A DNA stretch of 64,000 nt, taken from the IMG/VR virus record IMGVR_UViG_3300028914_000059, positions 64,001 to 128,000 of that record; one strand, written 5' to 3'. A model generated the notes under the pieces. It did no database searches, was not told the origin of the DNA, and saw only the letters and a list, made by a program, of their open reading frames with translations. Positions 1 to 64,000 of the stretch are shown in pieces. Source of the stretch: a virus (taxonomy: Duplodnaviria; Caudoviricetes). Position 1 is the first letter of the stretch, and every line of letters starts with the position of its first letter. A program made the position numbers and the translations under genes.

Positions 1-12
1 ATTGGTTACCTC

Positions 13-519
13 TTACTTCTTATATGGAACATAGGTGTTGGGACCTATCTTTTCCAGCATACTCAGTTCAGTGCGAGTGTTGCGATTGTCTACATGGATA
101 AACGGAGTTCTTGTCACACTGGGTCTTCTATAAATAATAGCTGTCTTGATACCTTTAGACAATTCGGGTATCTGTTCAAAAACTTTTTTAACATCAGCTT
201 TTAAAGGAACAATATCAGCGGCTGCACCTACAACAGAAATGCCGTGGCTGTCCATTACTTTATGGATAGAATTGGATACACCACCAACTGCACTGTTCAA
301 CCTGGTATTTCTATAACCGGAATTAACTCTAATGGGACCAAACTTATCTCTGATTGGTTGAAGAACATCCTGACAGAGAACTCTTAAAGCTTCTATAACT
401 TCATCAATAGGGTAAGTAACTAATTCTGGGTGGCTGTCGCTTCGAATCAGCTCATATAAAGTAAAGTTATCTGACAACTTCGTATTTTTTGCTTTGGTTA
501 TTTGTTGTGCTGTAAGCAT
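13..519 (-). CDS. Peptidase M15A-family endolysin
   Basis: LSDNFTLYEL, LQPIRDKFG-PIRVNSGYRN..LNSAVGGVSNSIH, AADI and FIHVD motifs are typical of Peptidase_M15_3; GAGGAGG SD upstream. Confidence 0.9.
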   Translation of the reverse strand: MLTAQQITKAKNTKLSDNFTLYELIRSDSHPELVTYPIDEVIEALRVLCQDVLQPIRDKFGPIRVNSGYRNTRLNSAVGGVSNSIHKVMDSHGISVVGAAADIVPLKADVKKVFEQIPELSKGIKTAIIYRRPSVTRTPFIHVDNRNTRTELSMLEKIGPNTYVPYKK

Positions 520-898
520 CTAACTTTCCCTCCTCTATGATTTCACGTATCACTTCACCTACTCTGGCACAATCAAAAGGCTTCTGCAGACATAGAGGAT
601 ACTCTGGTTCTGCAATATATTCTTTAAAGTAATCCACATGAGATGAAGTCAGAACAATATATTTGACTGAGGTATGAAATCGCTTGAACAGTTCCACACC
701 TGACATTCCTGGAATAACCATATCCAGAAATACAATATCATAAGTATAATATTTTAGCAACTCAGCAGCCTCTTCACCCGAGGTGACCATATCTATAACG
801 ACAGGGGCCCTGAAATTGTATTCAGACAGGATTCTAGGCATCCAGTCCTTATAAAGAGAGGACAATAGTGAATCATCTTCTACTATAAGAAGTCTCAT
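467..898 (-). CDS. Single-domain response regulator receiver (CheY-like)
   Basis: MRLLIVEDD, YDIVFLD (phosphoacceptor Asp), PGMSGVEL, LTS and KPF motifs all present. Confidence 0.88.
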   Translation of the reverse strand: MRLLIVEDDSLLSSLYKDWMPRILSEYNFRAPVVIDMVTSGEEAAELLKYYTYDIVFLDMVIPGMSGVELFKRFHTSVKYIVLTSSHVDYFKEYIAEPEYPLCLQKPFDCARVGEVIREIIEEGKLDAYSTTNNQSKKYEVVR

Positions 899-899
899 A

Positions 900-1418
900 T
901 TACCACCAGCCTTTGGCAGTGCCGAACATTTTTACTACCCAGATAATAAAGCCTACAAAACTGCTCAGTAATACACCTGATATATAATTATATCTGGTTT
1001 CCAGCTTTTCATAGGACTTCCTGAGCATATCCAGCTCCAGTTCAAGCTTTTCCACACGCAGAGATTCCTCTTTATGTGTATGCTCGAGAGTGTTGGCAAT
1101 GTTCGTGAACTTTTCATTGCATACAGCTTCAAAAGATGCTACCTGACGAGCAGATTCCTTGGCAGAGTCTACAGCAGACATAAGTTTACTCCTCTGGTCT
1201 GAAATCTCGTTGATCTGTTCTGTGAGATACTGCATAGAAGCAGTGGTTGTTCCCAAAGACAGCTTTAAATTGCCTATTTCAGTGATCTGTAACTCATCAT
1301 TTATTTCTATCTTTCTAACCTGTTCCTTCAGTGCGGAGACAGATGTGAGTAGGGTGCGCTGTTCTTCACTGACCCTGTCCAGCATACTGTAAAGTCGTGT
1401 TGTTTCCTGTTCCGCCAT
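900..1418 (-). CDS. Coiled-coil protein with C-terminal TM helix (holin/XhlA-like candidate)
   Basis: Likely start MAEQETT at 1418; heptad-rich body; hydrophobic ISGVLLSSFVGFIIWVV tail; first gene of the endolysin operon. Confidence 0.55.
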   Translation of the reverse strand: MAEQETTRLYSMLDRVSEEQRTLLTSVSALKEQVRKIEINDELQITEIGNLKLSLGTTTASMQYLTEQINEISDQRSKLMSAVDSAKESARQVASFEAVCNEKFTNIANTLEHTHKEESLRVEKLELELDMLRKSYEKLETRYNYISGVLLSSFVGFIIWVVKMFGTAKGWW

Positions 1419-1632
1419 AATAAAAGTCCTACATAAGATATACTTTAATATAAAACCTAGAGAGCTTTTCGTCAATACTTAAGCCCACTATAACATATAC
1501 TCCGAAGGCAACATTTTTTCAACAGGTAAAAATTTATGGTATAAGAGAAATGTAATTCCAGGAAGTACAATATACTTTCTAAACTAAAGGTTGCTGTCTC
1601 AGCCTCCACGCAAAATATTTGAGTCAAACTAG

Positions 1633-1857
1633 ATAATAGTTTACTCACCATACACTGCCGCGTTCCAGGAGAACAGCATGCATCCTGGATCCCGAATATT
1701 CGGGGATCATGTAAACCGGTCTCAGAATTCGAAACTCGCTCCTTACAGTAGCTTCCTTTCGAACTCTGAAGACCGGTGAACACTTCCCCCGAACTTCAGG
1801 ATCCAGGATGCATGCTTTACTCCTTGCACGCGGCAGTGCACTCGCGTAAACTATTAT
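1633..1857. ncRNA. Long rod-like imperfect hairpin 1 (225 nt)
   Basis: Nested pairs ATAATAGTTTAC/GTAAACTATTAT, CACTGCCGCG/CGCGGCAGTG, AGCATGCATCCTGGATCC/GGATCCAGGATGCATGCT, ACCGGTCT/AGACCGGT, TTCGAAA/TTTCGAA. Confidence 0.7.
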
Positions 1858-1962
1858 GAATAGAAAGTTGACGGCTTCCTGGTTTTACCTTTATGGGGAC
1901 CCCCGGAATAACCTTATTTGAAGAGGTTTCCTCTTCATAGTATTATGGAAAATACATACTAT

Positions 1963-2078
1963 TATAGTTCATACTGGCGCTTGTCTTCCATGGGTGATCT
2001 GGATAGCTGCTCCTTCTCTGGATCAGAAGGCTCAGCTCTCCAGATCACCCATGGAAGACGGCTCTAGTATGAACTATA
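1963..2078 (+). ncRNA. Long rod-like hairpin 2 (116 nt)
   Basis: TATAGTTCATACTGG/CTAGTATGAACTATA plus a perfect 21-bp helix 1983-2003/2039-2059; G-U pairs favour the + strand. Confidence 0.7.
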
Positions 2079-2106
2079 GAATATTCCGGGACTACTCCCC
2101 TCCTAA

Positions 2107-2185
2107 GAGAACTTCTGCTAAATGGTCTAAGCCTGGATTATGCGCGCTCTATCCAGAATGGCAGGTTCGAATCCTCCAGTTCTCA
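2107..2185 (+). ncRNA. tRNA-like element with a 12-nt anticodon loop
   Basis: Acceptor GAGAACT/AGTTCTC-A; D arm GCT..TGG..AGC; stem CTGGAT/ATCCAG around TATGCGCGCTCT; T loop TTCGAAT. Confidence 0.7.
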
Positions 2186-2258
2186 TTGGCTGCTTTGTCG
2201 ATAAAGCAAACTATTGCAGCGGATTCCGCTGCAGTGTATAATATCAGTTATGAACTAT

Positions 2259-2427
2259 AAGATAACTGCAGAGCTAAATTCCCTGACATATGTCCACCGA
2301 GCTGGAACAAATCGACGGGTCTTTGTTCGGAATCCTGCCTTGTGGGGCAGGATCCTTCACTGCAAACCCGTCGATTTTTATCCAGCCAGGTGGACATCGT
2401 CAGTGAAATTAGCTCGCCAGTTATCTT
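2259..2427 (+). ncRNA. Long rod-like hairpin 3 (169 nt)
   Basis: AAGATAACTG/CAGTTATCTT, GAGCTAA/TTAGCTC, ATGTCCACC/GGTGGACAT, AAATCGACGGGT/ACCCGTCGATTT, ATCCTGCC/GGCAGGAT; possible promoter TTGCAG-17-TATAAT at 2214-2242. Confidence 0.7.
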
Positions 2428-2520
2428 GAATGCTGATATCGACAGGTACCTCTGGTAAGATATTTGCTAGACTTGTGGATGAGGATACCTCATCCGGGTG
2501 GATTGCAACTAACACACTCG

Positions 2521-2676
2521 TTTATATACAGGTTATCCAGTGCACAGCTGGCCACGGCGCTACGGATGAGAAGGAATACCCAGTACCTTACGCAGGTAAA
2601 CCTTCTCCAGGACACTGGGTGCTCCTTCACATCCGCTGCGCCATCGGCCCGCATAGCACGGATACCTGTATATAAA
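2521..2676. ncRNA. Long rod-like hairpin 4 (156 nt)
   Basis: TTTATATACAGG/CCTGTATATAAA, GGCGC/GCGCC, CGGATG/CATCCG, GAAGGA/TCCTTC, ACCCAGT/ACTGGGT. Confidence 0.7.
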
Positions 2677-2789
2677 AAGTAGCATATGAACTTCCAGACT
2701 CGATAGCGGGATTGCCTTAAAAGGCAATCCTGTCTGTCATTATTAAATCTCAAACTAAAGTATAATTTTTACATATAAGGAGTAAGACA

Positions 2790-3482
2790 ATGGCTGCTAA
2801 AACATATGCAGGAGCTATGGCTCACATTAACTCTCTGGCTTCTGCAGTAACTACCAAGCTGAACTCTATTAATGTGTCAGGCACAAACTCAGGAAGAGCT
2901 GAACAGGTAAGAACAGCTAAAGCCTGGTATACTGAACAGTTCGGTAATCTGAAAGAAGCTCTGTCCGGTTATATCAACGGTGGAACCGGCTGGTTCAGAG
3001 TGGAGGGGCAGAACAAGAAGACCATGGAAAATGACATCTATGAGCTGATCACAGCAGGTGTTAACAAACTGTGCATATCTCTGGAACCGGAAGAAGGCGA
3101 AGAACCAATCAACTTCTGGGATTATTTCGGAGCCGAAGATTCGCTGGGGACAATTCTCAGCTGGACTATCAATGATGTCTATCTAGGCTATGCAAATCTT
3201 CCTACAAACCATACCCTGTTCGCACCCGTAATACAGAAGCTGAACAATGCACCCGCACAGGAACATGCTCGCAGAGAAGAGCTGCAACTGAAGCTTATGG
3301 GTGATTACATGATGTACAACCTGCCTGAGCTGTTGGAACCAGACTATCAGGTATTAGGGCCTGACGAAGACCCACCCACTATTCAGGAAATAGGTACTGT
3401 AATTTACATAGATTGGAAGTTAAAGGAAGTTATAGAAGCTTTCAATCTGGACATTTATATCCCAACTTATGTAAGGAGCTGA
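2790..3482 (+). CDS. Hypothetical protein
   Basis: 230-aa ORF, AAGGAG SD. Confidence 0.8.
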   Translation: MAAKTYAGAMAHINSLASAVTTKLNSINVSGTNSGRAEQVRTAKAWYTEQFGNLKEALSGYINGGTGWFRVEGQNKKTMENDIYELITAGVNKLCISLEPEEGEEPINFWDYFGAEDSLGTILSWTINDVYLGYANLPTNHTLFAPVIQKLNNAPAQEHARREELQLKLMGDYMMYNLPELLEPDYQVLGPDEDPPTIQEIGTVIYIDWKLKEVIEAFNLDIYIPTYVRS

Positions 3483-3487
3483 CAAAT

Positions 3488-3706
3488 ATGGCCAAACAAA
3501 AATCCAAACCTAAAATAGCAGAAAAGTATATACATCCCTGCTCATATTGTGCTAACATGAGTAAGGACCCTGCTACGAACCAGATGTCCTGCATCATCAA
3601 TGATCCTACATTCTGGGCCGAATATCAGGGCTTTAAAGATAAACTCTGTCTGGAGGCATGCGATGGTTGGAAAGGTATTAGAGAAAGTAACCGGATTCAA
3701 TACTGA
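3488..3706 (+). CDS. Small Cys-rich hypothetical protein
   Basis: ATG after GTAAGGAG; CSYC...C...C...C. Confidence 0.65.
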   Translation: MAKQKSKPKIAEKYIHPCSYCANMSKDPATNQMSCIINDPTFWAEYQGFKDKLCLEACDGWKGIRESNRIQY

Positions 3707-3707
3707 T

Positions 3708-4175
3708 ATGTATATAGTATCGGTGGAACTAAAGGACAAGAAAACCGGTGAAACTGACGTATTTGTATTGAGCAGAGAAGTAGAGGGCTGTGAGATGCCT
3801 AAGATAATGACATTCCTGGATGCCAGTGAATTTCAGAAATTCGTAAAAGATGTCTCCAGGTCTGCCTGTCCTACCTTCGACCTGTTCAATAAACTCTTCT
3901 ACAAAGGCAACCCCAGACTACACCCTATATGGACATTCGACACCTCTGTATTCAAGAACAGCGGTCCGATGGATGTCCTTTCTTTCTGTTTCGATACAAT
4001 GAGCCTGGCCTATATCAAATGTGACGGACTTACTGCCGGAATATGGAGGATGGGCGGAGAGCCTGTAGAACTGCCTAAGATAGAACTGCCAAAATACTAT
4101 GTGGATCCCAAGCTGGACGAAAAGGTAGCTGCCGGAGATATCTTCATGGGAAAGCTTAATAGAAGACCTCAATAA
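3708..4175 (+). CDS. Hypothetical protein
   Basis: Likely start MYIVSVEL immediately after the upstream stop. Confidence 0.65.
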   Translation: MYIVSVELKDKKTGETDVFVLSREVEGCEMPKIMTFLDASEFQKFVKDVSRSACPTFDLFNKLFYKGNPRLHPIWTFDTSVFKNSGPMDVLSFCFDTMSLAYIKCDGLTAGIWRMGGEPVELPKIELPKYYVDPKLDEKVAAGDIFMGKLNRRPQ

Positions 4176-4226
4176 TAAGTATATTTTGGTATAAGCAAAG
4201 TATACTTACCAAGGAGGTACTTTATA

Positions 4227-4970
4227 ATGTTTCAAACTGTTGCTAATAAACAGATAGAAGCAGTTCAATTTCGCGGGACTCTGGAAAGCGCGGCAGAATG
4301 CTGCAAACTCCTGGCCCATCTTAGCATCCCAACAAGCATAGAAGTGCAGAATGAGAAAGTAAAATTAATTATTGCTGGCATGTCTCTGCCAAAGTATATG
4401 TTTGTTATTAAAAGAAATACGGATTTCGCAGTAGTCGGGGCTTCAATCTTCACAGAATGTTTCTCTACTATAGAAGAAGAAAAACCGGCTGAAGAAAACA
4501 AAATCACAGGTGAGGCTACTCCGGAAAACATAGCCAGAATCCTGGCCCAGCTGAAGCAGCAGGAAGCCGCTCCCAAAAAAGACGAAGGCATTTGGGATAA
4601 AGCTCCGACAGGACCTAAAATGCAAGTAGTCTTAAGCCCAGAGCAGGAAGAAATGGTTAGCGATATCATCGACAATCTTGTCGAAGATATCCAGATCAAT
4701 GATAACAAAAGAGAAGACCTGCGCAGACAGGAATGGGAAGAACAATTCGGAGGTATAGACGACGATGATGAAGACTACCAGGAATTCGAAGAGTTCTCAC
4801 CGTTAGAGTTCACTACTAATCCTGGAAGTCTTACAGTAAACTTGAACGGTCGTGATAAGTCTGTAGTTACAGAAGTTCTCGATACTAAAATAAAAGACAT
4901 CATGGATAAGAAGCTTAACCCACCGAAGGTAATTACCAAGGATGGATGCATAACCTTAGACTTCCGCTAA
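4227..4970 (+). CDS. Hypothetical protein with acidic C-terminal half
   Basis: AAGGAGG SD; followed by terminator-like hairpin at about 4975-5008. Confidence 0.8.
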   Translation: MFQTVANKQIEAVQFRGTLESAAECCKLLAHLSIPTSIEVQNEKVKLIIAGMSLPKYMFVIKRNTDFAVVGASIFTECFSTIEEEKPAEENKITGEATPENIARILAQLKQQEAAPKKDEGIWDKAPTGPKMQVVLSPEQEEMVSDIIDNLVEDIQINDNKREDLRRQEWEEQFGGIDDDDEDYQEFEEFSPLEFTTNPGSLTVNLNGRDKSVVTEVLDTKIKDIMDKKLNPPKVITKDGCITLDFR

Positions 4971-5081
4971 GAGTAAAAGAGTCAGCCTGTATGTGCTGGC
5001 TCTTTTTTAGCTGGTATTTTTAGGTATAAGATAACTGTAAGTTCATGTTGAGCTTACTAACTCAAATTAAGGAGACAGACA

Positions 5082-6272
5082 GTGAAAGACTCTAAACACA
5101 CAAAAGATTTGATCAAGCGCGCTGCTCTTGATCTGGGAACTAAAACCGGTGGTGTTCCCACCACCTTCAATTTCTCGGTTTTTAAACGTAACATCAGTGA
5201 TGAAGCTGAGCTGGTCAGGAACATAGCTACTGTTATAGAAGCTACTTTCCCAGGCATGGGTAACCCATATCTCTGGGCACCGGCTCAGTATGACGTCGTT
5301 ATTAAGACTCAGGACAAGATGGGTGAATATGATGCCACCCTTTTTACTGAGCAGGCTTTGAACAGGGCTTGTGGTGAACTGGGATTGAAACGACAAGAAA
5401 AGACTCCAGACAGGGATTCTGGGATTCTTGAAATTTTAAACCACTTTAAAACTACCGGTTTTACTAGTGGGAGAATATCTAGAATTAACGGAATCCTACG
5501 TAAAAGTTCGCGCTATATGTTCTGGGATGACAACTGCAGTTGCCAGAGCGTAATAGAAACCATGGTCGAAGCTGGGCTTCTTGGCCTGGACAATAATGAC
5601 TATGGTGCCTCAGAAATTGCATACCTGACTGAATTAGGACGTGAGATCCTTAAGCTCTACGGGGATTCTATGACGGATCTGACTGTTATTACTGACCTCA
5701 TAAAATCAGTAGCCTTCTTTAAGCTGAAAAGATACTGGGCAGAAGCAGTAGCTCATCAGATTATCGAGGACAGCGACGGTCCGTTGCTGTACTCGGTTGA
5801 AAAGCGACTATTGGAACGTAAACCACGTAAAGACAACCTGGCCCCAATGCAGAAGATTGAGACTCCGAAGTATGACTATGTTAAACCTGCTGATAAACCT
5901 AGGGTTAAAGAAATCGAAATCAAACACGATGAGCTTAATCCTCCTAAGCTGGAGCTCAAGCCTAAAACTAGAGCAGCTATGCCAATAAAGATAGAACAGC
6001 CAATGGAAGTCCATAAACCAGCAGCCAAGACTATCGAAGTTGAAGAAGTATTCGTAGCACCCAAACCAACAAAGGAGAATATCGTGGTTAAAAATCCAGA
6101 TCTCGTAGAACAACTAGGAGTAGATACCCAATATCCGTCTATCTTTGAAATGGAAGATATTCAGGATGTTGTTCTCAAGCTGACAATGCTGCAGTTAAAA
6201 TGTGAAAGCAAAGGTCAGCCTGGCAAAGCTGACACAATTTCAAATATGATAAAATTCTTGATGAAAGGGTAA
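5082..6272 (+). CDS. Hypothetical protein, possible winged-helix segment
   Basis: GTG start with AAGGAG SD; EAGLL...YLTELGREIL resembles a wHTH wing; K/P/E-rich linker. Confidence 0.7.
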   Translation: MKDSKHTKDLIKRAALDLGTKTGGVPTTFNFSVFKRNISDEAELVRNIATVIEATFPGMGNPYLWAPAQYDVVIKTQDKMGEYDATLFTEQALNRACGELGLKRQEKTPDRDSGILEILNHFKTTGFTSGRISRINGILRKSSRYMFWDDNCSCQSVIETMVEAGLLGLDNNDYGASEIAYLTELGREILKLYGDSMTDLTVITDLIKSVAFFKLKRYWAEAVAHQIIEDSDGPLLYSVEKRLLERKPRKDNLAPMQKIETPKYDYVKPADKPRVKEIEIKHDELNPPKLELKPKTRAAMPIKIEQPMEVHKPAAKTIEVEEVFVAPKPTKENIVVKNPDLVEQLGVDTQYPSIFEMEDIQDVVLKLTMLQLKCESKGQPGKADTISNMIKFLMKG

Positions 6273-6400
6273 GATTGTATTATGAAATATGTAGCCGGAC
6301 TGTTAATAATATTAGCAGCCGGCTGCTTTCTAGCCGTCAGGTTATGGAAACGCAGCCGACTAATTATAGTATATAAACTAAGAAAAGTAGGAGGAATATA

Positions 6401-6517
6401 ATGGAAAAGTATGCAGCAGGAAAAGAAGTAATCTGTAAATGTGGTGAAAAGGTAACACTGTTTGCGGGCGAAATAGCAACCTGCCCTAAATGTGGCGCTA
6501 AGATTTCAGGAGATTGA
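6401..6517 (+). CDS. 38-aa zinc-ribbon peptide (not in the ORF track)
   Basis: AGGAGG SD; MEKYAAGKEVICKCG...TCPKCGAKISGD. Confidence 0.6.
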   Translation: MEKYAAGKEVICKCGEKVTLFAGEIATCPKCGAKISGD

Positions 6518-6588
6518 AACTATGGAACAAGAACTCCTGAAAGCTGTAATGCAGGGCGAAGCTAATCAAATTCTATCACAGATAAACA

Positions 6589-6900
6589 ATGACTAAGCCA
6601 AGACCCAAACATTGCATTTTCTGTAACGAACGTAGCGAGGAGATCTTCCCTTGCCAGGCATGCGAAAAAACATGGCCTGCAGGGATGACCGCCATAGTGG
6701 ATGAAAATAATAGATGGATGATGCTGCCCACTACATATTGCCAAAATGTTATAAGGGACTTAGCTAACATGAAAACCGAAGATCCTCGAATACAACTCAC
6801 CGGAGTAGATTTGGTTCAATATGTGAAAGACTGGGCTGCCATGCGTAAGCAGGAATTTCTAGAGCGTGGGCGAGCTGCATTCGCCCCACCTCAAGATTGA
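6589..6900 (+). CDS. Zinc-finger hypothetical protein
   Basis: CIFC and CQAC pairs. Confidence 0.65.
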   Translation: MTKPRPKHCIFCNERSEEIFPCQACEKTWPAGMTAIVDENNRWMMLPTTYCQNVIRDLANMKTEDPRIQLTGVDLVQYVKDWAAMRKQEFLERGRAAFAPPQD

Positions 6901-6925
6901 CTGAAAGGCATAAATCAGTTATACT
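6897..6925 (+). promoter_or_regulatory. Sigma70-type promoter
   Basis: TTGACT-17 nt-TATACT upstream of 6962. Confidence 0.6.
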
Positions 6926-6961
6926 ACAGTGTAACTGATTTTTTTATCTGGGAGTTTTAAT

Positions 6962-7384
6962 ATGTTTGAAAAATTAGCTGAAGATATAGCTTACATGGCA
7001 CAACTAAAACTTGCTGCTCTTACTGAACAAGTAGAAAAAACAGCAGACGCTAGCCATTATCTTAGACAAATGCTAAATATGGCAAAAAATGCACCTGCAG
7101 GTACGGCTAGCATGGGGGATCTGCCAGGATATAACGCTTTAGCTGGTAAATTAAAGGCGATCGCAGGCCGAGCCTACAGTGGAGCAAGAAATGCTGCTAA
7201 TTCACAGCTACCATACTCACTCAAAAGTAAAATAGTTAATAATGTCGGACAAATGGTTGGTCAGGAATCAAAATATGGAATAAAACCATATGATTTTACA
7301 CAATTTCTAGGCTCAAGTAGTCCTCGGGCTGCTCTAAGTCCACAACAATTTCTAGATCTCGCTGCCTCTAGAAGAGTTGGATAA
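6962..7384 (+). CDS. KLAxDI-leader family protein (putative internal virion protein)
   Basis: MFEKLAEDIAYMAQLKLAA...EKTA. Confidence 0.75.
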   Translation: MFEKLAEDIAYMAQLKLAALTEQVEKTADASHYLRQMLNMAKNAPAGTASMGDLPGYNALAGKLKAIAGRAYSGARNAANSQLPYSLKSKIVNNVGQMVGQESKYGIKPYDFTQFLGSSSPRAALSPQQFLDLAASRRVG

Positions 7385-7494
7385 AATAACTAAAAACGCA
7401 AAAATATTCAATCTAAAAAGTCTACGAAAAATGCTCTTTTCGTAGACTATTCTGGCACACCTCAACAAATCAAACAAAAATAAAGGGGATTAGC

Positions 7495-7743
7495 ATGACT
7501 TTCTGGCAATCATTTATAGGTATGTTCAAAGGACCTGACGGTTATTTCAGCAGCAGCAAAATAATGAGCTTCTGCGGATTTTTCGCTTTTATTATCGTCA
7601 GCTGCATTTTATTATATATCAACCCAGCCAAATTCAACTATGAGATCTTCGCCTGCCTGAGTGCTGGCGGAGCTGCTGGACTAAGGGCTATGGACAAGTA
7701 TACCAATATGCTTGGAGCAAAAGCTAAAGTAGAGGACAAATAA
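7495..7743 (+). CDS. Putative holin (two TM segments)
   Basis: 82 aa, two hydrophobic helices, charged C-tail; near the spanin-like pair. Confidence 0.6.
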   Translation: MTFWQSFIGMFKGPDGYFSSSKIMSFCGFFAFIIVSCILLYINPAKFNYEIFACLSAGGAAGLRAMDKYTNMLGAKAKVEDK

Positions 7744-7744
7744 T

Positions 7745-8002
7745 ATGATAGAAAAACTGGCACAAGATATATATAATGCTGCTATTATCAAACTGGCTGC
7801 TTATGACTTTAATAAGGGACCTTATGGTAAAGAAAACGCTGAGTTAATTTTAAAAGAATATCCTAAAACTTTAAAATATATAGAAAACCTAAGATCAGAC
7901 CCTAAAACTGATCCAAGGATGCTGAAATTTGAAGAAGATAATCTCCCATATTTAACAAAACTACACGAAGATGCTCAGGCATACTTAGCCTCACTTAAAT
8001 AA
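7745..8002 (+). CDS. KLAxDI-leader family protein
   Basis: MIEKLAQDIYNAAIIKLAA. Confidence 0.75.
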   Translation: MIEKLAQDIYNAAIIKLAAYDFNKGPYGKENAELILKEYPKTLKYIENLRSDPKTDPRMLKFEEDNLPYLTKLHEDAQAYLASLK

Positions 8003-8005
8003 GCA

Positions 8006-9733
8006 ATGTTCCACAAACTAGCCCACGACATATATACAGCTACATTGATAAAGCTGGCTTTTAAAGCCAACCAGAATAACTTTACTCATGGCACCTCTGC
8101 TGTATTCTCAAAGACCACTAAGCGCCCCGACAGAGAGCCCGATAAAAAGTCACCCAAGAAAGGAAGCGATTCCGAGTACTGGGTAACTCCTATGGGGATA
8201 GTCAGGGGCAGTGACCACTGGGGCACTGTCGGGACCTGTAACTGGGATCTTGCCGGGTCGCCTGATCACCCCGGCAAGAAAGTCTATGGGTTTAGTCCGT
8301 GGGAAAACTTCAATAAGAAAACCGCAGCCTTAGATACTATCCAACACTACACTAAAAGTGGCCCAAAAGATCAGGTAAGCAAGTCGGTATCACAATGGCA
8401 TGATGAGAACCCTGAAGCTGCCGAAGCCTTTCTCCTAGATTTATATAATAAACTTGGTTGGAAAAACAACAACCCAGCAAAATATATGAAGACTAGACAT
8501 GAGTTGGAAAACTGGATGTATGAACAACTTCCTCAGTTAGGTATTAAAGCTGATACTAAATATCCAACGTATGGCAGTTTAGATCTGGGGTATACTCCTG
8601 AAGTATTCCAGGATATGAACTCTCATTTAGATATACCATTAAAAGGACTAGAAGATAAAGTTACCTTTAGTATTGGTGACTCTATACCAGTACTTGGAAA
8701 GGCAGACCCTGCCAGCAGAAAATTATACAGTCTTAAGGACATACAGAGCATGCCTTTAAATGAAGTTATAGAGAAAGTAAAGGCTAGTACAAATAATAGC
8801 AGAGGTCAGAATTACCTTGAAGCTCAGATATGGACTACCCCTGAAGAACTTCAACAGGTTGCTAAATTAATCGAAAAAACTGGCTCTAAAAAAGTTCTTA
8901 AAGGCTATTATGATATGACCCCAGAAGAACAGGAGGCTGCTCGTAACTCCCTTAAAGACAATGAAGTAGTCTACTTATCTTCTAAACCTATCGGTCGTGG
9001 GTATGAGGGATCTGCTTATCCAGTACTGACTAAAGACCTGGGTGAAGCTATCAGGAAAAACTTTAACGGTTGTTATGGCGAGACACCTCACCTTCAACGC
9101 ATGATAGAATTAAAAGGTAACAAAATAGACCAGCAGGTAAGAGATTTATTTGATGCTGGGGAATTTGAGAAAGCATATGAACTATATGCTGCAGACAATC
9201 CACGCAAACGGATGAAAAACAGGCTGGCTGAAAGAATGCAAGTACTAATGAATCCTGATAATGCTGATCTGTTTGCTGCATTAGCTAAAGCCCAGCCGAG
9301 AAGAGTGCATGAAAATATAGGTGGGGGTATAAGAGCTGTAGAACCAGGATTAGGTAGTCTTATTATGGAAAAGCTAAAAGTTCAAGATGACTCGAAAGGG
9401 TTCACTGAAGCTGACTTTATATCCATGAATACAGACCTAGCTGAAAGAATCATGAAAGCTCATATCGGAGACAAGCCGGCTTATGGAACGGACTTCCCGG
9501 AAAAATTTACAACACCCAATGGTAAGATAGGGCCCAACATGCGTTTTGCACCTATACTACGTGGCGCTGATGGTAAACTTTACCAGGTCAAGGATATACG
9601 AAACGTCTTTGATAAAATGGCTCTGCCAGAAATGTTCAGAAGTCACGAGACGGCCTTTCACAATGCCGGACTCAATGATAACAATCAGCTGAAAATATTT
9701 GATTTTGGTACTAAACCAATAGAGGAGGCCTAA
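8006..9733 (+). CDS. KLAxDI-leader multidomain protein with C-terminal protein-kinase-like domain
   Basis: Leader MFHKLAHDIYTATLIKLA; internal KTA (aa105) and KTG (aa291); IGRGYEGSAY glycine loop, AIRK, LIMEKL, LKIFDFG. Confidence 0.7.
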   Translation: MFHKLAHDIYTATLIKLAFKANQNNFTHGTSAVFSKTTKRPDREPDKKSPKKGSDSEYWVTPMGIVRGSDHWGTVGTCNWDLAGSPDHPGKKVYGFSPWENFNKKTAALDTIQHYTKSGPKDQVSKSVSQWHDENPEAAEAFLLDLYNKLGWKNNNPAKYMKTRHELENWMYEQLPQLGIKADTKYPTYGSLDLGYTPEVFQDMNSHLDIPLKGLEDKVTFSIGDSIPVLGKADPASRKLYSLKDIQSMPLNEVIEKVKASTNNSRGQNYLEAQIWTTPEELQQVAKLIEKTGSKKVLKGYYDMTPEEQEAARNSLKDNEVVYLSSKPIGRGYEGSAYPVLTKDLGEAIRKNFNGCYGETPHLQRMIELKGNKIDQQVRDLFDAGEFEKAYELYAADNPRKRMKNRLAERMQVLMNPDNADLFAALAKAQPRRVHENIGGGIRAVEPGLGSLIMEKLKVQDDSKGFTEADFISMNTDLAERIMKAHIGDKPAYGTDFPEKFTTPNGKIGPNMRFAPILRGADGKLYQVKDIRNVFDKMALPEMFRSHETAFHNAGLNDNNQLKIFDFGTKPIEEA

Positions 9734-10174
9734 ATGTGGAAAACCTTACTAGTTACATTATTGTTAGTTTTGTCTCTTTCATTGCAGGGTTTCTGCTCGA
9801 CCTATACCTTCACCGAAGAACAGATGGCCGGGTTGAAGACAGAATTGACGAGGCTCAAAACATCAATAGCCAGCTTGACTCTGGCACTGGACAACTCGAA
9901 GAAAGAACTGTTACTGTCAAAAGAACTATTGTTAACGCAAAAAACCGAACTGGAGAAATGGCAGAAGTCGCACAGAGAATTGCAGACGGAACTGATAAAC
10001 TCAATAAATCAGTTGAACGAAGTACAGAAGCTATTACAAAAGCAGAGGGAGCTATTAGGACAGCAGAAGACAGCATTGCAAAAATCGAAGAAATACTCTC
10101 AGCAGCAGAAATACAATCGAAGGATTGAGCGATTAGGCTGGGCAGCCTTAACTATCTTTCTTGCTGTAAAATAA
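9734..10174 (+). CDS. Spanin-like exported coiled-coil protein with C-terminal hydrophobic anchor
   Basis: Signal-like N-terminus MWKTLLVTLLLVLSLSLQGFC, heptads, GWAALTIFLAVK end. Confidence 0.6.
   Translation: MWKTLLVTLLLVLSLSLQGFCSTYTFTEEQMAGLKTELTRLKTSIASLTLALDNSKKELLLSKELLLTQKTELEKWQKSHRELQTELINSINQLNEVQKLLQKQRELLGQQKTALQKSKKYSQQQKYNRRIERLGWAALTIFLAVK
9736..10128 (+). CDS. Inner-membrane spanin-like (Rz-like) protein nested in another frame
   Basis: GTG start; N-terminal TM YIIVSFVSFIAGFLLDLYL followed by coiled coil. Confidence 0.55.
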   Translation: MENLTSYIIVSFVSFIAGFLLDLYLHRRTDGRVEDRIDEAQNINSQLDSGTGQLEERTVTVKRTIVNAKNRTGEMAEVAQRIADGTDKLNKSVERSTEAITKAEGAIRTAEDSIAKIEEILSAAEIQSKD

Positions 10175-10175
10175 A

Positions 10176-10210
10176 GAAACCCTGGGATAATCTCCCAGGG
10201 TTTTATTTTT
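10176..10210. terminator. Bidirectional intrinsic terminator
   Basis: AAACCCTGGGA/TCCCAGGGTTT flanked by A and T tracts between convergent genes. Confidence 0.8.
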
Positions 10211-10567
10211 TTACATAGTAATTGGCTTGAATGCTTTGGCTACGTTAGGCCTAGCTGCCTGCTGATAAGCCGTGTTATTCAACATATTCTGGATTTGAGA
10301 GAGGAAATTAAGCTGTCTGCCAGTAGTGGCCAGCTGTGGGTTTTTCATTATTCCATTATGAAATAACTTGGCAGCAGCAGGGTATGGGATGGTTCCGTTC
10401 TGCATTCCAGAAATGAATCTTGTAAAGGCCTTATTTGGCTGAGTTTGGAAAAAGTTAAGGAACTGCTGCATATTTCCAGCAGCAGCATACTTTTCGAACA
10501 AGTCATCCAGAGCAGCCAGTTTAACGTTAGCCATAAATGCTATATCATAAGCTAATTTATTCATCAT
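10211..10567 (-). CDS. KLAxDI-leader family protein
   Basis: MMNKLAYDIAFMANVKLAA...EKYAA. Confidence 0.75.
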   Translation of the reverse strand: MMNKLAYDIAFMANVKLAALDDLFEKYAAAGNMQQFLNFFQTQPNKAFTRFISGMQNGTIPYPAAAKLFHNGIMKNPQLATTGRQLNFLSQIQNMLNNTAYQQAARPNVAKAFKPITM

Positions 10568-10579
10568 AATAACTGCTCC

Positions 10580-11788
10580 TTAGAATACATTGGTTCCGCC
10601 GTAGGCTTTCCACTTAGTAAGATTAATGGCTACCCAAGTAAAAGTTGCAGCTGCGTTAGATCCAGAATTATAGACAGTAAATTTAGTAGCGCTATTGTTA
10701 ACAACATAAATCTCGCCAACATTACCCACGGTGGCTGGTGCACTTGTTCCGTCTACACTGATGAATACTGCATAATCCCCAGCAGCTGAAGCGAAGCCAG
10801 ATGGCAGTGTTATTGCTCTTCCAGCTGTCCCCTGCAGAGTAGTCGCTGTAGTAGCAGTATAAGTAGTACCTTTACCTGCCAGAATAACTTTTTTAACTTC
10901 CGTTAATATAGCATTTTTAATGGCTGTTGCAACCTGCGTAGCGGTCTGTCCGCCGGCAGCTGTAATATCATCCATAGTGGCCAGCTGCTTAAATGTATTA
11001 GAAGAACCAGCTTTACGGACAGCCCATCCGCTGCCTGTGCTTGAACCGGAGTATACCAGCTGAGGATTATAGGTGCTGTTACAGTCTATTTCAATACCTG
11101 AGTTAACTGCTGAGGTACCACCCTTATTAAGGAGAATAACCTGATCGTTAATTTCAGTATTAGTCGTAGTAGTATTTACAACGGAGTTGAGAATAACATT
11201 ACCGGTCACTTCCAAGTCACCAAATACTCTCAATTTCTTAGTGGCTCCAGAAGCACCTATATCCAAATTACCAGCAATCTTATTACTGCCAGTACCAGCA
11301 ATAGTAAGATTCGAGCTTGTGCCAGTAGTTGTAAGAGCACCTGCAAAAGTACCTGCCTTAGCTTCCACAGCCTGTAAAGTGGTCTTACCACTTGTTACAT
11401 TAATAGCGGCTGCTGTGGAAGAACTTGCAGAGAACTGAGTGGTTACACCCTTAAAATGTTTCACAGCTGTAATTTCCTGAGCTGTTCCGGTGCGATAAAC
11501 TATATCTCCAGCCAGATCAGAATGAAGCATGGCTTTAGTAATATAATTATCCCCCACGATATGTGGGGAAGAAGCTGCTGCAGATATTGTAGAGCCCACA
11601 TGAGTATCCATATCAGCCTTGAAGTGCATCAAATTGGAACTGCTGGGGGCACTTAAATTTTCAATATTAGAGATCCTATTATTAAGCTCTGTGTGTGCCT
11701 GGGCGGCATCACCAGCTGTCATTGGCTGGGTTTCCAGCCTGTTTAACGGGATACTGCCCTCTTCAATATATTTGCCATCTACTATCAT
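10580..11788 (-). CDS. Tail fibre protein
   Basis: G/T/S-rich; GDLEVTGN...DQVILLN motif; C-terminal GEIYVV..FTVYNSG domain shared with 11802. Confidence 0.7.
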   Translation of the reverse strand: MIVDGKYIEEGSIPLNRLETQPMTAGDAAQAHTELNNRISNIENLSAPSSSNLMHFKADMDTHVGSTISAAASSPHIVGDNYITKAMLHSDLAGDIVYRTGTAQEITAVKHFKGVTTQFSASSSTAAAINVTSGKTTLQAVEAKAGTFAGALTTTGTSSNLTIAGTGSNKIAGNLDIGASGATKKLRVFGDLEVTGNVILNSVVNTTTTNTEINDQVILLNKGGTSAVNSGIEIDCNSTYNPQLVYSGSSTGSGWAVRKAGSSNTFKQLATMDDITAAGGQTATQVATAIKNAILTEVKKVILAGKGTTYTATTATTLQGTAGRAITLPSGFASAAGDYAVFISVDGTSAPATVGNVGEIYVVNNSATKFTVYNSGSNAAATFTWVAINLTKWKAYGGTNVF

Positions 11789-11801
11789 ATTTTATCTCCT
11801 A

Positions 11802-13805
11802 TCAACCTATAGCGATATAATCAAATGCCACAGTGGCAGTACCGGTGTTATAAACAGTAAATCTGTCTGTGGACTTGGAAACCCAGACATCACCAAGTTG
11901 TCCATCGGTGTTTGCTGTTGGTGTAACAGCAACGGTATAGTTTGTATTTGCAAAAGCAGCTGGTAGCATTACAACCCTGCCAATAGTTCCGTTAAATGTA
12001 GAGGAGCCTCTCATAGGCTTCAGATTGTTAACCTTATCATGAACGTGAGAGTTTTTCACGGTTCCACCAAGAGCCAATATCTGAGTTGCAAAGTTAGCTG
12101 GAGTATAGTATCTGATGTAACCATCATATGAAGCATACACTCTATCCATAGTAGTAGTGCTTGCATTTCCGCTGGTTGTATTTATCCAGCCGCATTTTGT
12201 ATGTCCACTTGCATCGGTCTTTACAAGCTTATTGGCTTCATTGTTTACACTGCCGGAAGTCACATGCAAACCATCGACCTTGTCTGAATCCAGAACAGTC
12301 ATAGTGAACGTAGAATTGCCAAGATTAGTTATTGTAGTGCTGCCTGATACATTACCGGCTGCTGTTATGGTAAAGTCATTAACATCGAAGTTCAACTTGC
12401 CGGAATTATCATCATATGTAACAGCAATTCCACTTTCGGTGTTTCCACTAATCATGCCACCGACATAATCCTGAACAGTTTCCATATGGCCATCGAGAAA
12501 TTCCTGCAGGCCTATTACAGAAGTAGCTGGAATGCGTTCGCCATGACTAGCAACACCAGAGTGGTCGTGAATACCAATATCAACACCATCAACTGTGGCA
12601 TTAAGAGCAACAGTGATATCACCTGTGAAGCTGGAAGTTCCATGAACAGCCAGATTCTGAAGTGAGGTATTAGTCTGAGCTATGGTAACTTCATTTTCTG
12701 ATATTTCAAACTTAGGTGCATTCTGAACACCGAAATATAAACTTACAGAGGAGTGGGCATTGAATATCTTCCAAGGCGTATTATTGCCTGAAGCCAGAGT
12801 CAGTATGCTGTCGTCAAGGGTAACAGCATTGTTAGTAAAAGTTACGTCAGCCTGGGTGCCATATTCGTTACCAGCATAGTAGATCGGGTCACTGGCACCA
12901 CCTAATGTAAGAGTGCCACCAACCGAAGCATCACCATTACCACCGACTGTAAACAAATTATTATTGCTACTGTTCTTACAGGAAATTACAGTACTACCAG
13001 GGGTAGCGGCTGAGTTGGCCTTATATATAAATCCCTCATCTGTAGTAGTTACAGAAGGAACTGTTATGTCAGAAGTGAAGTTGATACCGTTGGCGGTAAC
13101 ACCGAGCTTGTTGCCCTGAATAGTTACATCACCCTTAAGGATGTTAAGGTTACCATTCCTGTCAACAATTACAGCGGCTTCGTTAAGACCCATGGTTCTG
13201 GTCTGCAGTTCGAGAAGATTTCCAAGGAAAGTATCCTCGACTGGCTCTCCTGCTTCTTCGTCGAGACCAGTCCCATCCGGAGCCACAATAATACCAGTGT
13301 GATTAGTTGCAGATGAAGGTGTAACTAAAAGACTGTCATAGTCTATTGTTTCTGACTCAACTTTAGTTGTGGTACCCACAACAGTGAGGTCACCATCAAT
13401 AACAACACTGCCGGAAATATGTGTCTGACCACCTATACTGGTAACTCCACTTATATTAACATCCCCATCCAAAGTAGCATTGTCTGCTTTAAGGTCACCA
13501 TCTATATCTAAAAGAACATTACCATCTCCGGCATTCGTGACAGTTATAGTCTGTTGAATTGAAGATGGGGCTGATTGTATATCTTCAGAACGGATAGTGG
13601 ACTGGGTCAGTATCTGGCCATGTGGATCTGACGAGGTGGCTTCATGTGCAGACAATCGCTGGTCTACAGCCGAAGCGCGATCGTTCAGCTCAGTGGTATT
13701 ATAAGTAAGAGCTATCTTGCTTTCAGATATTTGAGCATCCTCAGCAATAACAGCATCTGTTATTGTCAACGGTTGAATTGAATGGGTTCCGTGTAATTTT
13801 TTCAT
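11802..13805 (-). CDS. Tail fibre protein
   Basis: GDLTVVGTTT, HDH and DSDKVDGLH fibre motifs; C-terminal GDVWVS..FTVYNTG domain. Confidence 0.75.
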   Translation of the reverse strand: MKKLHGTHSIQPLTITDAVIAEDAQISESKIALTYNTTELNDRASAVDQRLSAHEATSSDPHGQILTQSTIRSEDIQSAPSSIQQTITVTNAGDGNVLLDIDGDLKADNATLDGDVNISGVTSIGGQTHISGSVVIDGDLTVVGTTTKVESETIDYDSLLVTPSSATNHTGIIVAPDGTGLDEEAGEPVEDTFLGNLLELQTRTMGLNEAAVIVDRNGNLNILKGDVTIQGNKLGVTANGINFTSDITVPSVTTTDEGFIYKANSAATPGSTVISCKNSSNNNLFTVGGNGDASVGGTLTLGGASDPIYYAGNEYGTQADVTFTNNAVTLDDSILTLASGNNTPWKIFNAHSSVSLYFGVQNAPKFEISENEVTIAQTNTSLQNLAVHGTSSFTGDITVALNATVDGVDIGIHDHSGVASHGERIPATSVIGLQEFLDGHMETVQDYVGGMISGNTESGIAVTYDDNSGKLNFDVNDFTITAAGNVSGSTTITNLGNSTFTMTVLDSDKVDGLHVTSGSVNNEANKLVKTDASGHTKCGWINTTSGNASTTTMDRVYASYDGYIRYYTPANFATQILALGGTVKNSHVHDKVNNLKPMRGSSTFNGTIGRVVMLPAAFANTNYTVAVTPTANTDGQLGDVWVSKSTDRFTVYNTGTATVAFDYIAIG

Positions 13806-13911
13806 CTTGGTTTCCTAGGAAATAAAGCTTTACTTAATATTACTATTTAACAGTGGAAAAGTAAAGGGTAAAAGAAAACCAGGATCTATGGGGTCCTGGT
13901 TTTCAGCTGAA

Positions 13912-15054
13912 TTATTCAGCAGCTAAACGTAACTTAGGTCTAATACCTACGTTTAGTGTATAGCTAGTATTTGGCATGTTACCATCCAATCTGAAGAGAA
14001 TAGTTACACGATCACCTGCGTGTATTTCAAACTCCTGATTCCAGTCATATCTAGTACTATTTACTATGCACTTAGAAGAATACACATGAAAGTTAATGCC
14101 AAAAGAAGGCATATTAAGTCCATATATATCCCAATAAGTAGGAGAAGCCGCGAATTTACTGTTATCACTAGGATAGTATTTATAATCGTGCTGAGCTATA
14201 TAATATTCCGGAGAAGTTCTATATACTGAATAATCAGGAGATGCTGAAGGATTTTCTCCCCAATCTACTAAGTTACCATAAAAATTTGAATTCCCGGCTA
14301 CAGAGCTATTACATTGACAGTAAAAACCAAAAGGGGCGTCTGCAAACTTATATTTGCTGGCAGGTCTCAATTTAGGATACCAGCCATAGGTAAATGCTGT
14401 AGCTCCGCTATCCTCCTGTGTATTAAAACCACCAAACATGACAATAACAGACATAACATCGTCTGTTTCAAACAAGATAGGTGTCGAGGTTCCCTTGTAA
14501 GAATACAGAGATTCTCCATTCTTCAATACATCCAATATATAGGTTTCTCCACCATGAGCATGCGTATACAAAGATGTAGACTGATCTGTCCATACAAAGT
14601 AAAGGGGTTCTGTCATTACATATTCAAAAGTAGGGGGTGTGGTTTTATAGTCACTGTACGGTTCTGTCTTATACATTCTGAACGGACCCGTTCCTCCCCA
14701 TTGATTATAATAGTATTCGTGACCACCCACGTTATAAGTAGTTTTGAAGGCTTTGTTATTTTCTTCGTCTGTACCCCAGTCATAATGATCAGCATCATAC
14801 TGTGATCTTGCGAAATGCATGTCACTCAACCTGACTGGATCTGTCATTTCTACGGGGAGTATTTTTTCAGAATAGGCATAATAGGTCTTCCCCTGAACTC
14901 TCAGACTTAATTCTCCACTCTTGGTTCCCTGCTTCAACGGGAGGTACCTGGTATACCCACCTTGTTTTACAGCCAGTTTAGGTGATGAAGAAACGCTGTC
15001 CTTGAGTTCATATTTCTTTATTGTTCCATTTTGTCTTATACATAAGTCTGCCAT
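13912..15054 (-). CDS. Putative receptor-binding/fibre-tip protein
   Basis: N-terminal repeated LxVxxGGxTxY docking-like motif; aromatic-rich body; lies in the tail block. Confidence 0.55.
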   Translation of the reverse strand: MADLCIRQNGTIKKYELKDSVSSSPKLAVKQGGYTRYLPLKQGTKSGELSLRVQGKTYYAYSEKILPVEMTDPVRLSDMHFARSQYDADHYDWGTDEENNKAFKTTYNVGGHEYYYNQWGGTGPFRMYKTEPYSDYKTTPPTFEYVMTEPLYFVWTDQSTSLYTHAHGGETYILDVLKNGESLYSYKGTSTPILFETDDVMSVIVMFGGFNTQEDSGATAFTYGWYPKLRPASKYKFADAPFGFYCQCNSSVAGNSNFYGNLVDWGENPSASPDYSVYRTSPEYYIAQHDYKYYPSDNSKFAASPTYWDIYGLNMPSFGINFHVYSSKCIVNSTRYDWNQEFEIHAGDRVTILFRLDGNMPNTSYTLNVGIRPKLRLAAE

Positions 15055-15076
15055 AATTTATTTCTTCCTTTGTTTA

Positions 15077-15517
15077 TTAGTAGGTGGCCCAGGTTACACT
15101 GGTTGCTCCACCATAAGTAGAGGTCTTTACTGAGGACGTCCAGTTGGAATTGTTGGCTTTGTGATAGATTGTAAGGGTAAGACCTGAAAAAGCTGATGAA
15201 GATAGTGAAGTAGGGGGGTTACCTGCAAAATACACTTTTTTCAAGTTAGAGCAGCCATAGAAACAATAGTTACCTAAAGAGATGACTGATGACGGGATTG
15301 TGATAGAAGGGAGGGAGGAACAGTCTCTGAAACAATTATTAGATAAAGAAGTGATTGATGATGGGATTGTGATAGAAGTAAGGGAAAAAAAGCTGCTGAA
15401 ACAAGCTTCTTTCAAAGAAGTGACTGATGATGGGATTGCGATAGAGCTTATGTCCGATAATTTAGCTGATGACTTAACCTCAGCAAGTGGAATGTTTCCG
15501 TAATATATAGTTGGCAT
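15077..15517 (-). CDS. BspA-type leucine-rich repeat (LRR_5) protein
   Basis: SITIPSSVTSLGxxCFxxCxSL repeats (about 3). Confidence 0.85.
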   Translation of the reverse strand: MPTIYYGNIPLAEVKSSAKLSDISSIAIPSSVTSLKEACFSSFFSLTSITIPSSITSLSNNCFRDCSSLPSITIPSSVISLGNYCFYGCSNLKKVYFAGNPPTSLSSSAFSGLTLTIYHKANNSNWTSSVKTSTYGGATSVTWATY

Positions 15518-15518
15518 A

Positions 15519-16319
15519 TTAATATGTACTCCATGTTACACTTCTAGCTCCGCCATAATTAGATGTTTTTATTGAAGAAGTCCAGTTAGAATTATTTGAT
15601 TTATGATAAATAGTAAGGGTTAAGCCTGGGAAAGGACTACCTAATGTGGGAGGATTACCTGCAAAATACACTTTTCTTAAGCTACGGCAGGTGCTGAAAC
15701 AATAGTCACCTATAGAAGTGACTGATGATGGGATTGTAATAGAGGCGAGGGATTCACAGAGATAAAAACACGCTATTCCCAAAGAAGTGACTGATGATGG
15801 GATTGTGATGGAAGTAAAGGCAGGACAGCCATAGAAACACTCTTTTCCCAAAGAAGTGATGGATGATGGGAGTGTGATGGAAGTAAGTGAATAACAGTTG
15901 TAGAAACATGATTCTCCCAAAGAAGTAACTGATGATGGGATTGTAATGGAAGTAAGAGAAGAGCAGCCAAAGAAACAATAGTCACCTATAGAAGTGACTG
16001 ATGGTGGGATTGTGATAGAGGGGAGAGAAGAACAATCCATGAAACAATAGTTACCTAAAGAAGTTACTGATGGTGGGATTGTAATGGAAGTAAGAGAAGA
16101 ACAGCGATAGAAACACTCTTTTCCCAAAGAAGTGACTGATGGTGGGATTGTAATACTAAACAAAGGTCCACAGCTATCAAAAGCTCTATCCTCTAATGCA
16201 GTGGTACCTGATGGCACATCAATATACAATCTATAAGCTCCGCTATAAAATGGTATGAAGTTCATTCCTGGAGGTTTAATCCCTTTTATCTGGGTGCCTC
16301 CCCAATATAATTGGGCCAT
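15519..16319 (-). CDS. BspA-type leucine-rich repeat (LRR_5) protein
   Basis: About seven 23-aa repeats (69-bp tandem DNA repeats); C-terminal cap paralogous to 15077. Confidence 0.88.
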   Translation of the reverse strand: MAQLYWGGTQIKGIKPPGMNFIPFYSGAYRLYIDVPSGTTALEDRAFDSCGPLFSITIPPSVTSLGKECFYRCSSLTSITIPPSVTSLGNYCFMDCSSLPSITIPPSVTSIGDYCFFGCSSLTSITIPSSVTSLGESCFYNCYSLTSITLPSSITSLGKECFYGCPAFTSITIPSSVTSLGIACFYLCESLASITIPSSVTSIGDYCFSTCRSLRKVYFAGNPPTLGSPFPGLTLTIYHKSNNSNWTSSIKTSNYGGARSVTWSTY

Positions 16320-16321
16320 GA

Positions 16322-17773
16322 TCAGCTCCCTGTTACAATATATAAAGTATTGGCATCTGGATTAGCCGGCAGGCTTGCAACACTTTCAACCTTGAAACCA
16401 CAAGCTGTCGGAGTACCGGCATTGAGATACATTGGCTGCTTTGAGCTTCCTACATTACTACTTCCTAACTTAGAGGCCGTAGTTGCTGTCGTTGCTGATG
16501 TAGCTGTAGTTGCAGATGTAGCTGTAGCGGCATTACCCGTAATATCAATAGCCAGACTGTTCCCACAAGCAGTCGGAGTACCAGCATTAAGATAAACAGG
16601 TTGGTTGCTACTACCTACGGTAGCTACGCCTACTTTAGCTGAAGATCCGGTTATATCTACAGCAAGGGAGCTTCCCACAGCGGTAATTGTTCCATTATCG
16701 AGATAAACAGGGGTAGTCGATGAACCTACTGTTCCTGATAATAAGCCACTTGGAAGCTGGTTACTATCAAGTTTCCCGGTACTATCCAGGGTTGCAATCC
16801 CACTCGCCTGGCCTATGCTTCCTACAACATCAGCTACTGTGATTGCTCCTACAGCATTGTTGGAATCAACACCAATGTGGCTGGCACCTGTAGTAGCGGA
16901 AAAATAGGATTTAATGCTGTTCCACATGGTGATAAGATTTTCTCTGGCCAGATAAATCAACCCGTGTGCAGTTGATACAAAGTTAGCCCTGCACAAAGTA
17001 TCTGCAGATATAATGAAAGTCTTCTGAGTACTGGTGTCACCATCTGTCCATCCTATGAACCTGCCTCCGGATACTGGACTGGCTTCCACTGTAACCGAAG
17101 AACCTCCGGTATAATTTCCGGCACCTGTTACAACGCCATAACTGGTGTTATTGGACTTACAGGTAACAGTATACAGATCTTCGGCCACGTAACCATTGAT
17201 TTCATAGACATACCAGACAGATGTAATGTCATCGGCTGAGCTGAAACCAAACTCAGAGGCATCTGCACCAGCAGATAATACTTTTCCTGCAACACCTTCT
17301 GTGAATCTGACAAAGGATGAGTTGCTTGCCATAGCATTTACGGCTATTCCTGTGGTATCTGATATGATCGGAGAGCTTAATGTAAACTCTTCGGGAATTT
17401 CTACCCAGGCTAAACCATTGGTTCCTTCGGCGTCATATCTCGGGCTGTAAAAATTGTATCCCACATTTCTTAGAGTATACATGGATATACCTGTCTTAGT
17501 GAGAACAAAGTGAGCTGTGGGCTCAGAATAAACGGAAGAAACTGTGGCATCCAACTCACTGTCACTTCCGCTTGCTGTAATTCCGTTCTGAGTAAAAGCA
17601 GAAGAAGAGCCTGATACACATCGTGGGTAATAGGCTCCTGGAGATACCTGCGGACATATGATAGCTACAACCTTCTTTTCATTGATTTCCATATTCTGGA
17701 TATCTGAGAAGGTCAGAAGTGTAGATGATAAAGGAGTTTCGAGATCTGGTCTGGATACCTGTAGTGTGGCCAT
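16322..17773 (-). CDS. Tail fibre with one InlB-B/Flg_new-like repeat
   Basis: GVVTGAGNY..VTVEASP..GRFIGWTDG; GSSxxPVYLNAGTP repeats; VASLPANPDANTLYIV end. Confidence 0.75.
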   Translation of the reverse strand: MATLQVSRPDLETPLSSTLLTFSDIQNMEINEKKVVAIICPQVSPGAYYPRCVSGSSSAFTQNGITASGSDSELDATVSSVYSEPTAHFVLTKTGISMYTLRNVGYNFYSPRYDAEGTNGLAWVEIPEEFTLSSPIISDTTGIAVNAMASNSSFVRFTEGVAGKVLSAGADASEFGFSSADDITSVWYVYEINGYVAEDLYTVTCKSNNTSYGVVTGAGNYTGGSSVTVEASPVSGGRFIGWTDGDTSTQKTFIISADTLCRANFVSTAHGLIYLARENLITMWNSIKSYFSATTGASHIGVDSNNAVGAITVADVVGSIGQASGIATLDSTGKLDSNQLPSGLLSGTVGSSTTPVYLDNGTITAVGSSLAVDITGSSAKVGVATVGSSNQPVYLNAGTPTACGNSLAIDITGNAATATSATTATSATTATTASKLGSSNVGSSKQPMYLNAGTPTACGFKVESVASLPANPDANTLYIVTGS

Positions 17774-17832
17774 GTTAGTTATCCTGATAATGAATATATA
17801 ATCAATATACTCTGTCTTGAGTTAAAAATCAA

Positions 17833-18372
17833 CTATCTGACAGTGATCTTATAGCACCAGGAACCAAAAGGTGAGGGGTACTTCTTCGCTAAATCCACAG
17901 ACCGCAGTGAAACCACATCCCCGTCTCCCATGTGCAGCATACCATTTTCGTAAGCTATCCAATGCTGGTTCAGGATATGAGCAACTCTATCGTCCTCCCA
18001 GTTATCCCAGTGAATAAGAATAATAGCTCTGTCATTAAGAGATAGCTCATCCGGGTCTACTCTGTCAACACAATATCCCAACTCTTCCAGGGAGGCTTTA
18101 ACGTTCCATGGATTTCCATACATGGGGTTCTGCAGCCAGCCCAGCCAGCGTAATCTTAACAAGGCAGCCTCTATCTTATCGTAAGAATCTGTATCTTTTA
18201 ACGACAATGCATTTATAATTGCAGCGTTCTCGCAATCATACTCTGTTCTCATCTTATAAGTGGGATGCCGTTGATTAAGAAATACAAGTTTTATCGGGGG
18301 CAACTTCCCATTAAAACGAGAAAACAGCTTATATAATAACTTTAAAAAATACCTGTATATTCTTACTAACAT
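17833..18372 (-). CDS. Papain-like (C39-like) cysteine peptidase
   Basis: YDCENAAIINAL (Cys), QHWIAY (His), MGDG (Asp) in the expected order. Confidence 0.55.
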   Translation of the reverse strand: MLVRIYRYFLKLLYKLFSRFNGKLPPIKLVFLNQRHPTYKMRTEYDCENAAIINALSLKDTDSYDKIEAALLRLRWLGWLQNPMYGNPWNVKASLEELGYCVDRVDPDELSLNDRAIILIHWDNWEDDRVAHILNQHWIAYENGMLHMGDGDVVSLRSVDLAKKYPSPFGSWCYKITVR

Positions 18373-18445
18373 AGAAAAACTCCTTATATGTTCAGCCTAA
18401 CATATAAGGAGTCTTTACGCAATAGGTTATTCCTCCGACAGTAGG

Positions 18446-18907
18446 TTATTCCTCTATCCATATCATCCCGGGCTGGAGACTGGAAGGTTGGGCTGTCGGG
18501 ATTCTGACAGGCAGAGACCCTGTGCCTAATGACGTAACAGCAACTGGCTGTCCGTTGGAAAAATAAACAGGGGTATTAGCTGCTCCACCATTAGAGGCAA
18601 GCTTTGTGGCAGTTGTAGCGGTGGTTGCACTTGCTGCACTTCCACTACAATTACCAGTGACATTACCCGTTACGTTTCCAGTAAGTGGTCCTACAAAGGA
18701 ACCTGCCTTGATGGTGTCAGGCAATTTAATAACAATATCGGCACTGCCGTTAAATGATGTAGCCGGGCCGGCATTGGTTGCACTGTTATCTTTTATTGTA
18801 ATAGTCCTAGCTGTAGCAAGAGTCTTGGCTGTTTTAGCCGTAATATCATTTTCCCCCTTGCTCCAGGAGACTAGATCTTTATAACTTAATTTGGTGGGAT
18901 CAGCCAT
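18446..18907 (-). CDS. Short tail fibre-like protein
   Basis: LATARTI..FNGSADI, GNVTGN and PVYFSNG motifs; PGMIWIE end. Confidence 0.75.
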   Translation of the reverse strand: MADPTKLSYKDLVSWSKGENDITAKTAKTLATARTITIKDNSATNAGPATSFNGSADIVIKLPDTIKAGSFVGPLTGNVTGNVTGNCSGSAASATTATTATKLASNGGAANTPVYFSNGQPVAVTSLGTGSLPVRIPTAQPSSLQPGMIWIEE

Positions 18908-18920
18908 AATAAACTCTCCT

Positions 18921-19409
18921 TTATGATTCTATCCATACAGCACCACTTGGATAAGCGTTTTTCTGCACTGTTGTGGGATTCACTGGTAGCTTTGATAAAG
19001 TTGCAGCTACAGGTACACCGCCAGAAAAATATACAGGAGTATAAGTATCCCCAGCATTTGTAGATAACTTGGATGCTGTAGCTGCGGTTCCAGTAATGCT
19101 TACTGCTAGAGAAGACCCACAAGCTACGGGCTTCCCCCCTGAAAAATATATAGGAATGGTACCGCTCCCAGCATTACTACCTAACTTCGTAGCCGTAGCC
19201 GCATTCCCACTAATATCTACAGCAACAGTTGCAGGTAATTTCAACGTAACATCGGCACTCCCGTCAAAATTCCCGGAAGCCAATGATGTTCCTGCATTAT
19301 TTGTAATACTTATAGACCTGGGCGTAGCCAGTTTCTTAGCAATGATATCGTTAGACGTGCCCTTTGCCCAGGTTATAATATCGTTATAACTTTTCTTAGG
19401 ATCTGCCAT
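18921..19409 (-). CDS. Short tail fibre-like protein (paralog of 18446)
   Basis: MADP..SY.D...W.KG start; LATPRSI..FDGSADV; SGAVWIE end. Confidence 0.75.
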   Translation of the reverse strand: MADPKKSYNDIITWAKGTSNDIIAKKLATPRSISITNNAGTSLASGNFDGSADVTLKLPATVAVDISGNAATATKLGSNAGSGTIPIYFSGGKPVACGSSLAVSITGTAATASKLSTNAGDTYTPVYFSGGVPVAATLSKLPVNPTTVQKNAYPSGAVWIES

Positions 19410-19478
19410 GACGGGCTGTTCTCCTTTTAATACATATATTCTTATAATACTTTATTTTGGAAGGTTAGTAAAGGTCTC

Positions 19479-20396
19479 TTACAATTCCAGCTTATATAGG
19501 AATGTAGAATCAGAGGCACCTCCCGTAAACACGAAAGTATCTCCGCCACAGTTCATTATACTAAAAGCAAATATATCAGAGGCTACTGTTTCTTCGGCTC
19601 CGGTTGCTATTATTCTCTTCTGTATTCTCTTGTTTGTATTATCAACATATACTAAATAAGTATTATCCCCAGATAAGGCTATGCCTTGAGTACTACCAGA
19701 GGCGCCTCCAGAATAAATAGTTTCAGTAGAAGAAGCAGTGGTGTCAGAAGCTGATGCAAATGTAGACTTTTTTATAGTTCCATAGTAACCTGTATAATAC
19801 AAAGTCTTGCCATCTGTCGTCATAGTACTTCCTATCTGTAAAGATACAGAAGCTAAAGATATATAGGAGGATAGATCTCTTGGTACCTGTACTACTTGTC
19901 CCCCACCATAACAACTGACAATCAGCCTATCTCTAGTCGTATTATAGCTTATCTGATGTCCACTGCCTGAAGGCATCTGAAGCTTAGATACATAGGTTAG
20001 AGCTGTACTGGTATACTTTAATTTTCGTAAATACCATGAAGCACTTTGACCCCTCCAATCGGTTACATAAATATAACCATCCTTATCCTGACATATACCG
20101 TAAGGATTTGTAAACTGACTGTCTCCAGTTCCACTGCTACCAAAACTATATTTTAAAGCACCTGCAGAAGAAAAAACTCTAACACAAGCATTACTCCAGT
20201 CTGTAGCTGCGTAATTCCCATCCTTCAAAAGAGTAATACCTCTACTGGATGACCCTAGTGTGTAAGTACCTATTCTAGTAAGAACAGGTGAAGGGGCCGT
20301 CCATATTAAAGTACTTCCAACATATACCTTTTTTATTGGAGTACTTTCTATAAATACTTTTTTAACTGCTGTACTTCCTATTTTTATACTTCCCAT
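19479..20396 (-). CDS. NHL-type beta-propeller, putative receptor-binding protein
   Basis: FGSSGTGDSQFTNPYGICQDKDGYIYVTD NHL repeat; N-terminal KKVYVGSTLIW motif. Confidence 0.75.
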   Translation of the reverse strand: MGSIKIGSTAVKKVFIESTPIKKVYVGSTLIWTAPSPVLTRIGTYTLGSSSRGITLLKDGNYAATDWSNACVRVFSSAGALKYSFGSSGTGDSQFTNPYGICQDKDGYIYVTDWRGQSASWYLRKLKYTSTALTYVSKLQMPSGSGHQISYNTTRDRLIVSCYGGGQVVQVPRDLSSYISLASVSLQIGSTMTTDGKTLYYTGYYGTIKKSTFASASDTTASSTETIYSGGASGSTQGIALSGDNTYLVYVDNTNKRIQKRIIATGAEETVASDIFAFSIMNCGGDTFVFTGGASDSTFLYKLEL

Positions 20397-20397
20397 A

Positions 20398-23300
20398 TTA
20401 TTTCACCAGATATACAGTTTTAGCATTCGGACTACTTGGTAAAGCAGAAACCACTGAAATATTATACACCGTTGAATCTGAAGATACAACTGCTAATCCA
20501 GTGATGTCTGGAAGTGTGAAGGTTCTAGCTGTAGTAGCAACACCACTGACTATTTCTGAATAAGAAGTATTAACACCGTATATTCTAAGATGTCCTCTCT
20601 TGTTAGCTGCCGTAGCCGTAGCTTTAGCATTACCTAATTGCATATAGCAATGTCCCTGAGTACCTGCTGCTGGAGCAGTCCCTGGATAGGCAAGGATACT
20701 ATCTGCATCGACACGGGCAACATAGTTTGTGGATGCTGCAGAACCAGAAGAAAGGACTATTGGGTACCAGGTATTGCTGTCAGTATCCGTTACACGAATG
20801 TTTGTTGCATAAGTAGCTGATGCTGCGTTTCCAGAACAGGCTGATGCAGTAGTTGCTGTAGCGGCGTTTCCTGTGCAGGATGCAGATGAGCCTGTGATAT
20901 TAGATGAAGTTAGGGCGATTGTTCCACTAGCATCAGGAAATACAATTTCTCTATCTGTATCAGATGACGTTGCACACATAGGTGGTTTTATTTGTATTTT
21001 TGCAGGATTTTTATGTGAAGAATCTGACTGCTTGTATAGATTTATAAATCCAAATGCGTTTCCTGCTGTACCATATGCGGTAGAAGTTCCCAACGATAAT
21101 GCACAATATCCATTTGATGTTGTTGGTGTTGTATAAGCTTGTATTTTAAAACCTGTATTTGCATAAGGTGCATAATTAGTACTTGTTGTCATTCCTGTTG
21201 TAAATACTGGATAATACCAAGAATTTGCTGATTTTGATGTCGGTCTTATGTTGCTTGCGTATGTCGCTGATGCGGCATTACCAGAACAAGCCGACGCTGT
21301 AGTAGCTGTAGCGGCGTTTCCAGTACAGGATGCAGAAGAACCAGTGATATTTGATGATGTAAGAGCGATTGTACCTGTAGCTGAGGGAAGTGTTAGTGTA
21401 ACATCTGCTGGTGCAACAAGTGTTACAGTTTTATTAGCTGTCTGGTCACCTGCCTGAAATTTAGCCCAAGTTGTACCAGTACCATATAAATATAATCCGC
21501 CTCGTGAATTATTCGCATCGGTTTTTGCAATGTTATTACCTATAACAATATAAGATTCACCCTGAGTGTTAGCGGCGGCACAGTAGGCTTTAGCTCTTAA
21601 AGCACAGTTTGCCGCTGTTGCTGTAGGAGTTCCGATTCTAAGTGCCTGTTGAGCATCTGTGATTACAAAAGAGGTGCCGAACACTAGTGGATATTCTGTG
21701 TTACCTACAGTATGGGTAAGCTTGGCATTATTGGTGTTTGTAGCTGTAGTTGCAGTAGCGGCATTACCACTACATGCTGCTGCAGTAGTAGCTGTAGCGG
21801 CGTTACCAGTACAGCTACCGGATGAACCAGAACAGTTACCTGTTACATTTCCCGTCAATGCCCCACTGAATCCGTTGGGAGCTGATACCGTTCCATTTTC
21901 ATTTATAGTTAAACAAGTTTTTGTTACAGTGTTTGTAGTTACAGTATCAGCAACGTAGTAGAACTGATAATCAGCATTATATACACCGTGCATGAATTTA
22001 CCATTTGTCGATTTCATACGTGCCAGCATATTAAAGCCTTTTGCGGCAGTACTCACTATGATAGCACCACTTTCGCCGTAACCATTCTGATATGTAGAGG
22101 TTGTTTTAGATGAAGAAAAGCCGCCTGTAGAAAAGATATAACCAGTAGATGGATTTGCATAAAAACTTCCACAATAGACACCCTGCTCTTGCTTATGCGA
22201 AGTATCTGAGACTGTGGTACCATCAACCATCATTAATGGTCTATTAGCATTACCCGTAGAATACCATACTTTTACACTTTCTGAATCTGTTGCTGTAGCT
22301 GCATTTCCAGTACAAGCAGCAGCAGATGTTGCAGTAGCAGCATTACCAGTAATATCAACAGCAAGACTCCCACCACAGGCAGTCGGTGTTCCTGCATTAA
22401 TATACACTGGTTCAGTGCTGCTGCCTACGGTAGTTGTTCCCACTTTATCCGCAACACTCGCTGTAGCTGCATTTCCAGAAGTATCATTGCTCAGCGTCCC
22501 ATCTATATCAGCTGCGGCTACTTTTCCACTGTTATTGAGTATAGCAATACCACCAGGCTGACCCGCACTGTTTACTACGTCTGCAAGAGTAGTTGCACCG
22601 AGAGCGTTGTTAGCTGGAGCTCCTATTTTGCTGGCACCTGTGGAGGCGGAGAAAAAAGATTTTATAGTATTCCAGGCGTGCTGAAATATTTTCTTAGTAA
22701 CTAAGATAAGCCCTGTGGCAGGATAAAAATTAGCTCTTATAGTTTCATTTCCATGAACATTAACAGTTATCTCAGTGGCCGCCTGTCCTGTGCTCCAGTT
22801 CAAAAACCTTCCGCCCTCAGTGGTCACAGCCTGAAGATTTATAATAGTTCCATCCGGCCATATATTATGAGCTTCACCCCTAGGTTCCGCAGTAGCTGAA
22901 ACGACAGAAATGCTTCCACAGTCAACGTCATTTGTTATCAAAGTAACCTGATAGAATACTATGGCAGAAAATACAGCTATAATGTCCATCTCCTGGCCAT
23001 CAACAATAAAGCTGGCTGTAGGGGAGGCAGTCACTATTTCACCATCCACCTGCCAGCCGTCAAATTTATAATCAGTAGCCGGTATAGCAGTTAGTGTTAT
23101 TGTTGTTCCAGTCTCAATATTACCAGAAGTTGCGCCGCCTACTGTCCCCCAGGACACGTCATTGCTCGCTATAGTAACATCAGTATACTGGATTTCCTCG
23201 AACGTTGCTGTATATGTAATATCAGCACTTGATGTAAATATCCTGGGGTTATCAGTATTACCATCATTCCAGCTTACAAACCTGCAGCCTGTTTCCGGGA

Positions 23301-23820
23301 CAGCTGTAAGTGTAACGGTATCACCTTCATCGTATTCCCCTGAGCCGGTTACGCTTCCCAGATTAGCATCATTCACAGCTGTGCTGATAGTAAAATAATT
23401 AACTGCTTCGAAAATGGCCTTGTATGTAGTAGCTGCAGATACTGTTATAGTTCTTGGGTTATCAGAATTACCATCTTCCCAATTCACAAATCTGGAATGG
23501 ACATATGGTGTAGCACTTATCTGGGTACTAGTGCCTTCTCTGAAAGTTCCAGAACCGCTAACGGTCCCAAGACTATTATCATTAGTAGTGACAGAAATGG
23601 CATACTCTGGAATTGCCTCCAAAGTGGCTACTAAGGTAACATCTTCAGAAGCATTAAAGACTCTTGGGTTGTCAGTACTACCGTCATCCCATGATACAAA
23701 TCTGTAACCGTCATTAGCAGTTACTTCCAGGGTTACTTCAGCCCCTTCCACATAACTACCGGAACCGCTTACACTGCCATATACAGCATTATTTACACCA
23801 GCGACTATATTAAAGGCCAT
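20398..23820 (-). CDS. Tail fibre with about five InlB-B/Flg_new repeats
   Basis: GSVSGSGSY.EG..VTL..GYRFVSW.DG..DNPR repeats; CTGNAATAT repeats; VSALPSSPNAKTVYLV end. Confidence 0.8.
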   Translation of the reverse strand: MAFNIVAGVNNAVYGSVSGSGSYVEGAEVTLEVTANDGYRFVSWDDGSTDNPRVFNASEDVTLVATLEAIPEYAISVTTNDNSLGTVSGSGTFREGTSTQISATPYVHSRFVNWEDGNSDNPRTITVSAATTYKAIFEAVNYFTISTAVNDANLGSVTGSGEYDEGDTVTLTAVPETGCRFVSWNDGNTDNPRIFTSSADITYTATFEEIQYTDVTIASNDVSWGTVGGATSGNIETGTTITLTAIPATDYKFDGWQVDGEIVTASPTASFIVDGQEMDIIAVFSAIVFYQVTLITNDVDCGSISVVSATAEPRGEAHNIWPDGTIINLQAVTTEGGRFLNWSTGQAATEITVNVHGNETIRANFYPATGLILVTKKIFQHAWNTIKSFFSASTGASKIGAPANNALGATTLADVVNSAGQPGGIAILNNSGKVAAADIDGTLSNDTSGNAATASVADKVGTTTVGSSTEPVYINAGTPTACGGSLAVDITGNAATATSAAACTGNAATATDSESVKVWYSTGNANRPLMMVDGTTVSDTSHKQEQGVYCGSFYANPSTGYIFSTGGFSSSKTTSTYQNGYGESGAIIVSTAAKGFNMLARMKSTNGKFMHGVYNADYQFYYVADTVTTNTVTKTCLTINENGTVSAPNGFSGALTGNVTGNCSGSSGSCTGNAATATTAAACSGNAATATTATNTNNAKLTHTVGNTEYPLVFGTSFVITDAQQALRIGTPTATAANCALRAKAYCAAANTQGESYIVIGNNIAKTDANNSRGGLYLYGTGTTWAKFQAGDQTANKTVTLVAPADVTLTLPSATGTIALTSSNITGSSASCTGNAATATTASACSGNAASATYASNIRPTSKSANSWYYPVFTTGMTTSTNYAPYANTGFKIQAYTTPTTSNGYCALSLGTSTAYGTAGNAFGFINLYKQSDSSHKNPAKIQIKPPMCATSSDTDREIVFPDASGTIALTSSNITGSSASCTGNAATATTASACSGNAASATYATNIRVTDTDSNTWYPIVLSSGSAASTNYVARVDADSILAYPGTAPAAGTQGHCYMQLGNAKATATAANKRGHLRIYGVNTSYSEIVSGVATTARTFTLPDITGLAVVSSDSTVYNISVVSALPSSPNAKTVYLVK

Positions 23821-23885
23821 AACTTTGTCCTATTATTCACGAGTTAAAGGAGCTGATGTATTATCAGCTCCATATTAGTATACCA

Positions 23886-26800
23886 TTAAACTATTATAGC
23901 TTCAACCTCTTCTGCCGACATCAGGCTAAACTGGTTTGCAGCTATAGCTGGAATAGTTACATTAAGAGTAACATTCATACTACCATCAATAGATACACTT
24001 CCTTCAGCATCTCCAGTTAATGAAAGCTCAAAAGCTTCACTTAAAGCATCAGCTTCCGCCGCACTTGCTGCCGTTGTAGCAGTATCTGCTGTAGTAGCAC
24101 TGTCTGCAGTTGTTGCATGACCAGCTGTAGTTGCTGATACTGCAGTAGTGGCACTATCTGCTGTGGCTGCTGCTATATTCAATGGCAACTGCGCTGTTGG
24201 CAATCTCCCTGTGCTGTCCAATTCAGCATATCCATCCGGCTGACCCTTATTGGAGAGAACTTCATTGCCAGCATGGGCTGTAAATGATTCCAGATGAGCC
24301 TTTATTGCGGCAGCAGTAACTTCATTATTTCCACCATAATCAAGGGCCTGGTCTGTATTCTGATCATGAGCCTGACCTACAGCTGTATCTATAGCTGATA
24401 CTGTAGATACTGGCTTATTCTGCAAGTTGCTCCAGTCAGTAACCATATCCAGGCTTTCCTGTTCAGCAAGTTTTACCCAGACGTCCTGATCTGCATAATA
24501 TGTATATAAAGCCCATCCACTATTTACACTTGCATCAGCGCTTGCATCGAGAACTCTTACCTGAGCACCATCAGCTACGTTAGTCATAGCATCACGAGCT
24601 GCTATATTGGCAACATTCGGAACTGCACTTGCAGTTGACAACGGCATCTGTGATAATGGAATACGACCATTAGCATCCAGACTTGCATAGCCATCAGCCT
24701 GACCACGACGAGCTGTTACTTCATACTGAGTAGCATCATTGATAAACTGATCAATATCATCATGATCATAAGTACCCTTATCACTTAAGTCATTGTGAGA
24801 CAGCTTATGGAATCTAGTTCTAAGAACGGTTTCGCTATTTTCTTCGACAGCTACAGTGCCTAGAACATAAGTATCTGCACTGTTAGCTACTCTGAGATTT
24901 GGGCCAAGGTCACTATTATCAGCAAGTAACATGCTGATTGGGGCGTATGCCGAATCATGGTTGTGATTACCTGCTGCTGCCTGATTAGCACCTGATCCTA
25001 TAGTGTGGTGAATAGCCGATGTAGATGAATCAGTATCAGCACTATCATGGCTTCTTGCCTGAGTAAGATTTCCTGCAAGAGTGCTGATAGTAATTGGATC
25101 ACTGCCTTCTGCTGCATGGTACTGGGCATGTGCGGAAGGTGGTCTGGCATTAGTAAGTCTAGGGTCATTGCCTTCGCAAACGCTACCAGAACCAGTACCG
25201 AAACTTATCTCCTCGGACTTTATCTTACCTAAAGCGTTCAAGCCGGCATATCCATTAGGAATATCTTTATTAGCTTTATCTTCGTGGCCACTATGAGGTG
25301 TTGTTGCTTCTATATGAGCATCAATCTGAGCGTGTGTATAAACACCTTTATTGATCAAATTGGCATGGTCTACCTTAGCAGTATCTTCGCCATCATGAAT
25401 GTGATTGTTACCGCCAAGAACACCCTGATCTATTGGAGCATATCTTTCATCATGCAGGTGGTCACCAGGAGCTGCCTGAGTATGGCCATCACCTAGAGTA
25501 TGATGTATAGCTTCTTCACTGTCATCAGTATCCACATTATTATGTGTTCTATCCTGAGCCAGATTTCCTGCCAGTGTGCTCAAATATAGAGTGTCATCAC
25601 CATCACTAGTATGTGAATGCGCATGTTCAGTTGGATATCTATCGTCACTAAGTCTTGGATCAGAACCAAGAACAAGCTGATCATCATCACCACCAATAGG
25701 TAAATGTTCAATAGGGACATTAGCATCGTCGTCTAACCCAGCGTATCCATTTGGAACATTCTTGTCTGATATAACCTCGTGGCCTGGATGAGGGTTTGGG
25801 TCATCCAAATGAGCATCTATTTCTGCATGAGTATGGTCTCCACGGTTGGCCAGGTGCATGTGGTCGCATCTGTTCAAGCCTGCAGGCATACTTTCTATAT
25901 AAGATGGAACTTCAGTAGTGTCTATGTAGGCTTCCTGACCTTCAAACCAGCTTTCATCCTCAATGCCTAAATTCTGTATAACTACCTGGAAATCCAGCTC
26001 ATCTCCACCTGTAAGTCTTTTCAGTCTAAGTGCTGCACTAACACCGTCAGACTTAACTTCCAACTGGAATTCATTGGAAGCCAGGTCACTGGAATCCAGA
26101 GGATCTGCTCTGAACCATTCTCCACTGGTATGATTATGGTTCAAAGAGAGCGAATATTGTTTAAGAATATATCTTGTAGCATCTTTGACGCTGACAAATA
26201 TAAAATGCTTACCTGTATTTGTATCGAACTGTCCCAGTTCTACACAAGCGTTTTCAGCTAAATCCAGAGAACGATATAAAGTGATGCTGGAATAAATCTT
26301 ACCATTGGCTTTCATACGGCCAACCTTGCCATCATAGCGGTAAGTATTGACCATTCTATGATAAAGCTTCATGAATATAGCATGGAAAGACTTATTCTCA
26401 TCCAAAGTAACTGTTCTACTGGCAGACAGCACACCATCACTCCAGGCAGAGAATGCATATCCTTCTTCTGGGACAGCTGTCAAAGTTATCTGACTACCTT
26501 CTTCAAAGATACCAGCACCGTCTACATGACCAAATACCGGGTCATTAGAGGTAGCCTCGACTGTGAAGTATATTATTTCTTCGAACAAAGCTGTATATGT
26601 AGCGTCTCCGGTTACCAGAACACTTCTAGTTGCCTGCATATCACCGTCATTCCAGCCAATGAATCTTGCACCAGCTCTTGGAACAGCTGTTATAGTAATA
26701 TAACTGTCTTCCTGAGCATAGCCCTCACCAGTTACATTTCCAAGTTCAGAATCATTCGTTTCTACATTGATGTAGAAAGTCCTGAGAATCTTGGAGAACA

Positions 26801-29800
26801 CAGCTGTTACTGATAAGTCGTCGTTCACAGTGATGGTTCTGGAAATTCCGGAGCCACCGTCACTCCACGAGGACAACTGATACTGCTGAGCAGGAGATGT
26901 ATAAACTGTTACTTCAGTGCCAGGCACCACCATAGTTGTTATACTGTTTTCAAATGGCCCTTCTTCCGAGAAGGAAACTCCGCCATTAGCTCCATTGCTA
27001 GACTGCACAGTAAGAGATTTCTTCATTCTGAATACTGGCTCGTAGGAAACATCAGCATCTACAGTAACAGTTCTAGGATTGTCTGTGTTGTGATCAGACC
27101 ATTCTGCAAAATAAAAGTTTTCCACAGGAGTAGCTGTCAGAACAGCCGTTGAACCTGCAGCATAAGCACCTTCTCCAGATACTGTCCCATATTCTGACTG
27201 GAATATCTGGAGCATGTAACCGAACAAAGCTGTAATAGTCTGATTACTATTGACTGTCACACCTCTTGGATTTGCAACAGAGCCATCACTCCAACCGACA
27301 AAAGATACACCCTGCGCAGCTGTAGCTTCTATCTCTGCTACTTCACCAGCTTCATATTCACCACCACCGGTAGCTGTACCCAAATTATTGTCGTTAGAGT
27401 TAACAGTAAGCGTATAAACTGGGATATCCCTGAATGTAACAGCAGTAAGGCTCACAGGATTAGCTGCTGATATTATTCTTGATAATGATGTAACACCATC
27501 ACTCCATGCTGACAGGTCTCTGTCTTCACCTGGAACTAGAGTCACATTAAGGTTACCAGTAGGATCACACCAGCCTGAATAAGTATTATTTTCACGAGTA
27601 AGATTGCCTGCATTACTTGTATATGTAATAGTATCGGATTCATCTGTAACGCTTATTTCTATATGAGACTGGAAAAATGCTCTGATAGTCTGATCACTGG
27701 ATCCTATAGTAACATTCCTTTCAAGATTAGTGTTAAGATCATCCCAGTATTTTAATCTGAAACCATCGTCCGGTACAGCTGCAATATGAACGACTGTACC
27801 TGTTGGATACAATCCAGCACCGACGAATGATGCACACTGAGCGCCACTTCTACTTTCCAGAGTCAAACTGTACAGCTGTTCAAATGTAGCTGTCAGTGAT
27901 AGATCATCAATAAGCACCACTGTTCTAGTTGGATCGGTTTCACCATCACTCCAACCGTTAAATCGGACGTGATCAGAAGCTGGGGTAGCAACCAGGGTAA
28001 CCTGAGTACCGTGTTCATATGTTCCGGAACCGGCGACAGACCCAAGATTGGCATCGTTGGATGTTAGTGTAACTGTATGTGTGACTATCTGAACGAAAGT
28101 TGCTGTATATGTTGTATTATCTGCCCATACATCTCTTGGGTTATCTGTATTGTCGTCGTTCCATTGCGAAAATCTATATCCTGCATTTGGCACAGCTGTT
28201 ATTGTGGCGTGTTCACCGGGACAGTAATTACCACCACCAGTGACACTACCCATAGTGGCATCTGCTGAAACAGCATTTAAAGTAAAACCGAAACCTGCAG
28301 TGTATGTAACACTACTAGCTGGCATTATTATAGTTCTTGGGTTTTCAGTAACTCCATCATGCCATCTTACAAAAGCATAGCCAGAAGCTGGTGTTGCTGT
28401 AATGACAACTGAATCGCCTTCTGCATAATTGCCTGCACCTGTTACTGTGCCATAATTATTATAATTTTGATGTAAAATAAGCTCGTAGGTGGAAACTACT
28501 GGTGTAGCTGCTTGAGACAGTAAGGTATCGCCATTGACATATGCAGGAACACCTTCTATAGTATCTGATAATATTGGTCTGCCTTTAGCACTGCTCATTT
28601 CCCATGTGTCATTATAGTCCAGTGTAGATAAATTAGCGGTGTTAGCAAAGGCCTGAGATGTAAGCTCTGTATTAGTTCCATACTGCGGGGCCTGAAATGA
28701 GGGTGTGTTTTCAACATAAAAACAGTTATCTGAATGGACATCCTGTGTGTCTAAGCCACCAACAGCTCTGAATATAACATTATTACCAGTGCCAGTAAAA
28801 GCAGAGCCTAAATCAACAGAGTCAAAGTTATAGCTATCTTCGATCTGCAGCTCATTATTGTTATTATAGCTGGAACAGAACCCTGCATAAGTGGTTTGTG
28901 ACGGTACAGCAGCTAAAGTATAATTACATATAGAATAACAATCTCTCAGTTCTCTAGTTGGCTCTTCACCAGCGTTAAAGCTTCCTGCTGAAATAGAGAA
29001 TGAACTTTGAGAGTAGTAATATAAACCGGATAAATCCGCCCTGTTTACCACACTGGTGTTCTGCCCATTTACTGTTAGAGCCCCAATACACTCTGACATG
29101 TAATCTACAGCTGCAGCACTACTGTTAATTATAAAGGGTGCTACATACAAATAATTTATAGTTGCTGGAGCTAAATTAATGGTTCCACCCAGATACATCC
29201 GAGTAAATGCCAATGACTCCTCAGAAATACCTATAGATGTAAGTTGTGGTTGTGTCACTTTTTCATATTTGCCAGTAGCACTATTATATTTATAAAGACT
29301 ATATACGTTATTTCCATCCACGATAACTGGCGCTATAGTCAGATATTCCCTTGTGTAAGCATTATCCACAACATTTATAACAGGATCTACATAAATATTA
29401 TCTGCGCAGATATTACAGTAGACGCAAGAGAACATAGTGGTACCAACATTTATTATATTAGTATTGTCTACATAAATATGATCTACACAATCAGCTCTGA
29501 ATAAAGCGGGGTAATAATATCTTCCTGTAAAATTAAAAACAGAATTTGTTACTTCGACATTACTAATCCTACCCGGAGAGGAGCTGCTATATTGAACATA
29601 GTGTCCAAACATGCCATAAATCAATACGCCAGTGCAATCCTCATAATCGTAGTTAGTACCTGTATTTATATTAAAATAACAGTGGTCAAATTTTAAATTA
29701 CGTATTACACCATTACGTCCAGCAGACGTAATTAAGGATAACCAGGAAGACCACTGACCCTCTGTGTCCTGATAAACATAAGCTCCCCTGATGGTGTGAT

Positions 29801-30077
29801 TGTTACCGTTAAATTCTTTCAGGTACACCCATGTTCTATAGTCATAATCGCAGCTATCCATAGGCCCTGTTGGATTAGCCGGGGGTGTGGTTCCCCAGGA
29901 TGCAAAATCAGTTATATCATTAAATTCTAAATCTGTGTCCAAACATAGATAAGCGTCAGTAAGCTCATTTCCATCCTGAGAGGAACAATTAGCTATTAAC
30001 TCGTTCCATGCATCTATACTACCTATTGAATAAGGATCCTGCTGGGTTCCTGACCCTGTTATATATGTAAAAGGCAT
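23886..30077 (-). CDS. 2063-aa long tail fibre/adhesin
   Basis: GSGTQQDPYSI N-terminus, about 11 Flg_new-like repeats, HxH metal-knot motifs, NGYAGLD repeats. Confidence 0.8.
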   Translation of the reverse strand: MPFTYITGSGTQQDPYSIGSIDAWNELIANCSSQDGNELTDAYLCLDTDLEFNDITDFASWGTTPPANPTGPMDSCDYDYRTWVYLKEFNGNNHTIRGAYVYQDTEGQWSSWLSLITSAGRNGVIRNLKFDHCYFNINTGTNYDYEDCTGVLIYGMFGHYVQYSSSSPGRISNVEVTNSVFNFTGRYYYPALFRADCVDHIYVDNTNIINVGTTMFSCVYCNICADNIYVDPVINVVDNAYTREYLTIAPVIVDGNNVYSLYKYNSATGKYEKVTQPQLTSIGISEESLAFTRMYLGGTINLAPATINYLYVAPFIINSSAAAVDYMSECIGALTVNGQNTSVVNRADLSGLYYYSQSSFSISAGSFNAGEEPTRELRDCYSICNYTLAAVPSQTTYAGFCSSYNNNNELQIEDSYNFDSVDLGSAFTGTGNNVIFRAVGGLDTQDVHSDNCFYVENTPSFQAPQYGTNTELTSQAFANTANLSTLDYNDTWEMSSAKGRPILSDTIEGVPAYVNGDTLLSQAATPVVSTYELILHQNYNNYGTVTGAGNYAEGDSVVITATPASGYAFVRWHDGVTENPRTIIMPASSVTYTAGFGFTLNAVSADATMGSVTGGGNYCPGEHATITAVPNAGYRFSQWNDDNTDNPRDVWADNTTYTATFVQIVTHTVTLTSNDANLGSVAGSGTYEHGTQVTLVATPASDHVRFNGWSDGETDPTRTVVLIDDLSLTATFEQLYSLTLESRSGAQCASFVGAGLYPTGTVVHIAAVPDDGFRLKYWDDLNTNLERNVTIGSSDQTIRAFFQSHIEISVTDESDTITYTSNAGNLTRENNTYSGWCDPTGNLNVTLVPGEDRDLSAWSDGVTSLSRIISAANPVSLTAVTFRDIPVYTLTVNSNDNNLGTATGGGEYEAGEVAEIEATAAQGVSFVGWSDGSVANPRGVTVNSNQTITALFGYMLQIFQSEYGTVSGEGAYAAGSTAVLTATPVENFYFAEWSDHNTDNPRTVTVDADVSYEPVFRMKKSLTVQSSNGANGGVSFSEEGPFENSITTMVVPGTEVTVYTSPAQQYQLSSWSDGGSGISRTITVNDDLSVTAVFSKILRTFYINVETNDSELGNVTGEGYAQEDSYITITAVPRAGARFIGWNDGDMQATRSVLVTGDATYTALFEEIIYFTVEATSNDPVFGHVDGAGIFEEGSQITLTAVPEEGYAFSAWSDGVLSASRTVTLDENKSFHAIFMKLYHRMVNTYRYDGKVGRMKANGKIYSSITLYRSLDLAENACVELGQFDTNTGKHFIFVSVKDATRYILKQYSLSLNHNHTSGEWFRADPLDSSDLASNEFQLEVKSDGVSAALRLKRLTGGDELDFQVVIQNLGIEDESWFEGQEAYIDTTEVPSYIESMPAGLNRCDHMHLANRGDHTHAEIDAHLDDPNPHPGHEVISDKNVPNGYAGLDDDANVPIEHLPIGGDDDQLVLGSDPRLSDDRYPTEHAHSHTSDGDDTLYLSTLAGNLAQDRTHNNVDTDDSEEAIHHTLGDGHTQAAPGDHLHDERYAPIDQGVLGGNNHIHDGEDTAKVDHANLINKGVYTHAQIDAHIEATTPHSGHEDKANKDIPNGYAGLNALGKIKSEEISFGTGSGSVCEGNDPRLTNARPPSAHAQYHAAEGSDPITISTLAGNLTQARSHDSADTDSSTSAIHHTIGSGANQAAAGNHNHDSAYAPISMLLADNSDLGPNLRVANSADTYVLGTVAVEENSETVLRTRFHKLSHNDLSDKGTYDHDDIDQFINDATQYEVTARRGQADGYASLDANGRIPLSQMPLSTASAVPNVANIAARDAMTNVADGAQVRVLDASADASVNSGWALYTYYADQDVWVKLAEQESLDMVTDWSNLQNKPVSTVSAIDTAVGQAHDQNTDQALDYGGNNEVTAAAIKAHLESFTAHAGNEVLSNKGQPDGYAELDSTGRLPTAQLPLNIAAATADSATTAVSATTAGHATTADSATTADTATTAASAAEADALSEAFELSLTGDAEGSVSIDGSMNVTLNVTIPAIAANQFSLMSAEEVEAIIV

Positions 30078-30088
30078 CTTCTATCTCC

Positions 30089-31801
30089 TTAATCTATTAC
30101 TGGCATAAACATAGCTACTTCGCTATTATCTAAAACGTGATCCAGCATTGCAAATACTGCCAGGCCTATACTTGCGCCAATAGCTGTGTCGTCCTGGGGA
30201 CATCCCAGAGCTACAAGACTTGTCGTATCTTCTACTTCTGCCGGGATATCCCAGCTTCTCACTATATTATTATAGCGTATGGTAACTGCATCATCAAATA
30301 TAGAAACAGATATAACTGCGGGACCTGTAGAAACAGGGCCGGGCTGAACACCGAGAACATAAGAGTTATTATGATTATCTGACAGCTTTATCTGGAACAA
30401 ATCATATCCAGCAATCAGGTCTATCTTATATTGTTCAGTAGTTAGCAGCCTCTGTGGCTCAGCTGTCTGAGACATTTCTCTGACATCTGTTGAAAACAGA
30501 TAGGTTACATTCCTCATGTTATAGCCAGTCGAGGTAACCAGCTTATCAGTTGGTCTGAAGTAAACATGATAACCAAGACTCTGTGAAAAAGCTCTGCGTG
30601 GATGCAGTGTGGGAGTGGCTATCATAGTTTCACTCTTATCGCCAACCCACATATAGTCTGAAGTACTGTAGCCAAATCCCTTGAAGCTTGCTATAGTACT
30701 ACCTTCGTCATATTCATATACCGGAGCATACGGACTGACGGGGCTAGAGAAGGGCAAACCTCGTGGATCTATATAAACAGCATTCATCACCTGCCCTGAT
30801 AGTGTAACCACCTGACCTTCAGCCGGTACTTCACCTTCAAACTTAATAAGGCCTATACCATTGCCGGAACCAAGCTCCTTATAATCTTCTCCTACGAACT
30901 GTTCTACACCATCAACATAAGCATGAGTTGAATCCTTGATATATTCAACATCGAATGTAAACTCGGAGCGAATACCGTCACCCAGTTCTCTAGCCTTTAT
31001 ATTAAAGAACGGGCGGCCGGATGAGGATCTCTTCAGGTTGGATATTAAAGTATTAGACGGTCTGAGTATATCAGTATCCGCAGCTATAGAAATATAGGCT
31101 ATAGGCAGCATATCATCATGCAATACCGGAACAGCACCGAAACTTGCTACATCACCTTCCACTACAACTATCTGAGGCTCACAGACTTTGCCGAACCTGT
31201 CATAAAGGTCTTCATTGTATTTAATGCACACAGCATCTGTTCTGGGAAATTCCCCAGTAGGCTTAATAGTAAAAGCCTGCTTGATATCTTCGGTCAACAC
31301 TATCTTGGCTCCCTGCCTGCTCAAAGCAATGCCGGAACTTACATCAAAAGAATTAGTGTCCTGACCATAGCTTACATTGAAGCCAAACTTAACACCTGGA
31401 TCCACCAGATCCTTAAGGTAAGTGCGCAGTTCGTCATCTGTGATGTTCTGCCTGTTCATGTAAGATACCTGGAAAGAGTTTCTCTTATTGGTTATCTCTA
31501 CTGGCAGATAAATTAAATTAATTATGTTGTAGGAGCCATTAACAGAAATAAGCAGTCTGTAGTTACCAGGCTGCAGGTTGTTCCCGTCTCTGTTGACATA
31601 GGCGGTCCCAATAAAAACAGTGGTATCAGATATCTGACGAACTTCTTTCAAGTCCACAGCTGTATCTACGTTTACCACCGCGTTATCATTTTCACTATAT
31701 AGATTGACTGTCAGCCTGGGATTATCTCCAAGATCCTGGATATAACCGTTATAGCATGCAGTAAAAGGATATACTATCGGCAGCTGTCTGTAAAAAATCA
31801 T
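30089..31801 (-). CDS. Baseplate/tail structural protein
   Basis: PRTDAVCIKY and VDGVEQ..GEDY motifs shared with neighbouring genes. Confidence 0.6.
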   Translation of the reverse strand: MIFYRQLPIVYPFTACYNGYIQDLGDNPRLTVNLYSENDNAVVNVDTAVDLKEVRQISDTTVFIGTAYVNRDGNNLQPGNYRLLISVNGSYNIINLIYLPVEITNKRNSFQVSYMNRQNITDDELRTYLKDLVDPGVKFGFNVSYGQDTNSFDVSSGIALSRQGAKIVLTEDIKQAFTIKPTGEFPRTDAVCIKYNEDLYDRFGKVCEPQIVVVEGDVASFGAVPVLHDDMLPIAYISIAADTDILRPSNTLISNLKRSSSGRPFFNIKARELGDGIRSEFTFDVEYIKDSTHAYVDGVEQFVGEDYKELGSGNGIGLIKFEGEVPAEGQVVTLSGQVMNAVYIDPRGLPFSSPVSPYAPVYEYDEGSTIASFKGFGYSTSDYMWVGDKSETMIATPTLHPRRAFSQSLGYHVYFRPTDKLVTSTGYNMRNVTYLFSTDVREMSQTAEPQRLLTTEQYKIDLIAGYDLFQIKLSDNHNNSYVLGVQPGPVSTGPAVISVSIFDDAVTIRYNNIVRSWDIPAEVEDTTSLVALGCPQDDTAIGASIGLAVFAMLDHVLDNSEVAMFMPVID

Positions 31802-32460
31802 CTGGTTACACCAACTCTCCCTAAATATATTCTGGCAGTGATATCTGTACCAGCTGCCGGTACTTCGTTCAAAAACTCAATGATAGAAATGTATTTGCCG
31901 TCAGGGCCTACTTCAGACCTTATCACATAATCTTCGCCTTCCACCTGGGCAACTCCTGCGACATGCAGATCCAGTGCCTGGTTGGCATATACTGTTTCTG
32001 CCAGGAAGAACTTGGAGGTATCGCCATCAGGGGCTGGGAATACATTTCTAAAGCCTACCAAATGATCTTCGGTAGTATCGACGTGTTCGAATACCTGAGC
32101 CATCTTGCCATCCCATCTTATTCTGGCAAGTGGAACCATGTCAGGCTGACCCTTAAGAAGGCTTCCGTTAGGCTTTGTCACAGATAATGTTCCTTTTCGG
32201 CAATTAAATGTGACGCCTGCTGGTCCGACTACTGCTTCTACATAGTAAATGCCTGGCTCTACTGGTATCTTGCATGCGTTTATAATCTCATGCTTAATAG
32301 TGGCAGAACGTGAGTTTGGAAAACTCAGTCTGCCTGGAAGTACGTTTATCCATACTCTGTCGTGAATGCGCACTCCACAACCAGAAACAACACCCGGATC
32401 TCCGATCCAGGTGCTGCCTGTTAATTTATCTCTTAATAATGTGGAGACTTTAAGTGCCAT
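31798..32460 (-). CDS. Baseplate/tail structural protein
   Basis: PDGDTSKF..VAGVAQVEGEDY Ig-like motif; translationally coupled. Confidence 0.6.
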   Translation of the reverse strand: MALKVSTLLRDKLTGSTWIGDPGVVSGCGVRIHDRVWINVLPGRLSFPNSRSATIKHEIINACKIPVEPGIYYVEAVVGPAGVTFNCRKGTLSVTKPNGSLLKGQPDMVPLARIRWDGKMAQVFEHVDTTEDHLVGFRNVFPAPDGDTSKFFLAETVYANQALDLHVAGVAQVEGEDYVIRSEVGPDGKYISIIEFLNEVPAAGTDITARIYLGRVGVTR

Positions 32461-32463
32461 GCG

Positions 32464-33957
32464 TTATACTCTTCTGTATTTTACCCAGAAATCGGCAGGT
32501 CCGTTGCCAGACACATTGCCTTCTGAGTCAGGAGCTGGAACATTTTCCTGCAGAGTGATTACATTGCCCTGAATAGTGTAGCCTTTCTGGTGTGGACTAT
32601 CCTTCATCAAGACGATACCATCAAGAATCACAGTTTCTGTTCCTTCCTTAGGCATGTCGTTCATTACAAATACCTTGTTATAACCGTCGGCTCTTCCATT
32701 AGTGGTCAAGTCTTCAACCACTTCAGCAAAGCTGTCAGTTATCCAGCGCTGCATTTCAATAACCTGATGCTCGTCAGTTATGGCATAACCTAAAAACAGC
32801 TTATTTACCGGAACTGGAGACAATCTTTCATAGACGGCTTCGAACAATGGGCGACCGCTGTTAGTACCTACAGCATAAATATAAGCAACGGGGCTGTCCT
32901 TAATCCACAGTCGACATGCGGCATCCTGATCTTCAAGGTCTTGTGCATCAATGCCTTCGTGATCTATAGAACGAAATGTAGTAGATGTTACAAACTCATA
33001 TACCTGATTGGCATGTGGACAGGCAACGTGCAATATCTCATTGTTTCTGTAATTACCTGCTATGTCGTAACCACTTATGTATATGTCACCCTCAACGTTA
33101 TCTACTGAAGGCTGAATATAGAAGCGTAGTGTGCTTGGGTAATCAGGATCCCTGTCCAGAGTCATGTTATCACAGGCATATCTGATATTACCGGTGAACA
33201 GTCCAGTGTCTGGATGTCTGTCTCTTTCGTTATAGAGATATTCACGAGCTCTCAAAGTTGTGATGGTGTAATCTTCTTCACTGGTATTAGCAACACCGGC
33301 AAGAAAACCAGTACCTGGGCTTACTGTTACATTGAGCATGCTGGAAGACAACTGCCATCCGCTGAAAACGAAGTTGCCCAGACAGATATAAAGAGCGTTA
33401 GCTACCTGATCCATTAACTCTGTGGTTGTCATAGTTCTGGTTCTATTGAAGATATCTGCACGTCCTATAGTAGTCATGCCTGGACTTACCAGGATTTCAG
33501 CCATTGGAATGTCACCTGGTTCCATGTCACTCAGTTTTGCCTGAGGTTCACCCTGAATATATGGAGTAGGTGTGCCCTTGATAACTACATAAGATGCCGG
33601 GTTAACAGCTGGAGTAGCTCTTGTCCATGTGCCGTTGGGATTATATCTGTGGCGCATGACAATAAGATCACGTCGTGGATAGTCAGCGTCAGGATCATCT
33701 ATCTGTAAGAACTTAAGTTCTGGCCAATAGGTTGGATCATCGCCAAGCTCAACGCCTACATCTTCGGTTTCTTCTATCTTGACACCTTCATCTGTTAGAG
33801 CATAGCCTGCGGTAAGACCAACATACATAGACTGTGGTGCAGTTGGAACTATCATGAGACCATGATATAGGCCTGGGGCTACAAGTTTGGCGATGTGATC
33901 ATTATATGTTCTGGTGCTCGGAGGAGCTTTATATACGAATGTCTGTTTCTGTGCCAT
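32464..33957 (-). CDS. Baseplate/tail structural protein
   Basis: PRRDLIV..Y...KGTP motif; C-terminal DGYNKVF..LDG domain. Confidence 0.6.
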   Translation of the reverse strand: MAQKQTFVYKAPPSTRTYNDHIAKLVAPGLYHGLMIVPTAPQSMYVGLTAGYALTDEGVKIEETEDVGVELGDDPTYWPELKFLQIDDPDADYPRRDLIVMRHRYNPNGTWTRATPAVNPASYVVIKGTPTPYIQGEPQAKLSDMEPGDIPMAEILVSPGMTTIGRADIFNRTRTMTTTELMDQVANALYICLGNFVFSGWQLSSSMLNVTVSPGTGFLAGVANTSEEDYTITTLRAREYLYNERDRHPDTGLFTGNIRYACDNMTLDRDPDYPSTLRFYIQPSVDNVEGDIYISGYDIAGNYRNNEILHVACPHANQVYEFVTSTTFRSIDHEGIDAQDLEDQDAACRLWIKDSPVAYIYAVGTNSGRPLFEAVYERLSPVPVNKLFLGYAITDEHQVIEMQRWITDSFAEVVEDLTTNGRADGYNKVFVMNDMPKEGTETVILDGIVLMKDSPHQKGYTIQGNVITLQENVPAPDSEGNVSGNGPADFWVKYRRV

Positions 33958-33974
33958 GGTGTTTCTCCTTTAGA

Positions 33975-34517
33975 TTAAAACTGGATTGTCCATCTGGCGA
34001 CAAAGAAAACGCCATTATCTTTATAGCGGGGGCGAACAGTCTTTCTACAGAAAAGTCTGCCTGAGGCTGTCTTCAAACCAAATTCTGTCAAATTGCCTAT
34101 GGACTCTGTCTCTGTAATTGTAGTCACAAAAGTAGTGGCCAGAGCATTTGGATGTGATATTGAAGATATCTCTTTCTGGAACAGGGGCTGATATAAATCT
34201 AAATCTGCTCCTGTAGGTGGTTCCGGATCTGAATCCGGGTCTGGTGTTCCAATATATCCACCTGTACCTGTACAGAAATATTTAATAGGATCAGATGTGA
34301 TTCCTGGGGGCAAGGTTCCTGACATAGTTTCGTTTAAAATTTTACGTCCTTCGTCAACAACCAGATTCTGGCCCTTTTCCCTGAATAGGATCTGGGTCTT
34401 TGCGGGATCTATTAAAATATCAGACCCCATTATAATCGGATATTCGCCCTTCATATAGATGAGCTGGAGCGTGCCTCTTACTGGAACACGATCCTTGAAA
34501 TTAAATGTTTCTGACAT
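33975..34517 (-). CDS. Tail-collar/fibre-attachment-like baseplate protein
   Basis: NLVVDEGRKIL..GTG..TEFGL..LFCRK..WTIQF pattern. Confidence 0.65.
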   Translation of the reverse strand: MSETFNFKDRVPVRGTLQLIYMKGEYPIIMGSDILIDPAKTQILFREKGQNLVVDEGRKILNETMSGTLPPGITSDPIKYFCTGTGGYIGTPDPDSDPEPPTGADLDLYQPLFQKEISSISHPNALATTFVTTITETESIGNLTEFGLKTASGRLFCRKTVRPRYKDNGVFFVARWTIQF

Positions 34518-34550
34518 TACTTTACTCCGGAGTTTAGATATCTACAATGT

Positions 34551-34579
34551 AATATAGCTTATGGCGGGCAATATGTCAA
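34551..34579 (-). promoter_or_regulatory. Sigma70-type promoter of the tail operon
   Basis: Minus strand TTGACA-17 nt-TATATT. Confidence 0.7.
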
Positions 34580-34653
34580 TGCTACTAAATTTCTAGTAAT
34601 TTTGTGGTTATAAATATAATGTAAAGAAAAATATCTATGAAAGGAGTAATGCT

Positions 34654-34764
34654 ATGGATAAAGCATTCAAAGGTATCGCACTGATCTGCTTAGCGATCAT
34701 AAGCTTCGTAAGTAGTGCTGCACTAGGATGTCTGCTTACCATTCTAGAAAAAGAACAAAAGTAA
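34654..34764 (+). CDS. 36-aa membrane peptide
   Basis: AAGGAG SD; MDKAFKGIALICLAIISFVSSAALGCLLTILEKEQK. Confidence 0.5.
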   Translation: MDKAFKGIALICLAIISFVSSAALGCLLTILEKEQK

Positions 34765-34922
34765 GCTTAATCAGGCCTGCACATAAAAGTGTAGGTCTGG
34801 TTAATTTTTTACATAGTACTAGGTATAAGAATAATGTGAATGAAGAACATAGATCTTAGATCATCAGGTGTTGCCTGGGGCTAAGACAAGAATGAGTCTT
34901 CATTATACAGGAAGGACTTATT

Positions 34923-35228
34923 ATGAATAAGTTCGCTAAAATATATCTGGTTTCCTGTTTCGTTTCCTGCCTCATCTGTTTCGTTGCCTATTTTGTAATC
35001 TGGCTGTTAGGCTGCTCGGGAAATAAGATATGTAGGGCCTTCTGGAATAATATTTCTAGTCAATACCATATGAGTTTCCTAATTCTTGCCCGTCCATGGA
35101 TGACGCAGAAGGGTTATGACGAGAAAATGAAGCAACAGCAAGATAGATTTGCTGCAAGCTTCACTGAATTTCTCAAGGCCGTCGGAATTGTAGAAGCAGC
35201 CAAAAAAGAAGGCTACAAAGAAGCGTAA
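34923..35228 (+). CDS. Small membrane protein
   Basis: N-terminal TM; GGTATAAG motif upstream; terminator at about 35232-35270. Confidence 0.65.
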   Translation: MNKFAKIYLVSCFVSCLICFVAYFVIWLLGCSGNKICRAFWNNISSQYHMSFLILARPWMTQKGYDEKMKQQQDRFAASFTEFLKAVGIVEAAKKEGYKEA

Positions 35229-35284
35229 AAAATAAACTCTCAGATTTTCTAGTCTGAGAGTTTATTTTTTAACTGGTAATTATT

Positions 35285-35971
35285 TTATAAGGTCATACGC
35301 CATGCCCTACGGATTTCACTAGGAGCAAGTCTTAATGGATACATAATATCGCCACCCCGGCGAAAATTTTGACTTGGGGAGAAATCATAGTACAATTCTC
35401 TAGCTTTCGACAAGGCATCCCTCTTCAAGGTATCTAGATCAGAACCCTCCAAATACGAAAATGGTACACCAGGATCAGGTGTAAGACCGCCAAATACGCT
35501 ATCCAGAAGGTGTTTACGCTTGTAATTATCACCATTATCATTCAAACCTTCAAGGTAAGATGCTAACCTTTTGCTATTATTGCCTAAATTCATGAGGTCA
35601 ACATCTCCACGTTGTCTCATTCTACCTATCTGCCCCAGAACATCGGCTACCGCTCCCCTACTGGATAACTCATCACTTAATAATGCCGCTGAAGACCCCA
35701 GTCCAGCACCAACACCACCACCTATTAATCCGCCTTTAGCTCCACCTCTCAAGCCTCCGGTAAGTCCTGCTTTAAGTCTGTTACCAAAGGTTCCAGCAGA
35801 ATTTCTATAGTTCTTGACAGCTCCAATAGTGCCGCCTAAAAGAGAACCTAAGCCAGCACCGGCTATACCTCCAGAAGTAGCTCCTCCTAAAGCAGAAAAC
35901 AGCATTCCTTTAGCTATACCGGCTAGTTTTACATTAGCTGAATTTATAATATCCTGTTCTAGTTGATTCAT
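35285..35971 (-). CDS. Glycine-zipper protein with type-1 (DI..ANVKLA) leader
   Basis: GGATSGGIAGAGLG and GGLIGGGVGAGLG; core nearly identical to 36006. Confidence 0.8.
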   Translation of the reverse strand: MNQLEQDIINSANVKLAGIAKGMLFSALGGATSGGIAGAGLGSLLGGTIGAVKNYRNSAGTFGNRLKAGLTGGLRGGAKGGLIGGGVGAGLGSSAALLSDELSSRGAVADVLGQIGRMRQRGDVDLMNLGNNSKRLASYLEGLNDNGDNYKRKHLLDSVFGGLTPDPGVPFSYLEGSDLDTLKRDALSKARELYYDFSPSQNFRRGGDIMYPLRLAPSEIRRAWRMTL

Positions 35972-36005
35972 TACACTATTCTCCCTGTATTCCTGATTAA
36001 TTATT

Positions 36006-36695
36006 TTATAAAGTCATGCGCCAACTATTAATAGAACTTTTAGGAAATAATAAGGGGTACAATGCACCCGCTGGGGCAAGAATGCTCCCTTCAAAAAATG
36101 AATCCGAAAAACTATCCGAAAAACCATCAGCGGCTATTAGTTCTCTAGCTTTTCTTAAAGCATCTCTTTTTAAAATAGGTAGGCTGGGCCCTTCACCCTT
36201 AGCGCTGTTAGCAAATACATCGTCTAACAGGTGTATGTTCTTATAATTATCCCCATTACTGTTTAATCCTTGGAAATAGAACAGTAAATCCTTTGTGGGT
36301 CCATATACGTTCTTGGTATTAGCATATCCTAGATGTTTCATATTGCCTAACTCACGTAAAGCGTCAACCGCGGTCATTCTAGCATCTAATTCCTCTGTGA
36401 ACGATGGAAGTATAGATCCTAACCCTGCACCGATACCACCACCTATCAATCCACCCTTAGCTCCACCTTTCAAACCTCCGGTAAGTCCTGCTTTGACCCT
36501 GTTGCCAAAGGTTCCAGCAGAATTTCTATAGTTCTTAACGGCTCCAATAGTACTACCTAAAAGAGAGCCTAAGCCAGCACCGACTATACCTCCAGAAGTA
36601 GCTCCCCCTAAAGCATTGCCAATTATATTTTTAGCTGTTCCGGCTTGCTTTACAAAACCTGATGCTAATTCTTTACTTCTCATTGCTATTTCCAT
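36006..36695 (-). CDS. Glycine-zipper protein with type-2 (SKELASGFVKQA) leader
   Basis: Two GxxxGxxxG helices. Confidence 0.8.
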   Translation of the reverse strand: MEIAMRSKELASGFVKQAGTAKNIIGNALGGATSGGIVGAGLGSLLGSTIGAVKNYRNSAGTFGNRVKAGLTGGLKGGAKGGLIGGGIGAGLGSILPSFTEELDARMTAVDALRELGNMKHLGYANTKNVYGPTKDLLFYFQGLNSNGDNYKNIHLLDDVFANSAKGEGPSLPILKRDALRKARELIAADGFSDSFSDSFFEGSILAPAGALYPLLFPKSSINSWRMTL

Positions 36696-36712
36696 AAACC
36701 ACTAGTATCTCC

Positions 36713-37312
36713 TTATATAAATATCTTAACAAAGTCATTGGCATTACTAATAAAATCTGGTGCTGTACCTATAGCAGCTCTAAGCACTGGGCTACCCACA
36801 TTATAAATACCATTTCCAACGCCATCTAAGAAACTAAGACCTTTATATCCGACTTTATCAGCTATTGCTTGGGCAATTCTCAACTCTTTACCCTGTAACT
36901 TATCCAAGGGCAGCACAGAGTTAATCGCCTTAGTTACATGAGGGATCGGGCCATATGCTGCGCCAGCAACACCACCAATACCAGAACCAGCTAGAGCACC
37001 GTTGCCAAAATCCCGGGCCATAGCTTTCAGCCTATCTGCAGCTGTAACTTTAGGACCAAACAACTTATCATGCAATATAGATAAGCCTACTTTCAGCTTG
37101 GACTTTTCCCCTTTAGTTGCGGCCATAACATCAGGAATATAAGATCTGTTTATCAAACCCCTGGCAGTATTTATAGTGCCACCAAGCAAACCGCCCATAA
37201 GAGCACCTGTGGCACCACCACCAGCCATTTCACCTAGAAGGGCTTTGTAATTTATACCTGCACTTTTAACAAAAGTACAAGCCAATTGAGTGCTTTTATC
37301 TTTAATATTCAT
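36713..37312 (-). CDS. Glycine-zipper protein with type-2 leader (FVKSA)
   Basis: MNIKDKSTQLACTFVKSA; GGGATGALMGGLLGG. Confidence 0.8.
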   Translation of the reverse strand: MNIKDKSTQLACTFVKSAGINYKALLGEMAGGGATGALMGGLLGGTINTARGLINRSYIPDVMAATKGEKSKLKVGLSILHDKLFGPKVTAADRLKAMARDFGNGALAGSGIGGVAGAAYGPIPHVTKAINSVLPLDKLQGKELRIAQAIADKVGYKGLSFLDGVGNGIYNVGSPVLRAAIGTAPDFISNANDFVKIFI

Positions 37313-37342
37313 AATATTTTGCTACCCTCTATTACATGTAAA

Positions 37343-37975
37343 TTAAAACGGCTTAGTTCTTGGCCTTCCCAATAACCGAGCAAGAGTCCCGGCAGGAGTT
37401 AAAAGGCCGCTTGCAAAACTACTCTTCAGTACAGAATCAACTAATGAGCTATCCTCAGAATGCCTGAGCAAGCTGGCAACTTCACCTTTCTGAAGGCCAT
37501 CTAGGCCTAACGGTAATATCTTATCAGTGATAAAGTCTTGAGCTCCTTTAGGCATCGACCACCATTGAATATCAGAAATGGAGCTGTTGGGTCTTGCTAA
37601 GTGCTTTAAAATCTCGCTGGAATCCTCAAAAAGCCGTCGCCTTGCGCCATTTGCTAACGAACCAATACCGTAAGGTACTTGTGATGCACCTAACCCAGCA
37701 CCTACACCTGTACCTATAAGGCCGCCTTTTAGTCCACCCTTAGTGCCCCCACGTAATGCTGCCTTAAGCTTATTGCCTAAACCTGGATCAGCGGCTATGA
37801 CAGAGCTTACAGCTCCCTTGAGTCCGCCTATCCCAGAGCCTATGAGACCACCTAGTATTCCACCAGAAGTAGCACCACCTAAATATGTATTCAAAGGCTG
37901 ATTCCAATTTACTGCAGCCTGTTTGACAAAACCTGACGCTAATTCTTTACTTCTATTTTCAATATTCAAAGTCAT
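37343..37975 (-). CDS. Glycine-zipper protein with type-2 leader (FVKQA)
   Basis: NIENRSKELASGFVKQA; GGATSGGILGGLIG. Confidence 0.8.
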   Translation of the reverse strand: MTLNIENRSKELASGFVKQAAVNWNQPLNTYLGGATSGGILGGLIGSGIGGLKGAVSSVIAADPGLGNKLKAALRGGTKGGLKGGLIGTGVGAGLGASQVPYGIGSLANGARRRLFEDSSEILKHLARPNSSISDIQWWSMPKGAQDFITDKILPLGLDGLQKGEVASLLRHSEDSSLVDSVLKSSFASGLLTPAGTLARLLGRPRTKPF

Positions 37976-38000
37976 AATAACTCTCCTTAATTAGTATATA

Positions 38001-38600
38001 TTACCATAAACCGTTTGGAAATAAAGGATTCTTAGTTTGTAATGGAAGTGTTCCATATCTAATATGATTTAAGGGTGTGTTAAGACCTGCAGTAAAAGAT
38101 GGAATAATATCACCACGTAGCCTTCCTATAGAATCAGTATACTGTTTTCTAGCTTTTGCAACAGCTTCTGGGCCACCCATGATAGCTCCCATAGAAGACT
38201 CGTCCAGTAGAGATCTGGAAAGTTCCAACGCAGCTATATTAGAACTTTTACCACCTGGCGATTTGGCAAAAATTCTTTCAGCATTGATTGCATCCACTAA
38301 ATTAGATAACCCCCCTATACCAGCACCTATTTCGGCTCCGGTAAGACCGGTTCTCAAACTACCTTTAGCACCGCTGCTCAATCCAGCCTTTAATCTCTGA
38401 GCCAAACTACCTTCTGCCGATCTATACCCTTTAATAGCATCCTTAATACCGCCGATACCCATGCCAATACTGCCACCGATAGCTGCACCACTGGCTGCTC
38501 CCCCTAAGGAATTGGCCACGACACCTTTTATATCTGACAGTAATCCGGCGGACTTTACGAAACCAGTTGCTAACTGCTTACTTCTATTTTCAATATTCAT
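38001..38600 (-). CDS. Glycine-zipper protein with type-2 leader (FVKSA)
   Basis: MNIENRSKQLATGFVKSA; GGAASGAAIGG. Confidence 0.8.
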   Translation of the reverse strand: MNIENRSKQLATGFVKSAGLLSDIKGVVANSLGGAASGAAIGGSIGMGIGGIKDAIKGYRSAEGSLAQRLKAGLSSGAKGSLRTGLTGAEIGAGIGGLSNLVDAINAERIFAKSPGGKSSNIAALELSRSLLDESSMGAIMGGPEAVAKARKQYTDSIGRLRGDIIPSFTAGLNTPLNHIRYGTLPLQTKNPLFPNGLW

Positions 38601-39460
38601 GGTTTAAAAATTCTCCCATCTAATTCCTTCAAATAGTGTCTCATATCTTTGATTGGAGACATTTTCATATTAGACATAAATTGATCCATCAGTTCTGGAG
38701 TTCTATAAGAACTAGCAAAAGTGCCCTTTAGCTTTCTCTTAAATAAGCGATCCCCAGCACGTAAGCCAAGACCAAACTTGATCCCGCTGGGTAATGTACC
38801 TGGAGGAGGCGGTACCAGACTTTCATACATATCACGAACAGCAGACATCATAGCTAAATTCTGTTGCTTAGTGTCTGCCTGCATAAAAGTATCATTCATA
38901 AGTGCTTTGTATCTAGCTTTAAGATCTGCTGCTAAACTATCAGAGATGCTACCTCCGTGAAATTTATCTTCAGCGGCGTTGGCCATAGCTCTCGCAAGGT
39001 TGACAAACTCCTGCGCTTTCTGACTGGCAACATCTGTTATTCCTTGTATTCTCATAGGCTCAGCCCTATATCTTAATGCAGCACTAACTACTGGACTCAA
39101 TGGAGAAGTTGCTGCTCCTATGCCAGCGCCTACACCTGCACCCTTTAATGCATCTATAGAACCACGCCTCAGTGCACCCACTACCTTATCTTCAAAACTG
39201 GCTGGGACTACCTGTTCAGGAATCCACAGATTCCTAGGCTTAATAGTAGTCTTAGCAGCTGCATCGCGCCAACCTTTAATAGCGCCACGAGTTCCATTAA
39301 TACCAGCGCCTATCAAGGCACCTATCCCGGCATTGCGGGGTAAGGCTGCTAATGAGTCTTTGGCCCAGTTAGTCTTAAGAGCGTTTAGTATCTCTAACTT
39401 TTTATCAGCTACAGCCTTATCTGTATATTCAATAAGAGCATCTTTAAATGGATTAGCCAT
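38597..39460 (-). CDS. Glycine-zipper protein with no obvious leader
   Basis: AGIGALIGAGING and GAGVGAGIGA. Confidence 0.75.
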   Translation of the reverse strand: MANPFKDALIEYTDKAVADKKLEILNALKTNWAKDSLAALPRNAGIGALIGAGINGTRGAIKGWRDAAAKTTIKPRNLWIPEQVVPASFEDKVVGALRRGSIDALKGAGVGAGIGAATSPLSPVVSAALRYRAEPMRIQGITDVASQKAQEFVNLARAMANAAEDKFHGGSISDSLAADLKARYKALMNDTFMQADTKQQNLAMMSAVRDMYESLVPPPPGTLPSGIKFGLGLRAGDRLFKRKLKGTFASSYRTPELMDQFMSNMKMSPIKDMRHYLKELDGRIFKP

Positions 39461-39462
39461 AT

Positions 39463-40380
39463 TTAGTAACCACCTTTAAGCTTCTTAGATACATAATACC
39501 AAGGATTGGAATCTCCAGACTGTAAATCACCCCAGATATTATAGAGCGAGGGGTTATTTAACTTCAAAGAATCATGCCCGGATAAACTACTATTTATAAA
39601 ATTAACTCGTTCTTTAACTTTATCCCTAAGAGTAGTGTTAAAATTATCAATATCATCAAGAAATCTCTTGCCGCGCTCCTTACCAGCCCTATAAATATCT
39701 GGATCTGGCGGATTATCTATATGCAAACTGTTAGAAAATCTAAGTTCCGGAACAGTTAAGTGTCCATCTCCAATAACGCCTTTGGTGACAGCTGACAATA
39801 GCTTCTCTTTCCTTCGATTAACCAAATATTCTGGAATGTCTCTAAACATATGGCCATCATTTTTTATTCCTTTAAGTTTCTGCAAAAGATTACTATTATA
39901 ATTACCCAGAGCCCTGTCGGCATAGCTTAAACCTGCGCCGAGCCCACCTCCAACAGCACCGCCAATAAGACTATTTTTCCCATAAGTTCCAATGTTATCT
40001 TTAAAATACTGTTTAATATTATTTCTATTAATTTTTCCAGCGTGCATGTCTCCACGCAATTTTGCCATTGCTGGAAATAGAGCACCTATGCCAGCACCAA
40101 TGGCTGTAGCCTTAGCGCTTGGAGCTACACTTTTCATAGCATCAAACAACCTGGCTCTATTTTCCGGAGAAGCTAACATTTCTCCCATATACTGTAGCCC
40201 AGATGACACATTAAGTTTATCCCCGAGACCAGAGATTGTCTTGTTCTGTAAAAGATTAAACAAATTGGAATTAGCTATAGGACTAGCTACAGCATTACTA
40301 AGTCTTGTAAGACTAGACAAAACACCTGCTGTCTTAACAAATCCTATGGCTAATGTTTTACTTCTATTTTCAATATCCAC
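39463..40380 (-). CDS. Glycine-zipper protein with type-2 leader (FVKTA)
   Basis: Probable GTG start at 40380 after AAGGAG; DIENRSKTLAIGFVKTA. Confidence 0.75.
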   Translation of the reverse strand: MDIENRSKTLAIGFVKTAGVLSSLTRLSNAVASPIANSNLFNLLQNKTISGLGDKLNVSSGLQYMGEMLASPENRARLFDAMKSVAPSAKATAIGAGIGALFPAMAKLRGDMHAGKINRNNIKQYFKDNIGTYGKNSLIGGAVGGGLGAGLSYADRALGNYNSNLLQKLKGIKNDGHMFRDIPEYLVNRRKEKLLSAVTKGVIGDGHLTVPELRFSNSLHIDNPPDPDIYRAGKERGKRFLDDIDNFNTTLRDKVKERVNFINSSLSGHDSLKLNNPSLYNIWGDLQSGDSNPWYYVSKKLKGGY

Positions 40381-40393
40381 GTTATTCTCCTTG

Positions 40394-40606
40394 TTATAAC
40401 CCATTAACACTATCTGCCATACTCTTTAACAGTGGTAGCTTTATTCTATTATAAAAAGTATCCAGGTCATCATTATTATCATACGCGTTTCTTATCTCAG
40501 GGGCAATGTTCTGAATGAGTGAAGAACCACCCTGATTTACAACCTGTAGTAATTTTTTGTAGAAGGTCTGTGCCTTATTTCTTGCTAAATCTTCTATGCT
40601 AGCCAT
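40394..40606 (-). CDS. Small hypothetical protein
   Basis: 70-aa ORF within the operon. Confidence 0.55.
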   Translation of the reverse strand: MASIEDLARNKAQTFYKKLLQVVNQGGSSLIQNIAPEIRNAYDNNDDLDTFYNRIKLPLLKSMADSVNGL

Positions 40607-40610
40607 AATA

Positions 40611-43067
40611 TCACACCGTAGTCTTTATTATAATATCACCAAGTACAGCGGTTCCTCGTTTACCTGGTGTTGCAGATACTATAATAGTTTCATCAGCTGC
40701 CATCGGGACAGTCACTATATGGACTCCGCCGTTTAGATCTGCCGGGACATTTATACTCAGGTTAGTTCCTGATATCAGCATAGCGTTACCTATGCCACTA
40801 TTTATTATAGCATAACAGTCCTTCTGTGTGTTAATCTGAGCAACACTATCTTCTGGAGCAGCATTAACTTCATAGATACCATCAGTAGTTATGGCTTCCC
40901 ACTCAGGACTCATATAAACCTTACCGGCATCCCTGTCTGCTTCCCATTCGGACTGTCCACCTGTATACTCATTATAGACATAATAGCCGAAACGATTTCT
41001 GTTATAGTAACTTACATCATTCCTATACACCATAGAACTTTCAACTTTTTCCATTTCCGGGGCTGCTATCATACTGTATGTGGGATCGTTTCTAAGATAA
41101 TAAGTAACATTAGGATCTAATGGATCGGTAGATGGAATAACGGTGTATACCCCACTAGCTTCGGTATATAATGGTATCGTATATGTTGTATATACATTGC
41201 CAGCTGCAAGATCGGATTCCCAGGTTTCCTGATCTACATAAGTATAGGGTTCAACACTGGAGGTTACATACTGCACATTAGAATCATAGACTGTATCTTC
41301 CGGGACCACCTGTAAATATATGTTCTGTGCGTAGTATTCCAGTTCTCCCGAAGCTGCATCTGTTTCCCAAGTTTCCTGATCCACATATGTATATGATGTC
41401 CAGGAACTTTCTCCAGTCCTGGTATAGTATACCCTTGAGCCATCGTATTCATCTCCGGCACTGACTGTAGACGGGGATATGTAAGTCTGTGAATAGGTAT
41501 AGTCATTTCGTATAAAATAGGGCTTGGTGTCATCATAGGGAGCCCCGGATGATACCGGTTGGTAATTCAATACGGACGCACTTAAAACACTGTAGCCTGA
41601 ACCTAATCTTTTAGATGAACTGTTCTGCAGGTTCTGCATCTCCTGCGAGATAGAGGATATATTTCTAGAGTTAGTGTCTATGCCGCTGTATATAGAAGTC
41701 AAATCACTGTTGATACTGGAAACATCTGCAGCCACCCCTGCTATAGCATCTGTATTGGAAGATATATCGCCACTAAGACTTGTTTCTAATTGGGTAATAG
41801 AACTATTAATACCTGGTATTGTTGTATTGTCTAAAGTAGACAACCTGCTTAAAGCTAATGATGAATCTGTCTCTAGCTGAGTGACTCTTGTGTCAATAGC
41901 ACCTATGCTATTATTTATAGCAGTCTCTGCCAGACCACGATTAGTTACCTCATCAGCCAGGTCACTAGAAACCTGTGATATATTGCCAACAGCAGTATTT
42001 AAGTCATCAGCCACACCTGATGTAGCTTCCTGCAGGTCAGATATGTCAGACTGAGCCTGAGTCATATCTCCCTGTAAAGCATCAACATCTGTTCTCAAAT
42101 CAGCAATACCTGAATTGCCAGACCCTTCGCCGATACCTGCAGCATTCTCAAGAGCCAACACACGACCTTCTACAAACGATATAGAGTTCCTTGTAGACAA
42201 AATACCCTGTTCTGCTCCAGCTATACGCTGTTCGTGGCCAGCAAAATCGGGTTCCCCCTCTGGATCATTTGTTCGTCCATTCACAGTAAGTTCTAAAGCA
42301 TCGAGACGGTCCCCATTACCATCTATACGTAAACCTATAGCAGTATCAGCACTTTCCAGATCCTGAACGTCGAGTTGCAAATCACTGATCTGAGTTCCAT
42401 AACCACCCAATGTGCTATCCAGGCCAGAAAACTCATTAATGAAATCAGTGTGTCCGGCCACAGTCTGTTGCAACTGGCCTATATCAGTAGCTTGAGATAC
42501 CAGACTCTGTGTGTGACCTGCAACAACATCCTTGAGGCCAGTAGTTGTAGTATTCAAATCATGCTCAATGTCAGAAATCCTGGTCTCGATACCAGGCTGT
42601 GCATTTTCAAGAGTTGTTATCCTATTACCCTGACTAGTTATGTTGCCTTCCGCTATTCCAAGGTCAGTTTCAAGAGTAGTGGCCCTGCCTTCTACAGCGG
42701 TAGCTCTGCCTTCCAGGGACGACACTCGCATTCGTACAGAATTCAGATCTGACAGGCCTAACTCATATCTATCCCTGTCTCCATCCCGAAACTGCGACTG
42801 AAACATAACGGCACTTATTGTCAACTGGCCATTATCATCTTCATTTATTATAATATTATCTCCAGCATTGTATAGTGCTGTGGACACAGTCATCTGGCCT
42901 TCACTGTTAAATAGTATAGTATTCCCATCACATTTAGCTGTTATCTGATAAACTTCGTTATCTACATTGATACCATCGCCACCGATATATCTATAACCTG
43001 CAGGGTTGGTGCTGGCGTTCATAGAGGCGCTGGTTCTTTCTATTGACATGTTTGTTAATAAAGACAT
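40611..43067 (-). CDS. Long coiled-coil fibre (fibritin/whisker-like)
   Basis: About 380 aa of heptads (RxxxLE) followed by Tyr-rich repeats (YTYVDQETWE twice). Confidence 0.65.
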   Translation of the reverse strand: MSLLTNMSIERTSASMNASTNPAGYRYIGGDGINVDNEVYQITAKCDGNTILFNSEGQMTVSTALYNAGDNIIINEDDNGQLTISAVMFQSQFRDGDRDRYELGLSDLNSVRMRVSSLEGRATAVEGRATTLETDLGIAEGNITSQGNRITTLENAQPGIETRISDIEHDLNTTTTGLKDVVAGHTQSLVSQATDIGQLQQTVAGHTDFINEFSGLDSTLGGYGTQISDLQLDVQDLESADTAIGLRIDGNGDRLDALELTVNGRTNDPEGEPDFAGHEQRIAGAEQGILSTRNSISFVEGRVLALENAAGIGEGSGNSGIADLRTDVDALQGDMTQAQSDISDLQEATSGVADDLNTAVGNISQVSSDLADEVTNRGLAETAINNSIGAIDTRVTQLETDSSLALSRLSTLDNTTIPGINSSITQLETSLSGDISSNTDAIAGVAADVSSINSDLTSIYSGIDTNSRNISSISQEMQNLQNSSSKRLGSGYSVLSASVLNYQPVSSGAPYDDTKPYFIRNDYTYSQTYISPSTVSAGDEYDGSRVYYTRTGESSWTSYTYVDQETWETDAASGELEYYAQNIYLQVVPEDTVYDSNVQYVTSSVEPYTYVDQETWESDLAAGNVYTTYTIPLYTEASGVYTVIPSTDPLDPNVTYYLRNDPTYSMIAAPEMEKVESSMVYRNDVSYYNRNRFGYYVYNEYTGGQSEWEADRDAGKVYMSPEWEAITTDGIYEVNAAPEDSVAQINTQKDCYAIINSGIGNAMLISGTNLSINVPADLNGGVHIVTVPMAADETIIVSATPGKRGTAVLGDIIIKTTV

Positions 43068-46000
43068 TAGAAATGACCTACCCTTTCATTGCTTAAGTCA
43101 GTGGCACTGTCTACAATATAGAAAGTGTCATTGAATGAGGCTGCAACCATAGGAACAGAGCCTCTGTTGTCGTATACACCTATATTAACCTGGAACTGTT
43201 CACCAGGAAGTCTCCAGGTTTCTACATTACTAGTTAAAATATATTTACCAGGCTGAGTTGTATCTTTTTCTATATTTAAGGTTATTCTCAAGCCATTTTC
43301 AAATAAGGCATCAGAATACATATCCGAAACTGGATAATCTACCAGCTCACCCTCTTCATATAGAGTTGTTTCTATCTTAAACGTTTCACCACGTATAATA
43401 GTTTTTGCTCTGTCTAATTCCACGGTCCGCCTCCATTCCAGCTCCAGTGTATCTGCATAGGATGATTCATCCAGTGTCAGTGCACTATCATCCATCGTAA
43501 TATCTGACTCTTCATCATGTATAAATCCCTGTGGCACTATGTCGTCAAAGCCCATTTCACCATCGGAAGTAAAATAAAAAATAAACTGGAGATCGTCATC
43601 CATCTGTGGCGTTGTGTCTAACAAGCCATCATCACAAGTGTGGACATCACCTTCATCATCGTGATACCACAAGCCTGCACCATACTCAGGCAATATAATC
43701 CATTTGCCTGTGGCAGAGTCATACTCTTTGACCCCTAATGGATAATCTGCAAAATTCTCAGTCCATGTAAAATGAATGTCTGAGTCTACTGCAAATACAT
43801 CATCAGATATATTAAAAGCATACTGAAAAATATATTTAGTATATGCCGGCTTAACCGCATCCAGGAATGCCCTGAGCACTCCCATCTGGGCTTCATCGCC
43901 AGCCCACTTAGAGCTGTCTATTTTTACAGTAAATGTAAAATGCTGCAGGAAATACTTGTCCAAACATTCTTCAGAAGCGAATGAGTCCAAAGTGCCGGTA
44001 GTATCGTTAGGTATATTGCCATCCAGATACATGCCGCCGGCTAGTTCACATGTGTCACGGTTTTCATCCTCATTACCAGAGTATTCATCCCACCAGGCCG
44101 GATAGTTGATATAGTCATATACCTTTACAGCATTAGTCATCGGATCAAACTTGACTACATTCTGACCCCTGACTATCTCAACTGACTCATTACCTAAATA
44201 AGTATAATCAGTACCATTGATGTTAACTATGGTGCTAGCGTCTTCCAGCTTTTCAACAATGTCACCAACCTGAATAAAGTCAAATGCCTCATCCGGCAAT
44301 CTCACCAGAGTTTCATACTGCATTACTATAGAGTCTGCAGTGAGATCATGTATTCTATATTCAGTCTTGAGTTGTGCCCTGATGGCATCAGGTATATCAT
44401 CCACTGTTACTGTGGATCTGACAACTTCTACATCAGTGCTGCCATCTTCATGAGCTTCTACATCATTTATCACATCACCAGCCTGGAACTGAGATGCTAT
44501 ATCAACTGGCAGGATGCAGGTTGTGGCGTTGGCAAATGTCACTGACATCTTATAGTCACGATTGATTGGATCCGGCTTATGAACTTCCTTTATATATGAG
44601 CCGATCATTATCTTATCCATAAGTTCCTTAGCATGATTCCTGGCCTGGGGTGTGTCTTCCAGAGCTACAGGAATCACATAATCCTTATAGATAGATATGA
44701 ATGGATCGTGCACAGATGCTATAGTATAATCCTTGGCATACGCAGAAATACATGGGTCATCAGGAACCTGAGTTCCAACTTCCAGACCTTCTGTGGTCTC
44801 TGGTCTCAAGCCATTGATAACATGCGATATGGTTATAGTGTAGTTTTCATAGTCTACATCTATAACCGGAGCATTCAACGGTATGACATATGACTTCTGC
44901 AGGGCCATGTAAGGCCAGCTGGTTGGGACTACAGTGTAGTCACTGGCATAGGCTGGGACGCATGGGTCAACTGGTGCAGGATCACCGACATCTGGATGAT
45001 TTCCATCCTGAGGATAGAGTCCATCTATCTTATGGATAATGCTGAATACTCTGTCATCTTCATAATCTTCGCCAAATGATAGTCCTGAATGTTCCAGTTC
45101 TATCTCAACATCCGGTGTCTTGATATAGTATTCACCGTCTTCAGCTGTGACACCATCACCAAGACATAATTTGCCTTCCTGCCATGAAGTGAATGCAACA
45201 TCTTTATCGGCTGTGAAGCTTGCTGCTTCTACATTTGACATGGTTATTTTCGAAAAAATCTTGAAACTAACGCTGTCTTCAGATGCTAAATTTACGATTT
45301 CTGTACCCTTTGTCAATTTTGCGATCAATTCTGAGTCTGCTGGCACAGAAATGGTGGTTATATACTTCACTCGATGGTAGGCTGCATCAACAGCGGATAT
45401 GCGGGCACCCTGAATCAATGAATTGAAGCAGTCCTGAGACACCTCAAAGGAATGCCCACCAATAGCGGCTTTGTGCTTGTTTATAGTGATATCTGAAACG
45501 ATACCAGTAGTTTCAACAAATGGCAAATCAGTTAAAATGGTTATGCCCTTAGTCATACTATCTACAGATGCACCATTCCAGAATGAATACCACAAGCCCT
45601 GCACTTGTCGCAGATATGAATATGAGTCAGTGCCATAAATGCCAATAAGACAGCCGAAGTTGTCGTATATAGTGTGCAGGTCACGTATGGACTGATTAGT
45701 CCATAGGTTTTTATATGGCTGAGTCTTAAAACTTATAGTTCTAGCATCCTGGTCAACAACAAAATCGGTGCCAGGATAATATTTTACAGCATCTACACTG
45801 ATGCCTGCAGGGAAAAAGAACCTGTCCTCGTAGGATATTACGTCATCAGGGGCATATATCTTATCACCAGGCAATCTGTTCTCTCCAGACGGCAGTGTCA
45901 ATACATCGGAATCAGCGCCAACAGATGTGTAGTTAGGTAGAACAGTTACTTCTCTAGGCCCTTCGGCAAGCATGACTACGTCACGTATGCCGTCAGGCAG

Positions 46001-46267
46001 AGAATAAGTATATGGATATGAGGCTTCAGCGTCATAGGAAACAAGCGTACTGCTATCACATGTGACTTTTTCCCAGTCACTTATCCAATCATAAGGTATT
46101 GTCTCGATAGATTTTGATAATTCTACCTGATACATCTGATAATACAGATTTTCCACAACTTTGCAATAGCCTCTCCAAAGCTGTGAGACTGATTCTGTAT
46201 CATCAAAAGACTGCCAGAAATCAGATACTGCATCCCAGATATAATTTACATTAAGTTCGTTCTTCAT
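43067..46267 (-). CDS. Baseplate wedge-like structural protein
   Basis: FLDAVKPAYT motif typical of baseplate proteins; acidic; internal duplication (HxIxGLxP...DPCxxAYAxDYT). Confidence 0.6.
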   Translation of the reverse strand: MKNELNVNYIWDAVSDFWQSFDDTESVSQLWRGYCKVVENLYYQMYQVELSKSIETIPYDWISDWEKVTCDSSTLVSYDAEASYPYTYSLPDGIRDVVMLAEGPREVTVLPNYTSVGADSDVLTLPSGENRLPGDKIYAPDDVISYEDRFFFPAGISVDAVKYYPGTDFVVDQDARTISFKTQPYKNLWTNQSIRDLHTIYDNFGCLIGIYGTDSYSYLRQVQGLWYSFWNGASVDSMTKGITILTDLPFVETTGIVSDITINKHKAAIGGHSFEVSQDCFNSLIQGARISAVDAAYHRVKYITTISVPADSELIAKLTKGTEIVNLASEDSVSFKIFSKITMSNVEAASFTADKDVAFTSWQEGKLCLGDGVTAEDGEYYIKTPDVEIELEHSGLSFGEDYEDDRVFSIIHKIDGLYPQDGNHPDVGDPAPVDPCVPAYASDYTVVPTSWPYMALQKSYVIPLNAPVIDVDYENYTITISHVINGLRPETTEGLEVGTQVPDDPCISAYAKDYTIASVHDPFISIYKDYVIPVALEDTPQARNHAKELMDKIMIGSYIKEVHKPDPINRDYKMSVTFANATTCILPVDIASQFQAGDVINDVEAHEDGSTDVEVVRSTVTVDDIPDAIRAQLKTEYRIHDLTADSIVMQYETLVRLPDEAFDFIQVGDIVEKLEDASTIVNINGTDYTYLGNESVEIVRGQNVVKFDPMTNAVKVYDYINYPAWWDEYSGNEDENRDTCELAGGMYLDGNIPNDTTGTLDSFASEECLDKYFLQHFTFTVKIDSSKWAGDEAQMGVLRAFLDAVKPAYTKYIFQYAFNISDDVFAVDSDIHFTWTENFADYPLGVKEYDSATGKWIILPEYGAGLWYHDDEGDVHTCDDGLLDTTPQMDDDLQFIFYFTSDGEMGFDDIVPQGFIHDEESDITMDDSALTLDESSYADTLELEWRRTVELDRAKTIIRGETFKIETTLYEEGELVDYPVSDMYSDALFENGLRITLNIEKDTTQPGKYILTSNVETWRLPGEQFQVNIGVYDNRGSVPMVAASFNDTFYIVDSATDLSNERVGHF

Positions 46268-46273
46268 ATCAGA

Positions 46274-46302
46274 TATATACCTTTACTGATCACATATGTC
46301 AA
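46274..46302 (-). promoter_or_regulatory. Sigma70-type promoter of the baseplate operon
   Basis: Minus strand TTGACA-17 nt-TATATA, only a few nt before the ATG (possibly leaderless). Confidence 0.6.
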
Positions 46303-46344
46303 TGATTGACCTGACTGCCACAAGTGTGGTAACTTATATCTATT

Positions 46345-46794
46345 ATGCCCCAAATCAACAAAAATATCAATACAAAACAATATAGCACAGGGCTATATAG
46401 CTCTGAGCATAAGTTTGATGATACTATGGCACGCCTGGCAGCTGTAATAACCTCATCAAAACGAGATTTTTGTGATATTATAAGGGGCAGAAGAGATATT
46501 TTTCCATCATATATCACCAAAAACCTCCATCAAACCTTGGATAAGTCAAAGAACAAGGACGAAATATTATATTGCTGGGAACTTTTCAAACATCCAGAAG
46601 AACTATTTGATGTGGGCACAAGCTTGAGCAGAGATGATGAAGTTCAAATAACAGTTAAAATCAACGATTTTTGCCAAAAAAAGACAAAAAATACAGATTT
46701 AGTGTCAAATTTTATTAAAAATGTGTCATTTTACGGCCAAAGCTTCATTTTTTATAACATTTTTGATAGAATTGGGATTCGACCCACCCTTTAA
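46345..46794 (+). CDS. Hypothetical protein next to the DnaA boxes
   Basis: 149-aa ORF divergent from the baseplate operon; no clear SD. Confidence 0.45.
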   Translation: MPQINKNINTKQYSTGLYSSEHKFDDTMARLAAVITSSKRDFCDIIRGRRDIFPSYITKNLHQTLDKSKNKDEILYCWELFKHPEELFDVGTSLSRDDEVQITVKINDFCQKKTKNTDLVSNFIKNVSFYGQSFIFYNIFDRIGIRPTL

Positions 46795-46820
46795 ACCTAG
46801 CATCCAGAGCCGATCCTAGA

Positions 46821-47804
46821 AGTTATCCACAAGTTATCCACAAGTTATCCACAACCCTAAAACATTTATCAATTTTTTGATAATAGTAAAAATGTGCACT
46901 TTTCACACGTTTTAGCCTTTTCTAATAAAATTAGAATATTATAATTAAATTTATTTGTATCTAATTTGTGAATTATGTACGAAAAAATGCAGGTACGAAT
47001 ACAAAGGGTACAGAAAAATTTGTCCCGCATTATCAGACACTTCTATTCGTACCCTTGGCACTCTTTAGAACTTTAAGCCAAAAAATAAATCGCCAAAAAC
47101 GACAAAAATGTGAATGGAGTTTCAAAAAATGCTGTTTTTTAAGGTACCCTGCATGAATTTTCTATAAAAATTTCTCAAAAAGTGAGATTTTTAACAAAAA
47201 GTAGCCTCTGTAACAAGCATAAACAGCCAATTTTTAAGCAAAAATATGACAACCATGCACCTTAGCTAAAAAATGTGAATTTGCTTTTTGAGGGTCAATG
47301 TACGAACTTTTGAAAAAATGCCTAGCTCAGAATAATAAAAAGATAGACTTTCGAGTTATTCAAACTTTTTAAAAACAAAAAGTAGGGATTTTTTGATTTT
47401 TTACACCTATATAAGTATATTAGAGATTTTTTAATATATATTTATATAAATTTAATAAAAAAATAAAATAATATATGCCTATATAGTTGGTGAAAGTGCC
47501 AGAATCCCTACTTTTCCAAAATTTTTCCTTTATTTTTGATATTTTTCTTTACTCTTTTTATTATGTATAGTATACTGTAGCTGGTTGGTCCTTCTAAAAT
47601 GCCGTACCATAGGGGTACACCACCAAATTCACATTTATATGCCTACCCCAGTATTTTCTATACATTGCTACGCTAGGGTATAAGCAAAGTAGTTTATAGT
47701 GCGGGTTTCAGCCCCTCACAATTTTTAAGGAGGTCAAAGATGACTATCAAAAAACTGATAACAGATAAAAAGTTATCCACAAGTTATCCACAACCTGTGG
47801 ATAA
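46821..47804. other. Putative DnaA-binding origin-like region
   Basis: TTATCCACA at 46823, 46834, 46845, 47773, 47784 and inverted at 47796; very AT-rich core at about 47400-47570; coding strand switches here. Confidence 0.7.
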
Positions 47805-48711
47805 CTCTTACAATGAAAACCTGGAAGCCGTTCTGGATCTTATTTTTGGTCCAAAACAGGATATAGGTAAGGCTAAGGCTATATTTTTCTCAGAACTGGA
47901 CAGAGCGAATGTTCAGGGCGAAATTTATGATCTTGCCAACACCGTTTTTAATGCTGTCAGTACTTATCTAGGTAATCGTTCTTGTGAAAGCAAGGATTTA
48001 TCCGATAAGGATAAACAGCTTCTTAAAGATTTAGACAATGTCGGCAATGCTGTAAAGATTGAACCCGTTAAAGATGATGTTAAATCCCGATTGGTTCGTA
48101 TTCTTAGTAGTAATATAAAAGAGGGGAAGATTTTAGGAATGTTTCCAACAGGAGATTGCCTCTATATCTGTAAGCACTGGGATGAGGCCAAGACTATTCC
48201 TGGTTTTGTTAAATTTACAGAAGATGGATTGGAGCCAGTTGTTAAAGACGATGAATCTAATTTCTCTACAGCATATGCTATAGTAGTAGACGCGGAAGAT
48301 CTTCCGAAGCAGTTTGTAGAGGACATGGACCCTATAAAAGCTCTAGAACAGCTATTTACTAGTAGTAAAATAACTAAGACTGAAAATGATGAACTCATTA
48401 ATAATGTATTTGCTACAGATGGTAAACTTATAGATGTTGTTATAGACTGGCCAAGCGGGACAGTCTCCATCGACAACACCAACGAGATGTTCAGTTATAT
48501 AGACTTTGGCGGAATTGCTACATGTCTGAGTAATATAGCCTATGATAAAGAAAGTGATAAATGGCCTGCAGGATCTTTCAAATTCATGGGTTATCGTTAT
48601 GCTGACAGTAATACCATCAGATACCCTGTCTCTATCAGCGAACTTTGTGACTTTGGCAGCAAGAAGCCAATATCTCTTGTCTTCAAGTTTACAAAGGATC
48701 CTAGAGCATGA
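47740..48711 (+). CDS. Hypothetical protein
   Basis: 323 aa; AAGGAGG SD; 5' end overlaps three DnaA boxes. Confidence 0.75.
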   Translation: MTIKKLITDKKLSTSYPQPVDNSYNENLEAVLDLIFGPKQDIGKAKAIFFSELDRANVQGEIYDLANTVFNAVSTYLGNRSCESKDLSDKDKQLLKDLDNVGNAVKIEPVKDDVKSRLVRILSSNIKEGKILGMFPTGDCLYICKHWDEAKTIPGFVKFTEDGLEPVVKDDESNFSTAYAIVVDAEDLPKQFVEDMDPIKALEQLFTSSKITKTENDELINNVFATDGKLIDVVIDWPSGTVSIDNTNEMFSYIDFGGIATCLSNIAYDKESDKWPAGSFKFMGYRYADSNTIRYPVSISELCDFGSKKPISLVFKFTKDPRA

Positions 48712-48968
48712 AAGACTATGCCGGAAATACTCTTAAGAAAGATTCTATAGTGCTGTTTCCGGTAGGTGCTCCGACTGAGCATGTGCTGGCCCCTCTATAT
48801 GAGGGGACAGTAGATGATATAGACGAGGACCTTGATATAGTAACAGTGCTGTATAAGAGCTCTAAGGGTAATATGCACTACTGTCGCAAGCCATGGCAGT
48901 GTGTCATTATAGGAGGTCCAGGCCATGCGGGTTCTCCCGGCAGACAACCAGACCAGGCCCATGAATGA
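48708..48968 (+). CDS. Small SH3-like hypothetical protein
   Basis: KDYAGNTLKKDSIV pattern; coupled ATGA overlap. Confidence 0.65.
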   Translation: MKDYAGNTLKKDSIVLFPVGAPTEHVLAPLYEGTVDDIDEDLDIVTVLYKSSKGNMHYCRKPWQCVIIGGPGHAGSPGRQPDQAHE

Positions 48969-49221
48969 TGGGTTCAGCCTGGATAACTTGCAGGAAGATT
49001 TTGAAATGAGTTCAAGAGTCCTTGTGCAGAATGCTATGTATGAGGTCAACAGGATTCAGGACAAGATCTTATCTTTACGTAAAGAATTACATCGGGTCAC
49101 TGAAGATCTCAACAATCTATCCAGTGACCTGGATGTATTAACCAACATGTTAAGTAAAGCGGATGACAGCATGCTGACTGCTGGACATCTGCAGATGATA
49201 TCAAAAGGAGGAAAACAATGA
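48961..49221 (+). CDS. Small coiled-coil protein
   Basis: Likely start MNDGFS; heptads. Confidence 0.6.
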   Translation: MNDGFSLDNLQEDFEMSSRVLVQNAMYEVNRIQDKILSLRKELHRVTEDLNNLSSDLDVLTNMLSKADDSMLTAGHLQMISKGGKQ

Positions 49222-49574
49222 CATCGTTAGAGCGTGAACATTTCATCTCAGCTAATATGTTCCCAGTCAAAAGTCTTTCTGATTCTAAAAAATCAATTAT
49301 CAGAATGACTGACAATCTTACAGAATCGCCAGTATCTATATCTGCTGACAAGCAGGCCGCGGATTCCTGTTGTGGTGATCTTCTGGTAAAGCTTGACAGC
49401 ATGAAGGATTTGAAAACTTTTGCTAAGGCTGTGGCAGATGATATTGTTATAAAGGTAGACAAGGTCAATGGGGATATCCTAGGCCTTCTGGTTCTAAATA
49501 AAGATCTGGATCGTAAAAGTCTTGAGGTCCTTGATGAAGCATTCTATGAAAGCAGGAGATCTCATGATAGATAA
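49218..49574 (+). CDS. Hypothetical protein
   Basis: AGGAGG SD; coupled. Confidence 0.65.
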   Translation: MTSLEREHFISANMFPVKSLSDSKKSIIRMTDNLTESPVSISADKQAADSCCGDLLVKLDSMKDLKTFAKAVADDIVIKVDKVNGDILGLLVLNKDLDRKSLEVLDEAFYESRRSHDR

Positions 49575-50199
49575 TTTTGATAAGATTCAGAAATTTATAG
49601 AAGGCAGGAGCAGATCCTATAATACAGATCTGTTCTATCGTGTAGAAATAAAGCGTCATAAATATGATTATCCTGATGAGAATACTGAATGGCGCAATCG
49701 CACTATCACAACGTTCTGTGTTGCTAATGCTAAGGATCTGTTAAATTTGAAACCACGTATAGTTGAAATCTGTGATAGAATGTCTGCCAGAGCCGGCATT
49801 AAGGTGAACAGGACCAGCTATATGGATGCAGCAATAGGTGCCATGCGCAGAATATTGCAGTGTTTCCCGTTATCTTCTGAAGGTGCTAAGTCCGCATGGG
49901 ATTTCTGTGCTATGACTCTGAACAGCGAAGAAAAGGATGACAGATACTGGATTACCTATGTGCCGAGCTCTAGTGTAATGTGGTCTAAGGATGAAGATGA
50001 GCTGATCAGTAATTTCATTGACCATACGCAGATTCATTCTACATTGGATAAAATATTTGTTCTGAATGACAGTGAAGGAGTTCAGATACTTCATCCCCAG
50101 TTCAGAATGAATCAGGCAACTGAAACGATTCATGACCTTAAGGAAGAAGGCAAACTGGTAAAGAACAGCAGTGCTCTTCTATACTATAAGGGAGATTGA
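49564..50199 (+). CDS. Conserved phage protein (MIDNF..FY.V.I.R.K family)
   Basis: Motif pattern recalled from large gut-phage hypothetical proteins; AGGAG SD. Confidence 0.65.
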   Translation: MIDNFDKIQKFIEGRSRSYNTDLFYRVEIKRHKYDYPDENTEWRNRTITTFCVANAKDLLNLKPRIVEICDRMSARAGIKVNRTSYMDAAIGAMRRILQCFPLSSEGAKSAWDFCAMTLNSEEKDDRYWITYVPSSSVMWSKDEDELISNFIDHTQIHSTLDKIFVLNDSEGVQILHPQFRMNQATETIHDLKEEGKLVKNSSALLYYKGD

Positions 50200-50263
50200 C
50201 AGTAATGGCAGGGGCATGGTAACATGTCCCTGTTCAATTTTTTTACCATATGGAGGCAATAAT

Positions 50264-50821
50264 ATGTTGATTGGACTGTGTGGATATGCCAGATCCGGGA
50301 AAGATACTGTGGCATCCATGATGCCTGGGTTTCTTCATCATTCTTTTGCTGCAAAGCTTAAAGAGGAAGTGTCCACTATGTTGAATTCTGTTGGTATAGA
50401 AGCTAATTTTAATAACGAAGATACAAAAGTAGCCCTTAGGCCATTTCTTGTGTTCTGGGGCGCATTTAAACGTAAAGAAATACCGCTTTACTGGGTGAAC
50501 GGAATGCAGACTCACCTTACACCACATGAAGATCACGTCATTACTGATGTCAGATATCTCAATGAAGCTCAGTGGATAAAGGAACATGACGGTGAAGTCT
50601 GGTATATAGACAGACCTGGGATCGGTCCTGCCAATGACGAAGAAGCAAAGAGCTTTGCTGAAATCTTCAGGGAATGTGCTGTAGGCCATAATATATTTGA
50701 CAGAGTTATCCATAATAGAGCAGATCTGGAATATCTGAAGGGTGTTGTAAAGATGGAAACGGAACTTGCCAAAGGACATGAGCGCAGAAGACTGGACCCC
50801 GAATATCGTGTAGATTTTTAA
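50264..50821 (+). CDS. Deoxynucleoside monophosphate kinase (T4 gp1-like)
   Basis: LIGLCGYARSGKDT P-loop, FAAKLKE, YWV, VITDVRYLNE, IHN. Confidence 0.88.
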   Translation: MLIGLCGYARSGKDTVASMMPGFLHHSFAAKLKEEVSTMLNSVGIEANFNNEDTKVALRPFLVFWGAFKRKEIPLYWVNGMQTHLTPHEDHVITDVRYLNEAQWIKEHDGEVWYIDRPGIGPANDEEAKSFAEIFRECAVGHNIFDRVIHNRADLEYLKGVVKMETELAKGHERRRLDPEYRVDF

Positions 50822-50829
50822 CGAACCCG

Positions 50830-50858
50830 TTGAATCATCATATAAATGATGGTATAAT
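50830..50858 (+). promoter_or_regulatory. Sigma70 promoter of the RNA array
   Basis: TTGAAT-17 nt-TATAAT with TG extended -10. Confidence 0.7.
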
Positions 50859-50865
50859 ATATTTG

Positions 50866-51088
50866 TAAACTTCCGGAACACGACATTAGCTGACGGGCTT
50901 GAAGCGATGTCAGGACCGAACCCATGATATCCTAGGTGACGATTATAATCATGGCAGTAGCTCCTGAAAGAACGGAAGAAACCGGTTGTTTAACGAGAGT
51001 GTCAATCTGCAAAGGCACTATAAACTGCACAGACTCAAGTGAGCCTATTATCGAGGCTTTGCAAAACGGGAGAGCAGAAGGAAGTTTA
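50866..51088 (+). ncRNA. Unassigned multibranch structured RNA (about 220 nt)
   Basis: Closing stem TAAACTTCC/GGAAGTTTA; internal helices GACATT/GATGTC, CCATGAT/ATCATGG, AGTGTC/GGCACT. Confidence 0.55.
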
Positions 51089-51123
51089 AATGCAGGTTTC
51101 ACCTTCACCAGAAACCTCTTAAT

Positions 51124-51197
51124 GGCAGGGTAGCTCAGATGGCTAGAGCACACGGTTCATACCCGTGATGTCGTGAGTTCGATTCTCACCCCTGCCA
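51124..51197 (+). tRNA. tRNA-Met(CAT), elongator-type
   Basis: GGCAGGG/CCCTGCC; CACGG-TTCATAC-CCGTG; canonical D and T arms; CCA not encoded. Confidence 0.92.
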
Positions 51198-51202
51198 TAT
51201 GT

Positions 51203-51415
51203 GTCCTGGCAGCCTAATGGGCAGGCGGCCATAAGCAGTCCACTATTTTTATCCATCCATTTGAAGCTCCATCTATATTGATTAAAACTTTAGTGGATTA
51301 GCAGGAAGATGTCAGTTCGAATCTGACATGCTCCACATCGGGGCTATAGACTAACTGGCAAGTCGTCCTACTTGCGTGCTTATGGTGAAAGCTGGTTCGA
51401 TACCAGTCCAGGACT
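51203..51415 (+). ncRNA. Double-headed tRNA-like RNA 1 (outer tRNA, inner permuted tRNA, third arm)
   Basis: GTCCTGG(51203)/CCAGGAC(51408); GCCATAAGCA/TGCTTATGGT; inner ATGCTCC-A/GGGGCTA; AGCAGGA/TCCTACT; two D arms and two TTCGA T arms. Confidence 0.85.
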
Positions 51416-51430
51416 TTCTTAATAATTTTC

Positions 51431-51515
51431 GGGTAGGTGCCGGAGTGGTTAATCGGAGCGGACTGTAAATCCGCTGGTCTAACGGTCTACGGTGGTTCGA
51501 ATCCACCCCTGCCCA
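51431..51515 (+). tRNA. tRNA-Tyr(GTA)
   Basis: GCGGA-CTGTAAA-TCCGC; long variable arm; A73. Confidence 0.92.
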
Positions 51516-51581
51516 TTTGATGGAGGGAAAAGGATACTACAAAGGCTAAGTTTGGAGTATCCTGGAACCTACATCAACAAA

Positions 51582-51729
51582 GAACCAGTAGCTCAAGTGG
51601 ATAGAGTATCCATGGAATCAGGAAGCAACGTGAGTTCGAATCTCACTGTCGTTGGTAACAAAACGACATGGCCAAGCGGCGAGGCACCTGTCGATTGGGA
51701 GGTTCTGGGTTCGAACCCCAGCTGGTTCA
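51582..51729 (+). ncRNA. Double-headed tRNA-like RNA 2
   Basis: Outer GAACCAG/CTGGTTC-A; inner TGTCGTT-G/AACGACA; connectors TCC/GGA and CAGG/CCTG; two D arms and two T arms. Confidence 0.85.
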
Positions 51730-51730
51730 A

Positions 51731-51876
51731 TGGTTATTTCTGGATGTGTCAAAGTGATACCCCTGTGTTCGATAGGATGCATACATCGGCATGGGTAGTA
51801 TAGCAGAAGACACAGGTTGCTGCAGCAACTACGTAGAGCCATAGTGCTCTTTGGGTAAAACCCACCAGGATAATCA
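51731..51876 (+). ncRNA. Unassigned multibranch structured RNA
   Basis: TGGTTATTTCTGG/CCAGGATAATCA closing stem; CCTGTGTT/GACACAGG; several short hairpins. Confidence 0.55.
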
Positions 51877-51879
51877 CCT

Positions 51880-51963
51880 GGAGGAATGTCCGAGTGGTCG
51901 ATGGTGAGAGTTTGCTAAACTCTTGGATCAAAAGTCCCGCAGGTTCGAATCCTGCTTCCTCCG
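51880..51963 (+). tRNA. tRNA-Ser(GCT)
   Basis: GGAGGAA/TTCCTCC-G; AGAGT-TTGCTAA-ACTCT; variable arm. Confidence 0.92.
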
Positions 51964-52079
51964 ATGATTATTGTTTGAGCAGTGTGCACTATGACAACAG
52001 CGGCGAAGTGTCAGGCTGAGACGTCAGCATTGTCCCAGTAGCCGGCATGAGTCATACATTGGCTGTTCATGCAATATGA

Positions 52080-52175
52080 GGACGACAGACCGAGTTGGAG
52101 AACGGGGAGGCTATTTAAGCCTCTGCTCATTTGGTAGATGAGCTATAGTGTGGTTCGAATCCACACTGTCGTCCT
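52080..52175 (+). tRNA. Atypical type-II tRNA-like RNA, anticodon undefined
   Basis: GGACGACA/TGTCGTCC; GAGG-CTATTTAAG-CCTC; 8-bp variable arm; 6-bp T stem. Confidence 0.6.
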
Positions 52176-52462
52176 TGACGGGTACAGCGGTACAGCCTAG
52201 GCCCTACACTAATGGATAAGAGTGCGCACTCTTGAGTGTATTATGGCCGGACGTAGAGTGGTTATCCTTCCCAATGAAAACGTCCCCTTGAGATTTTCGA
52301 CGGTTTGCTGGATGTGCCGGCCAGCATCATTTCCAACGCGGAACCCTGATCAGATTGCGTAAGTACGAAATGCGTTCACACAGAAAGAACACCGTTGGCT
52401 GGGTGTATGAGGTAGCGGTTGGCGCTACGTCTCGTGCCCAGCCTTCCTGCCCTGCAGGGATT

Positions 52463-52518
52463 AGACCTCCACGCGGGAGCTTAAGCCTTGTAAGCACCGT
52501 ACCATGTGGAGGCCGCTA
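52463..52518 (+). repeat. Structured motif copy 1 (AGCCTTG loop)
   Basis: AGACCTCCACGCGGGA...AGCCTTG...CCGTACCATGTGGAGGCCGCTA; second copy at 53934. Confidence 0.75.
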
Positions 52519-52519
52519 T

Positions 52520-52604
52520 GGGGCGGTAGTTGTAATGGTAGAACGTGCAGATAGATAATTCCGCGGTTGTCTGCAAGGTCGTGGTTCGATTCCACGTCGC
52601 CCAT
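52520..52604 (+). ncRNA. tRNA-like RNA with elongated anticodon arm and no 7-nt loop
   Basis: GGGGCGG/TCGCCCC-A; TGCAGATA/TGTCTGCA around 14 nt; CGTGG-TTCGATT-CCACG. Confidence 0.75.
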
Positions 52605-52625
52605 TTTCTGAAAAGGAGAATTACT

Positions 52626-53255
52626 ATGCCTAAACTTTGTGCAAAAATTGGCGGAGAAACATATAAGTTTGGTTTTAACGGGGGGGTACTTCAAGAAAAA
52701 ACTTTAAACCAAACTGTAAATGATGAAGCCACTGCTTACTTTATAGAGGCTTATAAGGTAACTAGTCATAATCCATGGCAAGCCATGAGTTATACTATAG
52801 CAAAAGATTTAAAGTATAATTGTCCTTGTAAATGTTACTTTAATGACTCAATGCTTATATGGACAGCTGGATGGAACAGAGACTTCTTTATTAGTGATAA
52901 AAATGTAAGCAATACGGTGAGCGAATATAGAGTCTATATAAAAATACCGAAGTTTATTGAAAACTGGGGGAGGCCTGATGCTGACACCTCTTTTATGCTT
53001 AGTGAAATATACTCCAGATGTGACAGGAATATAATATGTTCAACAGATGGTGATCCCATGCATGAGTTAGATATAGGTGATGATCATATAGCTAGAAGCT
53101 TACTGACAGACTGGACTAATTATATATTTGATGGTGACAGGGATTATTACATAGCATTTGTGATAGAGTTAGATACTACTCACTCCAACATTCACCTGTT
53201 TGTACCATCTTTTAAAGCGACATTTTACAGATATACAGGAAACTATATAGCATAA
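52626..53255 (+). CDS. Hypothetical protein (tandem duplicate A), possibly fibre-tip-like
   Basis: Start MPKLCAKIGG after AAGGAG; closely similar to 53281. Confidence 0.75.
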   Translation: MPKLCAKIGGETYKFGFNGGVLQEKTLNQTVNDEATAYFIEAYKVTSHNPWQAMSYTIAKDLKYNCPCKCYFNDSMLIWTAGWNRDFFISDKNVSNTVSEYRVYIKIPKFIENWGRPDADTSFMLSEIYSRCDRNIICSTDGDPMHELDIGDDHIARSLLTDWTNYIFDGDRDYYIAFVIELDTTHSNIHLFVPSFKATFYRYTGNYIA

Positions 53256-53280
53256 TCTATATAAAGGTAGGAGAATTACT

Positions 53281-53886
53281 GTGCCTAAACTTTGTGCAAA
53301 AATTGGTGGAGAAACATATAAGCTTGATTTTAACAGTGGGGTACTTCAGGAAAAAACTTTAAACCCAACTGTAAATGATGAAGCCACTGCTTACTTTATA
53401 AGGGCTTGGGGGGCGACTACTGGTCGGACTGTAGCAGAAGATTTAAAGTATAATTGTCCTTGTAAATGTTACTTTAATGACTCAATGCTTATATGGACAG
53501 CTGGATGGAACCAAAACTTCTTTATTAGTAATAAAAAGGTAAGCGATACGGCGCTAAAATATGAAGTTTGGATAAAAATACCTAAGTTTATTGAAAACTG
53601 GGGGAAACCTGATGATAGCACCTCTTTCATGTTTAGTGGAATATATTCCAGATATAATAGGAATATAATATGTTCAACAGATGGTGACCCTTTGCATGAG
53701 CTAGACATGGGTGATGACCATATAGAGAGAAGCTTAATGATAGACTGGACTAATTTTTTTGATGGAGACCATGATTATTACATACTATTCAGAGTAGAGT
53801 TAGATGGCACTCACTCCAACATTTACCTGTTTGTGCCATCTTTTAAAGTGACCTTTTATAGATATACAGGAACCTATCTAGCATAA
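53281..53886 (+). CDS. Hypothetical protein (tandem duplicate B)
   Basis: GTG start; shared GCATAATCTATATAAAGGTAGGAG junction. Confidence 0.75.
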   Translation: MPKLCAKIGGETYKLDFNSGVLQEKTLNPTVNDEATAYFIRAWGATTGRTVAEDLKYNCPCKCYFNDSMLIWTAGWNQNFFISNKKVSDTALKYEVWIKIPKFIENWGKPDDSTSFMFSGIYSRYNRNIICSTDGDPLHELDMGDDHIERSLMIDWTNFFDGDHDYYILFRVELDGTHSNIYLFVPSFKVTFYRYTGTYLA

Positions 53887-53933
53887 TCTATATAAAGGTA
53901 GGAGTTCAGCCTTGGAAATAAAGACTGCCAATC

Positions 53934-53986
53934 AGACCTCCACGCGGGAATCCAGCCTTGGGATCCGTACCATGTGGAGGCCGCTA
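53934..53986 (+). repeat. Structured motif copy 2 (AGCCTTG loop)
   Basis: Same flanks as copy 1; inner stem changed to ATCC/GGAT. Confidence 0.75.
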
Positions 53987-54141
53987 AATTAAAAGTGCCA
54001 AACGGGAAAGGCACTCTAAACATGGACACATCAACCATGGACCCGGTACCGGGTCCCAATGAAGCACCGCCAGAAATGGCTACGGCACTGGTTACAAAGC
54101 CGTAGTACCTGCCTCTCGAGCGCATGAGACAGGAACAAACT

Positions 54142-54292
54142 GAAGTAGAGGTAGGCTGGTAGCCCAGCTGGTTAAGGCACCCGGAGGAAAGTTAGCGGGG
54201 GATTATATTCCGTCACGCATTAGCTTTCTGCAAGGGAGATCAGGGGTTCGAGTCCCTTCCAGGCGACAAGACCGAAAGGTCCCCTCTACTTC
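54142..54292 (+). ncRNA. tRNA elbow embedded in a larger RNA
   Basis: Outer stem GAAGTAGAGG/CCTCTACTTC; D arm GCC-CAGCTGGTTAA-GGC; T arm AGGGG-TTCGAGT-CCCTT; anticodon arm replaced by long stem GGAAAGTTAG/TTAGCTTTCT. Confidence 0.7.
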
Positions 54293-54298
54293 TCTTTA

Positions 54299-54371
54299 GC
54301 CCCAATCGTCTAATATAATAGGATAACCGGCTTCTAGCCGGAGATGCGGTGAGAGTCCGCAAGGGGCGCCA
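54299..54371 (+). tRNA. Degenerate tRNA, anticodon TCT (Arg) on a Glu-like body
   Basis: GCCCC/GGGGC-G-CCA; CCGG-CTTCTAG-CCGG; D loop lacks GG; T loop TGAGAGT. Confidence 0.5.
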
Positions 54372-54372
54372 A

Positions 54373-54466
54373 GACGATTTATCCGAATTGGAAATAGGGG
54401 GAGGCTGTGAGCCTCCGGATATATGTTAATGTATATCCTGTGGTGGTTCGATTCCACCAGTCGTCA
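54373..54466 (+). tRNA. Type-II (long variable arm) tRNA with GTG (His) anticodon and A73
   Basis: GACGATT/AGTCGTC-A; GGAGG-CTGTGAG-CCTCC; variable arm GGATATAT/GTATATCC. Confidence 0.8.
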
Positions 54467-54470
54467 ATCT

Positions 54471-54541
54471 GGGTCGGTAACCAAGCGGTTAGGTGCTGCT
54501 CTGCAAAAGCAGCTAGATCAGTTCGACTCTGATCCGGCCCT
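54471..54541 (+). tRNA. tRNA-Cys(GCA)
   Basis: GGGTCGG/CCGGCCC-T; CTGCT-CTGCAAA-AGCAG; U73. Confidence 0.92.
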
Positions 54542-54598
54542 CTCATTTATTCATGAGATAAAATTTCTTTTCGTTGGCCAGCGCTGGCCAACATTTTT

Positions 54599-54760
54599 GA
54601 CTGCCTCGTCTAACGGATAAGACACAGGATGGGTTACGTAAAGGGTCATTTCTATCTCCTTAGTTTGATCTCAGAGTCTCATTCCTTCCTTTCATTAACG
54701 GTGTTTTTAGTCAAGTCAAGTTGCTCCGCCTGAATGCCGGTTCGAATCCGGCGGCAGTCT
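54599..54760 (+). ncRNA. tRNA scaffold with a 100-nt insert replacing the anticodon loop
   Basis: GACTGCC/GGCAGTC; GTCT/AGAC D arm; CAGG(54625)/CCTG(54729); GCCGG-TTCGAAT-CCGGC. Confidence 0.8.
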
Positions 54761-54895
54761 CTGGAGCCCGTATGAAATATGATGGGTTACCAATAAGGCA
54801 TGCTTCCGCCTGTAATGGGGCAGAGTATGTTTTAATTCGATGTCCTCCTTTTAAAAATTGTCATCGAGCATGCTGGGAAACTGGTATGCTCTTAC

Positions 54896-54979
54896 GCCCG
54901 GTTGGCGAAACTGGCAGACGCATATGATTCAGGTTCATATGTCCGCAAGGACGTGCGGGTTCGACCCCCGTGCCGGGTA
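54896..54979 (+). tRNA. tRNA-Leu(CAG)
   Basis: TATGA-TTCAGGT-TCATA; GTCC-GCAA-GGAC variable arm; A73. Confidence 0.92.
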
Positions 54980-55017
54980 CTGTTGTTTGTAGTAATCATT
55001 AAAAAACTCTATGCCTT

Positions 55018-55057
55018 GGTGCAGCTGTAATATTTTATTGCCGCTGCACTTTTTTTA
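55018..55057 (+). terminator. Intrinsic terminator closing the RNA array
   Basis: GGTGCAGC/GCTGCACT followed by a T tract. Confidence 0.65.
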
Positions 55058-55096
55058 TCTGTACATTTACGCTATAATATTAAAGAGGAGAGCACT

Positions 55097-55375
55097 ATGA
55101 GCAGAAGTTATAAGAAGACATCATACAGTGGTGATACTAATGATAAGGCTTATAAGAAGGTTTCTAATAAAAGGATTCGCAGTTACCCGGAAATTCCGGA
55201 TGGCTCGTTCTTTAAGAAGATAATGTGCTCCTGGTTCATTAAAGACTACTGCTCATATATGACTGAGAAGGAGTTTATGGAGGATTGGTATGATCCTGAG
55301 TCGTACATGAGGAAGTTGTGGCCAACCTATGAAGAAGCCCACCAGAACTATATGAAATATTACAGGAGAAAATGA
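55097..55375 (+). CDS. Conserved basic phage protein (MSRSYKK family)
   Basis: MSRSYKK..K..NK.IR...G..KK...SW.I.DY pattern; GAGGAG SD. Confidence 0.75.
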   Translation: MSRSYKKTSYSGDTNDKAYKKVSNKRIRSYPEIPDGSFFKKIMCSWFIKDYCSYMTEKEFMEDWYDPESYMRKLWPTYEEAHQNYMKYYRRK

Positions 55376-55378
55376 CCG

Positions 55379-55732
55379 TTGAAAGACATTATAATTGATG
55401 ATGTTCCAAATGCTGTAACCGTGGCTATAAATACCCTGGCTGATTATTGCAGAAGTATTCAGGGTGATAAGTATAATCCGTTCAAATGTAGAAAATGTCC
55501 TCTGTACGGCAGGAACACAGATAAGAGAGCAACAGCAGTAAGTGGTGACTATGAGGATTGCTTCTTCAGCATGTATCATAACAGTGTTCGAAGATGGGAT
55601 AATATACTAAGAGGCAAGCATCCTGACAGTGGGCATTCAGCATTCGAAGTGATGACATCATCCATGTCTCCCGACGATAAGGTTCCTGAAGACAGAGGCA
55701 GCTTTCAGATTAAAGATAAACCCTTAGAATAG
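55379..55732 (+). CDS. Cys-rich hypothetical protein
   Basis: YC...CRKCPL...C. Confidence 0.6.
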   Translation: MKDIIIDDVPNAVTVAINTLADYCRSIQGDKYNPFKCRKCPLYGRNTDKRATAVSGDYEDCFFSMYHNSVRRWDNILRGKHPDSGHSAFEVMTSSMSPDDKVPEDRGSFQIKDKPLE

Positions 55733-56002
55733 GTATAAGTAATCTGGAAGGAAGGTGACGTTAAATGGCAGAAGAAATAATTCTTTTGACAGTTAACGGG
55801 ATCCTGGAAGACTTGCTTGTCCAGGGTTCCATGGTTGTTTATGCCTTAGCGTTAAGCTATGGCGTAATCAACTATAATAAATAAAAAATCCGGCTCTAAA
55901 TGGGCCGGATTTTTTTACCTGTCAGTTCTGTAGAATTAGGTATAAGATCTATAGTTATTCCAGGACTAGTTTCCTGGAAATTTAAGACTAAGGAGATTTT
56001 AT

Positions 56003-56323
56003 ATGAATGAAAAAGAAGTGATGTCTAAAAAATTATTACCCGCCAGACCAGAGATGGAATTCATCTCCTACACTGGCAGATATCCGACTTTGTGTTCTGG
56101 AGCACTCACTATACGTGTTGGTGATGAATATTACCACCTTGATCATATTCTCAGATCCGGTGGCAGTATTCATGATCCTGTTACTGGTGACTATGATGCT
56201 GTAGAAGGTGACTGGTATATTGATGAAGATGACCTGCCGGAAGAACTCAGACCTTATGTAGATGACATTGTCAGATTGGTGAACGATAATGTTGAGCATG
56301 GCTGCTGTGGAGGTTGCATATGA
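56003..56323 (+). CDS. Conserved phage protein ending in GCCGGC
   Basis: SYTGRYPTLCSG...NDNVEHGCCGGCI; AAGGAG SD. Confidence 0.75.
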   Translation: MNEKEVMSKKLLPARPEMEFISYTGRYPTLCSGALTIRVGDEYYHLDHILRSGGSIHDPVTGDYDAVEGDWYIDEDDLPEELRPYVDDIVRLVNDNVEHGCCGGCI

Positions 56324-56589
56324 TAGAACCTGATTGGGAATATAATCATCTTTATGATAGAGGTATTCTCCATCTTGACAAAGATGAGCTGGAGCTGTTA
56401 GCCAATCAGATCATTCCAGTAGGTTTTGAGCATCATCATCCTCAGGAGCTTTGCCCGGTATTTTCAGCCATTGTAAAGATGGCTGTAGAAGCAGGTGTCA
56501 TGGATGAAGATGACGATCTGGTCAAGGAATTTCTGGATGATATGGAAAATTATGAAAATACAGAGCCACCGCAGGAGGATTTAAAATGA
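56320..56589 (+). CDS. Acidic hypothetical protein
   Basis: Coupled ATGA start. Confidence 0.6.
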   Translation: MIEPDWEYNHLYDRGILHLDKDELELLANQIIPVGFEHHHPQELCPVFSAIVKMAVEAGVMDEDDDLVKEFLDDMENYENTEPPQEDLK

Positions 56590-56816
56590 CCGAAAAGGAT
56601 ATAGAAGCATATCTGATTAATAATGAGAAGATAGGTGTCATATTTGGATTAATGCCAGCTCCAGTTAGAAAGTGGCTGAAAGATAAATATGATAATAAGG
56701 ATTTTTCAGAAAACATATTAGTCTACAGATATTCTGACTGGACTGTATGGAATGAAGATCCCTTCTCAGACGATGAAGCTGTTGCTATGATAAGGAGCAA
56801 ATTCAATGACAAATGA
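56586..56816 (+). CDS. EKEI..L..N..G..F.P paralog family member (short)
   Basis: N-terminus shared with 57588, 58097 and 59532. Confidence 0.65.
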   Translation: MTEKDIEAYLINNEKIGVIFGLMPAPVRKWLKDKYDNKDFSENILVYRYSDWTVWNEDPFSDDEAVAMIRSKFNDK

Positions 56817-56945
56817 GGCTTTTGAAGTGTTAAGAGAAATGTACTCTACTTGTGCAACTTACCCTGAGAAGTATTCTGGAGACTTCTACGAGTTTTACAA
56901 GGACTTCATAAATGAAACTTCCAGGAGAATCAAGGAGAAGTCAAA

Positions 56946-57239
56946 ATGAAAGGTAAAGATCTGATAAAATGGATCAAGGACAACCATGCCGAAGACCTGG
57001 AACTCTACATGGGAATCGACTGGAAATATCATGAACTCAACCCCGCCATAGAAAGAGCCGGGTATGGAAAGCAAGATTATCCAAAGCTTTGTGTGTTATC
57101 GAATAAGGCTTTGGAAGATGGTTTTGGCGATGAAGCCAAGGCAAATCTATATGACGAAAGTAATATAGATGAATGTATACGGGAAGGAACCCTGGAAAAG
57201 GTTCTGGACGTATGGGTTAATCTTATGTCTGTTCAGTAG
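56946..57239 (+). CDS. Hypothetical protein
   Basis: MKGKDLIKWIKDNHAED; SD present. Confidence 0.65.
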   Translation: MKGKDLIKWIKDNHAEDLELYMGIDWKYHELNPAIERAGYGKQDYPKLCVLSNKALEDGFGDEAKANLYDESNIDECIREGTLEKVLDVWVNLMSVQ

Positions 57240-57248
57240 GAGGACTAA

Positions 57249-57575
57249 ATGGCTGGATTAGATGCTGAAAAAGAAGAATTTGACCTGATGACTTTATTTG
57301 ATCACTGCGTGCTGTTTACTACCAATAGGATCGACAGGAAAACAGTCCCCAACAATATGTTCATGTATGAGACTAGGGACGGTTCTCAGGATGGCCATAT
57401 CCATGAATTAGCCTACAGGATAATCGCGGATTTCTTTGGAACCGTTATCAGTAAGGAGCCCTTATTACCTACGGATGATCTGGACTCCTACAGCTACGTG
57501 AGTTTCGATGCTTATGGTTTTGAGCCTTGTGGCTCAATAACTTTGCAGCAGTATGCAGATTCTAATTTGCATTAA
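57249..57575 (+). CDS. LPD28-like domain protein
   Basis: LFT..RIDR.TVP.....YE.R...D......I..DFFGTVISKEPL matches my recollection of large polyvalent protein domain 28. Confidence 0.7.
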   Translation: MAGLDAEKEEFDLMTLFDHCVLFTTNRIDRKTVPNNMFMYETRDGSQDGHIHELAYRIIADFFGTVISKEPLLPTDDLDSYSYVSFDAYGFEPCGSITLQQYADSNLH

Positions 57576-57587
57576 GGAGGGAAACAA

Positions 57588-58094
57588 ATGAGTGAAAAGG
57601 AAATAGTACAGTGGCTTATGGATAACCAGACAAGAGGCGCAGCTTTTGCCTTTTGTCCTAAAGAGGTGCAGGACTGGATTCAGAATAACTATAAGAAGTA
57701 TCCCATTCTCAATCTCAGTTTGAACAAGGTACCTTTGGATGATTCGGTAACCGATTGGCAGATTCCTGCACTTCCATTACAGTTCAGACTTCCGGCCCAT
57801 AAGTCCTGGGTAGAGTTTGAGATAGATGGAGATGGCGTGTTTATCATAAATCCTGCAGAATTCGGTGGATATGGAGCTACAAAAGCATTCATGTGGTGGG
57901 AGTATCTGGAAGTACTTAAACACATGGAATACGGCCTTACCAATTTTGGTGGATGGCAGTATGAAGATAGTAAACGATGGTATCTTTCTCCAGCGGTTAA
58001 ATTACATAGTGATTTGTGGAACTCGTATGTAATTGAAGAAAGCGAAGACGCAACATCAGTTATACCGGTTAAGATACGATTCTGGAGGGAATAA
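57588..58094 (+). CDS. Trp-rich paralog family protein
   Basis: WVEF.ID.DG.F, GGWQY, P.KIRFW. Confidence 0.7.
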   Translation: MSEKEIVQWLMDNQTRGAAFAFCPKEVQDWIQNNYKKYPILNLSLNKVPLDDSVTDWQIPALPLQFRLPAHKSWVEFEIDGDGVFIINPAEFGGYGATKAFMWWEYLEVLKHMEYGLTNFGGWQYEDSKRWYLSPAVKLHSDLWNSYVIEESEDATSVIPVKIRFWRE

Positions 58095-58096
58095 TT

Positions 58097-58666
58097 ATGA
58101 TGACGGAAGAAGAAATTGTCACCCAGCTGAAACGAAATTGGAACTGTGGAGTAGTATTGTCTTTCATGCCTCAGGAAATAAAAGACTGGGTGCGTGAGAA
58201 CGCCGAGCACTGTTACTACTTTATGGGTCCTGGTGATTGGCGTAGCATGGAACATAGTGAACAGGTAGATGAAGAGTATGTCCACGCACTTCCCCCAACA
58301 TTCACTATGTCTATGTTGCAGAACAGACGTAGGTGGGAGCAGGAAGCATCTAATGATCACTGGGTAGAATATATCATTGATGAAGACGGCTTCTTTACTC
58401 TGGGAGATGCTGATTCAACACGCTACCACTGGTCGCAGTGGGAACGGGCTCTGGTCAATAATCTGGATACATTCCTGAGCTGGGGCGGTTGGTATTATAT
58501 CGAAAGTGGTGATTACTGGTACATGCGTCCACAGCTGATAGATTATGATCCCAAGCATACAGACTCCCCAAGCACCACAGACTTGGGAACTGTAAATGAT
58601 GGTGATGAAGATTATTATCCTGATTTGCCAGGTGTTCCTACAAAAATCAGATTCTGGAAGCGGTAA
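58097..58666 (+). CDS. Trp-rich paralog family protein
   Basis: WVEY.ID.DG.F, GGWYY, PTKIRFW. Confidence 0.7.
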   Translation: MMTEEEIVTQLKRNWNCGVVLSFMPQEIKDWVRENAEHCYYFMGPGDWRSMEHSEQVDEEYVHALPPTFTMSMLQNRRRWEQEASNDHWVEYIIDEDGFFTLGDADSTRYHWSQWERALVNNLDTFLSWGGWYYIESGDYWYMRPQLIDYDPKHTDSPSTTDLGTVNDGDEDYYPDLPGVPTKIRFWKR

Positions 58667-58692
58667 AAATGACTGAATAGGAGGAAGTTATA

Positions 58693-59100
58693 ATGAAGAT
58701 AGATGTAGAAATAAAAAATGCCACGATGGAAGAGGCTAAAAATATAAAATGTCTGGACATAAACTATATACGGTTCTATGATCCTAAAGAGCAGGGCATA
58801 GATGCCGAGGTGTGTATAGAACCTATCTCAGCCTCTGTGAGTAAAGTAAACGGGCACCCATTTTCGAGGAAGTATTCCGTAGAAGAATGGGGTATCATAC
58901 ATAAGGATGGGGAAATAGAAGAAATGTATGAGGAAAATGATGAATACCTCATGGATATCGCCAACAAGTATAAAAGAGTAGAGTTGGTTCTGGAAGATGA
59001 TGTATCATATAATCCTGACATAGAAATTGTAGTAGACACTTTATGGTTCAGCTGGCCGGTTACGGAATGGGAAAACCATAGAAAACGATATTCCTGGTGA
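58693..59100 (+). CDS. Hypothetical protein
   Basis: AGGAGG SD. Confidence 0.65.
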   Translation: MKIDVEIKNATMEEAKNIKCLDINYIRFYDPKEQGIDAEVCIEPISASVSKVNGHPFSRKYSVEEWGIIHKDGEIEEMYEENDEYLMDIANKYKRVELVLEDDVSYNPDIEIVVDTLWFSWPVTEWENHRKRYSW

Positions 59101-59111
59101 GGAGAAATAAA

Positions 59112-59291
59112 ATGAAACGTGGAGATGCTATGAAACTTCACAATGAAGACGAAGTTATAGTTAAAAAAACAGGACAGGTTCTTCGGGTCATAAAAGCTTG
59201 GGGGCTGAATCTGGATAAACACAGAAATCCCAGCGTAATAGCTTTACTCCTGGATGATGGAATCTGGTATACTCACAAGGAGGTAAAATGA
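59112..59291 (+). CDS. Small hypothetical protein
   Basis: GAGGAG SD; KLHNEDEVIVK.TG. Confidence 0.6.
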   Translation: MKRGDAMKLHNEDEVIVKKTGQVLRVIKAWGLNLDKHRNPSVIALLLDDGIWYTHKEVK

Positions 59292-59539
59292 ACAAAACTT
59301 ATAGAATATTGTTTTATGGTCTGGAAGGGTCTCAGAAATGTCCTGTTGCTTACCGATTGAACAGGAGTATACCGCTTCGAGACGCTAAAAAGATGTTAGG
59401 GATCGAAAAGTGGACTGGGGACGGTATCCGCCTGACCTATGATGGTGGAGCCCTTCTCTCAATTGGTAAGCATGGACTAAGTAACCGTCTGGTATTTGCT
59501 TATCACAGCTATCAGATGAAAGGTAGAAAGTATGGCTGA
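59288..59539 (+). CDS. Hypothetical protein
   Basis: AAGGAGG SD; coupled. Confidence 0.6.
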   Translation: MNKTYRILFYGLEGSQKCPVAYRLNRSIPLRDAKKMLGIEKWTGDGIRLTYDGGALLSIGKHGLSNRLVFAYHSYQMKGRKYG

Positions 59540-59780
59540 ACAGGAAATTATTAAATTACTTAAAGAGAATGTAGATAAGGGTGTGTGTCTGGGCTTCATG
59601 CCTGATGATGTAGTGCGCTGGTGCAATAAGAACAAGGAGAAATTATATTTCTTCTTTGATTATATGATGACAGACGATGGAAGTATGGAGCACGAATGGA
59701 TAGGGTATGCTGATGCTGCTTTCGTGATAGAGGATGACTTCGGTCATTTAAGCGAAAGAAATATTGTTGCTATATATTAA
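59532..59780 (+). CDS. EKEI-family paralog (short)
   Basis: MAEQEIIKLLKEN..KGV.LGFMP. Confidence 0.65.
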   Translation: MAEQEIIKLLKENVDKGVCLGFMPDDVVRWCNKNKEKLYFFFDYMMTDDGSMEHEWIGYADAAFVIEDDFGHLSERNIVAIY

Positions 59781-59792
59781 GGAGGTAAAAAA

Positions 59793-60125
59793 ATGACAGA
59801 TGTAATGATAGAGCTACAGTTCGCTTTGGATAAGTTCGGTTATAAATGGGAAGATATCGAGTGGGCACATTTAAACAATAAAGCCAATGAGAGGGATGCT
59901 ATAATAAAGCCCAGTTATTCTAAAGATGATATGGATAAATTTAAAGAGGACATCATCAATATGGGTCAATATGACGATGGCTACGGTGGTCAGGAACTCT
60001 TCGGAGATGTCGTATTCAAAGACGGAACCTGGTTAAGTAGAGGGGAATACGATGGTTCCGAATGGTGGCATTATAACATCAAGCCCACATATGAAGCTTA
60101 TATAAAAGATTTGGGCAGGGATTAG
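59793..60125 (+). CDS. Conserved phage protein
   Basis: YDDGYGGQELFG.V.FKDGTWLSRGEYDGSEWW. Confidence 0.75.
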   Translation: MTDVMIELQFALDKFGYKWEDIEWAHLNNKANERDAIIKPSYSKDDMDKFKEDIINMGQYDDGYGGQELFGDVVFKDGTWLSRGEYDGSEWWHYNIKPTYEAYIKDLGRD

Positions 60126-60257
60126 GAGGATAAATATGAGCAGAGATGAAGATAAAAGCCTGCAGTCAAATACAGACCCAGGCTTCACCCTGACTTTCCT
60201 CAGCGCCTTAGTTATAATGCTGGCAGTATCTCTCATAGTTATGTATCTGGTAGGTGC

Positions 60258-60530
60258 ATGATGTATAGATACCGCAGAAAAGGAAAAGACGGGCTGCCCC
60301 TATATACCTTCACCTGTGACAGATGTGACAAGTGGGTGTGGGATAGTCACGGGGGCAAGGCTGTCGGTACTAAGGACGAACTTATCCGCAGGGCCGTTCG
60401 GGATCTTGGCTGGCAGATTCTTGAAAATACAGAATCAAAAGCCAATCATGTATTCTGTAAGGAATGCATGGAAGAGCTCGAACGGCTCAGGCCTGGTATA
60501 TTTGACGGAGGAGGCGATTCTAATGTTTGA
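60258..60530 (+). CDS. Zinc-finger protein
   Basis: CDRC...GW...CKEC. Confidence 0.65.
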   Translation: MMYRYRRKGKDGLPLYTFTCDRCDKWVWDSHGGKAVGTKDELIRRAVRDLGWQILENTESKANHVFCKECMEELERLRPGIFDGGGDSNV

Positions 60531-61065
60531 AACTCCCTTGCTACCTATAGTAGATCCGGACAGTGAGAGGAACGGCTTTATAAGAACATGCGCTGACTTA
60601 GCCTATAGGCTGCAGGACCCAAGAACTGTAGCTACAGCGCATTCATTGGAACAGGCAAACAGACTACCCGATGGTATAATAGCTACTTTGTTCACACCAG
60701 CGACATGCCAGAATGCTACAAGCACTGGTGATACTGATCCAGGAAGGACTTCTCTGAGGATAATACCAAGATCTGTAGAAGTATCTACCCTGAAGATGCT
60801 GTATGTATATGGCATGATGGCTAAGCCTGTATGTGCATACTGCAAGAAGAAGTATGACGGGTGGAATGATAATAATGTTACCGGTGAAGAGCTTGCCAAG
60901 CATCTTAAGGAAGATGGGTGGACAGGCATATGTGAGTCCGGCTATTTCATTCCACGTGAACAGGGAATCCCGTCAGGTATCTTCCTGGCATGTCCTGAAT
61001 GTGCGAGGCAAAAACAGGAAAAATGCGTGGCTGGAGGGACACTTCTGGCCATATGGGAATTATAG
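60523..61065 (+). CDS. Protein with C-terminal zinc finger
   Basis: Start MFETPLL after GGAGG; CAYC...GW...CPEC. Confidence 0.6.
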   Translation: MFETPLLPIVDPDSERNGFIRTCADLAYRLQDPRTVATAHSLEQANRLPDGIIATLFTPATCQNATSTGDTDPGRTSLRIIPRSVEVSTLKMLYVYGMMAKPVCAYCKKKYDGWNDNNVTGEELAKHLKEDGWTGICESGYFIPREQGIPSGIFLACPECARQKQEKCVAGGTLLAIWEL

Positions 61066-61210
61066 GAGGTAATAAAATGAGTAAGGTTTTGGAACAACTT
61101 CAAAACTATATAGACTATCTGCAGGACGATGATGATCCTGCTGTAGCTAATGAACGCGCTAGCCTGGAACGCAAATGGGCTGACATTTATATGAAAGGAG
61201 CTAATAACTA

Positions 61211-62233
61211 ATGGGACGACCAAAAAAGGGAGCAACAACTAAGGAAGGAAAACAGCCACAGGCTCAACCCTCCAGAAATGAACTGATAACGAAACTAAGA
61301 GTTAAGTATTCCAGAGATCTTAATAAACTGGATAAAGTTAAGTCTGAGCAGCTTGAAGAAACTAGGTATGAAATAGAGAAAGCTTATAAAATTAATCGAG
61401 AAAGACTGGAAGATAAGTTCAACAAGAACCTTGCAGCTATTAATGAAAAGTATCCTGCGAAACATAGCTCACCCACAGGTAAAATCAGGGACGAAATGCC
61501 CAACATATACGAGATGATGTATCTGGGTTATAATAATAACCATCTTAGACATATGAATCCCTGGATAAAGGAAGTATGTGATGATGAGCATTATGGTGTG
61601 TCTGCTAAGTACATGGTTTCACTTCGAGAAGAATTTAAAACTGTGATAGAACCAATGTTCAAACAGTTTCATGAAACCGGTATAGGTCCTATTATATTTG
61701 GGAGACACATGTCTAACAGGCCTCATGCTAATGGTTGTGGTTATTCTGATGATATGATGGACCCATGTAAAGAACCCGTAGACTCAGATTACTACGTGGA
61801 GTTTACAATCCTGTCTCTCGAGGGTCTGGATAGACTTCTGAATATAATGGACACAGCTTATGTGTATCACAACACAGATCAGGCTAAACGTAAAGGTTAC
61901 ATGTGGTATGTTGTCTTCACATATCCTAATGAACGTAATCATATGGTTCTGAGATTGTACTGGAGACCTCAGTATGATCCAATGTATGTATTAGGCAGGT
62001 TTCTACAGATATTGCAGCGTAACAGGACGTTTTTCTCTGAGAGAGTCTGGCAGGAGTTTCTTAAGAGATACGAGGATGAAATTCAGTATATCGGTGGGCA
62101 TGGTTTCGAAGACTATACCTATTATAATGCCTTTTGTCGATACGAGGAAGATTTACATAAAAAATACTGGGTTACTTTATACAAGGAACCTAGAACAAAA
62201 CCACTTCAGATGGAGATAAAACCAGAATATTAA
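61211..62233 (+). CDS. Hypothetical protein with N-terminal GRPKK (AT-hook-like) and coiled coil
   Basis: 340 aa; AAGGAG SD; terminator at 62240-62271. Confidence 0.75.
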   Translation: MGRPKKGATTKEGKQPQAQPSRNELITKLRVKYSRDLNKLDKVKSEQLEETRYEIEKAYKINRERLEDKFNKNLAAINEKYPAKHSSPTGKIRDEMPNIYEMMYLGYNNNHLRHMNPWIKEVCDDEHYGVSAKYMVSLREEFKTVIEPMFKQFHETGIGPIIFGRHMSNRPHANGCGYSDDMMDPCKEPVDSDYYVEFTILSLEGLDRLLNIMDTAYVYHNTDQAKRKGYMWYVVFTYPNERNHMVLRLYWRPQYDPMYVLGRFLQILQRNRTFFSERVWQEFLKRYEDEIQYIGGHGFEDYTYYNAFCRYEEDLHKKYWVTLYKEPRTKPLQMEIKPEY

Positions 62234-62276
62234 AATAAAATAACCAGGCTGTGATGGCCTGGTTATTTTTTAGCTA

Positions 62277-63101
62277 TTATTTGTTCTTTTTATTTTTCTT
62301 AGTGTTTCCGCTGTCTGACTGACTTGCGCCGGATCCTCTGAGTGAGCCTAGACCTAAGCCACCAAGTCCACCAGCAAGAGCTCCTCCGGCACCAAGAGCA
62401 TACCCTTTATTTTCAAGACCGGATATAAGCTGTGATAAGTTATCATTAATGCCCGAAGTGCTTCCCTGAAGTTCTTGTACGATACTTGAAAGATCTTTAA
62501 TGCGCTTTTGTTTATTAGTATAATTTAACAATGCTTCATTTATGTTGTTAGCTTTTGCACCAGCGCCACCATTACCTGTAAGGTTTAATGTATATGCTAA
62601 GGTAGCGTCAGATGAGTCTTTAGATAAAGCATCACGAAGTTTACCTAATCCAGTATCTGTTTGAGCTAAACTGTTATTAATTCTATCCTGCATTACCGGA
62701 ACATTTTCAATAGACTGCTTGAAAGCCTTTGCCTGGTCTACTGCAGTATCAATTCCCTGTTTTGTCTTAGCACCAGCTGCTGACAGTCCTTCCTTGGCTT
62801 TAGCACCAGCTGCTGATAATCCTTCCTTGGCTTTAGCACCAGCTGCTGATAATCCTTCCTTGGCTTTAGCTATATACGGGGCCAATGCTTCAGAAGTTTG
62901 TGCTCCAAAGTTTCTTAAACTTTCCCCAGCTGCTGTACCAAAGTTTCTTAAGCCGTCACCCGCCTGTGCCCCCAAAGCCCTTAAAGTTTCCATAAGGTCT
63001 GCCTGCTTTTGCAGTTCTGCCTGTTTTTCCATTTCTGAATTTATCATGACAAGCTTAAGCTGAGCTGCTCTGGCTATATCATTAGCTAATTTATTAATCA
63101 T
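62277..63101 (-). CDS. KLAxDI-leader protein with 11-aa repeats and C-terminal glycine zipper
   Basis: MINKLANDIARAAQLKL..EKQAELQKQA; AKAKEGLSAAG three times (33-bp repeats); GAGGALAGGLGGLG. Confidence 0.8.
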   Translation of the reverse strand: MINKLANDIARAAQLKLVMINSEMEKQAELQKQADLMETLRALGAQAGDGLRNFGTAAGESLRNFGAQTSEALAPYIAKAKEGLSAAGAKAKEGLSAAGAKAKEGLSAAGAKTKQGIDTAVDQAKAFKQSIENVPVMQDRINNSLAQTDTGLGKLRDALSKDSSDATLAYTLNLTGNGGAGAKANNINEALLNYTNKQKRIKDLSSIVQELQGSTSGINDNLSQLISGLENKGYALGAGGALAGGLGGLGLGSLRGSGASQSDSGNTKKNKKNK

Positions 63102-63131
63102 TATTACATACCTCCGGAGGTTATATATAGT

Positions 63132-63160
63132 AATATAGGCTACAATTCTGCGTATGTCAA
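63132..63160 (-). promoter_or_regulatory. Sigma70-type promoter (duplicated at 63737-63765)
   Basis: TTGACA-17 nt-TATATT within a duplicated 5' cassette of about 125 bp. Confidence 0.7.
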
Positions 63161-63229
63161 TATAGAACTTAATTTCTATAATTCACCGGGTTATAACAGC
63201 CTGGTTATTTTTAGCTATGGTTAGTTAAT

Positions 63230-63706
63230 TTAATTGTCATTGCCTATGAGATATCCAGTACCTAGACCGCCTAAAGCACCAGCACCGAGCCCAGCTGCGC
63301 CTAAAGCAGTGCCTCGATTCCTGAGGCCTTGAACTAAATCAGTCAGTGTATCCCCTGAGGCACCCAAAGTGTCCTTAAGTGTTTTCCCGGCTTTATCTAT
63401 ATTGTCCAACATTTCATATGTTTGGTTATTTATTAGTCCCGGAGCAGGATTAGCTGTAAGTAATCCTGACAGGGAGCTTAAAACACTACTAGTGTGAGCT
63501 TGATCTGCGAGATCAAGGATGTTGTCAATTTCGCTAGCCCCACCTTGCAGTGCGGTTCTTAATTTCTGTTCCAGAGCTTTAGTTTTAGCAATTCCCTTTA
63601 TAGAGTCTATTATCCCAGCTTGTTTTTCCATATCTGCAGAATATCCCAGACAGGCTAATTTATACTGAGCTGCTCTGGCTATATCATTAGCTAATTTATT
63701 AATCAT
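63230..63706 (-). CDS. KLAxDI-leader protein with C-terminal glycine zipper
   Basis: MINKLANDIARAAQYKLA..MEKQAG; GAAGLGAGALGGLG. Confidence 0.8.
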   Translation of the reverse strand: MINKLANDIARAAQYKLACLGYSADMEKQAGIIDSIKGIAKTKALEQKLRTALQGGASEIDNILDLADQAHTSSVLSSLSGLLTANPAPGLINNQTYEMLDNIDKAGKTLKDTLGASGDTLTDLVQGLRNRGTALGAAGLGAGALGGLGTGYLIGNDN

Positions 63707-64000
63707 TGTTACATACCCCCAGAGGTTATATATAGTAATATAGGCTACAATTCTGCGTATGTCAATATAGAACTTAATTTCTACAACCCATCAGGTATAA
63801 GTATAATGTTCAAAGGAAACTTAGATTAAGCTTGCTGCTGGCTGTGCCGGGCAACTTAACGATGAAGCCCTTTAGAACAAATGGTGATTAATATGGTAAA
63901 AAATATCGTTAAAGTTATTATTGGATTTGCTGCTATGGTCATTTGCTACAAGAAGTATACAGACCTTACAGACTGGACTGTTGAAGCTTTTCTAGAACTG

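What the first reader, a model, noticed from the sequence alone, without database searches (positions are those of the whole stretch)
54599..54760. tRNA scaffold displaying a 100-nt insert antisense to phage translation-initiation regions
Seen: perfect acceptor, D and T arms, with the anticodon loop replaced by 54629-54728. The insert contains TACGTAAAGGGTCATTTCTATCTCCTTAGTTTGA, whose reverse complement reads as SD-spacer-start (TAAGGAGATAGAAATG). It matches the + strand at 30064-30091 (TATGTAAAAGGCATCTTCTATCTCCTTA; 13-nt exact core plus CAT and GTAAAnGG), so it is antisense to the RBS and start of the 2063-aa tail fibre mRNA. It can also pair with TCAAATTAAGGAGACAGACAGTG (5062-5084), the start of gene 5082. 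A second pyrimidine tract CTCATTCCTTCCTTTCAT (54678-95) is also anti-SD-like. The insert is too short for a group I intron and shows no such core. Established: tRNA scaffolds stabilise RNAs inserted in the anticodon stem (a laboratory trick). Inference: a natural tRNA-scaffolded antisense regulator. Caveat: SD-like sequences inflate chance matches.
Basis: partly seen in the sequence, partly recalled or inferred. Interest (0 to 1): 0.85.

Follow-up and report, generated by a model that had tools for sequence, protein, structure and literature searches.

The report
tRNA-shaped phage RNA with anti-SD insert
A 180-kb uncultured phage carries, in its row of tRNA genes, a conserved gene for an RNA with a complete tRNA body whose codon-reading arm is replaced by about 100 bases that expose a copy of the ribosome's mRNA-docking sequence; it cannot read codons and probably binds ribosome-binding sites, but this is untested.

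Summary
54599-54760 (+) has 20 of 20 standard pairs in the acceptor, D, 4-bp anticodon and T stems. Exactly 100 nt (54629-54728) stand where the anticodon loop should be.

The element recurs at the same site in eight sequence variants from metagenomes, in two clades. Between clades the tRNA stems are unalike (12/40 nt identical), but the middle of the insert is 79% identical. The insert, not the particular tRNA, is what is kept.

The kept core shows UCUCCU/UCCUUU in a small hairpin loop. This is the complement of the phage's commonest Shine-Dalgarno context.

In this clade the flanks extend this to a 16-17-bp duplex with the start region of the 2063-aa tail-protein gene. It scores -35.7 kcal/mol, against -25.2 for the next target, and beat two SD-matched nulls. 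The specific part is not conserved in the sister clade, is partly deleted in one near relative, and shows no co-variation.

It is not a group I or bulge-helix-bulge intron, tmRNA or C4 RNA.

Best reading (about 0.4): a tRNA-processed, non-decoding riboregulator that binds ribosome-binding sites. Tail-gene specificity is possible but unproven.

This scan has noted similar tRNA-shaped, anti-SD-displaying RNAs in other phages. Phage T5 RNA2 is the nearest documented relative in form.

The parts
54573..54598 (+). Conserved hairpin GUUGGCCAG-CG-CUGGCCAAC followed by AUUUUUG, ending at the base before the element. It looks like a terminator or a processing signal.
   Evidence: terminator-like, 8 pairs. 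It is present 5-7 nt upstream of the element in every relative, with wobble or compensatory changes such as GGCCAG..CUGGCC against GGUCAG..UGACC.
54599..54628 (+). 5' half of the tRNA body: acceptor 5' strand 54599-54605, U8 C9, D arm 54608-54623, A26, and the 5' strand of the 4-bp anticodon stem CAGG 54625-54628.
   Evidence: Only one substitution (D loop C/U) is seen among the five window-clade variants.
54629..54728 (+). 100-nt insert in place of the anticodon loop (89-101 nt in relatives).
   Evidence: Indels among near relatives fall at 54641-54646, 54674, about 54695-54700 and 54710-54714. The stretches 54647-54673 and 54675-54694 are invariant.
54643..54671 (+). Predicted display hairpin: GGGUCA/UGAUCU plus CUA/UAG closing the 6-nt loop UCUCCU (54655-54660).
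   Evidence: It is present in the MFE and in the cloverleaf-constrained folds of all five window-clade variants. Loop unpaired probability is about 0.9. The sister clade has (A/G)(A/G)UC-UCCUUU-GAUU instead.
54637..54668 (+). Segment complementary to the start region of the 2063-aa gene. The exact 13-nt core UUCUAUCUCCUUA is 54650-54662 and CAU is 54647-54649.
54653..54692 (+). Core conserved between the two clades: UCUCCUU..UUGAU..AGA..GUCUCAUUCCUU.
   Evidence: 33/42 nt identical to L002 and 33/46 to L025, against 12/40 for the tRNA stems; alignment.
54676..54693 (+). Second pyrimidine tract GUCUCAUUCCUUCCUUUC. It is conserved, and its partner is unknown.
   Evidence: It is predicted to pair with 54626-54633 in this clade but is unpaired in the sister clade. 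Its complement is absent from the phage's start regions.
54729..54760 (+). 3' half of the tRNA body: CCUG, variable AAU, T arm 54736-54752, acceptor 3' strand 54753-54759, discriminator U. No CCA is encoded.
30060..30094 (-). Best predicted target: the stop codon of the 570-aa gene, the SD UAAGGAGAUAGAAG and the AUG (30077) of the 2063-aa putative tail or host-recognition protein.
   Evidence: Weak 'minor tail protein' PHROG hit.

Best explanation
The gene makes a non-decoding, tRNA-shaped small RNA.

Shown: it has a full tRNA body, with acceptor, D and T arms and the nucleotides for the elbow contacts. A roughly 100-nt module stands in place of the anticodon loop. The module's core is conserved across two phage clades even though the tRNA body around it differs.

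Inferred: the RNA is transcribed with the phage's tRNA row. Host tRNA enzymes (RNase P, RNase Z or exonucleases, CCA addition) cut it out, and the tRNA fold keeps it stable. The small hairpin loop UCUCCU (UCCUUU in the sister clade), a mimic of the 3' tail of 16S rRNA, pairs with Shine-Dalgarno sequences and so hinders 30S binding.

In this clade the loop's flanks lengthen the pairing to 16-17 contiguous base pairs over the SD and start codon of the 2063-aa tail-protein gene. That gene is the best predicted target. Whether it is the real or the only target is open.
For: 1. The tRNA body is intact in all 8 variants (20/20 standard pairs). Within the sister clade the anticodon stem changes AGUU/AACU to UGCU/AGUA, which is two double compensatory changes. 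The sister-clade element scores 43.5 bits on Rfam tRNA with a 103-nt insertion.
2. The insert core is 79% identical between clades whose stems are 30% identical.
3. The loop is predicted unpaired (about 0.9) in every variant, and the cloverleaf costs only about 2 kcal/mol over the MFE.
4. The complement of block 1 is the phage's commonest SD: AAGGAG occurs in 56/187 start regions. The base next to it differs between clades in step with their SD context. CUCCUUA goes with TAAGGAG 25: AAAGGAG 18; CUCCUUU goes with 1: 7 (Fisher p 0.024).
5. For the tail-gene start region the duplex is -35.7 kcal/mol, against -25.2 for the next and a mean of -14.0 (sd 3.9) over 248 start regions. 0/400 CUCCUU-preserving shuffles and 0/244 non-homologous natural start-region complements reach it. 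After opening costs it is -20.8, against -13.3 for the next.
6. The 13-nt core is invariant in five insert variants. Its target is identical in window, L031 and L032, and L030's only change lies just outside it.
7. Precedents: the C4 RNA of P1/P7 is cut by RNase P and its loop b' occludes a ribosome-binding site (PMC5320573). T5 RNA2 is an annotated tRNA-like stable RNA with an enlarged anticodon arm.
Against: There are no expression data.

A terminator-like hairpin ends one base before the element, so co-transcription with the upstream tRNAs is not assured.

The tail-specific part is not conserved. The sister clade has a different, self-paired stalk there. L019/L020 lost one A (duplex -40.3 to -36.5) although phages from the same samples keep an identical tail start region. 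L021 lost 6 nt.

In the sliding scan of the whole tRNA row the element's z of -5.5 is followed closely by windows at -5.4 to -5.0. The honest p for the tail match is therefore about 0.003-0.05.

No outlier target was found for the sister-clade inserts among the 69 start regions available.

The second conserved tract has no start-region partner, so base-pairing to SDs does not explain the whole conserved core. The SD-context co-variation rests on one nucleotide and 9 sister-clade genes.
Confidence: 0.4

Rival explanations
1. It is a tRNA mimic that works through proteins, not base pairing. The tRNA body and the pyrimidine tracts (three UCCUU in 100 nt) would bind or distract a host or phage protein. 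Candidates are a defence nuclease or toxin that attacks tRNA or the 16S rRNA 3' tail, a tRNA-modifying or processing enzyme, or a pyrimidine-binding RNA chaperone.
For: At least five other units in the same row keep the tRNA elbow and lose only the anticodon loop. This suggests the tRNA shape itself is the point. The second conserved tract has no mRNA partner. TCCTT is about 20-fold enriched in the insert over the genome density of 0.136 per 100 nt. The conserved core is largely unpaired in the sister clade.
Against: No protein partner is identifiable from the sequence. The match of the loop to the phage's own SD consensus, and the long duplex with the tail gene, would then be coincidences. 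Anticodon nucleases usually read the anticodon loop, which is missing here (from general knowledge).
Confidence: 0.25
2. It is a decaying tRNA gene broken by an insertion, for example a small inverted-repeat element, and has no function of its own.
For: The row holds several degenerate tRNA-like units. In the sister clade the insert is bounded by perfect 12-bp inverted repeats without G.U pairs (UUUGAUAAGCAU/AUGCUUAUCAAA). That would fit terminal repeats at the DNA level. Small tandem duplications and deletions occur in the insert.
Against: All 20 stem pairs and the elbow nucleotides are intact in 8 variants. The anticodon stem and stalk carry compensatory changes. The insert core is kept at 79% across clades whose surrounding sequence cannot be aligned. 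Indels avoid the core. No other copy of the insert exists in the genome, in IMG/VR or in 185,579 species genomes.
Confidence: 0.12
3. It is an intron-bearing tRNA gene. The insert is removed to give a working tRNA, tRNA-Gln(UUG) in the sister clade.
For: In L002, L025 and L027, removing the insert after position 37 would leave a canonical loop C-U-UUG-A-N on a 5-bp stem. The intron would pair with the anticodon, as in eukaryal and archaeal pre-tRNAs. Infernal scores the L025 element as tRNA.
Against: In the window clade no cut gives a canonical loop. ARAGORN's best is UUGCUCC with C37, an A.G pair and a 3-nt variable loop. At 89-101 nt the insert is too short for a group I intron, and no Intron_gpI or other ribozyme match was found at E<=10. 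The exon-intron junction in L002 is a continuous 5+12-bp helix with one mismatch, not a bulge-helix-bulge. Bacteria are not known to have protein-only tRNA splicing (general knowledge). The inferred insertion points differ between clades (31/32 against 37/38), while the insert core is homologous.
Confidence: 0.08
4. The functional strand is the minus strand. The SD-spacer-ATG motifs are real start sites of tiny genes: a 3-4 codon leader followed by an 18-32-codon ORF that runs antisense through the tRNA 5' half.
For: The reverse complement reads AAGGAGA-N4/5-ATG in the window clade, L002 and L025, although the spacers differ. A second GGAATGAGAC motif lies upstream.
Against: L027 has lost the ATG by a point change, with no replacement. 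ORF lengths and sequences are not conserved (32, 18 and 22 codons). G.U pairs in the T stem, anticodon stem and upstream hairpin fit only the + strand RNA. All neighbouring genes and tRNAs are on the + strand, and no minus-strand promoter-like site lies nearby. The nearby anti-SD hairpin 54836-54867 has no start codon on its reverse strand (read).
Confidence: 0.03

Closest known systems
Phage T5 RNA2 (NC_005859 32959-33083, annotated 'tRNA-like stable RNA with unknown functions'), and T5 RNA3 and RNAIV
   Same: It lies in a phage tRNA cluster. It folds with acceptor, D-like and T arms and an enlarged, non-decoding anticodon arm. Its function is unknown.
   Different: There is no sequence similarity. 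The T5 RNA2 insert is about 50 nt, carries a second T-arm-like hairpin and has no pyrimidine or anti-SD tract.
Phage T4 RNAC and RNAD (species 1 and 2 RNAs)
   Same: They are small stable RNAs transcribed from the phage tRNA region, with unknown roles (PMC3014915; PMC9697503 classes them as late RNAs).
   Different: I did not compare sequence or fold here. No anti-SD display is reported in the passages read.
C4 antisense RNA of phages P1/P7 (Rfam C4 family)
   Same: It is a phage trans-acting antisense RNA released from a longer transcript by RNase P. Its loop b' occludes a ribosome-binding site while a second loop gives specificity (PMC5320573, citing Hartmann et al. 1995). This is the same logic proposed here.
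   Different: C4 is about 77 nt with three stem-loops and mimics at most an acceptor stem. It has no D or T arms. No Rfam match to C4 was found here.
tmRNA (SsrA)
   Same: The topology is the same: a tRNA-like domain whose anticodon side is replaced by a stalk and a long functional insert.
   Different: There is no G3.U70 alanine identity pair (C3-G70 here). There are no pseudoknots and no tag reading frame. The element has a full D arm and is half the size or less. ARAGORN finds no tmRNA.
Laboratory 'tRNA scaffold' for recombinant RNA (Ponchon and Dardel; cited from my own knowledge, not checked here)
   Same: A foreign RNA is grafted onto the anticodon stem of a tRNA, so that cellular tRNA processing and folding give a stable product.
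   Different: That is an engineered tool. This element would be a natural counterpart.
Anti-SD-loop small RNAs of bacteria
   Same: A pyrimidine loop in a short hairpin pairs with SD sequences to repress translation.
   Different: Those RNAs have no tRNA body and are host-encoded. No Rfam family matched here.

Membership tests
tRNA (Rfam RF00005) | Cloverleaf with acceptor, D and T arms and the conserved elbow nucleotides (U8, A14, G18G19, U54U55C56, A58) | tested here: met
   20/20 standard pairs, T loop UUCGAAU, D loop AACGGAUA.
tRNA (Rfam RF00005) | 7-nt anticodon loop with U33 and a purine at 37 on a 5-bp stem | tested here: not met
   100 nt replace the loop. The best forced reading has an A.G pair, C37 and a 3-nt variable loop.
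tRNA (Rfam RF00005) | Score at or above the gathering threshold of 29 bits | tested here: inconclusive
   The window element gives no hit even at E<=10. The sister-clade element L025:1389-1551 scores 43.5 bits with a 103-nt insertion.
Group I intron in a tRNA anticodon loop | Catalytic core (P3-P9, P7 G-binding site), usually 200 nt or more | tested here: not met
   The insert is 89-101 nt. There is no Intron_gpI match at E<=10.
Archaeal/eukaryal tRNA intron | Bulge-helix-bulge at the exon-intron junctions | tested here: not met
   In L002 the junction is a continuous 5+12-bp helix with a single 1x1 mismatch. The window clade has no such motif.
tmRNA | G3.U70 pair, tag reading frame, pseudoknots | tested here: not met
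   C3-G70 in both clades. ARAGORN's tmRNA search is negative. No tmRNA-clan hit above noise.
C4 antisense RNA (P1/P7) and YrlA | Match to the Rfam covariance model | tested here: not met
   No such hits.
Trans-acting antisense small RNA | Complementarity to a target start region beyond chance | tested here: met
   The sliding scan tempers this, leaving p at about 0.003-0.05.
Trans-acting antisense small RNA | Guide and target conserved or co-varying in relatives | tested here: inconclusive
   The 13-nt core and the target are both invariant in the near clade. The extended pairing is eroded without any change in the target. No target is available for the sister clade. There is a one-nucleotide match to the clades' SD context.
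Trans-acting antisense small RNA | The RNA is expressed and affects its target | not testable with these tools
   Uncultured phage. No transcript data are at hand.

The most novel reading that the evidence does not exclude
Phages use whole tRNA bodies as natural scaffolds for riboregulators. The anticodon arm is swapped for a module that shows a copy of the 16S rRNA anti-Shine-Dalgarno sequence. The host's tRNA-processing enzymes cut the RNA out and the tRNA fold stabilises it, and it then blocks chosen ribosome-binding sites, here the tail-protein gene. The module can move between different tRNA bodies. Together with the look-alikes this scan noted in unrelated phages, this would be a widespread, undescribed class of phage translational regulators.
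Probability: 0.3. Interest if true: 0.85.

Novelty: new variant of a known kind. Interest (0 to 1): 0.6.

Why it matters
Stable tRNA-like RNAs of unknown function have sat in phage tRNA clusters since the T4 and T5 era (T4 RNAC/RNAD, T5 RNA2) without an explanation. This element gives a concrete, testable idea for at least some of them. The tRNA body would be a processing and stability scaffold, and the replaced anticodon arm the working part, here an exposed anti-Shine-Dalgarno loop.

If the idea is right, it shows three things:
- a natural counterpart of the laboratory tRNA-scaffold trick;
- a way for phages to tune translation, possibly the timing of a very large tail protein;
- a reason why tRNA finders miss a share of the 'tRNA genes' in phage genomes.

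If it is wrong, the element is still a clean case of selection keeping a tRNA shape that cannot decode.

Tried and rejected
1. Exact-pattern scans for either tRNA half in IMG/VR found nothing.
2. The core pattern ATCTCCTT..GTCTCATTCCTT in IMG/VR gave four hits, all one unrelated coding sequence and so chance.
3. Core plus T-loop pattern scans of IMG/VR and of 185,579 species genomes found nothing.
4. The search for related loci in IMG/VR found no relatives with the 323-aa gene, the 201-aa gene or the alignment of 92-aa proteins. Relatives came only from ENA, Logan and JGI assemblies through exact-protein look-ups and one metagenome scan.
5. The genome search could not reach the relatives' contigs. 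I therefore could not read the tail-gene start region of the 75-kb L009 contig.
6. I linked insert and tail start region by sample only for L019/L031 and L020/L032.
7. L028 (570-aa homologue, 40% identical) has a tail start region that matches none of the sister-clade inserts, but its clade is unknown.
8. Sister-clade inserts against 69 available start regions gave no outlier.
9. Counting orphan AAGGAG motifs genome-wide was uninformative, because my gene calls are crude.
10. Literature searches for a described tRNA-scaffolded anti-SD RNA, or for intron-bearing phage tRNAs of this size, found none in the library searched.
11. Considered and rejected: group I or BHB intron, tmRNA, C4, YrlA and a minus-strand mini-gene (see the rival explanations and membership tests).

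Full report
**Setting.** The window is bases 64001-128000 of a single 180,070-bp contig with 41% G+C and a terminal repeat of 100 bases or more. It is a complete or nearly complete phage genome.

Bases 51100-55060 of the window are a + strand row of tRNA genes. Default ARAGORN finds seven tRNAs and Rfam five. Between them lie several tRNA-like units that neither tool calls. Other agents of this scan have already described two of them as two-headed tRNA mimics. The row ends in a terminator-like hairpin with a U run (about 55019-55057, read). A new operon then starts with a 92-aa gene at 55097.

54599-54760 has a 7-bp acceptor stem, U8, a 4-bp D stem with loop AACGGAUA, A26, a 4-bp stem CAGG/CCUG, a 3-nt variable loop, a 5-bp T stem with loop UUCGAAU, and discriminator U. 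All 20 pairs are standard. Exactly 100 nt (54629-54728) lie where a 7-nt anticodon loop should be.

ARAGORN accepts it only when introns are allowed, and then as a poor 'tRNA-Ser(gct)'. That reading has an insert at 31/32, an A.G pair, C37 and a 3-nt variable loop. Rfam's tRNA model gives no hit even at E<=10, and no other Rfam family matches, group I introns and ribozymes included. Enforcing the full cloverleaf costs only about 2 kcal/mol over the unconstrained minimum.

**Relatives.** IMG/VR and the species-genome collection hold no copy. Exact-protein look-ups of neighbouring genes, and one metagenome scan, gave contigs from ENA, Logan and JGI assemblies.

The element sits at the same place in all of them: after tRNA-Cys and a conserved hairpin with a U tract, and before tRNA-Leu. 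There are eight sequence variants.
- The window clade has five: window and L001, L009-type, L016, L019/L020 and L021, of 151-162 nt.
- A sister clade has three: L002, L025 and L027, of 162-163 nt.

All 20 stem pairs are standard in all eight. Within the sister clade the anticodon stem changes from AGUU/AACU to UGCU/AGUA. That is two double compensatory changes plus one G.U, and the T stem gains a G.U. The G.U pairs fit only the + strand. The L025 element scores 43.5 bits on Rfam tRNA, with a 103-nt insertion standing for 11 model positions.

**What is conserved is the insert, not the tRNA.** Between the clades the 40 stem nucleotides are 30% identical (12/40), which is what unrelated tRNAs would give. 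The middle of the insert is 79% identical (33/42): UCUCCUU, UUGAU, AGA, GUCUCAUUCCUU.

tRNA-Cys next door also exists in two very different, compensated 'alleles' that are distributed as a mosaic over the clades. These phages therefore exchange tRNA-sized pieces. Either the module moved to another tRNA body or the body was swapped under it.

Among near relatives, indels (1-6 nt deletions, 5-6 nt tandem duplications) fall in four short zones of the insert. They spare 54647-54673 and 54675-54694.

In the sister clade the module stands on a long stalk: a 5-bp stem, a 1x1 mismatch and a 12-bp perfect helix in L002 (z -4.3 against shuffles). In L025 and L027 the distal stalk has a different sequence that still pairs. 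The window clade has at best a weak stalk.

**The display loop.** In every window-clade variant, the free and the constrained folds both predict a hairpin GGGUCA/UGAUCU plus CUA/UAG. It closes the loop UCUCCU at 54655-54660, with unpaired probability of about 0.9. The sister clade has (A/G)(A/G)UC-UCCUUU-GAUU. Both loops resemble the 3' tail of 16S rRNA; that comparison is from general knowledge.

The complement is this phage's commonest SD. AAGGAG occurs in 56 of 187 start regions, TAAGGAG in 25 and AAGGAGA in 22.

The base after the hexamer differs between clades (CUCCUUA against CUCCUUU), and so does their SD context. TAAGGAG: AAAGGAG is 25: 18 in this genome and 1: 7 in the sister-clade loci (Fisher p 0.024). 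That is one nucleotide and few genes, so it is weak support.

The second conserved tract is not anti-SD for this phage. GGAAGGAA occurs in none of the 187 start regions. It is predicted to pair with 54626-54633 in this clade and to be free in the sister clade. Its role is unexplained.

**The tail-gene match.** The minus-strand 2063-aa gene (23886-30077) has weak 'minor tail protein' similarity. It starts GAU-UAAGGAGAUAGAAG-AUG-CCU-UUU-ACA-UA.

The insert is complementary to this over a 13-nt exact core, 16-17 bp with end wobbles. After single-base bulges it is also complementary to the AUG and codons 2-5. This is the best non-self match of the insert in the genome (E 0.029).

- Against 248 start regions the duplex is -35.7 kcal/mol.
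- No CUCCUU-preserving shuffle of 400 reaches it; the best is -34.7.
- The reverse complements of natural start regions served as mock guides. Only four of 248 reach it, and all four are true duplicates or paralogues.
- With opening energies for both RNAs the tail gene stays first: -20.8 against -13.3 and -9.6.
- Against this, a 32-nt window slid over the whole tRNA row gives the element z -5.5, with other windows at -5.4, -5.3, -5.3 and -5.1. One window at -7.6 reflects a repeat elsewhere in the genome.

I put the significance at p of about 0.003-0.05.

**No co-variation.** The tail start region is identical in L031 and L032. These come from the same samples as L019 and L020, whose inserts have lost one A of the extended pairing (duplex -40.3 to -36.5). 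L021 has lost six bases of it (-35.0). L030 and L029 have one-base changes in the start region.

The sister clade has an unrelated, self-paired sequence where the window clade has its tail-specific flank. Its inserts show no outlier among the 69 start regions I could reach, none of which is a tail gene.

The CAU that would face the AUG is lost in L027 and lies inside the stalk helix in L002 and L025. So the generic loop is conserved, while the tail-specific extension is clade-specific and only loosely constrained.

**Alternatives.**
- *Splicing.* In the sister clade, removing the insert after position 37 would leave a canonical tRNA-Gln loop (CUUUGAN). But no cut does so in the window clade. 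The insert is too short and too featureless for a group I intron, and the junction is a continuous helix, not a bulge-helix-bulge.
- *A dead gene hit by a small inverted-repeat element.* This fits the perfect 12-bp repeats of L002. It does not fit the intact stems, the compensatory changes, the conserved core, or the lack of any other copy.
- *A minus-strand mini-gene.* The SD-spacer-ATG motif is present in three of four sequence types. But L027 has lost the ATG, the ORFs are not conserved, and the G.U pairs point to the + strand.
- *A protein-binding decoy.* This cannot be excluded. It is the main rival, because the second tract and the many anticodon-less neighbours are not explained by SD pairing.

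**Comparison with what is known.** T5's record annotates RNA2 as a 'tRNA-like stable RNA with unknown functions' inside its tRNA cluster. It folds as a tRNA with an enlarged anticodon arm, but has no pyrimidine tract and no sequence similarity.

T4's RNAC and RNAD come from its tRNA region and have no known role (PMC3014915, PMC9697503). The C4 RNA of P1/P7 is an RNase P-processed antisense RNA whose loop covers a ribosome-binding site (PMC5320573). That is the same logic without the tRNA body, and there is no Rfam match here. tmRNA shares the topology but not its defining features.

Earlier notes of this scan describe tRNA-shaped RNAs with anti-SD-like loops in Lactobacillus-type, Lactiplantibacillus and spirochaete phages. 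I did not test those. They are leads that the theme may be general. I found no paper in the library searched that describes such an RNA.

**Verdict.** This is a real, conserved, non-decoding tRNA-shaped RNA gene. Its most likely mode of action is base pairing of an exposed anti-SD loop with ribosome-binding sites, with the tRNA body serving processing and stability (about 0.4). The tail-protein gene is the best predicted target in this clade, but the evidence for that specific pairing is statistical only. The element is a new variant of a known but unexplained kind: tRNA-like stable RNAs in phage tRNA clusters.

Noticed in passing
window 54836-54867 (+): Hairpin UCGAUG/CAUCGA lies between the element and tRNA-Leu. 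Its loop carries CCUCCUUUU, an exact copy of the anti-SD core. No start codon follows on the reverse strand. The CCUCCUUUU tract is conserved in L009 and L019, where the 3' half of the stem differs (GTTATAGGG against GTCATCGAG).
   Followed up: partly
window 54573-54598 (+); L009, L019, L002, L025, L027 at the matching place: A conserved hairpin plus U tract (terminator-like) ends 5-7 nt before the element in every relative, with wobble or compensatory changes. L002 has two such hairpins. Whether it terminates, or marks a processing site, is unknown.
   Followed up: partly
window 54471-54542 and relatives (alignment): tRNA-Cys(GCA) exists as two strongly different, fully compensated versions. 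Window and L025 share one, L009, L019 and L002 share the other, and L027 is a mosaic. This points to frequent exchange of tRNA-sized segments between these phages.
   Followed up: no
window 52462-52520 and 53935-53990 (+); also L027 about 3090-3230: A repeated motif of about 57 nt: CCUCCAC..GUGGAGG encloses an inner stem that differs by compensatory changes (GCUUA/UAAGC against AUCC/GGAU) around a constant loop AGCCUUG. One copy lies just upstream of tRNA-like unit 52520-52604, before the first of the paralogous ORFs 52626-53255 and 53281-53886; the other lies just after the second. It looks like a structured RNA.
   Followed up: no
window 54373-54466 and 52082-52174 (+): The 'tRNA-His(GUG)' and 'tRNA-Lys(UUU)' calls have long variable arms and near-identical GGAGGC/GCCUCC anticodon stems. 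This is atypical for these identities. The Lys unit has A at position 33.
   Followed up: no
window 54114-54145 (+), against genome position about 5377 (outside the window): This was the strongest outlier in the sliding duplex scan (-38.7 against -17.6 for the next). The segment shares ACAGGAACA..CUGAAG with a place 113 kb away, probably a second copy of a repeated element near another tRNA-like unit.
   Followed up: no
L027 3478-3580: A 33-nt unit (GCTCGCTGAAATGCAGTAGAGGGTCATCGCTAG) is repeated 3.1 times in tandem between a tRNA-like unit and tRNA-Cys. It is absent from the window.
   Followed up: partly
L002 11959-13227 (-): A TnpB-type gene (OrfB_IS605, Cas12f1-like_TNB; 422 aa) abuts tRNA-Leu in the sister-clade phage.
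   Followed up: no
L025 about 1560-1630; L002 and L027 at the matching place: In the sister clade the 91-aa homologue of gene 55097 follows a terminator-like hairpin directly and has no SD in front of its AUG. The window's copy has AAAGAGGAGAG.
   Followed up: no
L009 1318-1481: Another two-headed tRNA-like unit, with two T arms, stands in the window-clade relative where the window has 51203-51415.
   Followed up: no
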